Origin: a virus
Taxonomy: Duplodnaviria; Heunggongvirae; Uroviricota; Caudoviricetes
Length of the DNA: 19,137 bases
IMG/VR virus record: IMGVR_UViG_2690316028_000003
Location: 1 to 19,137 of that record
Strand: one strand, 5' to 3'
In this document: positions 1 through 19,137 of the stretch, piece after piece
How positions within the stretch are numbered: the first letter of the stretch is position 1
How the letters are laid out: each line of letters starts with the position of its first letter
Notes under the pieces: model-generated
The model's database searches: none
What the model was told of the DNA's origin: nothing
What the model saw: the letters and a program-made list of their open reading frames with translations, nothing else
Position numbers and translations under genes: made by a program

Positions 1-200
1 ACGACTCCGTTACGCTTGTTGATTAATCTGTGCGCCCACGCCACAGGCTCCGCTTCGAGCGATGCCAGCGCGATACGCGCATTATTAATCAGGAGGCTAT
101 CAGCAGGAGATAAAACAACATGAGCGTTACCCTCCGCATCAATTTCAGAATTCGTAATTTTTCTGAACAGCTTTGCCAGTTCTCTGGTAATAGTGGTCAT
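1..200 (-). CDS. hypothetical protein (partial; 3' end lies beyond window start)
   Basis: ATG at 200..198 on minus strand with GAGGA Shine-Dalgarno about 7 nt upstream; frame stays open to the window edge (MTTITRELAKLFRKITNSEIDAEGNAHVVLSPADSLL...); starts 3 nt after stop of upstream gene 204..485. Confidence 0.4.
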   Translation of the reverse strand, partial: MTTITRELAKLFRKITNSEIDAEGNAHVVLSPADSLLINNARIALASLEAEPVAWAHRLINKRNGV

Positions 201-203
201 GGG

Positions 204-485
204 TTAGTCCTCACCCTGGATAGAATTCTTACGGTTTGAACGACACACCAGCGCCCAAAAATTCATTTCGCAAATCAGTGCCGCCAACACCTCAGCCCGG
301 CGACGGCCTCCTAATTTATTGGACCTCCCAACAGAGCGTTTACGCTGACGAATTATCTTTCTTGCGTGGGCCGCCTGCACTTCATCACGCCGCTGTTTTG
401 ATGCATAAACGCCCTTTGCGGGCACTTTGCGCGCCTGTTTTTGATAAGCAGTTAACAGGTCGTGTACGTCTGTAAATTTAGGCAT
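204..485 (-). CDS. hypothetical basic protein (93 aa)
   Basis: ORF track; ATG at 485..483 lies 2 nt after stop of 488..871, fitting the tightly packed operon; no recognised domain; C-terminal half is Arg-rich and could be spurious. Confidence 0.4.
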   Translation of the reverse strand: MPKFTDVHDLLTAYQKQARKVPAKGVYASKQRRDEVQAAHARKIIRQRKRSVGRSNKLGGRRRAEVLAALICEMNFWALVCRSNRKNSIQGED

Positions 486-487
486 TC

Positions 488-871
488 TTATTCCCCCTTA
501 CCGATGCCAGCGGCGCTAAGTTTGGTATTCACGTCGCCTTCAAAAATAGGCAGCACACCAATAGCAGCAGCCCAGTTTTTAGCTAACTCAGGGTCTGATG
601 TCTCATCGGTGTAATCTGATGCCCGCCACCCAATCAGTCGTTTCTGACCAGGAATGTCAGAGTTTCGCTTCTCCGTTGCTTGCTCTAGAGCATTAAGCAG
701 TGTCCGTATTTCCTGCTGCTGAGTAGAGATGGTTGAGTCTTTGGCATCCAGCTCATCCAGCAGCGCCAGCACATCGCGAGTTTCCACGAACATATTCGGG
801 TCGAAGTTATCAGCTGCTTTTGCTGCGGCTGATTTCAGTTTGTCGCGAGCCTGTTTGTTGATGTTGCTCAT
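488..871 (-). CDS. hypothetical protein (127 aa)
   Basis: ORF track; start overlaps stop of upstream gene (868..1140) by ATGA-type overlap; no recognised domain. Confidence 0.55.
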   Translation of the reverse strand: MSNINKQARDKLKSAAAKAADNFDPNMFVETRDVLALLDELDAKDSTISTQQQEIRTLLNALEQATEKRNSDIPGQKRLIGWRASDYTDETSDPELAKNWAAAIGVLPIFEGDVNTKLSAAGIGKGE

Positions 872-1140
872 TGGGCGGTTCCTTCGTAACCGATGGCTTC
901 TGCAATTTCAGCAAGTGTCTCTGCACTTTCACCCACTGGCTCATTCATCCAGTCGAAGGAAACAAGCTTACCGCCTTCGATAACGCCGATGTTGAAATCA
1001 TCACTACCTTGTGTTTTCAGACCATGCTTGATTGCCTTATCGCGCTTATCGAAGTCAACGCCGTCTGTCGTGTATTCAACTCCATGGCCTTTCTCGTTGC
1101 ACCACCAGTACTGCTGAATAACGATGTATGATTTTCTCAT
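868..1140 (-). CDS. hypothetical protein (90 aa)
   Basis: ORF track; 4-nt overlaps with both neighbours; no recognised domain. Confidence 0.55.
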   Translation of the reverse strand: MRKSYIVIQQYWWCNEKGHGVEYTTDGVDFDKRDKAIKHGLKTQGSDDFNIGVIEGGKLVSFDWMNEPVGESAETLAEIAEAIGYEGTAQ

Positions 1141-1583
1141 GACTGCACTCCTTTGCGAATTTGGTAGGCATGGACGCGCATTATGTCGATTGCCTTCGAT
1201 GTGACAGGATGCTGATGGTTCATCATCGCAATGACTGTGTTAATCGCTGAATCCACACCCTGCGCCCGCACTTCAGCCAGGAAAGCGTCGGTGGCTGGGG
1301 TTTCTAACTTCTTGGTGGTTGTATCAAACTCAAACAACTTAACCACGTCATCAAACAGGACATAATCGCCATCAGGATCTTCAGTCATGTCAGCGCCACA
1401 ATCCTGACCGAACGAGTCGCAACCATCAATATCAAGCTCGTATCGCTTAAGGTTTGCGATATTTGATAAATTCAACGCCAGTACAGCAAGGTCATAAACC
1501 TCGTCAACGGTATACCCTGCACCATGCCCATACATTTCAATGCGCGATATGATTTCTTCTACTCGTTGTTTTGTGATTGTCAT
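1137..1583 (-). CDS. hypothetical acidic protein (148 aa)
   Basis: ORF track; start ATG overlaps stop of the HNH gene 1580..2284; no recognised domain. Confidence 0.6.
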   Translation of the reverse strand: MTITKQRVEEIISRIEMYGHGAGYTVDEVYDLAVLALNLSNIANLKRYELDIDGCDSFGQDCGADMTEDPDGDYVLFDDVVKLFEFDTTTKKLETPATDAFLAEVRAQGVDSAINTVIAMMNHQHPVTSKAIDIMRVHAYQIRKGVQS

Positions 1584-2284
1584 TTTTGATCACATCCTTT
1601 GCGAAGCTGGGCATCGGTATTGATGCGACTAAAATAGAATCCGAATACTTTCTTCCATGGCTTAACAACAGCGTCCCTGATTGAGTTTGGGTTAAATCCA
1701 GCCTCGATGGCCTGTTTGCTGTCAAAGAACACATACCCAAAACCTTCCTCGTTCTCAGCGCAGACTGGACCTTTATACGATCCGTGTTTTCTTCCCCCGG
1801 CCAGACCTGTTCTATATGCGTGCTGAGTGTTGCCCGCTACCGTCGTCCACTCCAGGTTTGAAACATCATTGTTTTGTTTATTCCCGTCTATATGGTTAAT
1901 TACGTGCTCATCAGAAGGCTTAGGGCCGAGAAAGTTTTCAGCAACTAATCGGTGGATGTTCACGCCTTTTAGTTTTCCTTCAAGCTCCAGCCTAACGAAT
2001 AAATACTGATTTCTGTTCTTGCCGCGCATGGTTGGGTTTAATTGCTTTAGTTCGCCAGAGGCCAATGAGAAAATGAGCCCCTTTGAGGTGATGAAATAGC
2101 GATACTTAAAACCAAAAATCTCTTTCACATCGCCAAATAAGTCAGCCAGCGCCGCGCACTTGGCCTCCGCTTCAGCAAATTTACGCACCAGATATTCAGC
2201 GTTTGTTTCGTTAACCTTTAAGTCTCGCGGGATGCATTTTCCTTTCAGAAATCCATCCATCTCAATTAGTGACATTTGTTTCAT
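1580..2284 (-). CDS. HNH homing endonuclease (NUMOD4-like N-terminus plus HNH_3 domain)
   Basis: Translation contains [24 protein letters not shown] (NUMOD4-like) and [11 protein letters not shown]...[19 protein letters not shown] (HNH_3 motif H..N..DN....NLE); embedded by ATGA overlaps between neighbours. Confidence 0.75.
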
Positions 2285-2445
2285 TTCTTCCCACTCCGCA
2301 ACATCGCATTCAGATATTTGTTTTGATTCACTGATGGAAAAGAATTTCTCTTAAGCAATTCCTCTCTCGATGGCATTGGCTTTACGCGTTGGCGAATAAT
2401 CATTTCTGCCGGAAGAATGCCGGGATTGTATGCAAGTCCTCTCAT
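2281..2445 (-). CDS. small hypothetical protein (54 aa)
   Basis: Manual translation ([54 protein letters not shown]); GAGGAA SD 6 nt upstream of ATG at 2445; stop overlaps ATG of HNH gene (ATGA); below ORF-track size cutoff. Confidence 0.3.
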
Positions 2446-2461
2446 GGTAAATTCCTCTTTG

Positions 2462-2776
2462 TTAATTTATTCGTATGCCTGCTCTTTCTTCATCGAGTTT
2501 TTTTAGCTTGTATCGCATAGCTCTTACTGAATAAATTGAGCGGCAGGTTGCAATTGCTATTTCTTCTGCGGAGAACTTACCGAAAAGTGATACTTCGGCT
2601 CTTGTCCATCGTCTTCCACGAAGTCGGCTAACAATGTCAGCTCCAATCCTTGTTGCTTTCGCCATTACTGCTTTTTCAGTCCTTTCCAGTTTTTCAGCGA
2701 TAACTTCAACTGGCATTGTCGCCGCTACTTCGCGCAAGAAATCGACTTCCCATTTCTCCCATGGAGTCTTTTTCAT
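2462..2776 (-). CDS. hypothetical protein with two tandem W-x3-EV-x-(F/L) helical repeats, possible DNA-binding
   Basis: ORF track; internal duplication visible ([14 protein letters not shown]...IAEKL... vs [22 protein letters not shown]...); no strong SD. Confidence 0.55.
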
Positions 2777-2787
2777 AGGCGATACCG

Positions 2788-3270
2788 TTATTTGATAAGA
2801 AGTGAAGGTTTCCCAACTTTGAGTTGAGCGCCGGGGATATTTATTCCTGCTTTTAGTTGGTGTTTGATTGCCAGTTTGTCGGCTTTAATTGTCGTTTCAA
2901 ACTCAACGTATTCAGGAGGAAGGGCGCTTGAGTCGATTATTTCTACAATTTCTGACGGTTTGCGGATTGTTACCTGGTGAATACCTGCTCGAATATTTTT
3001 CTTGCCAACCATTTCAAGCGATGACGCTATATATGATTTGATGCTGTCAATCTTATTTTGGATTACTGCGGCTCGCTCATTCAGTGACTTTGCCTCTTCC
3101 TTGAGGCGTTCAGCATAACCAGATTCATTTTTAATGACGGAAAGAAGTTGCTCTATTTTATCGGTAAATTCTCCTTCCATGCCTTCTATTGTGTCAGCAA
3201 TCATCTCTGGTTCTAAATCTGAATCCATCAATTTTGCGTATTCATTGGCAATTTCATACAGTTTGCTCAC
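2788..3270 (-). CDS. Siphovirus Gp157-family protein (RecT-associated, function unknown)
   Basis: ORF track frame 2788..3276; family assigned from recalled similarity and position immediately downstream of recT; likely start is GTG at 3270 preceded by GGAGG 6 nt upstream (track start at 3276 is TTG). Confidence 0.55.
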   Translation of the reverse strand: MSKLYEIANEYAKLMDSDLEPEMIADTIEGMEGEFTDKIEQLLSVIKNESGYAERLKEEAKSLNERAAVIQNKIDSIKSYIASSLEMVGKKNIRAGIHQVTIRKPSEIVEIIDSSALPPEYVEFETTIKADKLAIKHQLKAGINIPGAQLKVGKPSLLIK

Positions 3271-4168
3271 TGGCAACCTCCAGTTTCGCTTTGCATTCTA
3301 TGTAAATGGCTTGTACGTTCTGCTGCAATTTCATTCCAGACGTCAGGCGATATGCTTCTGCAAAATATCGCTTCAAATCATCCATGTTTTCTGCCTGAGC
3401 CATTTCATCGCAAAGAAGTTGTACTTTATCCATTATTTCCTGCTGGCGTTTCCGTTCATCTTCGCGGATATCTTCCTCTGATTTGTGCGGCATAACTGGT
3501 TCAGTCCACACACCTTCTTCTTCGTTTAGTACGTGAATAGCACTATCAAGACGTGATGCCTTAGGCCAATACTTGCTTGCACGCTTTACGACCGTCTTTC
3601 GCGCCATCTCATTCCAGTGATTTACCCATGGTCCTTTATCGCTGAATGCCGCCTTGCTTGTTTTCCTTACAGCCTCAATTTCAGCCAGACTCATCTCTTC
3701 CGTTAGATAATCACCTGCTGGCGTCTTAACTGTGCAGTAAACGCCAACGATATCACCACGATCACCGAAGGCGTTGTATTTATGGGTTGGTGCTTTATCA
3801 AGCCCGTTTGACTCATAGGTATCGTTAGCATGAACAAGTTTTGCCTGACCCCATGAGATAACACCAGACTCCATTGCAATATGGAGCAATCCCATATAGC
3901 TGATATCAAGGCAAACCATGCCGTCGCGCGGAACCAGATAAGCCAGTTTGCTGGCCGGGTTTAAGGTGATGCCGATCGCCGCAACGTTGATGATAGCGTT
4001 CTGTGCGCTGGTCGGATTTGCCAGTGCTGTTTTAGCCAGGTAATCATTTTTCTGGAAATACTGAATTGCAAACTGGCTTTCCTTAGCCCATGTGACTGAT
4101 TGGTCTGTAACCGCCCCAACAAAGAGCGGCTCTTGCTGTTTAACGAACTCAACAATGCTCATGCTCAT
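3254..4168 (-). CDS. recT: RecT-family single-strand annealing recombinase
   Basis: 304 aa; segment ...KGPWVNHWNEMARKTVVKRASKYWP matches the conserved RecT core (GPWV.HW.EMA.KT...R..KY.P) as I recall it from E. coli Rac RecT; sits in the bet position downstream of gam. Confidence 0.85.
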   Translation of the reverse strand: MSMSIVEFVKQQEPLFVGAVTDQSVTWAKESQFAIQYFQKNDYLAKTALANPTSAQNAIINVAAIGITLNPASKLAYLVPRDGMVCLDISYMGLLHIAMESGVISWGQAKLVHANDTYESNGLDKAPTHKYNAFGDRGDIVGVYCTVKTPAGDYLTEEMSLAEIEAVRKTSKAAFSDKGPWVNHWNEMARKTVVKRASKYWPKASRLDSAIHVLNEEEGVWTEPVMPHKSEEDIREDERKRQQEIMDKVQLLCDEMAQAENMDDLKRYFAEAYRLTSGMKLQQNVQAIYIECKAKLEVASEQTV

Positions 4169-4170
4169 CG

Positions 4171-4467
4171 TTACTGTCCCTCATCAATATCTGTTTGGTG
4201 GCGAGCAATTGTCTCTGCCATGTAGCGAATAAATTCAGCGGCCCTTTCCTGAAACTCGACGTCATCATCGAATGCTTTGGAAATGGCATTCTTGCTGGCC
4301 CCGCGACGTTGCAACTCGTCAACGCACAACGATTCCAGTTTGCTCTGTGGCAATCCTTTTTCTAGGTCATCAGCCAGTTCAGATTCACGCTCTTCTCTGG
4401 CTATTTGCTGATAATGGCGCGTCCAGTTCTGCGCCTCGATACGGTCTTGAACGAGATATGCAGCCAT
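4171..4467 (-). CDS. gam: host-nuclease (RecBCD) inhibitor Gam, short form
   Basis: From ATG 4467 (AGGAG SD 6 nt upstream): [41 protein letters not shown]...[34 protein letters not shown], near-identical to lambda GamS; ORF track offers an upstream ATG at 4596 (GamL-like extension) that overlaps the preceding gene by 50 nt. Confidence 0.8.
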
Positions 4468-4546
4468 AATAGGCTCCTGAAATTTGGTTGTGCGCTGCCC
4501 GTCTGCGATAGCCGGACGAGTAGGGGTAATGGGTGTTTGGTGTGGT

Positions 4547-4789
4547 TTACTTGCCGAGTGCCTTGTCGATGGCGGAACGAGCCATATCAAACTCATCTGT
4601 TTGACGGTCTGCTACTCTAACTACAGCCTGCAGAGCTTCCAGTAATTCAGGCACTGCAGTAATGAGAGTCTTGTTTTCCTTGCTCGTCATTTCAAGTGGA
4701 TATCCCTTTCCAAAGACTATGTGATGCTTGTTTCCCAAGCCCTCTTCATCCCAAAACCACGGACCGGGAGTTCCTTTAAATTCGCTCAT
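4547..4789 (-). CDS. small protein, Ead/Ea22-like C-terminal-domain family (paralog of 6341..6619)
   Basis: ORF track; motifs [28 protein letters not shown] shared with the 6341..6619 product; AGGAAG SD; family name is from recall. Confidence 0.55.
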
Positions 4790-4792
4790 AAC

Positions 4793-4912
4793 TCACTTCC
4801 TGTGCCACGGAAAACCAATTGCCGCCTTCATATCGTTGTAGGCTGACATCCACATTTCACTATCACCAATAAATCGGGCTATTACTGCTTTGTTCTGTGC
4901 AGCACGAAGCAT
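4793..4912 (-). CDS. possible Kil-like small protein (39 aa)
   Basis: Manual translation MLRAAQNKAVIARFIGDSEMWMSAYNDMKAAIGFPWHRK; sits between cIII and the next gene as kil does in lambda; FIGD motif resembles what I recall of lambda Kil; no clear SD. Confidence 0.25.
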   Translation of the reverse strand: MLRAAQNKAVIARFIGDSEMWMSAYNDMKAAIGFPWHRK

Positions 4913-4926
4913 CTGGTGATTGATGG

Positions 4927-5058
4927 CTATTTCATTGCGCGTAATAAGACCTCAACTCTTTTCCATCCGTCACGTAATTTACGGGTGATTCGTTCAAGTA
5001 AAGATTCATTTAGTTGGAAGGCACCCATGCGAGCGCCTCCCGCGATTGCGTAAATCAT
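4927..5058 (-). CDS. cIII: CIII-like FtsH inhibitor (43 aa)
   Basis: Manual translation MIYAIAGGARMGAFQLNESLLERITRKLRDGWKRVEVLLRAMK; core ESLLERITRKLRDGWKR matches lambda CIII; AAGGAA SD 6 nt upstream; below ORF-track size cutoff. Confidence 0.7.
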   Translation of the reverse strand: MIYAIAGGARMGAFQLNESLLERITRKLRDGWKRVEVLLRAMK

Positions 5059-5082
5059 GGGTGGTTCCTTATGTTGGTTTTA

Positions 5083-6051
5083 TTAGTAGGTTATTTTTGT
5101 TGCGAATACTTCGCCTTTTACGATGGCTGTTATGATATTTTTAGCAACATCTTCTGATGCGCCAACCTTGATAAGGTCAGCAAGTATTTTGTTATTTACT
5201 TCTTTCCGGTGAGCTTTATCCTTTGCTCTACGCTCTTCTTCTTCCTTGATTCTTTTTTCTTCTGCTATTCTGGCTTGCTCTTTTGCTTCAGCCTCGCGCC
5301 TGATTCGTTCAGCCTCCTCCTGTGCTTTTCGGCGTTCTGCTTCAATTGCCGCCTGCTTTTCTCTTTCAGCTCGTTCTGCTGCCTCTTTTGCTTCGCGCTG
5401 TGCTCGTTGCTCGGCTTCAATGCGTTCACGCTCTGCACGTTCCGCTGCGGCCTTAGCTTCTGCTTCTCGCCTTGCTGCTGCTTCAATTTCGGCTTTTGCC
5501 TTTGCTTCGGCTTCTGCTCTGGCTTTCTCTTCAGCTTCTCTTTTTAAGCGTTCTTCATGCTCTCGCTTTTCCTGCTCCGCTTTGAGTCTTGCCTCTTCTC
5601 TTTGGCGGTCAAATTCGCGATCCATCAAAAACGCTATTTCATGGTCAGACTCAATTTGCTTTGCGAGAGCTTCAGCTGCTGCCTTAGCTTCTTCTTCGGC
5701 TTTAATCCGCGCCTGTTCTTCCTCATAATCAGTAAGAGGCTGGCGCGCCTTGGCTTTCAGTTCATCAAGGCGATCGCGCACTGTCTTGCGGTTAGCATCA
5801 ATTAGCTTTGGAATTTCCTTCAGTTCAGCAACAAGGTCTTTGCCAAGACCATCGAGATATGTTTTCGTCTGCGCAACTTTATACGCCAGAGAAGCGATCT
5901 CCTTTCTGCCCTTTGCCGTTGTGATATCAGGCACAAAGGACATAACTTCACGTTCAACCTTTTGAAGGATTTCTTCAATCTGGTCGGCAGACTGAAATAC
6001 AGTCATTGCATTTGCTTTTTCAATAACAACTAAATCTGTTACTTCACTCAT
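5083..6051 (-). CDS. hypothetical protein with about 170-aa E/A/R/K-rich charged helical (SAH/coiled-coil-like) central segment
   Basis: ORF track 322 aa; GGAGGA SD upstream of ATG 6051; central region is REAEEKARAEAEAKAKAEIEAAARREAEAK...; globular N- and C-terminal ends. Confidence 0.65.
   Translation of the reverse strand: MSEVTDLVVIEKANAMTVFQSADQIEEILQKVEREVMSFVPDITTAKGRKEIASLAYKVAQTKTYLDGLGKDLVAELKEIPKLIDANRKTVRDRLDELKAKARQPLTDYEEEQARIKAEEEAKAAAEALAKQIESDHEIAFLMDREFDRQREEARLKAEQEKREHEERLKREAEEKARAEAEAKAKAEIEAAARREAEAKAAAERAERERIEAEQRAQREAKEAAERAEREKQAAIEAERRKAQEEAERIRREAEAKEQARIAEEKRIKEEEERRAKDKAHRKEVNNKILADLIKVGASEDVAKNIITAIVKGEVFATKITY
5230..5700. repeat. low-complexity imperfect short repeats (gcttc/ctgc-rich) encoding the E/A/R/K segment
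   Basis: Visible short-period repetition on the plus strand; produces spurious Cys/Phe/Ser-rich plus-strand ORFs (5209..5547, 5246..5728). Confidence 0.5.
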
Positions 6052-6063
6052 ATATCCTCCATC

Positions 6064-6091
6064 AAAAAATTGCCCTCACACTGGAGGGCAA
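6064..6091 (-). terminator. intrinsic terminator inside the pL operon (tL-like)
   Basis: 8-bp stem ttgccctc/gagggcaa (6070..6077 with 6084..6091), 6-nt loop; on the minus strand it is followed by UUUUUU (plus a-run 6064..6069). Confidence 0.5.
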
Positions 6092-6182
6092 AGAAGATTT
6101 CCAATAATCAGAACAAGTCGGCTCCTGTTTAGTTACGAGCGACATTGCTCACATAGCAGACTCGCAAATCTGCTATAGGTGC

Positions 6183-6344
6183 TTATTCGCATCGCATGAC
6201 AACATCAAATTTTTCGAGATTACTTTGTCGCAACAATCCCTCTTCTACGCGGTCAGCTTTTCTATAATTATCAAATTCGAAATGTTTAATTACTTCTTTC
6301 GTTTCTCGCTCTATAACTTCAACAATGTATTTCTTATTCATCAT
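6183..6344 (-). CDS. small hypothetical protein (53 aa)
   Basis: MMNKKYIVEVIERETKEVIKHFEFDNYRKADRVEEGLLRQSNLEKFDVVMRCE; ATG at 6344 overlaps TGA stop of upstream gene (ATGA coupling); track's longer version starts inside the upstream gene. Confidence 0.45.
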   Translation of the reverse strand: MMNKKYIVEVIERETKEVIKHFEFDNYRKADRVEEGLLRQSNLEKFDVVMRCE

Positions 6345-6619
6345 TCTTCCCCCAGGGCCTTGCTGATGGCTGCCTTGGCTCGTTTGTATTCGGTTAACTC
6401 TCTGCACCCTTCGTCATGCTCGTAAAGGAAGACAAGCTCTTGCAGTGCTTCAAGCAAATCAGGAGCTGCTGCTATCAGTAGCGCATCCTCCCTTTCATTT
6501 CTTGTTGCTGCTTCAATGTATGTGTCACCAATCGTCACACCATGGAACGTAGTCATCATCTCGTTGACGTTTCTAACCGTGTACTTCCATTTACCAGGCG
6601 TACCCTTAAACTCTTTCAT
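6341..6619 (-). CDS. small protein, Ead/Ea22-like C-terminal-domain family (paralog of 4547..4789)
   Basis: From ATG 6619 (GAGG 5 nt upstream): MKEFKGTPGKWKYTVRN...LLIAAAPDLLEALQELV...AKAAISKALGEE; track start at 6625 is GTG. Confidence 0.55.
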   Translation of the reverse strand: MKEFKGTPGKWKYTVRNVNEMMTTFHGVTIGDTYIEAATRNEREDALLIAAAPDLLEALQELVFLYEHDEGCRELTEYKRAKAAISKALGEE

Positions 6620-6649
6620 ATCCACCTCTGTTGTTTATGCCAAAGCAAA

Positions 6650-6817
6650 TTTAACCATCAACAAACTCTTCTGGTAATTTATCAACCAGTTGATGACTTA
6701 TTATCAGCCATTTGCCATCCTTCGTTTCGTATGCATATTTCTGGTCTTTTATCATCATGTGTTCGGCTACTGCCCTAACTGCCTGATCGGTGACATCTTC
6801 TCTCTTTCCTACCCACA
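6650..6817 (-). CDS. small hypothetical ORF (55 aa), in frame with and directly after a 24-codon ORF (6818..6892)
   Basis: Manual translation MWVGKREDVTDQAVRAVAEHMMIKDQKYAYETKDGKWLIISHQLVDKLPEEFVDG; no SD of its own; upstream mini-ORF has strong GAGGA SD and ends with TGA immediately before this ATG. Confidence 0.25.
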
Positions 6818-6949
6818 TTCATTTTTCAGTGTTTAATGTTCCTTGAAAAATACGACCGCTTAATGGGCTTGCGCCCATAGTTTTTACTCTCATGTATCAG
6901 TCCTCAAATAAGTGGTTTGCTGCGAAAATAAATCCGCTTAAGTTACCTG

Positions 6950-7087
6950 TTATTTATCCCACCAAGTTCCGTATCTATCTATCCAGTTACACCAATCATC
7001 GACACTCCATTTTGTTGTGTCGCATTTTGGCAACTGGCATGAATATCTACCTTCTTTGTAAAGTCGGCGTTTGACTTTCTTGAGCAT
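6950..7087 (-). CDS. small Cys/Trp-rich hypothetical protein (45 aa)
   Basis: Manual translation MLKKVKRRLYKEGRYSCQLPKCDTTKWSVDDWCNWIDRYGTWWDK; ATG 8 nt after N stop with GAGG about 6 nt upstream. Confidence 0.3.
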   Translation of the reverse strand: MLKKVKRRLYKEGRYSCQLPKCDTTKWSVDDWCNWIDRYGTWWDK

Positions 7088-7095
7088 GGCTCACC

Positions 7096-7428
7096 TCAAT
7101 CGTAATAAGCTGGAATTGATTTTCCGCGTTGTTTCTGGCGGCCTACACAAGTCACACCCATTTCACTGCGTGGCTTGCTGTACCATGTGCGCTGATTCTT
7201 GCGCTCAATACGTTGCAGGTTGCTTTCAATCTGTTCGTGGTATTCAGCCAGCACCGTAAGGTCTATCGGATTCAGTGCGCTTTCTACTCGTGATTTCGGT
7301 TTGCGATTCAGCGAGAGAATAGGGCGGTTAACTGGTTTTGCGCTTACCCCAACCAACAGGGGATTTGCTGCTTTCCATTGAGCCTGTTTCTCTGCGCGAC
7401 GTTCGCGGCGGCGTGCTTGTGCATCCAT
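7096..7428 (-). CDS. N: antitermination protein N
   Basis: From ATG 7428 (AGGAG SD): MDAQARRRERRAEKQAQWKAANPLLVGVSAKPVNRPILSLNRKPKSRVESALNPIDLTVLAEYHEQIESNLQRIERKNQRTWYSKP..., near-identical to lambda N including the arginine-rich motif; track's upstream ATG at 7479 lacks a good SD. Confidence 0.9.
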   Translation of the reverse strand: MDAQARRRERRAEKQAQWKAANPLLVGVSAKPVNRPILSLNRKPKSRVESALNPIDLTVLAEYHEQIESNLQRIERKNQRTWYSKPRSEMGVTCVGRQKQRGKSIPAYYD

Positions 7429-7600
7429 CTTGATTCTCCTGTCAGTTAGCTTTGGTGGTGTGGTAGGTGGGAGACCCATTTCGACCTGCTTCGGCCGACT
7501 TCAATTCGGCAATAGTTCCGCAGGCCTCGCCGCTTTACGTGCGACATATTCCCATCCATGAACCCTTCACCACACCCCAAAGCCTTCTGCTTTGAATGCT

Positions 7601-7631
7601 GCCCTTCTTCAGGGCTTAATTTTTAAGAGCA
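7601..7631 (-). promoter_or_regulatory. nutL (boxA plus boxB) N-utilisation site
   Basis: Minus-strand reading gives TGCTCTTAA (boxA-like, 7631..7623) followed by GCCCTGAAGAAGGGC (boxB hairpin, 7615..7601), matching lambda nutL boxB exactly. Confidence 0.85.
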
Positions 7632-7670
7632 TCACCTTCATGGTGGTCAGTGCGTCCTGCTGATGGCTAG

Positions 7671-7699
7671 ATAATCACAAATTGTGTTCGTGCTGTCAA
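7671..7699 (-). promoter_or_regulatory. pL-like early-left promoter
   Basis: Minus strand TTGACA (7699..7694), 17-nt spacer, GATTAT (7676..7671); overlaps operator sites; points toward nutL and N. Confidence 0.6.
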
Positions 7700-7734
7700 C
7701 ACGAAATGTGATTGTTTTTATCACAACACGTGTT
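7674..7734. promoter_or_regulatory. OL: three repressor operator sites
   Basis: 15-bp dyads ATCACA-AAT-TGTGTT (7674..7688), AACACG-AAA-TGTGAT (7698..7712), ATCACA-ACA-CGTGTT (7720..7734); centre spacing 24 and 22 bp. Confidence 0.6.
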
Positions 7735-7772
7735 TTCATTGATTTTTAAGGTAATTTAATTTTCTTTGGGCA

Positions 7773-7806
7773 ACAAAAAACCCGCCGAAGCGGGTTTGAT
7801 GTTTTT
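7773..7806. terminator. bidirectional intrinsic terminator downstream of cI
   Basis: aaaaaa-CCCGC-cgaa-GCGGG-tttgatgttttt: GC hairpin with an A-run on one side and T-rich run on the other; 15 nt past the cI stop. Confidence 0.55.
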
Positions 7807-7820
7807 AAGTGGCGGGTATA

Positions 7821-8462
7821 TCAGGAGAATTTCATCATCATCTGCACTGCTACGCCGATTATCTTGCAGTTGCCGTCGATTGGGATCAACGGATAGGCAG
7901 GGTTAAGCCCTTTCAGGTATTTGTTACCGCCATCAATGATTAGCTTCTTGAACGTGGCTTCATTAGCATCTGTCAGCTTCGCAACTACCAGGCTTCCATT
8001 AACGGCTTCCTTTCCAGTGTCGAACAGAACCAGCATACCCTCAGGAACGCTAAGGCCGGTAGGAGCTGTCATTGAGTCGCCCTGAACCCTGAGCCAGAAG
8101 GCGTCACCGACAACGTGACAATCTGATTCATACCACTCATCCACTGCCTGAGGGTTGTACGGCTCTACGGCCTCACTCCATGCACCTGCGCTAACCCAGC
8201 TAATCAACGGAAACTTTTCCCCTGGCTTGTATTGTCCCTGATAGTTGTCGCCAAAAAGCAGTTCTGCCGGAGCGACGCCCAAAGCTTTAGCTATTACCTC
8301 TGCGTCATCAACACTAACGCTTCTGGTTCCTGATTCATAGTTGCCGATCCGAGATTGTGAAGCCCAGCCGCAAAGCTCCGCCAGCGCCTTCTGTGAAAGC
8401 CCTTTATCTTCCCGTAATCGCTTGATACGCGCGGCGATAGTTTCTGTTCTGTTCATGCGCAT
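7821..8462 (-). CDS. cI: CI-type prophage repressor (N-terminal HTH, C-terminal LexA-like S24 autopeptidase)
   Basis: 213 aa; HTH segment LSQKALAELCGWASQSRIGNYESG; probable Ala-Gly cleavage site in SAGAW; catalytic QGDSM serine motif and downstream Lys; ATG sits within about 10 nt of a TATAAA -10-like element, suggesting a near-leaderless pRM transcript. Confidence 0.85.
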   Translation of the reverse strand: MRMNRTETIAARIKRLREDKGLSQKALAELCGWASQSRIGNYESGTRSVSVDDAEVIAKALGVAPAELLFGDNYQGQYKPGEKFPLISWVSAGAWSEAVEPYNPQAVDEWYESDCHVVGDAFWLRVQGDSMTAPTGLSVPEGMLVLFDTGKEAVNGSLVVAKLTDANEATFKKLIIDGGNKYLKGLNPAYPLIPIDGNCKIIGVAVQMMMKFS

Positions 8463-8467
8463 TTTAT

Positions 8468-8529
8468 ATCACATTCCGTGGTTTAAGGCTTTACACGATT
8501 TGTGTTGACTATCAATCACAATATGTGTT
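8468..8529. promoter_or_regulatory. OR: three repressor operator sites
   Basis: ATCACA-TTC-CGTGGT (8468..8482), TACACG-ATT-TGTGTT (8492..8506), ATCACA-ATA-TGTGTT (8515..8529); same half-site consensus as OL. Confidence 0.6.
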
Positions 8530-8533
8530 TAAT
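8505..8533 (+). promoter_or_regulatory. pR-like early-right promoter
   Basis: TTGACT (8505..8510), 17-nt spacer, TTTAAT (8528..8533); overlaps the two cro-proximal operators. Confidence 0.55.
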
Positions 8534-8566
8534 AAAGACTGAGTGAACTAGCTCTTAAGGAAACCT

Positions 8567-8782
8567 ATGAACAACATTGCCAACGAACGGAAAAAGCTTG
8601 GCATCACTCAATCTGCGTTAGCAGGCGCGTGTGGCTGGAACCAGTCCCGCTTAGCTAACTACGAGTCAGGTATCCGGACTCCAGATTTAGAGTCGTGCCG
8701 TCGCCTGGTAAAGGCGCTGAATAAATTGGGGAGCAAGACAACGCTAGATGGCTTGTTCCCGCCGGAACACAAAGCCGCTTAA
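8567..8782 (+). CDS. cro: Cro-like HTH regulator
   Basis: 71 aa; HTH LGITQSALAGACGWNQSRLANYESG; first gene after pR, divergent from cI; AAGGAA SD. Confidence 0.75.
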   Translation: MNNIANERKKLGITQSALAGACGWNQSRLANYESGIRTPDLESCRRLVKALNKLGSKTTLDGLFPPEHKAA

Positions 8783-8790
8783 GACATTCC

Positions 8791-8822
8791 CGCTCTTACA
8801 CATCCCCGCCCTGAAAAAGGGC
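8791..8822 (+). promoter_or_regulatory. nutR (boxA plus boxB)
   Basis: CGCTCTTACACA (boxA, 8791..8802) and GCCCTGAAAAAGGGC (boxB, 8808..8822); the stretch from here to cII appears essentially lambda-identical. Confidence 0.85.
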
Positions 8823-8901
8823 ATCAAATTAAACCACACCTATGGTGTATGCATTTATTTGCATACATTCAATCAATTGTTATCTAAGGAAATACTTACA
8901 T

Positions 8902-9180
8902 ATGGTTCGTGCAAACAAACGCAACGAGGCTCTACGAATCGAGAGTGCGTTGCTTAACAAAATCGCAATGCTTGGAACTGAGAAGACAGCGGAAGCTGTG
9001 GGAGTTGATAAGTCGCAGATCAGCAGGTGGAAGAGGGATTGGATTCCAAAGTTCTCAATGCTGCTTGCTGTTCTTGAATGGGGTGTTGAAGACGAGGAGT
9101 TGGCGGAACTGGCTAAGAAAGTAGCCAGAATGCTGACAAAAGAAAAAGCCCCGAAGAACGGCGAATTCTTCGAGGCCTGA
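8902..9180 (+). CDS. cII: transcriptional activator CII
   Basis: From ATG 8902: MVRANKRNEALRIESALLNKIAMLGTEKTAEAVGVDKSQISRWKRDWIPKFSMLLAVLEWGV..., near-identical to lambda CII over the first roughly 60 residues; track start at 8842 is an upstream in-frame Met. Confidence 0.9.
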   Translation: MVRANKRNEALRIESALLNKIAMLGTEKTAEAVGVDKSQISRWKRDWIPKFSMLLAVLEWGVEDEELAELAKKVARMLTKEKAPKNGEFFEA

Positions 9181-9214
9181 TGTAGAAAGACTGGATCAAT
9201 CCACAGGAGTAATT

Positions 9215-9376
9215 ATGACAAAACGTCGTAAGAAATACCAGGAAAAAGAAGAGATTCGACACCCTGATTCACCTGAGGGATTAGTGGTAGCCGCAGCAAA
9301 TAACAGGGCGTTCGCAGAGCGCCTTGTTGGTGTTTACAGACTAGCCAAAGCAGGAGTGAAACATGGGCGTCGTTAA
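9215..9376 (+). CDS. small basic hypothetical protein (53 aa)
   Basis: Manual translation [53 protein letters not shown]; AGGAG SD 5 nt upstream; overlaps O start by 14 nt. Confidence 0.35.
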   Translation: MTKRRKKYQEKEEIRHPDSPEGLVVAAANNRAFAERLVGVYRLAKAGVKHGRR

Positions 9377-10184
9377 GTTAGCTGATTACAGGCCTCAACT
9401 GGAGGTCGTGGAGCATCGCGTGGCAGATACCGAAGATGGTTTCATGCGCGTTGCTAACGAGATTACCGACAGTCTGCTGATGGCTGATTTAACCGTCCGG
9501 CAGATGAAGGTGATGCTCGCTATCATGCGCAAGACATACGGATTCAATAAGCCGATGGATCGACTCACAAACACGCAGATAGCAGCCATGACAGGTATTC
9601 ATCACACTCATGTTTGCGCTGCCAAGCGCCAGCTTATTGAGCGTAAATTCCTCATTGCTGATGGCGTGAAAATCGGAGTGAACAAGGTGGTTTCTCAGTG
9701 GATTAGCCAGGACAGCTTAACATTAGCTAAAACAGCTAATAAAACATTAGCCAAGTCGGCTAATGGGTATAAGCCAAGTCAGCTAAACACAAAAGACAAT
9801 ATACAAAAGACAATAAATACAAATACCCCCTTACCCCCTAACGGGGGTGGCGATGGGCAGGTTAAACCTGAACGTCGCAAGGCAGAACGAATCGACTACG
9901 AATCCTTCCTGAACGCCTACAACACCGAAGTCGGTGACAGACTGCCACACGCTGTTTCGGTCAACGAGAAACGCAAACGCCGCCTGAAGAAAATCATCCC
10001 GCAACTGAAAACGCCAAACGTGGACGGTTTCAGAGCGTATGTCAGGGCGTTTGTGCATCAGGCCAAGCCGTTTTACTTCGGAGACAACGACACGGGCTGG
10101 ACGGCCGATTTTGATTACCTGTTGAGGGAAGATTCGTTAACGGGAGTACGGGAAGGGAAGTTTGCAGACAGGGGGATTTCATGA
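9363..10184 (+). CDS. O: replication initiator, lambda O-like N-terminal domain
   Basis: N-terminal region ...[37 protein letters not shown]... resembles lambda O (DLTKRQFKVLLAILRKTYGWNKPMDRITDSQL); AGGAG SD; iterons inside the gene. Confidence 0.8.
9703..9825. repeat. origin-like iterons (four copies) plus AT-rich tract inside the O gene
   Basis: TTAGCCAGGACAGCTTAA (9703..9720), TTAGCTAAAACAGCTAA (9723..9739), TTAGCCAAGTCGGCTAA (9747..9763), AAGCCAAGTCAGCTAA (9771..9786), each with internal dyad TTAGC...GCTAA, followed by an A/T-rich run acacaaaagacaatatacaaaagacaataaatacaaata. Confidence 0.55.
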
Positions 10185-11557
10185 GACAGGATATCGAAGC
10201 GAGCGTTATCGGTGGCCTGCTGATTGGTGGATTAACGCCAACCGCCAGCGACGTTCTGGCAACGCTGGAGCCGGAAGCGTTTTCAATTCCGCTCTACCGG
10301 AAAGCCTTCGAGGTTATCCGCAAGCAGGCGAGAAACAGAAACCTAATCGATGCGCTGATGGTTGCCGAGGCGTGCGGAGAGGAGCATTTCACGTCAATCC
10401 TGATGACCAGCAAAAACTGCCCGAGTGCCGCAAACCTGAAGGGATATGCCGGAATGGTCGCGGATAACTATCACCGCCGTCTGGTGCTGGAAATCATGGA
10501 TGAAATGCGTGAACCAATTCAGAGCGGAACCATCGACGCATCGAGTCAGGCGATGGATGAACTTGTAAAGCGTCTCTCAGCCATCAGAAAGCCCCGTAAC
10601 GAGGTTAAACCGATACGGTTAGGGGAAATCATCACTGACTACACTGACACGCTTGACAGGCGTCTGAGGAACGGAGAAGAGTCAGATACCCTGAAGACCG
10701 GAATCGAAGAACTTGACGCCATCACCGGAGGGATGAACGCGGAAGACCTTGTGATAATCGCTGCTCGTCCTGGTATGGGGAAAACCGAACTGGCGCTGAA
10801 GATTGCCGAAGGCGTTGCAAGCCGCGTTATTCCTGGTTCTGACGTCCGGCGCGGGGTATTGATTTTCTCAATGGAAATGAGCGCATTGCAGATTGCAGAG
10901 CGAAGCATTGCCAACGCCGGGAGGATGTCGGTTAGCGTACTGCGAAATCCTGCATCGATGGATGACGAGGGCTGGGCACGTGTTGCTAACGGCATGAGTC
11001 AGCTTGCAGATTTGGATGTATGGGTAGTCGATGCCTCGCGGTTATCGGTCGAAGAAATACGCTCAATCGCAGAACGGCACAAACAGGAAAATCCAAACCT
11101 GTCACTCATCATGGCGGATTATCTTGGCCTGATTGAGAAGCCGAAAGCAGACCGCAACGACCTTGCAATTGCTCACATCTCCGGAAGCCTGAAGGCGATG
11201 GCGAAAGACCTGAAAACGCCTGTTATCTCCCTGAGTCAGCTTTCGCGCGATGTTGAGAAGCGACCAAACAAACGCCCGACAAACGCAGATTTGCGTGATT
11301 CAGGAAGCATTGAACAGGATGCAGACTCAATCATCATGCTCTATCGGGAAGCGGTATATGACGAGAACAGTAGCGCCGCGCCATTTGCTGAAATCATTGT
11401 GACGAAAAACCGTTTTGGCTCGCTTGGTACGGTTTACCAGCGGTTCTGCAACGGACACTTTGTTGCATGTGACCAGGATGAAGCCAGACAGATTTGCACA
11501 ACATCAAATGCACCCGCTGCACGTGGCAGACGATATGCACAAGGGGCTGACGTATGA
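10181..11557 (+). CDS. DnaB-family replicative DNA helicase (P22 gp12-like)
   Basis: 458 aa; Walker [10 protein letters not shown]; DnaB-like N-terminal domain; ATG overlaps O stop (ATGA). Confidence 0.85.
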
Positions 11558-11658
11558 CCATCTACATCACTGAGCTAATAGCAGGGTTATCGTTACTAAT
11601 GGTTCTTACTGTATATATTATTAAGTATATTCTTTATGCGAATAAAAAAACTAATTGA
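11554..11658 (+). CDS. possible small hydrophobic membrane peptide (34 aa)
   Basis: Manual translation [34 protein letters not shown]; ATG overlaps helicase TGA (ATGA); one predicted TM helix with a basic C-terminus; overlaps the start of the next HNH gene in another frame. Confidence 0.2.
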
Positions 11659-12247
11659 TCACGATGAGCTTCTGTCAACATTATCATATGACTCAGAAAC
11701 AGGAATATTTAAATGGCTAAAAACAAATTCAGTAGTAAGAGTAAAAGGTAGTATTGCTGGAGGTGTTAGTGGTGGTTATATATGCATTAGCATAAATAAT
11801 GTTTTGTATTATGCGCATAGACTTGCTTGGTTCTATGTATACAAAAAATGGCCTCCTAAGTTTATTGATCATGTAAATGGGAACAGACTTGACAATAGGA
11901 TTTCAAATCTAAGACTGGCAACAGAAGAGCAGAATGCAAGAAACATTGTAGGGAATAGATTAAACACATCCGGTGCAATTGGAGTGTCTTGGTATAAGCC
12001 AACTGGCAGGTGGAAGTCTTATGTTGGTTATAAAAATAAGACAATATCGTTAGGGTATTTCGATAGCAAAGAAGATGCAGCATTCATAGCAGCACTAGCA
12101 AGAAAGAAACTATATGGAACTTATGCGAGTAAAGCACTTAATTGCGAGCATGAGCTTTTATCTCAATTTAATAATGATGAGGATAAACTTGCGGAATATC
12201 TTAAGGAAAAATCTAAAAGGACTCGAAATCGTGTTAAAAACAGATAA
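11636..12247 (+). CDS. HNH homing endonuclease (HNH_3 plus AP2-like DNA-binding domain)
   Basis: YYAHRLAWFYVYKKWPPKFIDHVNGNRLDNRISNLRLATEEQN (HNH_3) then GVSWYKPTGRWKSYVGYKNKTISLGYFDSKEDAAFIAA (AP2-like); visibly AT-rich compared with the flanking helicase and ninB; no clear SD. Confidence 0.75.
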   Translation: MRIKKLIDHDELLSTLSYDSETGIFKWLKTNSVVRVKGSIAGGVSGGYICISINNVLYYAHRLAWFYVYKKWPPKFIDHVNGNRLDNRISNLRLATEEQNARNIVGNRLNTSGAIGVSWYKPTGRWKSYVGYKNKTISLGYFDSKEDAAFIAALARKKLYGTYASKALNCEHELLSQFNNDEDKLAEYLKEKSKRTRNRVKNR

Positions 12248-12279
12248 AGGCCTGCTGGTAATCGCAGGCCTTTTTATTT
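12248..12279 (+). terminator. intrinsic terminator (tR2-like) between the replication module and nin region
   Basis: Stem aggcctgc/gcaggcct (8 bp), 8-nt loop, then TTTTTATTT. Confidence 0.65.
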
Positions 12280-12295
12280 GGGGGAGAGGGAAGTC

Positions 12296-12736
12296 ATGAA
12301 AAAACTAACCTTTGAAATTCGATCCCCAGCACATCAGCAAAACGCTATTCACGCGGTGCAGCAAATTCTTCCAGACCCAACCAAGCCAATCGTAGTGATC
12401 ATTCATGAGCGCAACCGCAGCTTAGACCAAAACAGGAAGCTATGGGCCTGCTTAGGTGACGTCTCTCGTCAGGTTGAATGGCATGGTCGCTGGCTGGATG
12501 CAGAAAGCTGGAAGTGTGTGTTTACCGCAGCATTAAAGCAGCAGGATGTTGTTCCTAACCTTGCCGGGAATGGCTTTGTGGTAATAGGCCAGTCAACCAG
12601 CAGGATGCGTGTAAGCGAATTTGCGGAGCTATTAGAGCTTATACAGGCATTCGGTACAGAGCGTGGCGTTAAGTGGTCAGACGAAGCGAGACTGGCTCTG
12701 GAGTGGAAAGCGAGATGGGGAGATCGGGCTGCATGA
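12296..12736 (+). CDS. ninB: NinB (Orf-family recombination mediator)
   Basis: From ATG 12296: MKKLTFEIRSPAHQQNAIHAVQQILPDPTKPIVV...ARLALEWKARWGDRAA, near-identical to lambda NinB; track start 12278 is an upstream TTG. Confidence 0.9.
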   Translation: MKKLTFEIRSPAHQQNAIHAVQQILPDPTKPIVVIIHERNRSLDQNRKLWACLGDVSRQVEWHGRWLDAESWKCVFTAALKQQDVVPNLAGNGFVVIGQSTSRMRVSEFAELLELIQAFGTERGVKWSDEARLALEWKARWGDRAA

Positions 12737-13095
12737 CTATCAAATCAAATACGGCAGCGTCAGATAGGTATCGGCTTATTGAGGATTATCTGTATTTAGA
12801 CGGAGATACAGTCAGATACAAAAAGGACTCGCTAAAACACCCCAACCACAGCCACCGGGCCGGAGATGAAATTAAAACATCGATAAATGGATCTGGGTAT
12901 AGACAGGTGTGTTTTGCAGGCATTCAGATGTTTGTTCACGTAGTTGTTTTTGCGCTGCACAACAAAAGAATGCCATTGAAAAATATTGACCATATTAACG
13001 GAAACAGGCTGGACAATTCCCCAAAAAATCTTAGGGAGGCAAGCCGGATAGCAAACAGCCGAAATCAGAAAACTAAGTTCAATAGCCGTTCTTGA
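12733..13095 (+). CDS. HNH endonuclease, HNH_3 domain only; an in-frame TGA separates it from an AP2-like domain that continues to 13260
   Basis: From ATG 12733 (overlaps ninB stop): MTIKSNTAASDRYRLIEDYLYLDGDT...VHVVVFALHNKRMPLKNIDHINGNRLDNSPKNLREASRIANSRNQ; after TGA at 13093..13095 the same frame stays open for 54 codons ([54 protein letters not shown]). Confidence 0.6.
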   Translation: MTIKSNTAASDRYRLIEDYLYLDGDTVRYKKDSLKHPNHSHRAGDEIKTSINGSGYRQVCFAGIQMFVHVVVFALHNKRMPLKNIDHINGNRLDNSPKNLREASRIANSRNQKTKFNSRS

Positions 13096-13256
13096 ATAAA
13101 AAATGTTTTATGGAACAAGCAAAAAAATAAATGGGCCGTTCAAGTGCGCACAGATTTTGGCCGGTTGCATTTTGGGTTCTATGAAGATCTTGAGCTTGCT
13201 GGTTTGGTTGCCAGTGAGGCTATCAACAAATATCACGGACAATATGCGAGGGTTGA

Positions 13257-13787
13257 ATGATTAAGCATAAATCAGAAACACCAAAAGAAGTTAGAGACTG
13301 CTGGCAAACGCCGCTCTGGCTTTTTGATGCACTGGATATTGAGTTTGGATTCTGGCTGGACTCAGCTGCGAGCGACAAAAATGCTCTGTGCGCTCACTGG
13401 CTAACTGAGGCCGACGACGCGCTCAATTCTGAGTGGGTAAGCCACGGTGCAATCTGGAATAACCCACCGTACAGCAATATCAGGCCGTGGGTGGAAAAAG
13501 CCGCTGAGCAGTGCATACAACAGCGACAGACGGTAGTTATGCTTGTGCCAGAGGATATGTCAGTCGGATGGTTCAGCAAGGCTCTGGAGAGTGTCGACGA
13601 AGTTCGCATTATCACTGATGGACGGATTAATTTTATCGAACCATCGACAGGGCTGGAGAAGAAGGGAAACAGCAAAGGCTCAATGCTGCTGATTTGGCGA
13701 CCGTTCATCAGTCCTCGACGAATGTTTACTACCGTATCCAAAGCGGCATTGATGGCGATCGGGCAGGGCGTCAGGAGGGCGGCATGA
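13257..13787 (+). CDS. phage Dam-like DNA N6-adenine methyltransferase
   Basis: 176 aa; [18 protein letters not shown]...[10 protein letters not shown] (NPPY catalytic motif IV); ATG overlaps the upstream stop. Confidence 0.8.
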
Positions 13788-13960
13788 GGCGACAGCGACG
13801 AAGTATCACCGACATCATCTGCGAAAACTGCAAATACCTTCCAACGAAGCGCTCCAGAAATAAATGCAAGCCAATCCCAAAAGAATCTGACGTAAAAACC
13901 TTCAACTACACGGCTCACCTGTGGGATATCCGGTGGCTAAGACATCGTGCGAGGAAATGA
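13784..13960 (+). CDS. ninE: NinE
   Basis: From ATG 13784 (ATGA overlap with the methyltransferase stop): [58 protein letters not shown], near-identical to lambda NinE. Confidence 0.85.
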
Positions 13961-14361
13961 CAATGGATTATTCACAGTTAAGTGATTTTGAAATTAACGT
14001 GGCGGTATTCGAAGCCATTCATAACGGATCACCGGATTACAAAGAAGGTGAGAATGGCGATATGGTGTTTGTCTCATTTGAGGGAGACATTGTAAACGGA
14101 GACGCAGTTGAAGTAGAAGTTGAGCGCGGATCCTTTAACCCATGCGCAAACCCAGCAGACGCATGGCCGATCATCACTGAAAACAAAATTAGCACCATGT
14201 GGATGACAGCGGAAAAAGAATGGTGCGCATGGTCAGGAGGTGATTTAGAGGAAGGTTGTTGGGAATGGGAAAATATTCCTGGCTACTACTTCTGCGGTGA
14301 ATCTCCACTCCGCGCCGCCATGATTGTATTTCTCATGATGCAGGACGCCAATAATGCTTAG
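13957..14361 (+). CDS. ninX: NinX-like protein
   Basis: From ATG 13957 (ATGA overlap with ninE stop); sits between ninE and ninF as ninX does in P22; Cys/Trp-rich C-terminus; family assignment is from recall. Confidence 0.5.
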
Positions 14362-14530
14362 CCCATCCCAATCCCTTCAATACCAGAAAGAAAGCGTCGA
14401 GCGAGCTTTAACATGCGCTAACTGCGGTCAGAAGCTGCATGTGCTGGAAGTTCACGTGTGCTCCGATTGCTGCGCAGAACTGATGAGCGATCCGAATAGC
14501 TCAATGTACGAGGAAGAAGACGATGAGTGA
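14354..14530 (+). CDS. ninF: NinF
   Basis: Manual translation [58 protein letters not shown], near-identical to lambda NinF; below ORF-track size cutoff. Confidence 0.85.
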
Positions 14531-15314
14531 GTTAATGAATGGCAATGCCATCAAAATGACAAGCATTGAAATCGCTGAGTTGGTAGAAAGCCGCCATAGC
14601 AATGTAAAAGTATCCATAGATAGATTGGTGAAACGTGGCGTTATCAAGCCTCCTGCATTGCAGCACACTAACATAATCAATGATTTAGGTGTTATTACCG
14701 GGAAGCGTGATTTCTACGTCTTCGAAGGCGAACAAGGAAAGCGAGACAGCATTATTGTCGTCGCCCAGTTGTCGCCAGAGTTCACCGCTCGCCTTGTTGA
14801 CCGCGGCGCGGAAAACGTCGAGCGCCTGGAGCTGATTACTATGCCTTGGTTCCGGGCTGTGCGAGGAAACCATGAGCAGATGATGATTGATGGGCTATCG
14901 GAGTATGGGAACGTCAATCACTGGTTGGCAAATGGTGGCGGCTGGTTCTTCAATCTCGACTATGACAAAGAAGTGCTGGCTAAGGCTCTGGTTCACAAAG
15001 CAGCTGAGCTGCCACTCGTCATCGAGCTGGTTACCGCTGAGCGTAAAATCGTTATCTGCCACGCTGACTACCCGCATAACGAATATGCGTTCGATAAGCC
15101 CATCCCGAAAGATATGGTCATCTGGAATCGAGAGAGGGTTAGCGACGCACAGGACGGCATTGTATCGACGATAGCCGGTGCTGATCTGTTTATCTTCGGC
15201 CACACCCCAGCGCGCCAGCCCCTGAAGTATGCCAACCAGATGTACATCGACACCGGCGCCGTGTTCTGCGGAAACCTCACGCTGGTAAAGGTGCAAGGCG
15301 GTGAACATGCGTAA
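14523..15314 (+). CDS. chimeric protein: Rha/antirepressor-like N-terminal segment fused to lambda Ser/Thr phosphatase (NinI) C-terminal region lacking motif I
   Basis: Residues from about 93 ([34 protein letters not shown]...FIFGHTP...[21 protein letters not shown]) closely match lambda phosphatase residues about 52..221; N-terminal 90 aa ([25 protein letters not shown]...) carry no GDxHG motif and the GD of GDxxDRG is replaced by AR. Confidence 0.7.
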
Positions 15315-15948
15315 ACCATCCCGCCGTAAGTGCAAAGTATGCGGGGAATACTTCGTGCCGAAATTCCACGATATCCGGATCCGCTGGTGCAGCCCGGAGC
15401 ACGGCGCAATCCTCGCGATGGAAGAACGTCAAAAGGAGAAGGTGAAAGCCGCTGCTAAGCGCATTAAGGAGCAGAAGGAGGCAGAGAAGGCCGGGCGCAA
15501 ACGCCGCAAGGAGAGGCTGGCAGAGCTACGCCCAGCAGGTTACTACAAAGCGCAGGCTCAGCAGGCATTCAACGCCTACATCCGTGCGCGCGATGCTGAT
15601 TTGCCATGCATCAGCTGCGGAGAGACCAACCCGCCAGATCTGCATGGCGGCCAATGGGACTGCGGCCACTTCAAAACAGTAGGTGCTTACCCTGAACTGC
15701 GCTTTGAAGAGCGCAATGCCCATAAGCAGTGCAAATCCTGTAATGCCGGAGCGGGCAAATATACCGCCAAAGAGGCGACGGTAGCGCAGCAATACGAAGC
15801 TGGTCTGGTCGCTCGTTACGGGCAGGAGTACGTGGACTGGCTCAACGGCCCCCACGAAATGACCAACTACCGCCGTGAAGACTTCATTCGGATCCGCGAT
15901 GAATACCGCGCCAAGCTCAAAGCACTGAAACAGTGGGAGGCCGCATGA
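15307..15948 (+). CDS. ninG: NinG/Rap recombination-associated endonuclease
   Basis: [16 protein letters not shown]...WCSPEHG...[27 protein letters not shown]...HKQCKSCN...; matches lambda NinG motifs ([35 protein letters not shown]); track start 15301 is GTG. Confidence 0.85.
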
Positions 15949-16061
15949 ACCAAGCCGATTTCCTCCGTTACCAGGCAGAAAGCGTTAAGCGCGCCAGCAT
16001 GCCGCCAATAGTAAAGCACAGCCAGACCAAAACCCACCAGCCACAGAAGGAAGCCGCATAA
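15945..16061 (+). CDS. small hypothetical protein (38 aa), NinY/NinH-position ORF
   Basis: Manual translation [38 protein letters not shown]; ATG overlaps ninG stop (ATGA) and its stop overlaps the Q start codon. Confidence 0.3.
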   Translation: MNQADFLRYQAESVKRASMPPIVKHSQTKTHQPQKEAA

Positions 16062-16870
16062 TGAACCTCGAATCAATCGCTAAATACTTTGCGCCTAAAT
16101 CACCGATGTTCAGTGACTCTCCTCGCGCAACCGCATCAGACAGTCTCACCGGCACTGACGTTATGGCGGCGCTTGGCCTTGCTGGCCACAAGTGCGGGTT
16201 TGGTTTCGATCTTTACCTCTCGAAAATCGGCATTAGCAGCCCAGATATAGCACTGGAGAGACTCTATGAGCAGGCACGTAAGTTATCAGGTAAATTCAGA
16301 GCACTGTCTGAACTCGATGAATCAGCTCGGTCAGGCGTGCTTAAGGTTCTCTGCGCTTTTGCATACCAGGATTATTCAAGAAGTGCTGCCAGCACTCGAA
16401 AATGTGATTGCTGTGATGGTGGCGGATTTACAGAGGCGCAAGTGTTTACCAACAAGGTCTCATACCCATGGGGGAAACCGCCTTACTGGTCGAAAATGTC
16501 GCGTGCCGTTCGCCCAAGCGACTGGGAGAGCTGGACACAGGCGCGTGAGGTGGTGCGAGTTAAGTGCAAGCCGTGTAACGGAAAAGGCGTTATCAGCAAT
16601 TCGTGTCGCTGCCATGGCAAAGGTAAGGTGCTGGACAAGGCAGAAAGCGATCGCCAGGGCGTTCCAGTAATGAAAGCCTGCGACCGCTGCGGTGGTAGAG
16701 GTTACGCCAGGCTTAAGTTCTCAACGGTAATTGAGGGCGTTAATACTGTTGCGGAGATAAAGAAAACGGCGGCATATGAGCAACTTCAGCCGCTATTTGA
16801 GGAGTTGGTCGCCGAATGCCATAAACAGGAGTCTATGGCTGATTCCATTCTCTCAAAAGTAACGAGATGA
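16061..16870 (+). CDS. Q: late-gene antiterminator Q
   Basis: 269 aa with three Cys pairs (CKPCNGKG, CRCHGKGKV, CDRCGGRGY); last gene of the nin region, immediately upstream of a promoter/terminator-rich gap and the lysis cassette. Confidence 0.7.
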   Translation: MNLESIAKYFAPKSPMFSDSPRATASDSLTGTDVMAALGLAGHKCGFGFDLYLSKIGISSPDIALERLYEQARKLSGKFRALSELDESARSGVLKVLCAFAYQDYSRSAASTRKCDCCDGGGFTEAQVFTNKVSYPWGKPPYWSKMSRAVRPSDWESWTQAREVVRVKCKPCNGKGVISNSCRCHGKGKVLDKAESDRQGVPVMKACDRCGGRGYARLKFSTVIEGVNTVAEIKKTAAYEQLQPLFEELVAECHKQESMADSILSKVTR

Positions 16871-16912
16871 AAATAATTTTCCCTAATGTTGAAAATATAT
16901 AGGAAATAGGTA

Positions 16913-16941
16913 TTGCATTTCGCGGAAAAACTGGATAGATT
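16913..16941 (+). promoter_or_regulatory. candidate late promoter PR' (qut region)
   Basis: TTGCAT (16913..16918), 17-nt spacer, TAGATT (16936..16941), about 45 nt past Q stop and about 50 nt before the first terminator. Confidence 0.3.
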
Positions 16942-16990
16942 CATCTCTAACGCTGGGAATCCGTTCAGTCGTTCCGAAGCCAAAAAAATT

Positions 16991-17027
16991 CAAGCCCGAG
17001 GTTAACGCCTTGGGCTTTTTTTATTTC
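16991..17027 (+). terminator. intrinsic terminator (tR'-like)
   Basis: caagcccgagg-ttaacg-ccttgggctt followed by TTTTTTTATTT; an A-run upstream makes it potentially bidirectional. Confidence 0.6.
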
Positions 17028-17283
17028 TTTGTGGCCTAAATCGCTTCGAGCCAAAAAAACGCGGAGAACGACATCACCCCTCTCCGCAATAACGACTCAA
17101 TCTCATACCCGCTTGTCTTTCTTTTATCCACAAATAGGTAAAGCCATAACTTAGTGGAAATGGTAACAGCTAAAAACTATTTGAAAAGCTAATTATTTTT
17201 TGCATCAACTGGCTATTCTTAAGGATTGTTTAATTTTTTGCTTTCCTAGCGAGAAAGAAGCTCCGGAAACTATCAATCAATAC

Positions 17284-17311
17284 AAGGCTGCCGTTCGGCG
17301 GCCTTTTTTAT
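17284..17311 (+). terminator. second intrinsic terminator just upstream of the holin gene
   Basis: GC-rich hairpin ggctgccg-ttcg-gcggcc followed by TTTTTTATT. Confidence 0.55.
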
Positions 17312-17348
17312 TCCTAGCAACAGCACTCGCACAAAGCGAGGTGAGAGT

Positions 17349-17573
17349 ATGTATCGCATGGACAAACTAACCACTGGTGCTGCCTATGGCGCTTCAGCCG
17401 GGAGCATCCTAAACGGCATGTTGAATGCCTACAGCCCCGAGCAGTGGAACGCTATCGGCGTGCTGGTGGGTATCATCATTGCCGTAATGACGTATCTGAC
17501 AAATCTCTATTTCAAAATCCGCGAAGACAACCGCCGCAGCAGGAGCCGAGATGAACCCAACGTTGAGGAATAA
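17349..17573 (+). CDS. S: S21-type pinholin with dual-start motif (class II holin/antiholin)
   Basis: [65 protein letters not shown]...; two TMDs (Gly/Ala-rich TMD1), [12 protein letters not shown] matches phage 21 S as I recall it; Met1 and Met4 starts; GAGGTGAG SD. Confidence 0.8.
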
Positions 17574-18045
17574 GCTGGTGGGTGCCATTGTTGGCGGATC
17601 AGGGGCAATCACTATTGCTGCAGTAATGCTGGGCAATGCGGATGGACTCGAAGGTCGGCGTTATTACGCCTATCAGGATGTGGTCGGCGTCTGGACCGTT
17701 TGCGATGGGCACACTGGTACCGACATTCGCCGCGGTCACCGATATACCGACAAAGAGTGTGACAACCTGCTTAAGGCAGATCTGCGAAAGGTGGCAAGCG
17801 CCATCGACCCGCTGATCAAGGTTCGCATCCCTGAGCCAACCCGCGCCGCGCTTTACTCCTTCACCTATAACGTTGGCTCTGGTGCTTTTGCCAGCTCGAC
17901 GCTGCTGAAGAAGCTGAACTCCGGTGATGTTCCGGGTGCGTGTAAAGAACTGCAGCGCTGGACTTATGCTGGTGGCAAGCAGTGGAAGGGGCTGATCACC
18001 CGGCGCGAGATTGAGCGTGAAGTCTGCGAGTGGGGCCAGAAATGA
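17551..18045 (+). CDS. R: SAR endolysin (GH24 T4-lysozyme-type, phage 21 R-like)
   Basis: N-terminal signal-anchor-release domain [20 protein letters not shown]; catalytic E-x8-D-x5-T in [24 protein letters not shown]; overlaps holin 3' end. Confidence 0.85.
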
Positions 18046-18500
18046 GCCGATTAACCGCAATCATCTGCGCTGTCGTTATCTGCCTGCTGGTTTCCATGGC
18101 CTGGGCCATTAACCACTACCGCGACAACGCCATCACTTACAGAGACCAGCGCGATAAGGCCACTGAGAAACTCCTCCTGGCGACCGCCACCATTAAAGAC
18201 ATGCAGACCCGCCAGCGTGATGTCGCTGCACTGGATGCCAAATACACCGGAGAACTGGCTGATGCGAAAGAAACCATTGAGCGTCTGCATAGCGATGTCA
18301 TTGCTGGTCGTAAGCGCCTGCAAGTCGCCGCCACCTGTGCAAAGTCAACGACCGGAGCCGGCGGCATGGGCGATGGAGAAAGCCCAGGACTTACAGCAGA
18401 TGCTGAACTCAATTATTACCGTCTCCGAAGTGGAATCGACAAGATAACCGCGCAGGTTAACTACCTGCAGGAGTACATCAGGACTCAGTGCCTGAAATAA
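18042..18500 (+). CDS. Rz: i-spanin Rz
   Basis: From ATG 18042 (ATGA overlap with endolysin stop): [23 protein letters not shown]... N-terminal TMD then coiled-coil periplasmic domain; track start 18030 is GTG. Confidence 0.75.
18262..18447 (+). CDS. Rz1: o-spanin Rz1 lipoprotein, embedded in the +1 frame of Rz
   Basis: [36 protein letters not shown]...; lipobox LVVSAC with proline-rich mature region; lies wholly within Rz. Confidence 0.7.
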
Positions 18501-18530
18501 TTTTTTTGCAAATCACAAAGTCCATTTAAT

Positions 18531-18557
18531 GAGCCTCGCGATGCGGGGCTTTTTATT
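18531..18557 (+). terminator. intrinsic terminator after the lysis cassette
   Basis: agcctcgc-gat-gcggggct hairpin (one G-U pair) followed by TTTTTATT. Confidence 0.6.
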
Positions 18558-18578
18558 CCCAACTCTATAGGTAATTTT

Positions 18579-19049
18579 ATGACCCAGCATATTGGCGTAA
18601 AACTGATTAACGCCTTTCCGATGACGAGACAGGCATATAACGATTTTCGTGGCTGGCAGCTTCCTGCCGGAGAAAACGGCGAGGATGAAGGCTATCTGGT
18701 TGAATATCTTGATGGCGGAAAACCTAACACCGATCGCTTTGATGGCTACGTTAGCTGGAGTCCAAAAGAAGTATTCGAAAAGGCTTATCGTCCGGTATCA
18801 GGGCTAAGTTTCGGCCTTGCCATTGAAGCGCTCAAGTTGGGGAATAAAGTTGCCCGTGCTGGCTGGAATGGTAAGGGGATGTATCTGTTCATTATCCAGC
18901 AGAATGCTTGGGGGTTTGAGTGTGACCTGGACGGAGTTAATGGCCTTGTGACGCTGCCATGCATTTGCATGAAGACAGCGGACGATAAATTAGTACCGTG
19001 GCTGGCTAGTCAGACTGATGTTCTAGCAGAAGACTGGCAAATCATTTAA
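18579..19049 (+). CDS. hypothetical late accessory protein with DUF2829-like (Tad2-like) C-terminal domain
   Basis: 156 aa; C-terminal GLSFGLAIEALKLGNKVARAGWNGKGMYLFII...KTADDKLVPWLASQTDVLAEDWQII resembles DUF2829 as I recall it; N-terminal about 70 aa unassigned; follows a terminator with weak SD. Confidence 0.55.
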   Translation: MTQHIGVKLINAFPMTRQAYNDFRGWQLPAGENGEDEGYLVEYLDGGKPNTDRFDGYVSWSPKEVFEKAYRPVSGLSFGLAIEALKLGNKVARAGWNGKGMYLFIIQQNAWGFECDLDGVNGLVTLPCICMKTADDKLVPWLASQTDVLAEDWQII

Positions 19050-19137
19050 CCATGTAGGCATTACAAAGCCCATCTACGGGTGGGCTTGATAATGGATATC
19101 CCCCTGAGCGGATAAATCAAAAATAACCCCTGCAACG

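Follow-up and report, generated by a model that had tools for sequence, protein, structure and literature searches.

What brought three HNH nuclease genes into the early operons of one temperate phage, and whether they behave there as selfish elements, is the question raised by the window analysed here, which is the whole stretch of 19,137 nucleotides of viral DNA. The reading that we prefer, to which we give a probability of about 0.7 as a whole, is that the window comes from an E. coli phage with a mosaic lambdoid (P22/HK97/mEp213-like) genome and constitutes its early region, that its three cassettes encode predicted I-HmuI-type (HNH_3, beta-beta-alpha-metal) site-specific endonucleases and are putative selfish homing-endonuclease genes without intron or intein housing, and that each of the three has reached a different stage in the life cycle of such genes.

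The original prediction placed HNH_3-type genes at 1580..2284 on the minus strand and at 11636..12247 and 12733..13095 on the plus strand, in both early operons. Open reading frames are present at all three positions (hereafter HNH1, HNH2 and HNH3), and HMM searches recovered the HNH domain in each protein, the HNH_3 (PF13392) scores of 51.6 bits (E 7e-14), 57.9 bits (E 8e-16) and 43.5 bits (E 2.5e-11), respectively, exceeding the Pfam gathering score of 24.8. The location in both early operons also agrees, with O, P and the nin genes on the plus strand and the following genes on the minus strand:

7096-7479, minus strand: N
7821-8462, minus strand: cI

Each of the three proteins matched PHROG families of HNH endonucleases and the PADLOC 'HEase' model. 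Residues H, G-N, N, N-L and the distal N of the catalytic beta-beta-alpha-metal fold are invariant among them, so that the whole catalytic set of a (D/N)-H general base, a structural Asn and a distal metal-binding Asn/His is present. A tblastn search with all three proteins found no fourth HNH copy in the window. No Rfam family, those of group I and group II introns among them, reached threshold anywhere in the window, Pfam scans gave no intein domain, and all three genes thus lie outside self-splicing introns and inteins. ATGA overlaps couple the cassettes translationally to the pL and pR operons, as judged from the sequence. The terminase-associated type represented by HK97 gp74, a small zinc-binding HNH protein (PF01844-type) whose gene adjoins the terminase genes and the cos site, was ruled out: all three genes are in the early operons, distant from packaging genes, and in Pfam none of the proteins matched the classical HNH model, matching HNH_3 instead.

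The original prediction described the genes as free-standing and wedged into gene junctions. Discrete cassettes were indeed found, but HNH1 is fused in frame within a gene of the EaE/Ea22 family and has no independent reading frame. The features of this locus are:

1580..2284, minus strand: HNH1, 234 aa, an in-frame chimera in three parts: N-terminus like EaE/Ea22, HNH_3 endonuclease like I-HmuI, and 'QLRKG' tail like EaE
2144..2284, minus strand: codons 1-47 of HNH1, derived from EaE and closed by the conserved linker 'EAKCAALA'
1137..1583, minus strand: 148-aa chimeric gene downstream of HNH1, with a phrog_3126 N-terminal module and an Ea22-like C-terminus

The HNH_3 domain of HNH1 occupies aa 110-153, within a match to the HNH families phrog_59/959 at aa 53-222, while aa 1-47 match phrog_614/583. 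These first 47 residues are 100% identical to residues 1-47 of Louie CDS0026, an EaE-like protein without HNH, and window positions 2145-2446 correspond to Louie L001 2078-2379 with 97% nucleotide identity. The NUMOD4-like N-terminus originally proposed for this protein needs correction: the match scores 14.4 bits, below the cutoff of 23.4, and covers residues 54-99, a region over which I-HmuI aligns as well, whereas residues 1-47 are EaE-like. More distant homologues do carry NUMOD4, HNH_3 and NUMOD1. In the alignment with I-HmuI (PDB 1U3E, E 4e-8), the intron-encoded HNH nicking enzyme of Bacillus phage SPO1, residue 4 of that enzyme pairs with residue 54 of HNH1, and the likeness spans the N-terminal beta domain and the HNH motif. 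Unlike I-HmuI, HNH1 is outside a group I intron and is fused to a host-gene N-terminus, and Asp-His is replaced by Asn-His, which is invariant in the HNH1 subfamily (N130-H131...N135...N152/H155 in 19 homologues).

An EaE-like protein fused in frame with an HNH endonuclease has been published as gene 31 of Salmonella phage epsilon34 (Villafane et al. 2008, PMC2629481), and gene 26 of g341c is a fusion of the same kind. Epsilon34 gene 31 and HNH1 share the early-left operon position, the junction …KCAALA|DLFGDVKEI… and the EaE-like C-terminal tail, with 87% amino acid and 80% nucleotide identity over the HNH part. They differ in the N-terminal EaE module, which in the window is of the E. coli type, and in that HNH1 is followed by the further Ea22-like chimera. 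The latter matches phrog_3126 at aa 1-100 and the C-terminal part of phrog_614/492 at aa 85-147, and its last 55 aa are 98% identical to the ead/Ea22-like protein of E. coli MSB1_9I; HNH1 is ATGA-coupled to both of its neighbours. Among HNH1 homologues the junction KCAALA|DLFG is unchanged behind differing N-termini, and unfused versions of ~190 aa also exist (P0064, P0066). HNH1 may be viewed as an older nuclease, with a NUMOD4-like domain, HNH_3 and a C-terminal helix-turn-helix-like segment, that replaces the variable middle of an EaE/Ea22-family gene in frame and borrows the start codon of that gene. In public databases, EaE proteins without a nuclease domain are named 'hNH endonuclease' because of the EaE-like N-terminus of HNH1.

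The proposal that three such genes in under 20 kb suggest intense homing is not supported. Three HNH genes in 20 kb are ordinary, phages Louie and Dewey being annotated with 4 and 5 HNH genes, respectively, and in relatives HNH genes also occupy other slots, after ninB, between the Gam-like gene and RecT, and adjoining N. The HNH1 chimera, with 80% nucleotide identity to epsilon34, is old and does not point to recent intense homing.

HNH2, located just before a tR2-like terminator as had been predicted, has the following surroundings:

11636..12247, plus strand: HNH2, an intact 203-aa HNH_3 + AP2-like endonuclease
11586..12247, plus strand: HNH2 insertion relative to the empty site, ~662 bp, GC 0.33, junction ambiguous by a 3-nt AGG
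11554..11658, plus strand: small hydrophobic ORF of 34 aa (MTIYITELI...), overlapping the P stop and the HNH2 start
12246..12273, plus strand: tR2-like intrinsic terminator hairpin with a 10-pair stem, 6 GC pairs and a T-run

Besides HNH_3, the protein matched phrog_99 at 244 bits and AP2 at 29.8 bits (E 7.7e-7), the latter below the Pfam gathering score of 33.3. The empty site in E. coli GPEC1446 (L006 8620-8700) reads GCTAATAACAGG^CCTGCTGGTAATCGCAGGCC, the tR2-like hairpin following directly after the conserved box, and the cassette of the window ends at the 5' foot of this hairpin. Its left boundary is the conserved first ~30 nt of the 34-aa ORF, which corresponds to a hypothetical protein in the SH2026Stx1 annotation and to gp56 in that of HK97; the cassette match begins at 11554 in both L024 and PA28, and in L024 it is confined to 11554-12288 (99.7%). 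The AT-richness noted originally is seen in a GC content of 0.343 versus 0.526 for P and 0.506 for ninB. HNH2 is best described as an intact, compositionally foreign HNH + AP2-like gene that has entered the short ORF following P, directly before the tR2 stem.

Several Stx phages (SH2026Stx1 gp29, PA28 gp34, 1717 and Stx2a_WGPS4) have the same gene, annotated as an HNH endonuclease and located in the same slot, after P or ren and before ninB, with 98% nucleotide identity over 612 bp. In the Stx phages further genes precede ninB, whereas HNH2 of the window is followed directly by tR2 and ninB, like the copy in E. coli ETEC1720. The gene upstream of the cassette also varies, being a DnaB-type P in the window and SH2026Stx1 and Ren in PA28. 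At least 80% of the interval 11450-12400 is carried by 77 of 5426 E. coli genomes, and some match to it occurs in 2081.

The third gene had been given as ending at 13095 and as ATGA-coupled to ninB. The coupling was found, the ATG of HNH3 overlapping the ninB stop (12733-12736), and the reading frame and its HNH_3 domain are present at the predicted position, but the frame runs past a single TGA to 13260, where a second ATGA (13257-13260) joins it to dam:

12733..13260, plus strand: full HNH3 gene, 175 codons, HNH_3 + AP2-like, with one in-frame TGA
13093..13095, plus strand: private nonsense codon in HNH3, GGA (Gly121) to TGA
13257..13787, plus strand: dam methyltransferase (Pfam Dam, 221 bits) with an alternative 13-codon N-terminus

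The T at 13093 occurs only in the window; G is found in L006 and L007, the two E. coli prophages with an intact allele, and in 14 of 14 IMG/VR loci. A second private change, Cys116Phe at 13079, lies 14 nt upstream of the stop. Intact 528-bp alleles are present in both prophages and in 12 of 13 full-length IMG/VR loci. When the codon is repaired, the protein matches phrog_99 at 143 bits over aa 13-173, compared with 85 bits for the truncated ORF, and aligns with HNH2 through the AP2 region, which Pfam does not detect as AP2 in the repaired protein. Since the stop cuts off the AP2-like, DNA-binding half, HNH3 of the window is probably inactive and most likely decaying; the stop codon could be a sequencing error. 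The AP2 domain of plants has reportedly been proposed to derive from HNH-AP2 homing endonucleases of bacteria, phages and ciliates (Magnani et al. 2004; Wessler 2005). Their order of HNH_3 followed by an AP2-like part is shared by HNH2 and the repaired HNH3, and a PDB search weakly matched the AP2 domain of WRI1 from plants; unlike in those enzymes, the AP2 score of HNH2 is sub-threshold and the AP2-like part of HNH3 is uncalled by Pfam.

The ninB/dam junction is found in a series of states: empty (HK97, L031), intact, interrupted by a nonsense codon (the window), frameshifted or split (L008, L025), and reduced to a 30-nt 3' footprint with the remainder deleted (L030, L032). Measured against some empty alleles, such as L031, HNH3 falls precisely at the ATGA overlap between ninB and dam. 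Intact HNH3 alleles and HK97 dam are identical in their first 26 nt, the window allele differing at one position (12754), and homology to HK97-type dam resumes at 13296. HNH3, with the HNH_3 + AP2-like architecture of HNH2, is inserted at this junction, and its start is made up of ~9 codons borrowed from the beginning of a dam allele. A hidden HNH insertion in actinophage DNA methylase genes, of the ShiLan type (Arsenault et al. 2025, PMC11855218), is similar in that an HNH gene is tied to a phage DNA methyltransferase gene whose frame is preserved. The ShiLan insertion is inside the methylase ORF and out of frame, whereas HNH3 lies at the very 5' end, has only the first ~9 codons in common with dam, and leaves downstream of it an entire dam ORF whose N-terminus has been substituted.

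Comparison with related lambdoid genomes, proposed originally as a way to find insert-free alleles, revealed many of them in phages and prophages for each cassette, and a presence/absence polymorphism at one site in otherwise homologous genomes was found for HNH1 (EaE genes without HNH in Louie, Gally and MSB1_9I), HNH2 (L006) and HNH3 (HK97, L031). Neither of the outcomes named originally as refuting was thus obtained. We infer that, in lytic growth or when phages co-infect a cell, intact enzymes would nick or cut alleles lacking the insert, close to the site of insertion, and that recombinational repair, by the phage RecT, Gam-like and NinB/Orf functions or by host RecA, would then copy the cassette with short flanks. 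The carrier genome would escape its own enzyme because the 5' end of dam is rewritten and the sequence next to tR2 is disrupted. In T4-like phages, free-standing homing endonucleases such as SegF, SegG and MobE carry out experimentally proven 'intronless homing'. The window genes resemble them in lying between or at the ends of conserved genes, in having insert-free alleles in relatives, and in the spread proposed, by cleavage and flank co-conversion. Unlike the T4 systems, they belong to a temperate phage and are known from sequence, and spread between prophages is also possible.

Homing driven by a nuclease and the ordinary linker-mediated mosaicism of the nin and ea regions cannot be told apart by presence/absence alone; such patterns are expected even without nuclease activity, because almost every gene in these regions is part of the mosaic and segments are exchanged at conserved linkers. 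The three genes could be ordinary lambdoid accessory genes ('morons') whose nuclease activity is irrelevant to their spread, moving by recombination, homologous or through microhomology, at the MTIYITELI box and tR2, the ATGA junctions, and the EAKCAALA and QLRKG linkers. The boundaries do fall on linkers used by unrelated genes, such as HK97 gp60 and a lambda-type ren in the HNH2 slot, and the middles of EaE genes vary freely. Occupancy, at roughly 2-4% of flank-bearing genomes (about 2,000 in E. coli, with HNH2 in roughly 77 and HNH3 in 32, while 1865 match the HNH3 region), is lower than expected for a strongly driving element. We nevertheless consider this explanation unlikely. The characterised family members are homing endonucleases; HNH3 proteins are nearly identical across very different backgrounds, including ninB alleles only 43% identical in protein and genes other than ninB, which suggests recent horizontal spread; and the decay and footprint alleles fit a classical cycle of gain, decay and loss.

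Another explanation, which we regard as quite improbable, is domestication, where HNH1 and possibly HNH2 are retained for the benefit of the phage, to exclude or degrade co-infecting relatives, to process host or phage DNA, or in some role of the EaE/Ea22 module. A dN/dS of 0.13 at dS 0.50 points to strong purifying selection on HNH1, which fits a domesticated function equally well as active homing, and prophages of E. coli, Salmonella and Atlantibacter keep the same fusion junction although many different N-terminal modules precede it. However, HNH1 is patchy: among the complete E. coli genomes listed, no more than a handful have it at high identity, versus 1854 genomes that match some part of the region, PADLOC matched no defence-system model except 'homing endonuclease', and HNH3 is visibly decaying in the window and its relatives. 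That full-length HNH3 is made at a low level by UGA read-through (context UGA-A), throttling a potentially toxic nuclease, is very hard to credit: the stop is the only lesion and the AP2-like frame downstream is fully open to the dam junction, but GGA in all 14 IMG/VR loci and in both intact E. coli prophage alleles marks the stop as a private change and not as a conserved recoding signal, and the private Cys116Phe is consistent with relaxed constraint.

Within the homing interpretation, one could tentatively suggest, as a rather doubtful extension, that nature has sampled an entire homing life cycle at the ninB/dam junction of lambdoid phages, in which the HK97-type dam 5' end marks the susceptible empty state and the 13-codon dam N-terminus is a cassette-borne 'immunity patch'. 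If so, the target of the enzyme would be rewritten while dam stays functional, and empty alleles with the 13-codon N-terminus would be former carriers, now resistant to re-invasion. Taken with the EaE::HNH chimera, it would mean that HNH genes of temperate phages routinely capture the start codons of resident genes, and would provide a system with lambda genetics for studying intronless homing between prophages.

All three genes are already deposited and named, in Stx phages, among RefSeq proteins from E. coli prophages, and in epsilon34 (gene 31), and one fused and one stop-interrupted nuclease gene are ordinary for lambda-like phages. The finding therefore has little significance beyond correct annotation: HNH1 should be annotated as an EaE::HNH chimera, and HNH3 as a nonsense-disrupted 175-codon gene extending to 13260, instead of a 120-aa endonuclease. 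The ninB/dam slot, with its tidy series of empty, intact, decayed and footprint alleles, could be used for tests of intronless homing in temperate phages.

All three ORFs predicted as HNH endonuclease genes are present and translate as described:

1580–2284, minus strand, HNH1
11636–12247, plus strand, HNH2
12733–13095, plus strand, HNH3 as first called, with the gene extending to 13260

The HMM searches confirmed their HNH domains, with Pfam HNH_3 scores of 51.6, 57.9, and 43.5 bits for HNH1, HNH2, and HNH3, respectively, against a gathering score of 24.8, and each ORF matched PHROG HNH-endonuclease families and the PADLOC 'homing endonuclease' model, the only PADLOC defence-system model matched by these genes. 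A tblastn search revealed no fourth HNH copy or remnant in the window. An intron-borne origin was rejected, since no Rfam match, intron-like RNA, or tRNA gene was found there. The original prediction had taken three such genes in less than 20 kb as a sign of intense homing; this argument is not supported, since several HNH genes per lambdoid genome are common, with four and five annotated in phages Louie and Dewey, respectively.

The 19.1-kb window comes from a lambdoid phage or prophage of E. coli and constitutes its early region. The minus strand (pL side) also carries genes for RecT, a Mu Gam-like protein, and ea-region products, and the plus strand (pR side) encodes cro/cII, O, DnaB-type P, NinB, Dam, NinX, NinF, a NinI-like phosphatase, NinG, Q, and the lysis genes. 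Further genes are as follows:

7096–7479, minus strand (pL side), N36-type N protein
7821–8462, minus strand (pL side), LexA-like cI
5083–6051, minus strand, 322-aa protein annotated as TolA-like in relatives
14523–15314, plus strand, 263-aa chimeric nin-region protein, the N-terminal ~95 aa Ant/Rha-type anti-repressor-like and the C-terminal ~170 aa NinI serine/threonine phosphatase (Metallophos)-like
18579–19049, plus strand, 156-aa ORF downstream of the lysis genes, Tad2-like (Thoeris anti-defence 2-like; PF11195, 93.8 bits, aa 77–156), with no PADLOC match

The TolA-like gene shows an extreme AT skew (−0.77 at 5201–5600), and Tandem Repeats Finder detected no tandem repeats in it. Mosaicism is strong: no phage record covers more than 40% of the window (mEp213) and no complete E. 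coli genome more than 42%, and with this maximum a single source prophage carrying all three HNH genes was rejected. HNH2 and HNH3 occur together in three IMG/VR loci, the sequence of which stops short of the HNH1 region.

HNH1 is a real HNH_3 gene, but its description as free-standing had to be abandoned: the PHROG matches and the identity to Louie reveal an in-frame chimera with EaE, a member of the EaE/Ea22 family of the early left operon. Over residues 1–47, the PHROG matches are to function-unknown families characteristic of EaE/Ea22-like proteins, and this stretch is 100% identical to the N-terminus of Louie CDS0026, an EaE-like protein without a nuclease domain, while HNH families of PHROG match only aa ~53–222; Louie positions 2078–2379 correspond to window positions 2145–2446 at 97%. 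Residue 4 of I-HmuI (PDB 1U3E) aligns with HNH1 residue 54 (E 4e-8), and therefore the nuclease module starts just past the conserved linker …EAKCAALA. The C-terminal end is again an EaE-like tail (compare AQLRKGGNQ in Gally EaE). The same in-frame EaE::HNH fusion has been annotated for gene 31 of epsilon34 and in g341c, both Salmonella phages, and the paper on the genome of epsilon34 describes it (PMC2629481). The epsilon34 and window genes have a common junction and 87% protein identity, with a dN/dS of 0.13 at a dS of 0.50; therefore, the chimera is old and has been maintained. Database searches revealed HNH1 homologues in many enterobacterial prophages, with variable N-terminal modules and a constant junction, as well as unfused versions of ~190 aa and, in more distant relatives, NUMOD4, HNH_3, and NUMOD1.

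Instead of the Asp-His of I-HmuI, HNH1 has Asn-His. A catalytic defect was rejected, since the N-H dyad is invariant across 19 homologues, the most distant at about 32% identity, and purifying selection acts on the gene. In relatives, PGAP annotates two separate pieces, a 'partial hypothetical' and a shorter HNH ORF; as the stretch from residue 9 to residue 86 offers no Met in between and Met86 comes only after the I-HmuI-like N-domain, a fused product appears to be the more plausible. The next gene after HNH1 is also chimeric:

1137–1583, minus strand, 148-aa protein with a phrog_3126 module (aa 1–100) and an Ea22 C-terminus

Its last 55 aa are ead/Ea22-like and 98% identical to E. coli MSB1_9I. 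This chimera shows that the ea region swaps sub-gene modules at the ETPATDAFLAEVRAQG linker. EaE/Ea22-like proteins of 150–160 aa without an HNH Pfam domain are titled 'hNH endonuclease' in NCBI/UniRef (P0099, P0105, and several E. coli genomes), a misnaming that likely spread as an annotation error, since the 47-aa N-terminus is all they have in common with EaE::HNH chimeras.

HNH2 is AT-rich, as originally noticed (GC 0.343 versus 0.526 for P and 0.506 for ninB), and lies just before a terminator, a hairpin with a 10-bp stem being located directly 3' at 12246–12273. Insert-free alleles exist in relatives, both for this gene (E. coli GPEC1446) and for HNH3 (HK97-type genomes and locus L031). 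The insert-free P–tR2–ninB junction, in lambda or GPEC1446, is GCTAATAACAGG^CCTGCTGG; in GPEC1446 the empty site lies between …ATGACCATCTACATCACTGAGCTAATAACAGG and CCTGCTGGTAATCGCAGGCC… and leads straight into the tR2 hairpin and ninB. At this point the window carries an insertion of about 662 bp (11586–12247, GC 0.33), the junction position being ambiguous by the 3-nt AGG. The insertion falls within a small ORF:

11554–11658 (window, plus strand), 8620–8700 (L006, GPEC1446), and 1555–1653 (L005, HK97), hydrophobic ORF with a conserved MTIYITELI, starting from the P stop codon

The cassette gives this ORF a new C-terminus, and the ORF overlaps the HNH2 start; in empty-site genomes it runs through the tR2 hairpin and ends as an ATGA overlap with ninB. 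Its C-terminus varies with the module in the slot, which in HK97 is filled by the unrelated gene gp60. The small ORF resembles a conserved linker for recombination or a coupling ORF. The same 612-bp HNH2 gene was found behind DnaB-type P in Stx phage SH2026Stx1 (98% nucleotide identity), behind Ren in PA28, and in an identical P–HNH–ninB arrangement in E. coli ETEC1720, and the match of one IMG/VR locus (L024) to the window is limited to 11554–12288 (99.7%). At least 80% of 11450–12400 is present in 77 of 5426 complete E. coli genomes, with some match in 2081.

For HNH3, the HNH domain and the ATGA overlap with the ninB stop codon stood as predicted, but the gene end did not: the ORF at 12733–13095 corresponds to the 5' half of a gene with 175 codons. 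Past a single TGA (13093–13095) the frame stays open to a TGA at 13258–13260, overlapping the dam ATG. Intact 528-bp alleles are annotated in prophages of E. coli GPEC1446 (WP_052167194.1) and strain E89, with changes in the window at codon 116 (Cys to Phe) and codon 121 (GGA to TGA). The base that creates the stop is G in each of the 14 IMG/VR loci that carry the gene, and of the 13 full-length copies 12 are intact; only the Gly allele, and no nonsense allele, was found in IMG/VR, and neither in the GTDB species-representative genomes scanned. Restoring Gly extends the PHROG match from aa 13–118 (85 bits) to 13–173 (143 bits), and the repaired protein aligns with HNH2 through the AP2-like region (BLASTP). 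Since Pfam AP2 was not detected on repaired HNH3, homology of the AP2-like half rests on PHROG coverage and BLASTP to HNH2. Because of the TGA at codon 121, the window allele keeps the HNH motif without the DNA-binding half and is most likely inactive.

The ninB/dam junction displays a series of alleles. HK97-type genomes lack HNH3 between ninB and dam, with dam starting MTIKSNTPAHDK; the ninB–dam junction of HK97 itself is ATGACTATCAAATCAAATACGCCAGCACACGACAAGGACTGC. Homology between the window and HK97 stops at 12758 and restarts at 13296; intact cassettes open with the same 26 nt as HK97-type dam, with one private change in the window allele (12754). In the dam gene 3' of the cassette, the 13 N-terminal codons are different ones. 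Locus L031 combines this alternative dam start with no endonuclease and a clean ATGA junction. Two IMG/VR loci with this same dam start, L030 (~5850–5885) and L032 (~2675–2710), retain just the 3'-terminal 30 nt of HNH3 (CACGGACAATATGCGAGGGTTGAATGA), placed directly between ninB and the ATG of dam; this remnant is a deletion footprint of the endonuclease gene. Frameshifted or split alleles occur in L008 and L025. The HNH3 protein is near-invariant, yet it is found behind ninB alleles only 43% identical to that of the window, or behind non-ninB genes. The cassette is present in 32 of 5426 E. coli genomes, versus 1865 in which some of the region matches.

In relatives, additional early-region slots are occupied by other genes of the HNH or NUMOD4 type (directly after ninB replacing dam, in the Gam-like/RecT gap, beside N, and after roi):

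3756–4358 in L013 (E. coli ETEC1720)
3478–3945 in L001 (Louie)
3912–4445 in L006 (GPEC1446)
3861 onwards in L005 (HK97)

Protein families, intact catalytic motifs, precise boundaries at conserved linkers, ATGA coupling to flanking early genes, and insert-free, decay, and loss alleles are thus established for the HNH cassettes. By analogy with what is established for I-HmuI-like enzymes and the free-standing endonucleases of T4, intact HNH1 and HNH2 would act during co-infection or when a prophage is induced, nicking or cleaving insert-free alleles close to the insertion point, whereupon recombinational repair would copy the cassette; the carrier genome would be protected, its own target being interrupted or rewritten. 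The main alternative is that the HNH genes are passively shuffled mosaic modules. Nearly every nin- and ea-region gene is exchanged at the same linkers, and therefore presence or absence by itself is no proof of homing. The selection signature of HNH1 would also fit domestication, with the gene kept for a role in the phage. For HNH3, read-through of the UGA is unlikely, this stop being private to the window sequence.

The three HNH genes are real but ordinary, all having already been deposited and annotated and the EaE::HNH chimera published. What is added here is the corrected boundaries and status of HNH1 and HNH3, together with an orderly series of alleles for the ninB/dam junction.

Follow-up and report, generated by a model that had tools for sequence, protein, structure and literature searches.

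A widespread phage protein with two conserved end domains and a charged, predicted helical spacer, encoded upstream of recombination modules

The DNA window analysed here, a stretch of 19,137 nucleotides from a Caudoviricetes phage record (IMGVR_UViG_2690316028_000003), encodes a 322-aa protein of the family PHROG 1376, in which two conserved end domains are separated by a long spacer dominated by Glu, Ala, Arg and Lys. This three-part architecture was kept in 38 diverse family members, and the gene is predominantly found upstream of phage recombination genes. The gene itself is not new, as it has already been catalogued as gene 33 of Shigella phage Sf6 and orf53 of Pseudomonas phage D3; its linkage to recombination (Rec) modules is a new observation. 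We tentatively favour the reading, at slightly less than even confidence, that the protein is an elongated non-enzymatic accessory factor which is functionally part of the phage DNA-end/recombination module.

Operon position, family and database name

The open reading frame (ORF) and its neighbours were located as follows:

5083..6051 (-), coding sequence of 322 aa with an ATG start, member of PHROG 1376
6056..6060 (-), Shine-Dalgarno sequence GGAGG, 4 nt 5' of the ATG
6070..6091 (-), intrinsic terminator (a hairpin, then T6), identical with 'tL2A' of Sf6
7096-7479 (-), N gene (Pfam N36)
7699-7671 (-), pL-like promoter
4927..5058 (-), cIII-like gene of PHROG 550, 24 nt 3' of the 322-aa ORF
3254..4596 (-), recombination module (Gam and RecT), 3' of the 322-aa ORF
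likely true start at 4467 (-), Gam (Pfam Gam)
3254-4168 (-), RecT
2788-3276 (-), Sipho_Gp157 (PF05565) gene in the same window

The operon thus runs from the pL-like promoter through N, the terminator and the 322-aa ORF to cIII. Gam and RecT follow 0.5-1.8 kb downstream of the ORF on the same strand, and cIII, kil, a small ORF and gam lie between the ORF and RecT. An earlier note on this DNA had placed the ORF just after an internal terminator of the pL operon, and the tL2-type hairpin at 6070-6091 (-) bears this out. The 97 nt upstream of Sf6 gene 33 are identical and carry the annotations bsq4 boundary sequence and 'tL2A, homology to phage lambda'. Since the terminator precedes the gene, expression of the ORF would be expected to need N antitermination, as in the established regulation of the lambda pL operon. 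We take the equivalent slot of the lambda map to be that of ea10. Two long antisense ORFs (5246-5728 and 5209-5547, both +) were dismissed as low-complexity artefacts.

The complete protein (aa 1-322) matched positions 1-362 of the PHROG 1376 profile with E = 1.1e-109, and D3 gpOrf53 matched the same profile with E = 6.7e-131. To Sf6 gene 33 the ORF is 98-99% identical (98.6% at the DNA level). Some 10% of the complete E. coli genomes contain the gene, mostly under the misnomer "TolA", and a phmmer search with the N-domain returned 4,996 clusters (50% identity) at E <= 1e-3. Separate searches with the two end domains, as recommended in the earlier note, revealed a large family by way of the N-domain, but no Pfam or PDB relative. 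Searches of Pfam, NCBIfam and PADLOC with the whole protein, the isolated N- and C-domains and 38 diverse members yielded nothing meaningful, and PADLOC gave no match better than E = 0.026. When the protein and profiles of its N- and C-domains were searched against PDB sequences, only compositional or repeat artefacts came up, namely designed armadillo repeats and a weak match to RuvA domain III (E = 0.24). Foldseek against the PDB gave no hit with E <= 0.001.

Several more specific relationships were considered. DUF1351, suspected for the N-domain, was absent from the Pfam scans even at E <= 10, and no DUF1351 protein is annotated in Staphylococcus phage 80alpha. An HMM of the C-domain, run against all plus-strand ORFs of 250 loci to see whether neighbouring proteins reuse this domain, matched only frameshifted fragments of the same gene. 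Sipho_Gp157 is likewise helical, associated with Rec modules and of unknown function, but kinship was rejected: hhalign against the Gp157 of the window gave a probability of 0.25%, and there was no Pfam match. As both genes occur in the same phage, the two proteins are distinct. As to whether the protein could be the nuclease-less 'RecE-2' of PMC12315714, the text of that paper, as far as searched, does not discuss the 322-aa gene and speaks neither for nor against it.

RefSeq and phage records call the product 'cell envelope biogenesis protein TolA' or 'TolA' because of an extended Ala/Glu/Lys-rich helix, which resembles TolA domain II in composition. That the protein is in fact a TolA-like cell-envelope protein is hardly credible. 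In membership tests composition alone agreed with TolA, whereas the membrane anchor, the TolA C-terminal domain and a significant HMM score were all missing, and we consider the identity refuted. There is no transmembrane segment (the top 19-residue Kyte-Doolittle mean is 1.03, at the C-terminal domain) and no Pfam match, the score for the NCBIfam model tolA_full (TIGR02794) is 7 bits (E = 2.9), below the cutoff of 59.45, and the gene lies in a phage early operon instead of tol-pal.

Conserved ends and a length-variable spacer

The protein was divided into the following parts:

5698..6051 (-), N-terminal conserved domain, aa 1-118
5212..5697 (-), E/A/R/K-rich helical spacer, aa 119-280
5602..5658 (-), conserved island QIESDHEIAFLMDREFDRQ within the spacer, aa 132-150
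5086..5211 (-), C-terminal conserved domain, aa 281-322

The two end domains coincide with the stretches that stay conserved when close and distant homologues are aligned, in agreement with the N-terminal domain of about 120 aa and the C-terminal domain of about 40 aa that the earlier note had proposed. The N-domain contains short helices at residues 12-20 and 22-37, followed by a long amphipathic helix starting at residue 46; modelled alone, it reached an AF2 pLDDT of 89.8. All ten residues that are invariant in the family (T45, R49, K63, G70, K78, D85, R88, L95, P105 and E110) are present, as is the motif FVPD.(S/T)T.KGR..I.S.A.KV...K...D..GK.L....K...K.(I/V)D..RK..R..LD.L....R.PL...E. Conservation is limited to one helical face. 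In helix 46-118 the period of conservation peaks at 3.5-3.6 residues, as expected for conserved residues on one face, and a hydrophobic periodicity of 3.5-3.6 is present there, unlike in the centre of the protein. The C-domain has the consensus HRxxIN...G..E.AK...AI..G.I....I.Y and forms the extreme C-terminus in 160 of 165 PHROG 1376 members; here it closes with ...KGEVFATKITY, an I-x-Y ending. Both flanks are of ordinary composition (39% EARK and 31% hydrophobic residues in aa 1-118, 36% of each in aa 281-322), with a mean net charge of -1.4 for the slightly acidic N-domain and +1.7 for the mildly basic C-domain. A search of the 322-aa protein for a DNA-binding or RecBCD-binding motif found none.

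E/A/R/K residues account for 81.5% of aa 119-280 and for 88.3% of aa 161-280 (61% E+R+K plus 27.5% A), and only 5.8% of the latter segment are bulky hydrophobics; a centre made almost wholly of Glu, Ala, Arg and Lys, as the earlier note had described it, is thus real (88% over residues 161-280). The alanine content of about 27% presumably exceeds what is expected of an ER/K motif. The spacer, highly charged and solvent-exposed, has 0.4 opposite-charge i/i+4 pairs per residue and a net charge of -8, and would be about 24 nm long if fully helical. For the full-length protein, AF2 (pLDDT 84.6, pTM 0.33) predicted helices at 46-183 and 193-295 and a low-confidence break at 182-192 with pLDDT below 50, and DSSP on this model found no strand pairing between the termini. 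Within aa 161-280, no heptad register reached 13% bulky hydrophobics at the a/d positions, and neither hydrophobic residues nor alanines showed a 3.5-3.6 periodicity, the power at 3.4-3.7 being within the shuffle null. Because a predicted helix coincides with the absence of a heptad or amphipathic signal, a single-helix-like spacer fits better than a classical coiled coil. Together with the three-part plan found across the family, this agrees with the earlier suggestion of a spacer between two functional ends. The ruler-like function also suggested there is no more than a possibility, and the low-confidence break at 182-192 does not favour it.

The alternative is that the centre forms an oligomeric or antiparallel coiled coil, i.e. 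a helical hairpin resembling the arm of SMC or Rad50, with the N- and C-domains joined in one head. We consider this possible, though rather improbable. The AF2 break leaves two long helices at a low pTM, a centre with 26-28% Ala could support tight antiparallel pairing, and the amphipathic helix 46-118 with its single conserved face suggests helix-helix packing or dimerisation. The missing periodicity and hydrophobic seam of aa 161-280 speak against it, as do the poor confidence of the break and the unpaired termini of the model. Moreover, asymmetric deletions of 13-77 aa are tolerated anywhere in the centre, also in common alleles, and a registered hairpin should resist such changes.

The single-helix-like spacer can be compared in its mode of working, with no sequence homology claimed, to the ER/K single alpha-helix spacers of myosin VI/X, INCENP and CAF-1 KER. 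In these, too, E, R and K prevail in a helix that has dense i/i+4 pairs and no hydrophobic seam, joins two functional domains and is plastic in length during evolution. The 322-aa protein differs from them in its negative net charge, presumably in its alanine content, and in the low-confidence AF2 break, and its monomeric state is putative. General properties of ER/K single alpha-helix domains are treated in PMC4183817 and PMC10335832.

According to the earlier note, the centre is encoded by short imperfect DNA repeats. This holds for the peptide, in which repeated 5- and 6-mers exceed residue shuffles (P <= 0.002), but not for the DNA beyond its codon composition, as repeated k-mers (k=8-15) were no commoner than in codon-shuffled controls (P = 0.25-1.0). 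The hexamer array that TRF reported was poor (63% matches) and accompanied by an 18-mer x2.1, and a repeat search found families of 27-37 nt with 67-89% identity. We therefore interpret the region as low-complexity coding sequence whose peptide repeats are old and have diverged at synonymous sites; the codon-shuffle test rules out genuine DNA repeats.

Comparison of the central lengths among relatives, also recommended earlier, showed that they vary. Natural alleles span 245-333 aa (shorter alleles have 245, 275, 287, 290, 296, 300, 304, 306 and 309 aa), and all length polymorphism falls within the spacer. The 333-aa allele carries an 11-aa tandem duplication, and the deletion junctions lie mostly at direct repeats of 3-8 aa; in the commonest deletion allele (245 aa), from which the island QIESDHEIAFLMDREFDRQ is missing, the junction is at a 12-nt exact DNA repeat. 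The proposal that repeats allow length variation was thus supported, but length is not unconstrained: at 77% identity, proteins from Escherichia, Enterobacter, Citrobacter, Cronobacter and Salmonella still have 322 aa. Family-wide, the linker has a median of 167 aa (interquartile range 144-183, mostly within 120-200 aa) and consists of 64% EARK and about 1% Gly+Pro.

Synteny with recombination genes

Gene order was scored in 48 lineages (80% identity clusters) for which at least 2 kb of downstream sequence was available. Genes for ERF, RecT/Bet, Sak4 (AAA_24), YqaJ exonuclease and SSB were counted when found within 3.5 kb on the same strand. Such a gene lay downstream in 38 lineages, or in 39 after additional Pfam scans, by which one lineage gained DUF3799 and RecT. 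It was the very next ORF in 25 lineages, often only 8-11 nt away. Upstream, a rec gene was found in only 4 of the 48, and about 9 lineages had no recognisable rec gene downstream. The annotated phages D3, JBD44, phiLM21, ST15-VIM1phi2.1, TCUAN1, Lbo240-yong2 and phiV039C agree with this picture.

E. coli alleles that are 97-100% identical are followed interchangeably by ERF, RecT or Sak4 modules. That a single allele goes with three unrelated annealase families speaks against its contacting the annealase specifically. In lambdoid phages, where cIII, kil and gam separate the gene from the annealase, the synteny may also partly reflect conserved lambdoid gene order. The gene could then be an accessory gene for host takeover or lysogeny, similar to cIII and kil, whose place ahead of Rec modules is a matter of early-operon order only. 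Its neighbours in the window and in Sf6 are indeed the terminator and cIII/kil instead of rec genes, and the exchange of annealase families, the dispensability of the D3 homologue (see below) and the lineages with no recognisable rec gene downstream point in the same direction. Still, we regard this explanation as unlikely. Outside the lambdoids (in Pseudomonas, Sinorhizobium, Acinetobacter and many metagenomic lineages) the annealase gene adjoins with a gap of 8-11 nt, the asymmetry between downstream (39/48) and upstream (4/48) positions is strong, and the phenotype of D3 gp53 is common to Exo-Erf, Mu-type Gam and other linear-DNA factors.

Possible role at phage DNA ends

D3 gp53 is the only family member with a reported phenotype of licensing Gabija. 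Like the Sf6 gene 33 product it belongs to PHROG 1376 and is encoded upstream of a Rec module, and it has the E/A/R-rich helix, the same C-domain with its ...I.Y ending, and 52% identity to the 322-aa protein over the N-domain (E = 1e-37). It differs in its length of 354 aa and, in common with its subfamily, in a middle domain of about 75 aa that replaces the 19-aa island QIESDHEIAFLMDREFDRQ; its gene adjoins erf directly, whereas four genes intervene before RecT in the window. Because of the extra middle domain, which is missing here, transferring the phenotype to the 322-aa protein is an extrapolation.

According to a 2025 preprint (PMC12407980), gp53 is dispensable for growth of D3, and on its own it makes escape phages of D3 and JBD30, as well as a transduced cos plasmid, targets of Gabija again. 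Licensing is common to gp53, Exo-Erf, Mu-type Gam and other linear-DNA factors; the authors tie it to RecBCD being kept from acting on linear DNA, and loss of RecBCD function alone licenses targeting (PMC12407980). For gp53 the preprint offers no mechanism, nor does it count the protein among its end-binding systems (PMC12407980).

From the synteny and the D3 phenotype, we infer that the accessory factor may act at or near DNA ends. Transcription from pL would reach the gene only after N antitermination. The protein may then work at, or close to, the ends of linear phage DNA that has just been injected or is being replicated, beside exonuclease, annealase and SSB, with the outcome that host RecBCD fails to process the phage DNA, a state that Gabija would sense. 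The end domains may bind different partners, or may contact one another within an oligomer, and their separation would be fixed by the helix. The exact spacer length would tolerate microhomology-mediated deletions and duplications, yet be held at roughly 120-200 residues family-wide.

Phage factors that exclude RecBCD (lambda Gam, P22 Abc2, Mu Gam, Exo-annealase pairs) share the operon neighbourhood with the family, and Gabija licensing is common to them and the D3 homologue. There is, in contrast, no similarity in sequence or fold (Pfam including Gam PF06064, 38 members; Foldseek against the PDB), and the 322-aa gene co-occurs with Gam or Abc2 instead of replacing them. A RecBCD-excluding role would therefore be redundant in the phage of the window, which has Gam, and in Sf6, which has Abc2. 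The lack of a DNA-binding or RecBCD-binding motif and the mean charges of the two end domains, given above, also count against the accessory-factor reading.

A different role for the protein would be that of a direct defence trigger or ligand (e.g. by binding GajAB), or of an anti-defence decoy, which does not act on DNA or RecBCD. The sufficiency of gp53 for licensing across different phages would suit this, and long charged helices can be protein-binding platforms. Nevertheless, we consider it very unlikely, given the effect of RecBCD loss alone and the PADLOC result reported above; the preprint authors also doubt that six unrelated factors all activate Gabija directly (PMC12407980).

In a bolder version of the accessory-factor reading, which we put forward as speculation and hold to be rather doubtful, PHROG 1376 would be an unrecognised, widespread class of DNA-end/RecBCD-exclusion proteins, encoded at the head of Rec modules in phages of proteobacteria. 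The protein would be a rod of about 20-25 nm docking two components, one per end domain, with the DNA end, SSB, exonuclease or RecBCD as candidates. Its single-helix spacer would set the reach, tuned in length by microhomology-mediated deletion or duplication, and Gabija-type systems might recognise the resulting state as 'foreign DNA'.

In roughly a tenth of complete E. coli genomes and in thousands of phage lineages, this gene goes under the wrong name of TolA, a common annotation error that is set right once the family with its fixed architecture is recognised. The gene is a candidate new component of Rec modules; a recent study that surveyed 246 of these modules in lambdoid phages does not list it, as far as its text was searched (PMC12315714). 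In D3, the homologue governs whether the phage becomes visible to Gabija, and it does so as a member of a family that has no Pfam entry or structural relative. The family also offers a tractable system for the role of length-tunable single-helix spacers in bacteria and phages, for which the lambdoid phages of E. coli supply natural alleles of 245, 300, 322 and 333 aa.

The gene, its operon and its family

The ORF with the Glu/Ala/Arg/Lys-rich centre is real. The pL-type gene order that the earlier note had assumed for it agrees with the layout of promoter, N, terminator and cIII.

Features of the operon region in the window
7821-8462 (-): CI-like repressor ORF, assigned by eye from the translation alone
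7699-7671 (-): pL-like promoter
7096-7479 (-): N, Pfam N36
6341-6625 (-): 94-aa ORF, PHROG 1273
6070-6091 (-): intrinsic-terminator hairpin followed by six T, just upstream of the gene under study
6056-6060 (-): ribosome-binding site (GGAGG) of that gene
5083..6051 (-): CDS of the gene under study, ATG start, 322 aa
4927-5058 (-): cIII, PHROG 550
4796-4942 (-): kil-like ORF
4547-4789 (-): 80-aa ORF, PHROG 1273
4171-4596 (-): Gam ORF as mechanically listed, 141 aa; Pfam Gam at aa 44-138
3254-4168 (-): RecT
2788-3276 (-): Sipho_Gp157 family gene (E = 2e-37), directly after RecT
1580-2284 (-): HNH_3 endonuclease, farther downstream of RecT/Gp157

Small ORFs and then the terminator separate N from the 322-aa gene; beyond cIII follow the kil-like ORF, the 80-aa ORF, Gam and RecT. 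Given the layout of promoter, N and terminator, the gene would be transcribed from pL only once N antitermination acts. The 97 nt upstream are identical in Sf6, where they are annotated as boundary sequence bsq4 and “tL2A, homology to phage lambda”. Identity to Sf6 starts abruptly 97 nt before the ATG (window 6052-6148 (-); 4867-4988 in the fetched locus L001), with divergence farther upstream. Because this break coincides with the Sf6 mosaic ‘boundary sequence’ bsq4, terminator and gene appear to travel together as a single mosaic module.

The surrounding operon has some peculiarities of its own. In the window the start codon of the kil-like ORF is changed from ATG to ACG, alone among 112 sequences with the same surrounding 23-nt context (fetched loci plus window), which probably inactivates a toxic kil gene in this prophage. 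The 94- and 80-aa ORFs, which flank the 322-aa gene within one operon, are paralogues (38% identical) with the common motif EFKGTPG.W ... P(D/E)LLEALQ; PHROG 1273 has no assigned function. The listed Gam ORF is over-extended; its true start is likely the ATG at 4467 (MAAYLVQ...), from which it would not overlap the 80-aa ORF. The RecT and Gp157 pair recurs in several related loci.

At the DNA level the gene shows 98-99% identity with Sf6 gene 33, with IME10 Orf53 and with unnamed genes of mEp043, mEp213, HK544, CUS-3 and Stx1a phages; 530 of 5,426 complete E. coli genomes carry it. Its product belongs to PHROG 1376, a family without assigned function in which 0/38 diverse members contain a Pfam domain. 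When phmmer was run exhaustively with only the N-domain as query, it yielded 4,996 hits at E <= 1e-3, 3,538 of them reaching E <= 1e-10, counted as representatives of clusters at 50% identity. The gene is thus already catalogued, but not understood. Databases call the product “TolA”, “cell envelope biogenesis protein”, “coiled-coil domain-containing protein” or hypothetical. The likeness to TolA is compositional only: the protein has no transmembrane segment and no Pfam match, and it scores 7 bits with TIGR02794 (cutoff 59.45), so that a genuine TolA is extremely improbable. In two fetched loci, frameshifts divide the gene between its N-terminal and C-terminal half (L079 5001-5968, L080 4905-5970), and such alleles may have led to the separate PHROGs families for the halves, 17211 (aa 1-115) and 21365 (aa 111-322).

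Architecture and length of the protein

Family members share one plan: an N-domain of ~118 aa in which ten residues are invariant, a linker that is charged and poor in Gly/Pro (length 167 aa in the median, interquartile range 144-183; E/A/R/K content 64% in the median), and a C-domain of ~42 aa, the protein ending in I-x-Y in 160/165 members. One subfamily, Pseudomonas phage D3 included, has an extra middle domain, in place of which the 322-aa protein carries the 19-aa island QIESDHEIAFLMDREFDRQ. The domain boundaries drawn in the earlier note agree with the conserved blocks that emerge when close and distant homologues are aligned. By composition count, E/A/R/K make up 81.5% of aa 119-280 and 88.3% of aa 161-280 (bulky hydrophobics 5.8%), and both flanks are of ordinary, globular-type composition.

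The feature is genuine and was described accurately in the earlier note, but the statement that short imperfect DNA repeats encode the centre needs qualification. Peptide 5- and 6-mers recur more often than in residue-shuffled sequence (P <= 0.002), whereas repeated DNA k-mers of the centre (k = 8-15) show no excess over the codon-shuffled segment (P = 0.25-1.0). Tandem Repeats Finder reported a poor array of hexamers with 63% matches and an 18-mer x 2.1, nothing else; the direct-repeat families are 27-37 nt long and 67-89% identical. The centre is low-complexity coding sequence whose peptide repeats are old and have diverged synonymously. Two antisense ORFs inside the gene, 5209-5547 (+) of 112 aa and 5246-5728 (+) of 160 aa, both rich in Ser, Ala, Phe, Leu and Cys, arise as a side effect of the GAA/GCN coding strand with its low complexity and may account for two ‘hypothetical proteins’ per gene in several phage records.

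AlphaFold2 predicts for the full-length protein, with a 38-sequence alignment (pLDDT 84.6, pTM 0.33), helices at 46-183 and 193-295 with a low-confidence break at 182-192, and for the N-domain alone (pLDDT 89.8) two short helices, then a long helix from residue 46. Along helix 46-118, bulky hydrophobics are significantly periodic at 3.6 residues, and conservation peaks at a period of 3.5-3.6 residues, as expected if conserved residues share one helix face. Residues conserved at >= 80% (G48, R49, I52, A53, A56, V59, A60, K63, D67, G70, K71, V74, K78, D85, R88, K89, R92, L95, D96, R103, L106, E110) lie mostly at 180-340 degrees on the helical wheel. This one-face pattern points to an extended interface. 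Residues 161-280 lack periodicity for both hydrophobics and Ala and, because of this and the predicted helices, the centre may be read as a single-helix-like spacer of ~24 nm. The alternative of a coiled coil or antiparallel hairpin, of which the hairpin is the main structural rival, seems to us somewhat unlikely; it is a structural alternative compatible with the same function, and the probabilities of our readings do not sum to 1.

The supposition that the centre varies in length is borne out by natural alleles in close relatives, of 245, 275, 287, 290, 296, 300, 304, 306 and 309 aa, and of 333 aa with an 11-aa tandem duplication. All indels fall within the centre, and deletion junctions lie mostly at 3-8-aa direct peptide repeats (AAERAERE, EAKAAAE, EAEAKA); that of the commonest short form, 245 aa, is on a 12-nt exact DNA repeat. 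Despite this variation length is constrained: the 322-aa form dominates (471 member sequences in one cluster alone) and is kept at ~77% identity in Enterobacter, Citrobacter, Cronobacter and Salmonella.

Linkage to recombination genes and possible function

Synteny was analysed in 250 loci from IMG/VR and GenBank, representing 51 lineages (family proteins clustered at ~80% identity). Same-strand downstream ORFs were classed by all-against-all BLAST, and representatives were scanned with Pfam. Among the 48 lineages with >= 2 kb downstream, 39 have an annealase (ERF, RecT/Bet or AAA_24 Sak4), a YqaJ or PD-(D/E)XK exonuclease, or an SSB within 3.5 kb downstream. It is the very next ORF in 25 of those 39, often after a gap of 8-11 nt; in only 4/48 does one of these genes lie within 2.5 kb on the upstream side. 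The linkage extends to annotated phages of Pseudomonas (D3, JBD44), Sinorhizobium (phiLM21), Klebsiella, Acinetobacter and Vibrio. Near-identical E. coli alleles are followed interchangeably by ERF, RecT(+Gp157) or Sak4 modules; the gene is thus tied to “a Rec module” and to no particular annealase. In the passages searched, a recently published survey of Rec modules in lambdoid phages (PMC12315714) does not discuss it. Two ORF families without Pfam match, ~123 aa (L131 6321-6692) and ~155 aa (L153 7685-8152, and relatives), recur downstream of ERF/YqaJ/SSB genes in 12/51 and 7/51 lineages and are candidate additional accessories of Rec modules.

In D3, orf53 directly precedes erf (orf52) and exo (orf51). 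The orf53 product, likewise of PHROG 1376, shares the C-domain and an N-domain 52% identical to that of the 322-aa protein (E = 1e-37), but has the extra domain; Casjens' annotation of Sf6 already carries the remark “similar to phage D3 gene Orf53”. [quoted passage not shown] Non-essentiality and licensing are thus established for one homologue. In that study, orf53 by itself made escape phages of D3 and JBD30 targets again and sensitised a transduced cos plasmid. Since loss of RecBCD function was by itself sufficient for targeting, the authors propose that licensing factors hold RecBCD off linear phage DNA; a mechanism for gp53 is not given. That the protein is instead a direct defence ligand, with orf53 acting alone on one side and the sufficiency of RecBCD loss on the other, we consider highly improbable.

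Our tentative reading is that of an accessory to the recombination machinery: the protein, of E. coli/Shigella type, would act at the ends of linear phage DNA or close to them, together with exonuclease, annealase and SSB, so that RecBCD does not process phage DNA, its two end domains binding separate partners that the helix would hold apart. It is weakened by several facts: the domains are not basic, Gam or Abc2 is present alongside the gene, lambdoid phages have cIII and kil in between, and D3 gp53 has an extra domain. A host-takeover gene unrelated to recombination is quite unlikely.

The protein falls into a family that had been catalogued before and for which one phenotype has been published. 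This analysis adds the family's size and its fixed three-part plan, evidence that speaks against a classical coiled coil, natural length polymorphism documented together with its junctions, and the linkage to Rec modules quantified across annealase types. This large family is mislabelled, its function is unexplained, and it touches a current frontier, that of RecBCD, Gabija and phage DNA ends.

Follow-up and report, generated by a model that had tools for sequence, protein, structure and literature searches.

The segment at positions 9702-9848 of the window (the whole 19,137-nt stretch of viral DNA analyzed here) is, judging from its sequence, very probably the origin of theta replication in a lambdoid phage or prophage of the HK97 type, laid out in the manner of ori-lambda. 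Several features expected of lambdoid origins come together there: a Phage_rep_O gene, dyad iterons of about 18 to 19 bp (three to seven copies being allowed) that are set about two helical turns apart and lie in lambda register, an A+T tract of about 40 bp just downstream, a match between iterons and initiator N-domain, and constraint on the iteron arms. The feature is already known, as a textbook lambdoid origin of HK97-type specificity that is near-identical to those of long-known phages. A first-pass annotation had placed four iterons with internal dyad symmetry and an A/T-rich tract at 9703-9825, inside an O-like gene, and both its coordinates and its description are correct.

In gene content the window corresponds to the early region of a temperate lambdoid phage or prophage (Table 1). 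Its gene order, cI(-), cro, cII, a small open reading frame, O and helicase, agrees with that of the annotated HK97 and mEp213 genomes, and the records of these two phages contain no origin annotation. Rightward transcription through the cro-cII-orf operon (8567-9376) would run into the origin. A consensus scan of 8400-10300 returned no sigma-70-like promoter, so a pR promoter upstream of the origin is assumed from gene order alone. Searches of the whole window with Rfam (gathering thresholds) and ARAGORN gave no structured RNA and no tRNA.

Table 1. Features of the early region and of the putative replication origin, in window coordinates
Feature	Position	Strand	Description or basis
cI-type repressor	7821-8462	-	HTH and Peptidase_S24
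cro	8567-8782	+	ORF; Pfam HTH_3
cII	8902-9180	+	ORF; Pfam Phage_CII
Small HK97 gp53-like ORF	9215-9376	+	ORF; collinear with HK97 and mEp213 annotations
O-like replication initiator gene, 273 aa, HK97 gp54 / P22 gp18 type	9363-10184	+	Contains the putative origin
N-terminal origin-binding domain (predicted), aa 19-113	9417-9701	+	Extent as in Pfam match; winged helix-turn-helix predicted
Predicted recognition helix, aa 81-93 plus aa 80	9600-9641	+	AlphaFold2 model and covariation tables
Iteron 1	9702-9719	.	ATTAGCCAGGACAGCTTA; outer right arm degenerate; aligned with lambda iteron 1
Iteron 2	9722-9739	.	ATTAGCTAAAACAGCTAA; perfect dyad; arm conservation 0.96 (73 related origins)
Iteron 3	9746-9763	.	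ATTAGCCAAGTCGGCTAA; perfect dyad; arm conservation 0.96 (73 related origins)
Iteron 4	9769-9786	.	ATAAGCCAAGTCAGCTAA; outer left arm degenerate
A/T-rich tract, presumed DNA-unwinding element	9787-9825	.	39 nt, 20.5% G+C, + strand A-rich
G+C-rich element beside A/T tract	9824-9848	.	Tandem TACCCCCT x2 and a dyad
O C-terminal domain, ~aa 176-273, presumed helicase-recruiting module	9888-10181	+	
Phage DnaB-like replicative helicase, P22 gp12 / HK97 gp55 type	10181-11557	+	

The gene that encloses the putative origin encodes a protein matching Pfam Phage_rep_O (PF04492; E = 4e-33, aa 19-113). Its stop codon overlaps the start codon of the next gene (10181-10184), the product of which matches Pfam DnaB_C (E = 9e-78) and the DnaB N-terminal domain (E = 4.5e-13); the counterpart in HK97 is annotated as 'similar to DnaB'. 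Since the partner is a phage-encoded DnaB-like helicase, preceded by an O protein with a P22-type C-domain, the module is of the P22 gene 18/gene 12 (HK97 gp54/gp55) type and not of the lambda O/P type, and neither a lambda-like O C-domain nor an adjoining gene for a P-like loader was found.

A repeat search of the window recovered one family of four 18-nt copies, with start-to-start distances of 20, 24, and 23 nt. The four TTAGC-N7-GCTAA repeats that had been reported at intervals of 20 to 24 bp are therefore present, but the stated form is exact in iterons 2 and 3 only; iterons 1 and 4 each depart from the dyad by one mismatch (right arm GCTTA in iteron 1, left arm TAAGC in iteron 4). When up to one mismatch was allowed, TTAGC-N7-GCTAA matched five times in the 19,137-nt window, with four of the matches being the iteron cluster and the fifth a lone site at 9100. 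The expectation from shuffled sequence was 0.61, and none of 200 shuffles reached five matches. The iterons are the codons for aa 114-142 of the initiator and fall between its N- and C-terminal domains; repeats and A/T tract alike are within the initiator coding sequence, as had been claimed.

Alignment with ori-lambda had been named as one way to check the proposed likeness. In a four-way MAFFT DNA alignment of the window, Providencia phage PSTCR7lys, P22, and lambda, the four repeats occupy the same columns as the annotated lambda 'ori iteron 1-4' and are in register with them, with no variation in the A/T-tract core, ACACAAAAGA..TACAAAAGA. The ori-lambda arrangement thus holds at the sequence level, with shared columns, shared 20/24/23 spacing, and an unchanging A/T core, and by this alignment the repeat region is positionally homologous to ori-lambda.

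The A/T-rich stretch described behind the repeats was likewise recovered. It consists of 26 A, 5 T, 6 C, and 2 G in a window of 47.7% G+C, is one of only eight spots this A/T-rich in the whole window, and includes two tandem 14-mers (ACAAAAGACAATAT/A, 9789-9816); the G+C fraction drops to 0.25 over 9780-9819. In 140 of 143 distinct origins, spread over all specificity classes, the last iteron is immediately followed by the motif CACAAAAGA. By megablast, P22 has nothing in common with this O gene except the segment at the A/T tract, nt 417-510. Beside it is a G+C-rich element that codes for a PLPPNGG linker, in which the tandem repeat occupies 9824-9839 and the dyad is formed by ACCCCC (9833-9838) and GGGGGT (9843-9848). 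Of 140 distinct origins, 81 have a dyad of the form C4-5/N3-6/G4-5 located 40 to 54 nt past the first base of the A/T tract, and we infer a role for this element as part of the origin.

Layout bears on a mainly regulatory reading of the iterons, in which their binding of O serves titration, handcuffing, or autoregulation of O and helicase expression and replication is initiated at another place in the genome. Ectopic lambda iterons inhibit the replication of phages of lambda specificity, and both titration and handcuffing have been proposed (PMC3349717). Such roles could coexist with origin function here, but we consider it unlikely that they are the main ones, given that the full succession of iterons, invariant A/T tract, and G+C dyad is present in register with a mapped origin, that the helicase gene adjoins, and that the scan for TTAGC-N7-GCTAA (up to one mismatch) revealed no second iteron cluster in the 19-kb window, where the single site at 9100 was the only other match.

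The initiator was modeled with AlphaFold2, which gave the secondary structure elements H45-59, E65-67, H70-77, H81-93, E97-100, and E103-106, with a pLDDT of 76-87 over aa 41-110 and a mean of 52 over the whole model, which is of modest quality. H81-93 is the third helix of the model, and residues 80-85 (HHTHVC) are therefore at its start; this helix is the predicted recognition helix of the N-domain. A Foldseek search of the PDB with the model returned weak matches (best E = 1.3e-3), all of them winged-helix regulators (MarR, CAP, and IclR), which serve as support for the fold class only, and no PDB entry matched the O protein by sequence at E up to 1. The C-domain was modeled at low confidence from a homologue set composed mostly of truncated or frameshifted fragments of at most 200 aa, a set adequate for aligning the N-domain but without depth over the C-domain. 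Between the two domains, the iterons and A/T tract are translated into a linker (aa 114 to ~155). The residues encoded by the iterons themselves (aa 114-142) mostly have a pLDDT below 50, and the poorly predicted stretch extends to about aa 180, so a requirement of the DNA, rather than of the peptide, appears to fix the sequence of the linker over the iterons and A/T tract.

Conservation among relatives is consistent with such a requirement. From 160 retrieved loci coding for relatives of the O N-domain, origins were picked by the protein motif H.TH of the putative recognition helix and aligned on the A/T-tract motif, with no use made of the repeats, a procedure that avoids circularity. The A/T motif was present in all 83 sequences selected by H.TH, 73 of which were distinct, and N-domain protein identity to the window went down to 48% among these 73 origins. 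Conservation in the iteron arms was 0.93 overall and 0.97 at third codon positions, compared with 0.69 and 0.64 in the iteron centers, 0.72 and 0.72 in the spacers between iterons, and 0.74 and 0.55 over 50 codons of the folded N-domain. In the same set, iterons 2 and 3 were almost always perfect and iterons 1 and 4 had systematically degenerate outer arms, with GCGAA, GCTTA, or GCAAA as the right arm of iteron 1 and TAAGC, TTCGC, or TTTGC as the left arm of iteron 4. This pattern of perfect inner and degenerate outer iterons fits the reported preference of lambda-type O proteins, which bind iterons 2 and 3 best (PMC7466680). Taken together, the conservation figures show that the repeat arms are under nucleotide-level selection beyond what coding needs.

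The same figures make it very unlikely that the repeats merely reflect a recurring linker peptide (TLAKTAN / KTLAKSAN / YKPSQLN) and lack any DNA function. The repeats are indeed in frame and encode a loosely repeated peptide, and low-complexity repeats are frequent in linkers; however, third codon positions are far more conserved in the arms than in the adjacent folded domain (0.97 versus 0.55), each unit is a reverse-complement dyad, a symmetry for which a peptide repeat has no need, the encoded peptide is predicted at low confidence, and quite different peptides occur at the same position and with the same spacing across specificity classes.

Those specificity classes were defined from a wider set of initiators. 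An automatic best-dyad search over the 200 nt following the N-domain found at least three dyad copies in nearly all of 110 distinct O genes, with 20/24/23 spacing in most classes. Across 121 non-redundant O genes, residues 80-83 predicted the half-site class without exception: HHTH (the window), HYTH, and HFTH occur with TTAGC; PVKR (lambda) with TCCCT or CCCCT; PRQK with TGTCA; SRQN with TGTCT; and the P22 group, comprising AATK, APTK, DSTK (xxTK), and LPHK, with TTACC. In these 121 genes the probability of sharing an iteron was 1.00 given the same helix motif and 0.065 given different motifs, a covariation that is not fully independent evidence, since the iterons abut the N-domain and have the A/T tract, the sole conserved target for recombination, on their downstream side, and therefore co-inheritance alone would keep helix and iterons together. 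Adjusted mutual information with iteron class was 0.85 for the helix motif and 0.20 for the C-domain cluster, with the latter being a poor predictor of iteron class (0.56 versus 0.29). Binding of the N-domain to the iterons has indirect support, from selection on the arms and from covariation with the start of the recognition helix.

Least probable of all is a reading of the dyads as RNA or single-stranded DNA hairpins (a terminator, or a structure sensed by host defense) instead of duplex binding sites. In its favor, iteron 3 resembles a terminator on the minus strand, single-stranded DNA of iterons 2 and 3 forms hairpins at -4.6 and -7.6 kcal/mol (z = -4.2 and -7.1), and the P2 OLD defense protein has been proposed, in a 2026 preprint that lists HK97 as OLD sensitive, to be activated by hairpins of melted lambda iterons. 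Against it, iterons 1 and 4 have no fold (-0.4 and -0.7 kcal/mol, like shuffles) yet keep conserved inner arms, selection for pairing would not fix an arm sequence that tracks a protein helix, and any sensing by a defense system would follow from origin function without being the reason for the repeats. The terminator-like match on the minus strand of iteron 3 most likely arises incidentally, from a dyad that has an A run behind it. On the evidence given with each, the control-only, peptide-repeat, and hairpin readings all rank low against a replication origin.

The origin also appears to be modular. Each iteron class was found with several C-domain types, and the compiled sequences suggest that iteron sequence assorts almost freely with the O C-domain. 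Megablast comparisons revealed natural hybrids joined at the A/T tract: in BTP1, a P22 N-domain with its iterons is joined to a C-domain of the window's type, and in 933W-type Stx2a phages, an N-domain and repeats unrelated to those of the window are joined to a C-domain with 95.5% DNA identity to it. In the survey, the lambda-type C-domain always precedes a lambda P-like gene, and the window's C-domain type precedes a DnaB-like helicase in all but two cases. These observations support the classical two-module picture, in which origin specificity resides in the N-domain together with the iterons and the choice of helicase or loader depends on the C-domain.

We lean, if only slightly, toward a general read-out rule in which the identity of the 5-bp half-site is determined by four residues where the recognition helix begins, with the 20/24/23 spacing and the A/T core fixed across classes. 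At least six or seven specificity classes can be distinguished (TTAGC, TTACC, TCCCT, TGTCA, TGTCT, TTCCC, and a TGTAGC variant). If true, the rule would make cross-interference groups of enterobacterial prophages predictable from sequence and the specificity of O switchable by a swap of a few residues. As far as we found, it would extend the classical comparison of lambda, 434, phi80, and 82 and would not be a new kind of system.

A model of initiation at this origin is proposed, largely by homology to lambda. Dimers of the O-like protein would occupy each of the four dyads, with one winged-helix N-domain per TTAGC/GCTAA half-site, and contact with the half-site would be made through the start of helix 3 (residues ~80-85, HHTHVC), as covariation and homology to lambda O suggest. 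The bound dimers, 20, 24, and 23 bp apart, may form an O-some-like complex that bends the DNA, as in lambda. The 39-bp A/T tract would then melt under the stress of negatively supercoiled, rightward-transcribed DNA, again by homology to lambda. Finally, the O C-domain may bring in the adjacent phage DnaB-like helicase, whereas lambda hijacks host DnaB through P; this last step is suggested by gene adjacency and by the co-assortment of C-domain with the type of the next gene.

Correct annotation is the main value of these findings, marking both the origin of the prophage-like segment and its HK97 replication-specificity type. From the specificity type one can predict the co-resident lambdoid phages that might vie for this initiator or suffer inhibition by it. 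Several Shiga-toxin phages, in which replication drives toxin gene dosage, have this origin as well. In addition, the table of helix residues against half-sites could guide specificity-swap experiments.

Iterons of the plasmid type (Rep/RepA) are direct repeats that are bound by monomers and usually work together with DnaA boxes. The window resembles plasmid iteron origins (pSC101, R6K, RK2, and P1) in having an initiator-binding repeat array beside an A/T-rich unwinding element, and winged-helix initiators acting on repeats next to such an element have been described in general terms for origins of this kind (PMC5043065). It differs from them in that each unit is itself a dyad and the origin lies inside the initiator coding sequence. 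No DnaA box was found within several kb of the repeats, with TTWTNCACA occurring only at 13968 and 17124, which is not above chance; with dyad units and no DnaA boxes nearby, a plasmid-type iteron origin was set aside.

The arrangement is documented for lambda, in which dimers of O occupy four inverted-repeat iterons midway along gene O and open an adjoining 40-bp A+T region (PMC5043065; PMC7466680), and data on initiator binding and unwinding have been obtained with the O proteins of lambda and Stx phages (PMC7466680; PMC5043065). The window shares with ori-lambda a homologous position in the gene, four dyads of ~18 bp, and the 5-N7-5 half-site geometry, and the iterons in the lambda record start at 39034, 39054, 39078, and 39101 (span 39034-39118), which gives the same 20/24/23 spacing. 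By BLASTP, the two O proteins are 42% identical over aa 17-149 only, with no similarity beyond aa 149, and the lambda-like part of the window's O appears to be its N-terminal half only. The differences are equally clear. Lambda has TCCCT half-sites and a PVKR helix start where the window has TTAGC and HHTH, its O C-terminal domain is unrelated to that of the window and is partnered by the P loader instead of a DnaB-like helicase, and it is without the small gp53-like ORF that in the window lies between oop and O.

The gp18 protein of P22 is 51% identical to the window's O over 259 aa, C-domain included, and P22 has the same module of O-like initiator (gene 18) and DnaB-like helicase (gene 12). 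The A/T tract and PLPP linker are near-identical (89.6% DNA identity over 94 nt), and in one P22 record the corresponding part of gene 18 is annotated with a rep_origin ('bi-directional replication origin similar to phage lambda'). Its iterons (TTTACC..GGTAAA) and helix start (APTK) are unlike those of the window, so the two differ in origin specificity. Four different repeats of ~20 bp have been described in P22 gene 18, and such initiators vary with origin specificity (PMC8022706).

The nearest relatives are HK97 and its group. The O gene of the window matches 183 phage records and is 98.5 to 99.1% identical in DNA to those of HK97 (gp54), HK446, mEp213, Nil2, and Stx2-1717, with phage 2851 and ST104 belonging to the same near-identical group. 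In HK97, the iterons and A/T tract are the same over aa 105-170, with one synonymous change further downstream. A literature search for the exact iteron strings, or for experiments on the TTAGC iteron class, gave no match. Of 5,426 complete Escherichia coli genomes, 441 contain the 141-nt origin segment. Any one phage record covers at most 40% of the window, whose mosaic differs elsewhere; in the origin itself there is no difference of substance from the HK97 group, and HK97 is listed as a prototype replication specificity (PMC2629481).

The C-terminal part of the O gene appears in other company in the 933W-type Stx2a phage Stx2_EH0787 (L005 in our survey of related loci, positions 1032-1200). 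The N-terminal domain of the O-like protein in this phage has no relation to Phage_rep_O, and the repeats differ from those of the window, consisting of CCGCACATGA-like units that encode AHEAAQTTAHD-type peptides. This N-terminal part and its repeats are fused to a C-terminal domain 95.5% identical to that of the window's O protein, and the joint between them is the A/T tract together with the PLPPNGG linker. In the window, the G+C-rich dyad is closely followed on its right by a further, imperfect palindrome (GCGATGGGCAGGTT / AACCTGAACGTCGC; 9850-9878), with arms of 14 nt each that are 79% complementary and separated by 1 nt. In phage lambda, a palindrome is located on the right-hand side of the A/T tract.

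Matches to any one phage record extend over 40% of the window at most. The recombination module (2788-4596, minus strand) is a further mosaic difference, encoding Gam, RecT, and Sipho_Gp157 where the best overall match, phage mEp213, has Erf/Abc2. Three separate HNH_3 endonuclease ORFs lie within the 19 kb of the window. Because all three are located at module borders and are missing from the matching places in the annotations of HK97 and mEp213, the two examined, they are possible insertions of free-standing homing endonuclease genes. In the late region, the lysozyme gene is followed downstream by an ORF that carries a Tad2-like domain and is a possible anti-defence gene.

At the 3' end of cII, sequence features point to an antisense RNA unit of the oop type. 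[quoted passage not shown]

Window coordinates of features outside the origin
Feature	Position	Strand	Module or basis
HNH_3 ORF 1	1580-2284	-	HNH_3 domain
Sipho_Gp157	2788-3276	-	recombination module
RecT	3254-4168	-	recombination module
Gam	4171-4596	-	recombination module
oop-like antisense RNA unit	9146-9217	-	promoter/5'-end 28-mer match and terminator-like hairpin
HNH_3 ORF 2	11636-12247	+	HNH_3 and AP2 domains
HNH_3 ORF 3	12673-13095	+	HNH_3 domain; overlaps ninB 3' end
ORF with Tad2-like (Thoeris anti-defence 2) domain	18579-19049	+	PF11195, E = 9e-27

The iterons vary among relatives in both sequence and number. Enterobacter sp. BRE11 (L103; JAUZUX010000010.1) has the sole surveyed O gene with HRTH rather than HHTH at residues 80-83, and the iterons in the origin region after its O N-terminal domain read TGTAGCT-N5-AGCTACA, a half-site that shares the TAGC core with the TTAGC class but differs in the outer base. 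From this single example, one His-to-Arg change may accompany a one-base change in the half-site. In some relatives (L042, L084/L086, L105, L123, L131, and others) the iterons number five to seven rather than four, with seven each in L123 and L131, and the extra iterons are added at intervals of 24 or about 48 nt. These larger arrays resemble the origins of the Stx phages P27 and 933W, which have been described as containing six iterons.

Follow-up and report, generated by a model that had tools for sequence, protein, structure and literature searches.

A homing endonuclease gene lying directly in front of the dam gene of an E. coli prophage was found to be split by an in-frame TGA between its HNH_3 nuclease domain and an AP2-like DNA-binding domain, as the original prediction had proposed. 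We consider it very probable that this TGA is a private and recent nonsense mutation in a decaying selfish homing endonuclease gene, that is, a case of ordinary decay with no new mechanism. The gene lies in a window of 19,137 nucleotides (the whole stretch of DNA that was analysed), which is the whole of the E. coli draft contig LLYK01000100.1 of the assembly GCA_001484375.1. The window corresponds to the early region of a lambdoid (lambda-like) E. coli prophage and carries recT, gam, kil, cIII, N, cI, cro, cII, O, a DnaB-like helicase gene, the nin genes, Q, and the lysis genes. When a near-identical relative of the whole window was sought for judging the local error rate, none was found; the prophage is a mosaic, and the best whole-window match in this search covered 42%. 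Locally, the window and the locus L001 were 98.2% identical over 2445 nt.

The split gene is located between two genes that are also on the + strand. Upstream lies the recombination gene ninB (orf; 12296..12736), which was assigned by the Pfam NinB family and by homologous loci annotated as recombination protein NinB. Downstream lies dam (13257..13787), a phage N-6-adenine methyltransferase gene of 176 aa identified by Pfam Dam, by PHROG 111 (6e-87), and by the alignment of the junction. The TGA of ninB overlaps the ATG of the HNH gene at 12733 (ATGA). From this ATG, a truncated ORF of 120 aa plus TGA runs on the + strand (12733..13095), and its product is recorded as KUH06511.1 / WP_060617279.1. 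Its translation contains a beta region at the N-terminus and a complete HNH_3 motif, which reads DHINGNRLDN...NLREASRIANSRN. The premature opal codon (13093..13095, + strand) is followed by the base A, and comparison of alleles showed GGA (Gly121) in its place in the others. Beyond it, the frame stays open for 54 sense codons (13096-13257) up to the original TGA at 13258-13260, and this TGA and the dam ATG at 13257 overlap. This orphaned 3' part (13096..13260, + strand) encodes the end of the linker and a domain predicted to have the AP2 fold. The ORF from 12733, its stop, and the 54 further codons up to the TGA at the methyltransferase start had all been described before, and every coordinate proved exact. 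Because 18% of all 162-nt stretches, in any frame, are free of stops in this gene-dense window, the 54 open codons alone are weak evidence, and the case for a split gene is built on sequence homology and not on the length of the open frame.

The domains were assigned with Pfam PF13392 (HNH_3, cut-off 24.8 bits), with Pfam PF00847 (AP2, cut-off 33.3 bits), and with a family profile made from an alignment of 37 homologues of 28-76% identity. The 120-aa product scored 43.5 bits with HNH_3 over aa 67-110, which correspond to profile positions 2-46 of 46; hence, the nuclease motif is complete before the stop. Indeed, the residues that are invariant in the 37 homologues (H69, D86, H87, G90, N95, N99, L100, R101, N108, and N111) all precede it. 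PHROG 99 HNH endonuclease was matched at 6e-43, and the family profile matched I-HmuI (1u3e) at 4.9e-8 over its N-terminal two-thirds. In the AlphaFold model of the intact allele (pLDDT 88.6), the HNH part consists of strands at residues 84-87 and 100-103 and a helix at 105-111, as in the beta-beta-alpha-metal fold, and the top Foldseek match of the model was again I-HmuI 1u3e (E 9.6e-4, probability 1.00). The profile score above threshold, the conserved residues, and the modelled fold would all place the protein among the HNH_3 / His-Me finger nucleases.

The peptide downstream of the stop had been described as a DNA-binding domain of the AP2 type. Profile and fold comparisons are consistent with this description. 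Positions 108-161 of the family profile matched the plant proteins WRI1 (7wq5, 5.1e-7), TEM1 (7et4, 1.3e-4), and AtERF1 (1gcc, 0.13). Furthermore, the corresponding part of the model consists of strands at 125-128, 133-140, and 143-150 and a helix at 153-168, a block with a pLDDT of about 88-97 up to residue 170. Foldseek superposed this block on the AP2 domain of TEM1 with an rmsd of 1.6 A over 48 columns (probability 1.00) and on AtERF1 1gcc with a target TM-score of 0.67 (probability 0.99); the rmsd to the two domains ranged over 1.6-2.5 A, with probabilities of 0.99-1.00. However, the Pfam AP2 model gave no match at E <= 0.1 with either the downstream peptide or the repaired full-length protein, and consequently the protein falls outside the curated Pfam AP2 family. 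Precomputed PF00847 matches exist on several homologues at 30-42% identity. In short, homology at the level of profiles and the predicted fold point to an AP2 domain.

The model has no secondary structure at residues 112-124, which connect the HNH helix to the first AP2 strand, and the stop falls in this segment. Gly121 is kept in at least 90% of the 37 homologues and is part of the sequence 'SG-x-K-x-V-x-W' that leads into the first AP2 strand. Since the stop replaces Gly121 at this entry, it would remove exactly the DNA-binding domain while the nuclease module is left whole. The C-terminal domain was retained by all 37 aligned homologues and is conserved down to 30-40% identity. None of the 37 natively ends at the position of the stop; the possibility raised beforehand, that homologues end there with nothing conserved downstream, did not materialise in this alignment.

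The ancestral codon was examined by comparison of alleles. The 528-nt gene is present at the same ninB-dam junction in 34 of 5426 complete E. coli genomes, in 41 places and at 97.7-99.2% identity, and the occupied junctions are annotated in RefSeq with a single 175-aa HNH endonuclease, e.g. WP_052167194.1. Intact alleles that are 99.2% identical in DNA read through with GGA at the TGA codon of the window. G was observed at 13093 in all 15 other alleles read base by base, and likewise in eight of eight metagenome contigs, which had been found with a degenerate pattern accepting either allele. A scan of one-genome-per-species contigs for either allele found none. A 91-nt probe covering 13050-13140 had no exact match in the complete genomes; the best places in the 34 occupied genomes (41 places) were at most 97.8% identical to it, and T at 13093 occurs in none of these genomes. 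The intact 175-aa protein is recorded on 663 contigs, and the 120-aa product on one, that of the window. The ancestral codon is GGA and the TGA is private to the contig of the window; the original prediction that the TGA stands where a glycine codon, GGA, is expected was thus exact. Furthermore, the 165 nt past the stop (13096-13260) are identical to those of the intact allele L001. Because the sequence downstream of the stop is identical to intact alleles and shows no decay, the nonsense change appears to be recent, and of the explanations offered at the outset it was the first, a recent nonsense mutation, that was borne out.

The nearest intact alleles differ from the window at 3 nt. One of these, at 12754, is common to another lineage, and two changes are private to the window, both of them G-to-T and 14 nt apart: the nonsense change at 13093 (Gly121stop) and, upstream of it, a change at 13079 (+ strand) from Cys116 to Phe, where T occurs in the window but in no other of the 16 alleles compared. 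A local base-call or consensus artefact could give such a pair as well. On this reading, the codon in the strain would be GGA, its 175-aa gene would be intact, and an error of sequencing or assembly in the draft consensus would have produced the T at 13093 and perhaps that at 13079. The TGA allele is indeed a singleton from one draft contig, and seven of the 34 occupied genomes carry the element in two places, which invites a collapsed or mixed consensus. However, T is absent from the known alleles, so no mixture of known alleles could yield it, and the typical errors at this site in other assemblies and lineages are indels in A-runs, of which the window has none. Finished consensus sequences from short reads rarely contain substitution errors. 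Only a base-call error competes seriously with the nonsense mutation; we regard such an error as unlikely and infer that the T at 13093 is biological.

Decay of the gene was also observed in other lineages. At the domain boundary, two A-runs are present on the + strand, A6 at 13098-13103 and A7 at 13121-13127 (together 13098..13127), and 1-nt deletions have occurred in them elsewhere. NZ_LR536431 (L004) has lost one A from both runs and is annotated there with two ORFs, L008 has lost one A from A7, and L016 and P0002, when translated, give the frameshifted reading of the A7-deleted L008 as well. Indels within 13050-13140 were found in three of the 34 complete genomes. In strain 503829 and in one metagenome contig, the A7 frameshift is accompanied by an insertion of IS100 that truncates the gene at its 5' end. 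The protein collection contains further fragments of 105, 110, 117, and 132 aa as well as frameshifted 176-aa forms. As the lesions differ between lineages, the pattern is the one predicted by neutral decay and not by selection for one short product. In public genomes, the site occurs empty or with an intact copy of this gene, and at least four alleles were broken independently; together, they provide a natural example of the life cycle of a homing endonuclease in E. coli prophages.

These fragments bear on a second reading, in which the 120-aa HNH-only protein is still a working nuclease that is kept for use, for example in nicking with relaxed specificity, and is a new functional form. The N-terminal beta region and every invariant HNH_3 residue precede the stop, the ORF still starts at the ninB stop, to which it is coupled, and other HNH-only fragments of the gene are found in databases. 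Those fragments, however, stem from different lesions at different places, which indicates decay and not convergence. The HNH-only allele of the window is private, with no persistence at the level of a lineage, and the retention of the C-terminal domain by all 37 aligned homologues argues against an HNH-only form. We consider a functional short form very improbable, well behind the private nonsense mutation.

Low-level opal readthrough had been listed as a further option. In its stronger form, this would be recoding, with the UGA read by a near-cognate Trp-tRNA or as selenocysteine so that useful amounts of full-length protein, and hence two products, are made. The base after the UGA is A, which is a comparatively weak termination context according to older codon-context work, and homing endonucleases need very little protein. 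The UGA is, however, not conserved: a sense codon is present in the other alleles and in all 37 homologues, where it encodes Gly in at least 90%. Readthrough would place Trp at this conserved glycine, and homologues carry Gly, not Cys or Sec, at the UGA site. The 81 nt around and after the UGA had an MFE of -14.7 kcal/mol, while their shuffles averaged -15.1 (z = 0.14), so that the native sequence is no more stably folded than its shuffles. No Rfam family was found in the window at the gathering threshold, and hence no SECIS-type family was matched. Selenocysteine insertion and programmed readthrough were rejected on these grounds, namely no downstream structure, no Rfam match, and an unconserved UGA. 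Nothing in the sequence or in the relatives suggests that readthrough is used; the option found no support, and recoding for a useful product must be regarded as extremely unlikely.

UGA is the leakiest stop codon in E. coli; reporters in K-12 showed about 2% readthrough at 37 C and about 4% at 25 C (PMC10570021). Given this background, a trace of full-length protein with Gly121Trp may be produced in the strain. One could go further and suppose that the leaky opal codon followed by A yields about 1% of full-length Gly121Trp protein beside abundant nuclease-only fragment, so that the mutation is an accidental expression attenuator and not a knockout. Such a leaky stop would keep the element mobile and lower its toxicity to the lysogen, but we attach hardly any probability to this idea. 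In natural isolates, termination at UGA is generally more efficient than in K-12. Expression of the AP2 part on its own was also considered and rejected. The only in-frame starts (GTG at 13144, TTG at 13165, and TTG at 13204) all lie inside the domain, and no promoter-like site for the AP2 part was found on the + strand. A further start, the ATG at 13103, was likewise rejected for the AP2 part, since it opens a 53-aa ORF in a different frame, which is the reading of the frameshifted alleles.

The nonsense mutation lies within a mobile element whose borders could be placed to the exact base by alignment of the empty site of phage Sf6 with six occupied loci. The identity between Sf6 and the occupied loci extends through ATGACTATCAAATCAAATACGCCAGC (window 12733-12758) and resumes at GACTGCTGGCAAACG (window 13296 onwards), and the empty ninB-dam junction of Sf6/HK97 reads ...AATACGCCAGCACACGACAAGGACTGCTGG.... 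According to this junction alignment against empty sites, a 537-nt cassette (12759..13295, + strand) replaces 10 nt (ACACGACAAG) within the first codons of dam. The cassette contains the HNH-AP2 gene from codon 9 onwards together with a new start and 13 N-terminal codons for dam. The nuclease ORF opens with dam's own start codon and the original first 26 nt (MTIKSNTPA), and the dam ORF with the cassette is 176 aa instead of 175. ninB and dam are direct neighbours, without an insert, in 338 phage records, among them Sf6, HK97, and mEp043, and it was only the sequences flanking the insert that had matches there. At the DNA level, the HNH gene had no match in isolated phage genomes, and the closest phage genes by protein were 37-38% identical. 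The GC content of the cassette is about 41.5%, compared with 51% in the flanking ninB and dam. The nuclease gene is always directly upstream of dam, yet it occurs beside two different, unrelated ninB alleles.

The presence/absence polymorphism at a precise site, the foreign composition, and the association with dam are the features of a free-standing homing endonuclease gene, and the element appears to be one. By the same features, the 5' end of dam is probably the target of the nuclease, and the intact enzyme would be expected to cleave there and to home. A literature search on this element, and on the nuclease activity or the target site of the intact enzyme, found no paper.

The window contains a second gene of the same kind, an intact HNH_3 + AP2 homing endonuclease gene of 203 aa with a GC content of 34% (11636..12247, + strand). 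It was assigned by Pfam, with 57.9 bits for HNH_3 and 29.8 bits for AP2, the latter below the cut-off of 33.3. It is located upstream of a terminator-like hairpin and ninB, and its own insertion site is empty in L002 and L003. The original prediction had treated this gene as a paralog of the split gene. The two do have the same architecture; however, they share only 28% identity, and this value together with the empty sites marks the gene at 11636 as a distant member of the family that was inserted separately. A recent duplication of it as the origin of the split gene was ruled out by the 28% identity and the different insertion sites.

For the private nonsense mutation, we propose the following course of events. 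The nuclease is composed of an I-HmuI-like His-Me (HNH_3) module, a linker of roughly 13 residues, and a C-terminal domain of the AP2 fold. For its expression, the cassette would borrow the start codon of dam, which is translationally coupled to ninB, and the first 8-9 dam codons, and it would provide dam with another start and N-terminus, so that the methyltransferase can still be produced. At 13093, a G-to-T transversion would then have turned Gly121 (GGA) into the opal codon, and the product would end after 120 residues with the whole catalytic motif kept and the DNA-binding domain gone. In modular homing endonucleases, affinity and specificity come mostly from the separate DNA-binding domain, as work on I-TevI and I-HmuI has shown. 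The truncated protein would presumably be unable to find or hold its target site, so that the gene would be dead or nearly so for homing. This loss of activity is what we infer from the domain architecture. Selfish nuclease genes that no longer meet empty sites are expected to degenerate, and the mutation would represent this phase.

The significance of the mutation is small beyond correct annotation: the 120-aa ORF (WP_060617279.1) and the next 165 nt are best annotated as one disrupted HNH-AP2 gene, and not as a nuclease followed by an intergenic gap. The most useful result is the anatomy of the cassette at the dam start, which suggests that the nuclease probably targets the 5' end of dam. 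This sequence would offer a ready-made substrate for an uncharacterised AP2-guided nuclease.

The gene can be compared with several known systems. Among solved structures, the best match to the N-terminal ~105 residues was I-HmuI (1u3e), the intron-encoded HNH enzyme of Bacillus phage SPO1. It is likewise modular and combines a nuclease with a distinct DNA-binding module at the C-terminus; that module is helical (helix-turn-helix) and not AP2. I-HmuI nicks one strand and its gene lies in an intron, whereas the prophage gene is free-standing, and the sequence identity between the two is about 20%. The C-terminal 50 residues share their predicted fold, a three-stranded sheet on a helix, with the plant AP2/ERF domains of AtERF1 (1gcc), TEM1 (7et4), and WRI1 (7wq5). 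In plants, these domains occur in transcription factors, whereas in the prophage gene the domain is joined to a nuclease.

HNH-AP2 homing endonucleases of phages, cyanobacteria, and ciliates have been described by Magnani et al. (2004), as cited in PMC10448857. Like the split gene, the genes of this group, including the 'IPA-HNH' of ICP1, have an N-terminal HNH and a C-terminal AP2 domain and are small, free-standing, and sporadic phage genes. In Vibrio phage ICP1, Barth et al. treated gp115/gp116, an HNH/AP2 homing endonuclease gene that is split between the domains, as inactivated (PMC10448857). The ICP1 gene was split by a frameshift and the prophage gene by a nonsense substitution. Furthermore, the ICP1 HNH was reported to be too divergent for the HNH_3 profile, whereas that of the prophage gene is a canonical Pfam HNH_3. 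Another difference is that the split gene belongs to a lambdoid prophage, where it is inserted at the 5' end of dam.

In its location, the cassette resembles the seg/mob genes of T-even phages and the ShiLan HNH found in actinophage methylase genes (PMC11855218), where a nuclease gene likewise lies in or beside a conserved phage gene. All of these show presence/absence polymorphism between otherwise collinear genomes. The ShiLan nuclease gene sits inside the frame of the methylase and is read out of frame (PMC11855218). Unlike ShiLan, the cassette described here, for which homing is suggested by comparison of sequences, takes the start of the methylase and supplies a new one, and the result is two separate ORFs that overlap by stop and start.

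The 537-nt cassette (12759-13295) that carries the split HNH_3 + AP2 gene was examined at its junctions with dam, the methyltransferase gene into whose 5' end it is inserted. The original start and first 26 nt of dam (12733-12758) now serve the nuclease ORF, and dam in turn receives a new ATG and 13 codons (13257-13295) from the cassette. Because the cassette borrows the dam start and provides a replacement, both ORFs, the nuclease and dam, keep ATGA stop/start overlaps in the occupied locus. This takeover of the dam start suggests that the nuclease would have its cleavage site in the 5' end of dam, and that the replacement N-terminus would destroy that site.

A second private change, at 13079, precedes the nonsense change (TGA, 13093-13095) by 14 nt. 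This G-to-T change leads to Cys116Phe. One mutational event could account for the pair, as could relaxed selection or a local artefact of the consensus. Other lineages have the same gene split by 1-nt deletions, which fall in the A6 (13098-13103) and A7 (13121-13127) homopolymer runs situated at the domain boundary. The region of these two runs is a local frameshift hot-spot. In another E. coli lineage (L008, NZ_CP025869.1, positions 1-1134; also L016), the same HNH gene has lost its first ~42 nt to an IS100 (istA/istB) insertion, and the A7 frameshift is present in this IS100-disrupted lineage, too.

Among the other ORFs of the window, that of 156 aa downstream of the Rz-like lysis gene (18579-19049, + strand) matched Pfam PF11195 (Tad2-like) as well as PHROG 872 (of unknown function). 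It is a possible anti-defence gene closing the lysis cassette. The 263-aa ORF in the ninF-ninG interval (14523-15314, + strand) has no recorded Pfam match and shows mosaic PHROG matches: its N-terminus is Ant-like, and its C-terminal part is common to PHROG 246, annotated as 'NinI-like phosphatase'. Likewise, no Pfam family is recorded for the 322-aa ORF in the cIII-N interval (5083-6051, - strand).

The intact HNH_3 + AP2 gene (11636-12247, + strand; 203 aa, GC 34%) is a discrete insertion of its own, spanning 11592-12248, and its empty site was seen in two homologous loci (L002 and L003). Since this gene and the split gene share only 28% identity, two unrelated homing endonuclease genes have invaded less than 0.5 kb apart. 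On one side, the upstream insertion is bordered by the mini-ORF ATGACCATCTACATCACTGAGCTAATA, whose sequence overlaps the stop codon of the helicase gene. At empty sites, this mini-ORF (region 11554-11660, + strand) has 9 codons (MTIYITELI); hand translation of the window showed that the insertion lengthens it to ~34 codons, including a hydrophobic stretch, and this extension is probably incidental. On the other side, immediately upstream of ninB, a terminator-like hairpin is located at 12246-12273; TTATTT comes after its sequence, AAAGGCCTGCTGGTAATCGCAGGCCTTT. The hairpin was found in occupied and empty loci alike, and its location is probably similar to that of lambda tR2.

Follow-up and report, generated by a model that had tools for sequence, protein, structure and literature searches.

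A gene in an Escherichia coli lambdoid prophage joins the N-terminal domain of the phage regulator Roi, in frame and at a 12-nt sequence that both parental genes contain, to the C-terminal part of a lambda-type Ser/Thr phosphatase (Ppp, or NinI in lambda). We consider it probable that the hybrid arose by recent short-homology illegitimate recombination between two lambdoid phages, and that its product combines a possibly DNA-binding Roi domain with a dead phosphatase remnant and is carried as a neutral passenger. The stretch of DNA that we analysed (the window) is the whole 19,137-bp contig LLYK01000100.1 of the E. coli draft assembly GCA_001484375.1, and corresponds to the early and late-control region of a lambdoid prophage. 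Its minus strand carries recT, gam, kil, cIII, N and cI; the plus strand carries cro, cII, O, a dnaB-type P, ninB, dam, ninE, ninX and ninF, followed by the chimeric open reading frame (ORF), ninG, a phi80-type Q and genes for holin, lysozyme and Rz. The ORF, on the plus strand and encoding 263 aa, has exactly the limits given in the original prediction. Its start codon is Roi's own and overlaps the ninF stop codon as it does for roi, and its stop codon shares an 8-nt overlap with the start of ninG, like the ppp–rap overlap in phi80 and in the prophage of E. coli ABWA45. The positions of the gene, its two parental segments and its neighbours are listed in Table 1.

Table 1 Positions in the window of the chimeric gene, its parental segments, its neighbours and recT
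Feature	Position	Strand	Basis or comment
Chimeric ORF roi'::'ppp	14523..15314	+	263 aa; ORF list and exact-sequence look-up
ninF, upstream neighbour	14354..14530	+	Pfam NinF; part of the left, HK97/mEpX2-like parental block
ninG/rap, downstream neighbour	15307..15948	+	Pfam NinG; part of the right, phi80-like parental block
Roi-derived segment, aa 1–94	14523..14803	+	Nucleotide and amino-acid identity to mEpX2 roi
Ppp/NinI-derived segment, aa 91–263 (parental aa 50–222)	14792..15314	+	Comparison with ABWA45, phi80 and lambda
Crossover interval CCTTGTTGACCG, 12-nt identity	14792..14803	.	Three-way base comparison
RecT-family single-strand annealing recombinase, beside Gam	3257..4168	-	Pfam RecT E 3e-32; Gam E 1.5e-50

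A three-way base comparison confines the change of parentage to these 12 bases. From the gene start to the 12-mer the sequence is 98% identical to mEpX2 roi and 13% identical to ABWA45 ppp, whereas from the 12-mer to the gene end the values are 24% and 99.6%. The match to roi drops to random immediately past position 14803, and the match to ppp is random ahead of 14792 and 99.6–100% from there on. The sequence CCTTGTTGACCG is present in roi and in ppp in the same codon phase, encoding L-V-D-R, and it is this shared phase that yields an in-frame 263-aa product. It is the longest exact match between roi and ppp and likewise between the parental nin regions of about 2.3 and 2.8 kb; among codon-shuffled roi sequences, 3.4% share at least 12 nt with ppp. 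Megablast of the interval from ninF to the ninG start splits accordingly into two sets of matches, with approximately 14354–14808 aligning to ninF and roi of mEpX2, HK542, HK97 and HK022 at 96–98%, and 14792–15400 aligning to ppp and rap of phi80 at 92% and of the ABWA45 prophage at 99.7%. No single record among 50,697 phage records and 5,426 complete E. coli genomes spans 80% or more of this query. The suggestion that a recombination junction had produced the gene is thus strongly supported, with both parents identified and the crossover mapped. Blastn searches of the window for the 5′ end of ppp (146 nt), the 3′ end of roi and the genes that follow roi in mEpX2 returned zero matches, ruling out a duplication or insertion that left the missing halves elsewhere in the window; because these parental ends are absent, the event was a simple crossover. 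Laboratory phi80 contamination is an unlikely source of the right half, as the ppp–ninG segment is 92% identical to phi80 and 99.7% identical to the prophage of a wild wastewater E. coli.

The flanking DNA extends each parental block well beyond the gene. The left flank (11000–14791) is contiguous in other genomes such as E. coli Br_190_kylling, where ninF is followed by a full-length KilAC-domain antirepressor (roi) and then directly by ninG, and ninF is likewise contiguous with roi in mEpX2, HK97 and HK022. On the right, the flank from 14804 to about 18560 matches at 96% identity the late-control and lysis region of phi80, as found in the phi80 prophage of DH5alpha-type strains, and is covered to at least 80% in 61 genomes. 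The gene order is ninF-ninG-ninH-ninI-Q in lambda, ninF-roi-gp66-rusA-ninH-Q in mEpX2 and ybcN-ninE-ppp-rap(ninG)-…-Q in phi80 and ABWA45. Lambda thus has only one variant of the order, and the succession ninF–chimera–ninG follows from this arrangement, because one parent has roi after ninF and the other has ppp ahead of ninG. A slot between ninF and ninG, rather than after ninG and ninH as in lambda, had been singled out as unusual; the position is real, but it is normal for both parental phage types, inherited from both, and not a separate anomaly.

In its N-terminal part the chimera is a Roi protein. Residues 1–94 are 97% identical to mEpX2 Roi (91 of 94 residues), with 5 differences in the 281 nt of 14523..14803 (98% identity), and the first ~93 residues are unrelated to the phosphatase. 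This end of the protein had been described as Rha-like, a description that stands in so far as Phage_pRha- and Ant-type matches are found but that can be sharpened to Roi of the HK022/HK97/mEpX2 type. Residues 3–94 match the Ant/anti-repressor PHROG family phrog_63 (E 5e-17), and the Pfam profile Phage_pRha gives a weak, sub-threshold match at residues 12–38 (17.3 bits); intact Roi also falls below the threshold of this profile (24.8 versus 29.9 bits). Intact mEpX2 Roi comprises Phage_pRha at residues 12–100 and an ANT/KilAC domain (PF03374) at 127–229 (E 3e-32). The break replaces the last ~7 positions of the pRha profile, the linker and the whole KilAC domain, so that the N-domain is essentially complete (12–93 of 12–100), and no KilAC domain is present in the chimera or anywhere in the window. 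The chimera therefore shares with Roi of HK022, HK97 and mEpX2 the N-domain, the overlap with ninF and the slot after ninF, but lacks the linker helix that follows LVDR and the KilAC domain (Roi aa 127–229).

Structure prediction suggests that the retained Roi domain folds by itself. An AlphaFold model of residues 1–93, built with 39 native homologues, has a mean pLDDT of 84.6 and predicts a strand, two helices, a beta hairpin and two further helices, the last of which (85–92) reaches the joint. Foldseek comparison of this model with the PDB gave nothing significant (best E 0.098), and the top non-significant matches were winged-helix DNA binders of the MarR, RacA and MerR types (E ~0.1, TM 0.3–0.4); a DNA-binding, winged-helix-like fold is thus suggested by the model, and the label is only suggestive because the fold search of the PDB yielded no significant match. 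Clerget and Boccard are said to have reported in 1996 that Roi binds a site inside its own gene, adjoining an IHF site. DNA binding by Roi and its link to IHF are also cited in PMC3430580, and the classical phenotype of Roi concerns plating on IHF-deficient (himA/hip) hosts. The Roi domain of the chimera may still fold and bind DNA, an activity that family annotation would lead us to expect. Roi shares its architecture, a pRha N-domain followed by an ANT/KilAC C-domain, with the AriS-like class of regulators, and it is the KilAC half that is lost in the chimera. In this class the N-domain is variable (AntA/B, Bro-N or pRha), the KilAC C-domain is conserved and the activities of the two are separable; in Listeria AriS, the SOS-inhibiting activity is carried by the KilAC domain (PMC9043618).

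The C-terminal part is a phosphatase that has lost the beginning of its fold. The match of some 170 residues to lambda phosphatase from VDRG onwards, recognized in the original prediction, amounts to 134 of 170 identical residues from LVDRG on, and phmmer against the PDB aligns chimera residues 90–260 with residues 49–219 of the lambda enzyme (1g5b; E 1.5e-92). Residues 91–262 belong to the NinI PHROG family (E 2.7e-79), and residues 91–263 are identical to Ppp of the ABWA45 prophage at 172 of 173 positions and to that of phi80 at 161 of 173; at the DNA level, 14792..15314 differs from the ABWA45 gene by 2 nt. With the chimera, the Pfam profile Metallophos (PF00149) scores 21.7 bits (cut-off 21.5) and is matched only over profile positions 40–188 of 191, whereas intact parental Ppp scores 55.8 bits over positions 3–188, its domain lying at residues 15–187. 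The break in Ppp consequently falls inside the Metallophos domain and not at a domain boundary, and the first 49 phosphatase residues are missing. The lost part comprises the first strand-helix-strand unit of the fold, which bears motif I.

This loss removes a defined part of the active site. Motif III (G115-N116-H117-E118) is present together with ICHAD (H180), GHTP (H227) and IDTGAVF, in agreement with the motifs first noted, and lambda D52, R53, N75 and H76 are kept as chimera D93, R94, N116 and H117, and lambda H139, R162, H186 and D202 as H180, R203, H227 and D243. GNHE and these last four residues are likenesses to lambda phosphatase (PP-lambda, 1g5b) and phi80 Ppp, as is, for phi80 Ppp, the position of the gene directly ahead of ninG; the differences are the missing first 49 residues with motif I and the replacement of D49. 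Lambda D20 and H22, the motif I residues of metal site 1, have no counterpart in the chimera. Motif II reads A-R-L-V-D-R-G, placing Arg90 where lambda D49 bridges the two metals, a substitution that the original prediction had also pointed out. Its observation that GDxHG is missing holds for the protein and for all six frames of 14300..15400, and the six-frame search ruled out a hidden motif I in another register or frame.

Work on a homologous enzyme, CthPnkp, indicates what these losses would mean. In the account of Keppetipola and Shuman, the lambda phosphatase site binds two Mn ions through histidines, aspartates and an asparagine (PMC2190708). In CthPnkp, seven side chains are required, Asp187, His189 and Asp233 among them; Asp187 and Asp233 are strictly essential to each of the activities assayed, with D233A/N activity below measurement, and His189 is dispensable for the Mn-dependent phosphodiesterase activity (PMC2190708). 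Because CthPnkp Arg237 equals lambda Arg53 and His264 equals lambda His76 (PMC2190708), Asp233 can be equated with D49, and by motif position Asp187 and His189 correspond to D20 and H22. With D20, H22 and D49 gone and their CthPnkp equivalents needed (those of D20 and D49 strictly), the phosphatase remnant is almost certainly catalytically dead, as one of the alternatives in the original prediction had it; since metal site 1 has none of its three protein ligands, and the bridging Asp and the initial strand-helix-strand unit are gone, the remnant is probably poorly folded as well. A single-sequence AlphaFold model of the whole chimera is uninformative (pLDDT 32.6). A phosphatase-only alignment was rejected as input for modelling the chimera, as it spread the GDLHG segment of the homologues over the Roi domain and would bias the result.

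The reading that we favour, illegitimate recombination between two phages, can be described as a single event. An HK97/mEpX2-like phage (…ninE-ninX-ninF-roi…) would have recombined with a phi80-like phage (…ninE-ppp-ninG-Q-lysis…) at the 12-mer. In the recombinant, everything as far as Roi residue ~93 would come from the left parent, and Ppp from residue ~50 on, ninG, Q and the lysis genes from the right parent. The chimera would be translated from the roi start and would end at the ppp stop, coupled to ninG. Because the parental sequences are unrelated left and right of the 12-mer, the exchange was neither homologous nor homeologous, and the joint would have formed by short-homology-dependent recombination, possibly aided by the phage's own RecT or by a resident RecET-type system. 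It resembles the novel joints of lambdoid mosaics in a Hendrix-type model, with an abrupt switch between two blocks of at least 96% identity and no diverged 'shoulders'. Most surviving lambdoid mosaic joints lie at gene or domain boundaries; here the joint coincides with a domain end in Roi but lies within the catalytic fold of Ppp, and is still in frame. Martinsohn et al. summarize that RecET recombines sequences of 5–13 bp at about 1e-8, and conclude that lambdoid mosaics owe about as much to illegitimate as to homeologous recombination (PMC2327257), and according to De Paepe et al. Rad52-like recombinases, phi80 RecT included, drive mosaic formation (PMC3945230). The 12-nt microhomology and the presence of RecT on the same element resemble RecET-mediated recombination at 5–13 bp, and the RecT of the window is possibly the catalyst, a candidate by inference.

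What was selected, or merely tolerated, would be a mosaic phage that was viable and retained its lysis genes, a Q protein together with the cognate late region, and a junction resolvase (NinG replacing RusA). The hybrid ORF would be a passenger in the nin region, which lytic growth in the laboratory does not require. As the physiological substrate of lambda phosphatase is not known (PMC2190708) and the nin region can be dispensed with, loss of the phosphatase would be easily tolerated. The ORF is nevertheless intact, in frame and coupled in translation to both of its neighbours, as a functional gene would look, a caveat to its reading as a passenger.

Joints of a comparable kind occur in other genomes. 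In E. coli GCA_025377025.1 (protein P0157), an independent in-frame fusion joins Roi residues 1–107 to NinH at ~13 nt of imperfect homology. This fusion is like the chimera in keeping the Roi N-domain and in lying between ninF and Q, but its partner is a small HTH protein, NinH, of nearly full length, and it looks like an intra-phage deletion, with the roi 3′ end, gp66 and rusA gone, and not like an inter-phage exchange. Another Roi (P0145) has lost an internal stretch, in frame, between two AVN-coding repeats, and a frameshifted, N-domain-only Roi of 148 aa (P0153) is found on 262 contigs. On the phosphatase side there are a DnaB::NinI chimera (P0258) and two further proteins (P0317 and P0299) in which unrelated enzymes are joined to phosphatase remnants without motif I. 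Because similar accidents are not rare, a one-off, unselected origin is the default reading.

These joints, found in independent assemblies, also bear on the possibility that the fusion is an assembly or library artefact, the contig falsely joining HK97-like and phi80-like prophages of a single strain. We regard this as unlikely. The fusion is indeed found only on a single 19-kb draft contig, and E. coli genomes commonly carry several lambdoid prophages, with up to 6–10 matching places per genome. However, the parents share only 12 identical bases, with 13–24% identity beyond them, which is well below the k-mer or overlap that an assembler needs, and the contig crosses the joint without Ns or a break. 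Moreover, the joint is in frame and uses the best microhomology that the parents offer, the signature of biological short-homology recombination.

To look for second copies we searched collections of proteins, genomes and contigs. An exact look-up among ~15 billion proteins found the chimera on one contig only; the contig is listed in two samples, which we take to be its GenBank and RefSeq copies. None of 6,803 close homologues scores above an ordinary 222-aa phosphatase, and in a phmmer search of 1.84 billion protein cluster representatives no protein matched both halves. The junction 28-mer ACCGCTCGCCTTGTTGACCGCGGCGCGG had 0 matches in metagenome and viral contigs, and a degenerate junction-peptide pattern of 13 residues, which as expected matches the window once, had 0 matches in species-representative genomes and in metagenome and viral contigs. 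The fusion is thus a singleton in every collection searched, and the homologue and cluster-representative searches rule out a conserved family that combines a Rha-type N terminus with a phosphatase C terminus. The halves differ from their intact relatives by 5 and 2 nt, which makes the event too recent for neutrality and selection to be told apart. The fusion is known from one contig of one short-read draft assembly.

An alternative of the original prediction, that the chimera is a new regulator, finds no support in these searches, in which the protein was a singleton throughout and too recent for selection to be read. In such a role the chimera could be a functional pseudo-phosphatase that binds a phospho-ligand, an oligomerization module or a dominant-negative competitor of the full-length Roi of co-resident phages, a set of readings to which we give little credence, about as little as to an artefact. 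In their favour, the ORF is unbroken and has native translation signals at both ends, the near-complete Roi N-domain is predicted to fold alone, and the phosphate-contacting residues D93, R94, N116, H117, H180, R203, H227 and D243 are kept. The class to which Roi belongs offers a precedent, as Ant/AriS-like homologues swap the type of N-domain on a conserved KilAC and the AriS domains are separable (PMC9043618), and N-domain-only Roi variants such as the frameshifted 148-aa form persist widely. Yet the same architecture is absent from the cluster representatives and close homologues searched, the breakpoint lies within the phosphatase fold and not at a domain boundary, the other phosphatase chimeras without motif I are equally sporadic and have unrelated partners, and there is no sign of selection. 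A more specific version, in which a working neo-protein uses the winged-helix-like Roi domain to tether the metal-depleted phosphatase scaffold to the Roi DNA site, or titrates Roi partners, seems to us quite improbable. If true, it would imply altered control of lytic growth and a naturally caught first step of domain shuffling towards a DNA-targeted pseudo-phosphatase. Least probable is residual catalysis, for example as a mono-metal phosphodiesterase on site 2: the three non-bridging site-2 ligands (N116, H180 and H227), the general-acid His117 and both Arg are kept, and the equivalent of lambda H22 is dispensable for such an activity in CthPnkp, but the strictly essential equivalents of D20 and D49 are both missing (PMC2190708), the N-terminal strand-helix-strand unit is gone, and Arg90 sets a positive charge in the place of the bridging carboxylate.

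As the probable product of recombination between two phages, the chimera is newly recognized but of a well-known kind, a short-homology mosaic joint, and represents no new system or mechanism. Its value lies in being a very clean natural example of how phage mosaics are made, with parents at 98–99.7% identity and an in-frame crossover mapped to 12 bases, and it lends support to the idea that illegitimate joints at short homologies form everywhere, some of those within genes surviving in the dispensable nin region. It also carries a caveat for annotation. The protein is deposited at NCBI (WP_060617281.1 and KUH06516.1) as a 'Rha family transcriptional regulator', a name that gives no hint of the phosphatase remnant, and domain-based pipelines could equally call it a Ser/Thr phosphatase despite its three missing metal ligands.

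Further sporadic chimeras (P0258, P0317 and P0299, proteins from our homologue searches) each carry a phosphatase remnant without the metal-binding motif I. P0258 (457 aa) joins DnaB helicase in frame to NinI at a common '(L/V)DYDKE'-type stretch, a fusion that amounts to deletion of the whole nin region; the remnant is joined to a CysK-like N terminus in P0317 and to a Cca-like N terminus in P0299. An independent in-frame fusion, P0157, links Roi residues 1-107 to NinH and is flanked by ninF and Q. Its joint lies at an imperfect similarity of about 13 nt (AAACG.TACC.GA), and the 3' end of roi, gp66 and rusA are deleted at this locus. Damage to roi is frequent in E. coli prophages, including an in-frame internal deletion bounded by two AVN-coding repeats (P0145) and a frameshifted, 148-aa Roi (P0153) present on 262 contigs, E. 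coli W among them.

The hybrid at window 14523-15314 poses annotation hazards: its NCBI name is 'Rha family transcriptional regulator', and a 144-aa phosphatase fragment represents its 90%-identity cluster, which hides the chimera from any view by clusters. The phosphatase part matches phrog_171, a PHROG annotated NinG/Rap, at profile positions 273-446 (E 2.4e-8), so fused NinI-NinG members are evidently included in this profile.

Three separate HNH_3 endonuclease ORFs occur within 19 kb, two of them flanking ninB on both sides and one of the three having an added AP2-like DNA-binding domain. These ORFs look like free-standing homing endonucleases, and double-strand breaks made by enzymes of this type could stimulate recombination in the region.

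Features discussed here and their locations
Feature	Location	Strand	Context
HNH_3 endonuclease ORF	window 1583-2284	-	
322-aa ORF	window 5083-6051	-	between cIII and N region
HNH_3 endonuclease ORF	window 11636-12247	+	
HNH_3 endonuclease ORF	window 12733-13095	+	
156-aa ORF	window 18579-19049	+	directly past the Rz lysis gene, at the end of phi80 homology
P0157, Roi(1-107)::NinH, 162 aa	L006 (retrieved locus) 3001-3489		E. coli GCA_025377025.1, contig ABIKQP010000007.1

The 322-aa ORF has no Pfam match, and its equivalent is named 'cell envelope biogenesis protein TolA' in some E. coli genome annotations. The C-terminal half of the ORF following Rz (residues 75-156) gives matches to Tad2 anti-Thoeris proteins of known structure (PDB 8sme, E 3.8e-17) and to the Pfam family Tad2-like (E 9e-27). 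Compared with Tad2, it has an additional N-terminal extension of about 74 aa. It probably serves anti-defence as a 'moron', the term for an accessory gene inserted between core genes of a phage.

Follow-up and report, generated by a model that had tools for sequence, protein, structure and literature searches.

The lysis pathway of phage 21 has been described (PMC6139136, PMC9636201, and PMC7312051), and work on this phage has shown that its pinholin makes small holes (~2 nm) that depolarise the membrane while a cytoplasmic endolysin is retained. A copy of the phage 21 S21/R21 type is carried by K-12 in DLP12 as essD-rrrD-rzpD-rzoD. Phage λ (S105/S107-R-Rz-Rz1) follows the canonical holin–endolysin pathway: its S, a class I holin with three TMDs, opens holes on the micron scale, and its R is a cytoplasmic transglycosylase without an anchor. 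The deposited record of phage φ80 (Lula; JX871397 / NC_021190) annotates a holin (18), a lysozyme (19, “LysN”), Rz, and Rz1, together with the promoter pR', a Q-binding site, and three terminators, and labels the Q gene product as “late transcription antitermination protein.” Among the spanins of these phages, the φ80 i-spanin belongs to the λ Rz family and the φ80 o-spanin to the HK97 family (Table 4 of Kongari et al. 2018, where HK75 and CUS-3 are also listed for the latter family), whereas the phage 21 o-spanin belongs to the λ family (Kongari et al. 2018).

Here, we analyzed a stretch of phage DNA of 19,137 nt (hereafter, the window). With a probability of about 0.9, positions 17349–18500 are the genes with which a mosaic lambdoid E. 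coli (pro)phage lyses its host, and this phage carries the Q-pR'-S-R-Rz/Rz1 module of φ80. The features of this region are as follows.

16061–16870, + strand: late antiterminator Q of the φ80 gp17 type (Pfam Antiterm, 1.3e-34; PHROG 127)
16913–16941, + strand: late promoter pR', with its position transferred from the annotation of the φ80 record
16992–17024, + strand: first intrinsic terminator, downstream of pR' (11-bp stem and T-run), coinciding with a terminator annotated in φ80
17284–17311, + strand: second intrinsic terminator, tR'-like, approximately 40 nt upstream of S (9-bp stem and T-run), also annotated in φ80
17349–17573, + strand: S, class II holin of the S21 family and putative pinholin, 74 aa (PF04971 “P21 holin S,” 5.4e-25)
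17551–18045, + strand: R, GH24 lysozyme with an N-terminal domain of the signal-anchor-release (SAR) type, 164 aa (PF00959, 1.5e-43)
18042–18500, + strand: Rz, i-spanin, 152 aa (PF03245, 1.8e-37; PHROG 13, 1.1e-70)
18262–18447, + strand: Rz1, o-spanin lipoprotein precursor, 61 aa (PF06085, 2e-20; PHROG 3198, 1.5e-27)
18531–18555, + strand: intrinsic terminator closing the lysis cassette (9-bp stem and T-run), annotated in φ80

Four intact ORFs occupy the + strand between 17349 and 18500 in the classic lambdoid lysis order of S, R, Rz, and Rz1, and the two bounds are exactly the start of S and the stop of Rz. All the elements named in an earlier sequence-only reading of this DNA (S, R, Rz, and an embedded Rz1) were thus found where that reading had placed them. 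Each of the four proteins matched its expected Pfam family with an E-value far better than chance and a score well above the curated cut-off, and the PHROG lysis families assigned to all four agreed with the Pfam results. When the four lysis proteins were scanned against NCBIfam together with the Tad2-like protein, the only matches were to lysozyme domains and fell below threshold (BgtA, 114 bits against a cut-off of 315). The parts of the cassette support a set consisting of a dual-start holin of the S21 family, a GH24 endolysin of the SAR type, and a two-component spanin of the embedded kind, in which “pinholin” and “SAR” are functional labels that would carry over by homology.

A megablast search against annotated phages identified φ80 as the best match, with 98.3% identity over window positions 16900–18554, and a second φ80 alignment covered 15965–18554 at 98.8%. 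Between 16061 and 18136, the DNA differed from that of φ80 by three mismatches. At the protein level, S and R were 100% identical to φ80 gp18 and gp19, respectively, and Rz and Rz1 shared 93.4% and 95.1% identity with their φ80 counterparts. The window and φ80 also have in common the gene order, the gene overlaps, the Q gene, pR', and the three terminators, and the lengths of the four lysis genes are identical. Identity with the proteins of the phage 21 type was lower: when aligned with DLP12, S shared 49% identity with EssD, R 64% with RrrD, Rz 52% with rzpD, and Rz1 38% with RzoD, and R shared 63% identity with R21 (3HDE). These comparisons show that the cassette is that of φ80, not that of phage 21. 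The sequence-only reading had called the strategy phage-21-type, and the protein families agree with this; the nearest relative is nevertheless φ80, and the phage 21 type is 38–64% identical.

The likeness to phage 21 and DLP12 extends over the Pfam families, the Rz1 embedded in the +1 frame, an M-x-x-M dual start with one extra basic residue, a holin with a putative weak TMD1 besides TMD2, and a GH24 endolysin in which a Gly/Ala-rich anchor precedes the E-x8-D-x5-T motif and the Cys residues align at four positions. The differences lie in the S–R overlap, which is 23 nt in the window and 1 nt in DLP12, and in Rz1, which belongs to a different o-spanin family and is without a periplasmic Cys. 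With λ, the window shares the cassette order, the control by Q and pR', a dual-start holin gene, an embedded Rz1, and the i-spanin family; in contrast, the λ S and λ R proteins are non-homologous to S and R of the window.

The genes preceding the lysis cassette form a lambdoid early run of HNH, gp157, RecT, Gam, N, a cI-like repressor, Cro, CII, O, a DnaB-like helicase, NinB, Dam, NinX, a phosphatase, NinG, and Q. The Q gene had zero mismatches to φ80 across its length, and the intergenic region between Q and S, which contains the promoter and terminators, was identical to φ80 at 499 of its 501 positions. Within pR', the −35 element is TTGCAT (16913–16918), the Q-binding element lies at 16920–16926, and the −10 element is TAGATT (16936–16941). 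A simple promoter scan with a threshold of 9 did not list pR', because the site agrees with the consensus at 8 of 12 positions and falls under that threshold; the assignment of the site therefore rests on the annotated φ80 record. The three terminators were re-found independently of the φ80 annotation, at 16992–17017, 17284–17305, and 18531–18551. Q is predicted to drive read-through from this promoter into the lysis genes. A scan of positions 16800–19137 against Rfam by E-value returned five matches, all far under their gathering scores and taken as chance, and a search of the whole window for tRNA genes yielded none.

The S gene has two potential starts, Met1 at 17349 and Met4 at 17358, with an SD sequence (GAGG, 17338–17341) 7 nt upstream of Met1. 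The proposed dual-start motif was borne out as M1-Y2-R3-M4, with a basic residue in the longer form. MYRM was invariant in 14 homologues of S (cluster members from at least six genera, with Enterobacter, Klebsiella, Lelliottia, Yokenella, and Raoultella among those named), while neighboring residues varied. In S genes of the φ80 type, the 21 type (MKSM), and the Stx-phage 2851 (MYQM), the two Met codons have the same M-x-x-M spacing and the SD lies in the same place. When the RNA of the S leader and dual start (17312–17400) was folded in search of a structure like the λ sdi, its minimum free energy (−22.8 kcal/mol, z = 0.03) was no better than that of shuffled sequences. By eye, a 5-bp hairpin (CUCGC/GCGAG) abuts the S SD, although it lacks statistical support.

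S matched PF04971 with 87.6 bits (cut-off, 26) over profile positions 1–62 of 64, and it matched the PHROG 20 holin family at 4e-27. In a tblastn search at E ≤ 1e-5, S retrieved just φ80 and Klebsiella phages, because the query is short and of low complexity; at E ≤ 1, holins of the 21 type and of Stx phages were recovered. A plain hydropathy scan, which bears on the TM prediction proposed earlier as a check, gave a divided result for S. TMD2 (residues 35–53, peak KD 2.13) was called, whereas TMD1 (residues 7–30), which is uncharged and consists of G, A, S, or T at 58% of its positions, was left uncalled, since its mean KD of 0.42 is under any TM threshold. TMD1 of the DLP12 holin EssD, which is of the phage 21 type, was likewise uncalled (mean KD 0.70), so that one TMD was called in each protein; the weak TMD1 of S would therefore be as expected if the first TMD is releasable and would not speak against the assignment. 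In a pairwise alignment, the G37xxxG41xxxA45 motif in TMD2 of S is aligned with G40xxxS44xxxG48 of the 21-type holin. Relative to that holin, S has a more polar TMD1, with two Asn residues and a length reduced by 3 residues, and a longer C-terminal tail whose end is acidic.

R overlaps S by 23 nt and is preceded by an SD sequence (AGGAG) at 17541–17545. Its full length matched two solved structures, PDB 3HDE (phage 21 R, 1.5e-63) and 4ZPU (DLP12 RrrD, 2e-64). The end-to-end alignment of R with R21 takes in the N-terminal anchor, the catalytic triad, and four Cys residues. The E-x8-D-x5-T triad that had been read from the sequence was recovered by a regular expression as E34/D43/T49, aligned with E35/D44/T50 of phage 21 R (3HDE). 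The Gly/Ala-rich N-terminal domain described as SAR corresponds to residues 9–30, a stretch of 22 residues that is uncharged and has 55% G/A/S/T; the R21 equivalent, which it closely resembles, has 62%. The anchor has a peak KD of 2.09 and is preceded by a basic N-terminus (R6 and K8). The Cys residues of R, at positions 51, 70, 131, and 159, are aligned with those of R21 at 52, 71, 132, and 160, and none is in the anchor. A Cys-free anchor goes with refolding control of the R21 type, in contrast to disulfide caging of the P1 Lyz type. Since the anchor of R is without Cys, R fits the R21-type control and not disulfide caging.

We considered whether S might instead act as a canonical holin of class II, opening large and non-specific holes, with a SAR endolysin as its partner by coincidence. 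The 49% identity to the 21-type holin leaves some room for this, as do the shorter and more polar TMD1 and the longer tail with its acidic end. A search of the literature found no experiment or functional study on φ80 S, and pairing of a SAR endolysin with a holin, not a pinholin, has been reported for phage N4 (title of PMC12642591). However, S belongs over its full length to PF04971, the family of the P21 holin S, the small-residue face of its TMD2 is aligned with that of the 21-type holin, its dual start is conserved, and its partner R is itself a SAR endolysin of the R21 type, all of which make large holes very unlikely. An even more improbable proposal is that R, instead of being a SAR protein, carries a signal peptide that is cleaved off on secretion, so that the endolysin is free in the periplasm once processed. 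By eye, Gly28-Asn29-Ala30 before Asp31 fits the rule of small residues at −3 and −1, and a secreted enzyme would also be expected to cause lysis when expressed alone. Yet the hydrophobic stretch of R is approximately 20 residues long, which is longer than the cores of typical signal peptides, and is Gly/Ala-rich like that of R21; the N-terminus is aligned with that of R21, whose anchor, according to the literature, is retained while the enzyme refolds after its release. Moreover, a lysozyme that was always active in the periplasm would leave the holin no control over timing, and the tight coupling of the S gene speaks against such an enzyme. Both the large-hole S and the cleaved R are thus disfavored, as judged from the full-length family memberships and the alignments with phage 21.

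Expression data for φ80 bear on R. Expression from pBAD of φ80 gene 19 by itself, whose product LysN is identical to R, lowered the turbidity of cultures of five E. coli strains, some of which did not carry φ80. Such holin-independent lysis is as expected of an exported endolysin, although the authors of that work did not put it in those terms. It was also considered whether S of the φ80 type represents a subtype of S21 holin with a function of its own, differing from phage 21 in its triggering or antiholin behavior, which we regard as very unlikely. The features cited for such a subtype are the TMD1 that is 3 residues shorter and contains Asn, the longer acid-tipped tail, and the 23-nt overlap with R. 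If it were true, and given that a promoter responsive to RacR has been reported within gene 18, expression of R and lysis could occur without the holin clock. S and R are identical to those of a phage that has been studied for decades, and therefore any novelty would be that of φ80 and not of the window.

Under the preferred reading, a putative pinholin paired with a SAR endolysin, lysis would probably proceed as in phage 21, to which the dynamic steps are referred by homology. RNA polymerase modified by Q would start from pR' and pass the two terminators into S. S would be translated from both Met1 and Met4, with the 71-aa short form acting as the holin and the 74-aa form, which carries Arg3, acting as an antiholin that delays the release of the weakly hydrophobic TMD1. 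Meanwhile, R would be exported via Sec and tethered in an inactive state to the inner membrane by its Gly/Ala-rich N-terminal anchor. Triggering of S would open small holes through TMD2 and depolarise the membrane, upon which the anchor of R would leave the bilayer, the enzyme would refold with E34/D43/T49 active, and the peptidoglycan would be cut. A complex of Rz in the inner membrane and Rz1, a lipoprotein of the outer membrane, would then remove the outer membrane, probably by fusing both membranes. In this scheme, the pinhole size, the antiholin role, the PMF-dependent release, and the membrane fusion come from work on phages 21 and λ and would apply here by analogy.

In the spanin genes, the ATG of Rz overlaps the stop codon of R as ATGA. 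Rz has an N-terminal TMD (residues 4–24, peak KD 2.63) and two periplasmic Cys residues, Cys99 and Cys150, at the positions of λ C99 and C152. Rz1 is preceded by an SD sequence (GGAG) at 18250–18253 and, as first proposed, is wholly contained within Rz, in its +1 frame (the offset is 220, and 220 mod 3 = 1). The lipobox that had been noticed (LVVSAC) passed a PROSITE PS51257-type check, with a match (11 residues; ...LLVVSAC) that places the lipidated residue at Cys20. The first seven residues of Rz1 include three K/R, and the residue at +2 is Lys, not Asp. Under the +2 sorting rule, Lys rather than Asp at this position means that there is no inner-membrane retention signal. Rz1 runs from 0.48 L to 0.88 L of Rz. 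Embedded o-spanins typically start at 0.4–0.5 L and end at 0.9–1 L (Kongari et al.); the start of Rz1 is within this typical range, and its end is just short of it.

Mature Rz1 contains no Cys besides the lipidated Cys20. One homotypic intermolecular disulfide, at the position of either λ Rz C152 or Rz1 C29, suffices for spanin function (Kongari et al. and Berry et al.), and here Cys150 of Rz is the equivalent of λ C152. Rz1 falls in one 90% identity cluster with the Rz1 proteins of HK75 and CUS-3, and it differs from the embedded o-spanins of the HK97 family (HK97, HK75, CUS-3, P22, and φ80) by point substitutions only, two of which are in the lipobox region. Its 38% identity to DLP12 RzoD and its lack of an equivalent of Cys29 place it outside the o-spanin family of λ, phage 21, and DLP12, whose Rz1 proteins are Pro-rich and have Cys29. 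The spanin is thus mixed, with an Rz of the λ family and an Rz1 of the HK97 family, and not of the phage 21 type throughout. In this one detail the first reading is corrected, as the outer-membrane spanin subunit is of the HK97 type and not of the phage 21 type. We also looked for selection on both frames in the Rz/Rz1 overlap, where five of six substitutions were synonymous in one frame; the geometry by itself would give approximately four of six, and no claim is made.

The earlier verdict that the cassette is known and not novel is supported by the family matches, the solved R21 relative, the deposited φ80 annotation, and the motif checks. The cassette is real, was correctly read, and is already known and ordinary: its gene structure, family memberships, motifs, regulatory signals, and identity with φ80 were observed directly. 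The further statement that it confirms an intact late region was an overreach, as the window ends at 19137, 637 bp past Rz, and shows neither terminase nor structural genes. Beyond annotation, the significance is slight, namely that the contig holds an intact φ80 lysis module within a mosaic lambdoid early region, and the cassette makes no open question testable.

The boundaries of the module indicate how the mosaic is composed. The φ80 alignment stops at 18554, that is, at the terminator closing the cassette, and past this terminator φ80 has rha, whereas the window has a Tad2-like gene. Phage Louie matched the window at 18111–19094 with 99% identity. The window departs from φ80 at 15 clustered positions in 18137–18212, where it agrees with Louie, and the exchange point therefore lies at approximately 18111–18137, in a conserved part of Rz that encodes a 10-residue segment. 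Rz is thus a hybrid, of the φ80 type up to about 18111–18137 and of the Louie/HK type from there on. This joint illustrates the usual lambdoid module exchange, here inside a conserved part of Rz.

An exact-sequence look-up showed how widely each of these proteins is recorded. S and R were each recorded from at least 1000 contigs, under the names “class II holin family protein” and “lysozyme,” respectively. The exact hybrid Rz sequence is on record from a single E. coli contig, evidently the window itself, and the exact Rz1 sequence from two contigs. Furthermore, nine substitutions at 18308–18488 set the window apart from φ80 as well as from Louie, and two of these turn the lipobox LLAVSGC of φ80 into LLVVSAC in the window, both of which are valid lipoboxes.

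The lysis cassette is mosaic, with a joint at window positions 18111–18137, inside the i-spanin gene Rz. To the left of this joint the DNA is that of phage φ80, with three mismatches in 16061–18136, and to its right the sequence matches the phage Louie/HK type up to position 19094. The exact hybrid Rz protein (KUH06521.1) was recorded from a single contig, of E. coli origin. At 19,137 bp this contig is as long as the window, which is probably a draft-assembly contig in its entirety. Immediately 3′ of the intrinsic terminator closing the cassette lies one further gene:

18579–19049, + strand, Tad2-like protein of 156 aa

The C-terminal domain of this protein is Tad2-like/DUF2829 (Pfam PF11195, 9e−27), and the protein matched SPO1 Gp34.65/Tad2 in the PDB (4e−17) as well as AcrIIA7 (7e−15), while its N-terminal ~74 residues are without known function (PHROG 872). 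In φ80, the same position is occupied by rha. The Louie counterpart is 99% identical and annotated as "anti-CRISPR protein." The gene is probably an anti-defence moron.

Upstream of the cassette, the two terminators 3′ of the late promoter pR′ are spaced by approximately 260 nt (17025–17283). This interval lacks any noteworthy ORF, and searches of it for tRNAs and for Rfam matches above the gathering threshold came up empty. In related Klebsiella phages, four tRNA genes lie between the late antiterminator gene Q and the putative pinholin gene S. Within S itself, positions 17379–17434 are identical to the 56-nt RacR target segment of Tang et al. (2019), who listed it upstream of φ80 gene 19 (lysN). 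If the internal promoter of that study is real, the endolysin gene R could be transcribed independently of S in a Rac-carrying host.

In the early region, no Pfam family was detected at E ≤ 0.001 in a 322-aa ORF or in several smaller leftward ORFs, including at 204–1583 (− strand). Three separate, dispersed ORFs encode HNH_3 endonucleases, one of them fused to an AP2 domain. The early-region features are as follows:

1580–2284, − strand, HNH_3 endonuclease ORF
5083–6051, − strand, the 322-aa ORF
11636–12247, + strand, HNH_3 endonuclease ORF
12673–13095, + strand, HNH_3 endonuclease ORF

The dispersal of the three HNH_3 ORFs, together with the AP2 fusion, suggests that they are homing-endonuclease insertions.

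Follow-up and report, generated by a model that had tools for sequence, protein, structure and literature searches.

A Tad2-like gene behind the lysis genes of a lambdoid coliphage probably encodes a Thoeris-signal sponge and carries an N-terminal domain found in several sponge families

The founding anti-Thoeris gcADPR sponge is Tad2 of the lytic Bacillus phage SPO1 (Gp34.65; PDB 8SME/8SMF/8SMG/8WJE), a protein of a single 89-aa domain in which W25, N26, I63, T65, D67, H71, W73, S76, T78 and D79 serve as gcADPR contacts or water ligands (10.1101/2023.05.01.538930). Tad2 homotetramers consist of two interlocked V-shaped dimers, with interfacial pockets formed by the assembly, and members of the family bind His-ADPR, N7-cADPR, cUMP/cCMP or cyclic dinucleotides. 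HgmTad2 / AcrIIA7 (PDB 8KBI-8KBM, 9KZR) has a gcADPR pocket composed of W21, N22, G23, M76, A78, T82, V84, W87, L88, S90, T92 and D93; the W21A/N22A mutant loses gcADPR binding, and mutation of S90/T92/D93 also abolishes it (10.1101/2023.11.15.567273). HgmTad2 and SptTad2 are of a dual-pocket type, with an insertion of about 41 aa between beta2 and beta5 that carries R31, P32, D34, L36, K46, S47, F70 and T71 and is joined by N85. In HgmTad2 the 41-aa insertion forms a second pocket for cGG and cGAMP, and S47A, F70A and R31A/N85A each abolish binding (10.1101/2023.11.15.567273). ModTad2 (PDB 8V3E/9EIB) is a His-ADPR sponge against type II Thoeris that does not inhibit type I Thoeris.

Among other sponges, Sequestin (PF21825) takes up 3'cADPR (10.1101/2025.07.12.664507) and Acb4 (PF13876) takes up 3'3'-cGAMP (10.1101/2024.12.30.630793), and sponges are often fused to each other (Tal et al., 10.1101/2025.07.12.664507). 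RyR-Tad, which is gp68 of Pectobacterium phage vB_PatP_CB1, was described in June 2026 as a gcADPR sponge whose N-terminal domain forms a beta1 strand-swapped homodimer in the crystal structure (10.64898/2026.06.04.730250); its sponge domain has an all-helical, RyR Repeat12-like fold and not that of Tad2. A near-identical orthologue of the gene described here, Kapi1_043 of Escherichia phage vB_EcoP_Kapi1, was already proposed by its authors to be a Tad2-like anti-defence protein (PMC12922286). Reading our gene as a sponge is thus ordinary, the same idea having been published, and it is the N-terminal domain that sets this gene apart from all characterised Tad2s.

The stretch of DNA analysed, hereafter the window, is 19,137 nt long and comes from a tailed phage. 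The gene is a complete ORF of 156 aa plus stop on the + strand (18579..19049), encoding an N-terminal sponge-associated domain followed by a Tad2-like domain. Its ATG is the first start after the in-frame stop in the ORF list, and a Shine-Dalgarno-like AGG(T) lies ahead of it at 18569-18572. The protein matches phrog_872 over its full length (E=1e-68), and its orthologues in E. coli prophages and phages are labelled DUF2829 or Tad2-like. Window positions 17300-18554 are 97.9% identical to the holin-lysozyme-Rz/Rz1-terminator region of phage phi80. By this homology we place a holin at 17349-17573 and a lysozyme at 17551-18045, followed by the Rz spanin gene (18042..18500, +, within the ORF 18030..18500; 97.9% identity to phi80 PHI80_60/61), which lies directly 5' of the Tad2-like gene. 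Rz1 is embedded in Rz (18262-18447, +, within the ORF 18217..18447) and is likewise assigned by homology to PHI80_60/61. A first-pass annotation made from the letters alone had put the 156-aa ORF right after Rz/Rz1 and a terminator, and the ORF list, the phi80 homology and a terminator scan all agree. Since the phi80 match ends at 18554 and rha occupies that position in phi80, the Tad2-like gene counts as an insertion when compared with that phage. Overall, the window is matched best by mEp213, which has no annotated CDS at the matching place.

The Tad2-like domain comprises residues 75-156 (18801..19046, +). In a Pfam profile search, residues 77-156 matched PF11195 'Tad2-like', formerly DUF2829, across profile positions 2-73 of 73 with 93.8 bits (E=9.3e-27) against a curated cut-off of 25 bits; judged as a sequence match, membership of the Tad2 family is far beyond chance. 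This bears out the first-pass assignment of the C-terminal half to DUF2829, which had been made from two peptide strings taken as typical of that family; both are present, EALKLGNKVARAGWNGKGMYLF and VPWLASQTDVLAEDWQII. Using phmmer against PDB sequences, we retrieved SPO1 Tad2 (4e-17), ModTad2 (4e-16), HgmTad2/AcrIIA7 (1e-14), the 158-aa pdAcrIIA7 (7e-15) and SptTad2 (6.5e-14). An AlphaFold2 monomer model built on 56 homologues reached a mean pLDDT of 90.0 with a pTM of 0.63, a monomer value that has no bearing on assembly. Structure prediction and comparison with solved Tad2 proteins had been suggested as a check, and the predicted Tad2 fold is superposable on the solved structures. With SPO1 Tad2 the domain shares 48% identity, the fold and a short beta2-beta3 insertion (residues 107-127; 18897..18959, +). 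This insertion is variable, with a mean pairwise identity of 0.17 among homologues compared to 0.71 in the Tad2 core. The protein differs from SPO1 Tad2 in having an additional 74-aa N-terminal domain, a change of H71 to V139, and a temperate lambdoid coliphage as its carrier.

Residue mapping places two motifs in the putative ligand pocket. The first, G95-W96-N97-G98 (18861..18872, +), corresponds to W25/N26 of SPO1 Tad2 and W21/N22/G23 of HgmTad2, and is invariant in the 56 homologues. The second, W141-LASQTDVLAED-W153 (18999..19037, +), corresponds to W73, S76, T78 and D79 of SPO1 Tad2. Altogether the ten SPO1 contacts map to W96, N97, M131, T133, D135, V139, W141, S144, T146 and D147, of which eight are identical, one is conservative (I63 to M131) and one is changed (H71 to V139). 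Ten of the 12 residues of the HgmTad2 gcADPR pocket are identical as well, including those at W21/N22 and S90/T92/D93, the two exceptions being A78 to T133, as in SPO1, and T82 to K137. The core is thus the same DUF2829 core as in HgmTad2, whereas the second, cyclic-dinucleotide pocket is not kept: the insertion has about 16 residues compared to about 36 in pdAcrIIA7, R31 is replaced by I106, P32 by Q107 and D34 by N109, N85 is deleted, and the region of S47 and F70 is absent. With the insertion shrunken and its residues lost, we classify the domain as SPO1-type with a single pocket. The suggestion that the gene is a candidate Tad2-like signal sponge agrees with every in silico comparison we made, whether of family, fold or pocket residues, and from these comparisons the gene probably encodes a Tad2-type sponge that soaks up a Thoeris signal.

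To compare specificity we used the sequences and phenotypes of tested Tad2s given in Table S2 of Hadary et al. (10.1101/2025.08.24.671296). The closest of these is Tad2_82 (51% identity); the figures for SPO1 Tad2, Tad2_70 and ModTad2 are 48%, 46% and 40%. Tad2_82 inhibits type I Thoeris and Tad2_70 inhibits type I and Pycsar (10.1101/2025.08.24.671296); both are like our protein in their GWNG and WLASQ[AT]D motifs and differ from it in being single-domain metagenomic proteins of 80 and 97 aa, respectively. All five tested proteins with GWNG and W[LV][AP]SQ[TA]D (SPO1 Tad2, Tad2_70, Tad2_71, Tad2_82 and Tad2_83) inhibit type I Thoeris, and all three with PS[IVS][GS]D (ModTad2, Tad2_68 and Tad2_76) inhibit type II. 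At this specificity motif our ORF reads WLASQTDVLAEDW; the contrast with ModTad2 is WLASQTD against WTPSVSD. Several tested homologues inhibited nothing (10.1101/2025.08.24.671296) and the tested sample is small, so the motif rule rests on few cases. Because of this small sample and because Tad2 specificity is plastic, we predict 3'cADPR to be the most likely ligand of the Tad2 domain, but not the sole possibility.

It is therefore possible, if clearly the lesser prospect, that the domain is a sponge whose main ligand is another molecule, namely His-ADPR of type II Thoeris, N7-cADPR of type IV or the cCMP/cUMP of Pycsar, instead of or besides 3'cADPR. Each of these is bound by some member of the Tad2 family. 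The WLASQTD motif is also present in Tad2_71, an inhibitor of types I, II and IV, and Tad2_70, which shares LPCI.MKTA with our protein, inhibits Pycsar, a system that E. coli strains do encode (the E831 system). However, inhibition of type I is common to all tested carriers of this pocket motif, the proteins restricted to type II carry PS[IVS][GS]D, and the Pycsar inhibition by Tad2_70 is not predictable for the window protein.

We consider it likely that the gene, as part of a moron cassette, encodes a two-domain anti-defence protein in which a Tad2 homotetramer sequesters 1''-3' gcADPR and the N-terminal domain acts as a scaffold. This explanation is based on family, fold, pocket conservation, placement and domain distribution, which were computed here, and on orthologue expression in lysogens, which comes from the literature. 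The Tad2 domain would most likely assemble as a homotetramer like the solved Tad2 proteins, and its interfacial pockets would bind and sequester 1''-3' gcADPR (3'cADPR), which ThsB, the TIR protein of type I Thoeris, produces as its signal. W96 and W141 would provide stacking and van der Waals contacts, N97 and D147 would contact phosphates and hydroxyls, T146 would contact the adenine, and M131, T133, D135 and S144 are predicted as further binding residues. The pocket would be of the SPO1 type, lacking the extra cyclic-dinucleotide site of HgmTad2. With 3'cADPR sequestered, the ThsA NADase would not be activated and the phage would be able to replicate. The N-terminal domain, which belongs to a sponge-associated module, would bring protomers together as a scaffold for the assembly and may have a further activity. 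The gene adds a probable Thoeris-signal sponge, present in common E. coli prophages, to a very large family.

The N-terminal domain covers residues 1-74 (18579..18800, +) and is confidently predicted by the AlphaFold2 model to fold as beta-beta-alpha-beta-beta-alpha. An extra N-terminal domain had been proposed in the first-pass annotation, and residues 1-74 do form a separate domain with no Pfam entry: searches of Pfam gave no match even at E<=10, and searches of NCBIfam and of PDB sequences gave none. It is more conserved than the Tad2 half, with a mean pairwise identity of 0.73 compared to 0.57 in 56 full-length homologues and 26 of its 74 positions invariant compared to 13 in the Tad2 half. 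Many of the invariant polar and aromatic residues (R24, W26, E32, D36, D45 and N50) fall in two predicted loops. The domain belongs to the same family as the N-terminal domain of RyR-Tad, with which it aligns by BLASTP over 67 aa (E=5e-6, 34% identity) and by profile HMM over positions 2-70 (24.8 bits), and its model matches a RyR-domain protein of Yersinia phage TG1 in Foldseek (E=2.5e-4, TM 0.74). On these alignments it is homologous to the strand-swapped dimerisation domain of RyR-Tad. Since the RyR-Tad domain dimerises by beta-strand swap, we infer that the domain here may pair protomers and scaffold the assembly, and by this analogy we lean towards a dimerising scaffold as its role. The two copies differ in that ANKPDLIGDPGS replaces RGWxLPxxENGxDEG in RyR-Tad and the DGGKPN loop is deleted there; both loops are near-invariant in the family of the window protein. 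As gp68 is without them, a negative result for the gp68 N-terminal domain need not transfer to ours.

Three other identities for this domain were considered and rejected. Lockin protomers are curved and all-beta and assemble into a cog-like hexamer, and Lockin is reported absent from INPHARED, whereas our domain is an alpha/beta domain of 74 aa found in 137 INPHARED records. The 'head' at the N-terminus of pdAcrIIA7 is unrelated, being two helices in 48 aa as opposed to beta-beta-alpha-beta-beta-alpha in 74 aa. That head blocked the activity of pdAcrIIA7, itself a DUF2829 protein (PMC13133391), so the N-terminal domain here could also modulate function. PF13876, named 'N4 gp49' in Pfam, matches the neighbouring N4 gene, RefSeq gp48. 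The RefSeq 'gp49' of phage N4 (EPNV4_gp49, 160 aa) has the same N-domain plus Tad2 architecture as our protein, with 49% identity overall, 107 bits to the N-domain HMM and E=8e-24 to PF11195. It adjoins an Acb4 gene in the anti-signalling hotspot of N4, a lytic Schitoviridae phage, with replication genes on one side and the gene for the virion RNA polymerase on the other, and does not follow lysis genes.

An exhaustive phmmer search with the N-terminal domain alone returned 1,603 representative clusters, in which proteins range from 72 to 370 aa and the domain stands at the N-terminus, at the C-terminus or in the middle. In the best 150 of these 1,603 clusters, the Pfam partners were Tad2 (PF11195) in 53, PF21825 in 37 and PF13876 in 20. 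Our own HMM classification gave 45 N-Tad2 proteins (plus five whose Tad2 match is split in two), 24 N-Sequestin, nine Acb4-N-Sequestin, seven N-Acb4, four Acb4-N and rarer triples. Among the proteins left over, P0242 joins the domain to Tad1 (E=9e-11 to CmTad1) and P0137 joins it to a RyR domain. By these matches, the domain has partners in five sponge families that are experimentally validated and unrelated in structure: Tad2, Sequestin, Acb4, Tad1 and RyR-Tad. In the literature we searched, we found no paper that recognises it as a module common to sponge families, and Pfam-based fusion searches such as that made for Sequestin are blind to it because it has no Pfam entry. The domain motifs occur in none of the 18 Tad2s tested by Hadary et al. 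(Table S2). No tested Tad2 homologue with the domain was found there or among the listed rows of Table S12 of Yirmiya et al., where ModTad2 carries the sole 'Tested' flag.

These fusions also bear on whether the N-terminal domain holds the key activity, as a further sponge or inhibitor or as a countermeasure to sponge-detecting guard systems of the Panoptes-like kind, in a dual-function fusion comparable to Tad2-Acb4 and Acb4-Sequestin. We think this rather unlikely, and hold with similar reserve the related idea that the domain is an independent anti-defence module, serving as a sponge or inhibitor for a further immune signal or guard system beyond its use as a dimerisation handle. An independent module would explain the fusion to five families, the higher conservation and the constancy of the domain amid exchange of the Tad2 part among E. 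coli alleles. The mutual fusion of sponges, the invariant residues in the two loops and the existence of small stand-alone versions (10.64898/2026.06.04.730250), which we find to be 65-92 aa long, point the same way. As set out above, the relationship to RyR-Tad leads us to favour the dimerising scaffold, but the conservation of the domain and the variety of its sponge partners give an anti-defence activity of its own an appreciable chance. The wider value of this locus lies in the N-terminal domain, which occurs in model phages (N4 and the prototype crAssphage) and in company with all five sponge families. Its role would tell whether sponges need a shared accessory function, for instance in assembly, in stability or in escaping guards that sense sponges, or whether the domain is one more inhibitor, and under either reading it offers a simple sequence handle for new sponge families. 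If it is an independent module, its unexplained partners, for example the WDGH domain or the 'AWGWHCNIAMAAFDAGCPH' domain seen in P0185 and P0205, would offer starting points for finding more sponge families, following the guilt-by-fusion logic of the Sequestin discovery.

Hairpins flank the gene on both sides. The one 5' of it (18531..18556, +), G+C-rich and followed by a T-run, was found by the terminator scan (18531-18551 plus T-run) and is annotated in phi80 as a 'putative rightward terminator'; it folds at -15 kcal/mol (z=-3.3). Despite a different upstream gene, both Kapi1 and Ec55989 keep this hairpin and a 27-nt leader. The downstream hairpin (19059..19094, +; -20.5 kcal/mol, z=-5.2) lacks a clear T-run and forms the 3' end of the shared cassette, as the match to Louie, IME10, HZ41, Kapi1 and HK544 stops at window position 19094, right after it. 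In coliphages the gene is always 3' of the spanin gene, whichever lysis cassette is present, and the cassette is common to carriers with unrelated lysis modules. Of the features of a moron, a discrete insertion and flanking hairpins are seen here, and prophage expression is known for the orthologue Kapi1_043 only. The promoter scan found no sigma-70-like promoter on the + strand of 16800-19137, and manual inspection of 18500-18578 for a cassette promoter turned up nothing convincing. We explain the locus best as a lambdoid 'moron', a hairpin-gene-hairpin cassette that is mobile and has been inserted behind the lysis genes. The gene that comes next in the prophage of E. coli 55989 is an Acb4 homologue, so that the slot serves as a small anti-signalling island.

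The cassette with Kapi1_043 is orthologous to ours and likewise occupies the slot behind the spanin gene. RNA-seq of lysogens ranked Kapi1_043 first in expression among the Kapi1 genes, in both media, and the host has no Thoeris (PMC12922286). Both the lack of Thoeris and the high expression in lysogeny, for which a sponge acting at infection has no obvious need, count against our favoured explanation. Such expression would fit a protein that acts mainly in the lysogen, where it buffers a nucleotide messenger of the host or disables the signalling defences of the host in a form of lysogenic conversion. HgmTad2 purifies loaded with c-di-GMP (10.1101/2023.11.15.567273), and a moron position between hairpins also suits such a role. 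However, this allele lacks the c-di-GMP pocket of HgmTad2, and spontaneous induction may account for some of the RNA-seq signal, as the capsid and scaffold genes of Kapi1 were high too (PMC12922286). Constitutive expression would equally pre-arm the prophage for induction, and we regard a main role in the lysogen as improbable. Still, with an orthologue top-expressed in a gut commensal lysogen, the gene may affect how lysogens and prophages handle signalling immunity.

This phage group has E. coli as its host, whose CRISPR-Cas systems are of type I and which is not known to have Cas9 or tracrRNA, and enterobacterial hosts are not known to carry type II CRISPR-Cas, which counts against an anti-CRISPR function. 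An AcrIIA7-type protein that binds tracrRNA and blocks Cas9 RNP assembly is accordingly very improbable: AcrIIA7 is a DUF2829 protein, our protein matches 8kbi and 9kzr (E about 1e-14 to 6e-16), head-less AcrIIA7 binds tracrRNA according to a 2026 paper (PMC13133391), and orthologues in phages Louie, Huey and Mimir124 bear the product name 'anti-CRISPR protein', but full-length pdAcrIIA7 with its N-terminal domain is inactive (PMC13133391) and the window protein carries an N-terminal domain, an independent laboratory failed to reproduce anti-Cas9 activity with HgmTad2 or other Tad2s (10.1101/2023.11.15.567273), and the window protein is without the long extended domain of AcrIIA7.

Homologues of our two-domain protein fall into 7,988 clusters in a large protein collection, and the two-domain architecture is abundant; the best 120 of these all cover at least 85% of the query, and most cover 98-100%. 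At least 102 proteins with the N-terminal domain and Tad2 are among the listed rows of Yirmiya Table S12, the homologue table of the original Tad2 paper. The 137 INPHARED phage genomes with the N-terminal domain include phage N4, the prototype crAssphage, where it is joined to Acb4, and a Clostridium phage. All close relatives of our gene are from phages or prophages of E. coli, Klebsiella and other enterobacteria. The same gene is found in E. coli prophages and in phages Louie, IME10, HZ41 and Huey; the copies in Louie and EC2001 have about 99% DNA identity to the window gene.

Among 5,426 complete E. coli genomes, 45 match the gene, eight of them over at least 80% of its length. So few matches are this long because the alleles swap the Tad2 loop or the whole domain. 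In a protein alignment of the E. coli alleles, the N-terminal domain and the first Tad2 helix are 100% identical. The G3/10 and Kapi1 type, at 173 aa compared to 156 aa here, has the insertion loop alone exchanged: the Tad2 flanks of Kapi1_043 are identical to ours, Kapi1 matches the DNA of the window gene in two pieces (82% coverage), and the loop in G3/10 is longer and unrelated. In the 55989 type (159 aa) the exchange extends to the entire Tad2 domain, whose substitute carries the type-II-like motif WVPSIGD and resembles the ModTad2 class. With its constant N-terminal domain and its exchanged Tad2 loops or domains, this allele series serves as a natural experiment in the diversification of sponge specificity. 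The 'anti-CRISPR protein' label in phage records is a name inherited from AcrIIA7.

The N-terminal domain of the 156-residue protein (window 18579-18800) is a mobile module that lacks a Pfam entry. In the representative proteins that were classified by domain architecture (P0121-P0270), this domain is fused to Tad2, Sequestin, Acb4, Tad1, and RyR-Tad, which are five unrelated validated sponge families. The domains are arranged around it in many orders, and some proteins combine three of them, for example as Acb4-N-Sequestin or N-Tad2-Sequestin. Among P0185, P0205, P0247, and the other representatives designated as "N only," some join the domain to C-terminal domains with no match to a known sponge. 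One of these partners, the "AWGWHCNIAMAAFDAGCPH" domain, is common to P0185 and P0205 and had no match in the PDB, and another is a WDGH domain. Because they are fused to a domain associated with sponges, we consider the C-terminal partners candidate new sponge families by guilt-by-fusion. The layout of P0194 (354 aa) is different again, with the N-terminal domain followed by homing-endonuclease-like HNH_3 and AP2 domains and then Tad2; this looks like either a mobile endonuclease inserted between the N-terminal domain and Tad2 or a fused ORF call.

Alleles from E. coli prophages (L010:2501-2977, L011:1501-2019, and L012:1801-2322) were compared with window 18579-19046. The N-terminal domain and the first Tad2 helix are 100% identical across these alleles, and the differences consist of an exchange of the β2-β3 insertion loop only or of the entire Tad2 domain, the latter changing the pocket motif (WLASQTD vs WVPSIGD). 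Since the N-terminal domain stays constant while the loop or the whole of Tad2 is swapped, the sequences suggest that recombination drives diversification of sponge specificity among these prophages.

In the E. coli 55989 prophage, the N-domain-Tad2 gene is followed by an Acb4 (PF13876) gene, and the pair lies between the lysis genes and terminase (L010:2501-3591). In P22-like and lambdoid prophages this slot thus forms a small island of anti-signalling genes, resembling the hotspot of N4-like phages that was reported in 2026. PF13876 is named "N4 Gp49" in Pfam, yet it matches gp48 in the N4 RefSeq record (L005:2609-3459), where gp49 is the N-domain-Tad2 protein, and therefore "N4 gp49" may denote either gene. 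Orthologues in phages Louie (L002:3469-3939), Huey, and Mimir124 carry the label "anti-CRISPR protein," which seems to have been taken over from AcrIIA7. The coliphage hosts are not known to have Cas9, so on the coliphage orthologues this label is probably a misannotation.

In lysogens, expression of Kapi1_043, the orthologue in phage vB_EcoP_Kapi1, is very high, yet no sigma-70-like promoter was detectable between Rz and the ORF (window 18500-18578). A conserved terminator-like hairpin precedes the ATG by just 27 nt, with termination and transcript stabilisation as its candidate roles.

Compared with phages, the window as a whole is a mosaic. The best overall phage match, mEp213, reaches only 40% coverage at 97.8%, and no CDS is annotated in mEp213 at the position equivalent to the gene, though the alignment extends to window 19115; mEp213 may hold a remnant of it. 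Further upstream, a Q antiterminator gene of the phi80 type (window 16061-16870, encoding 269 aa) is followed, ahead of the holin gene, by two terminator-like hairpins (window 16992-17017 and 17284-17305), which match the two putative terminators annotated in phi80 (compared within window 16061-17310).
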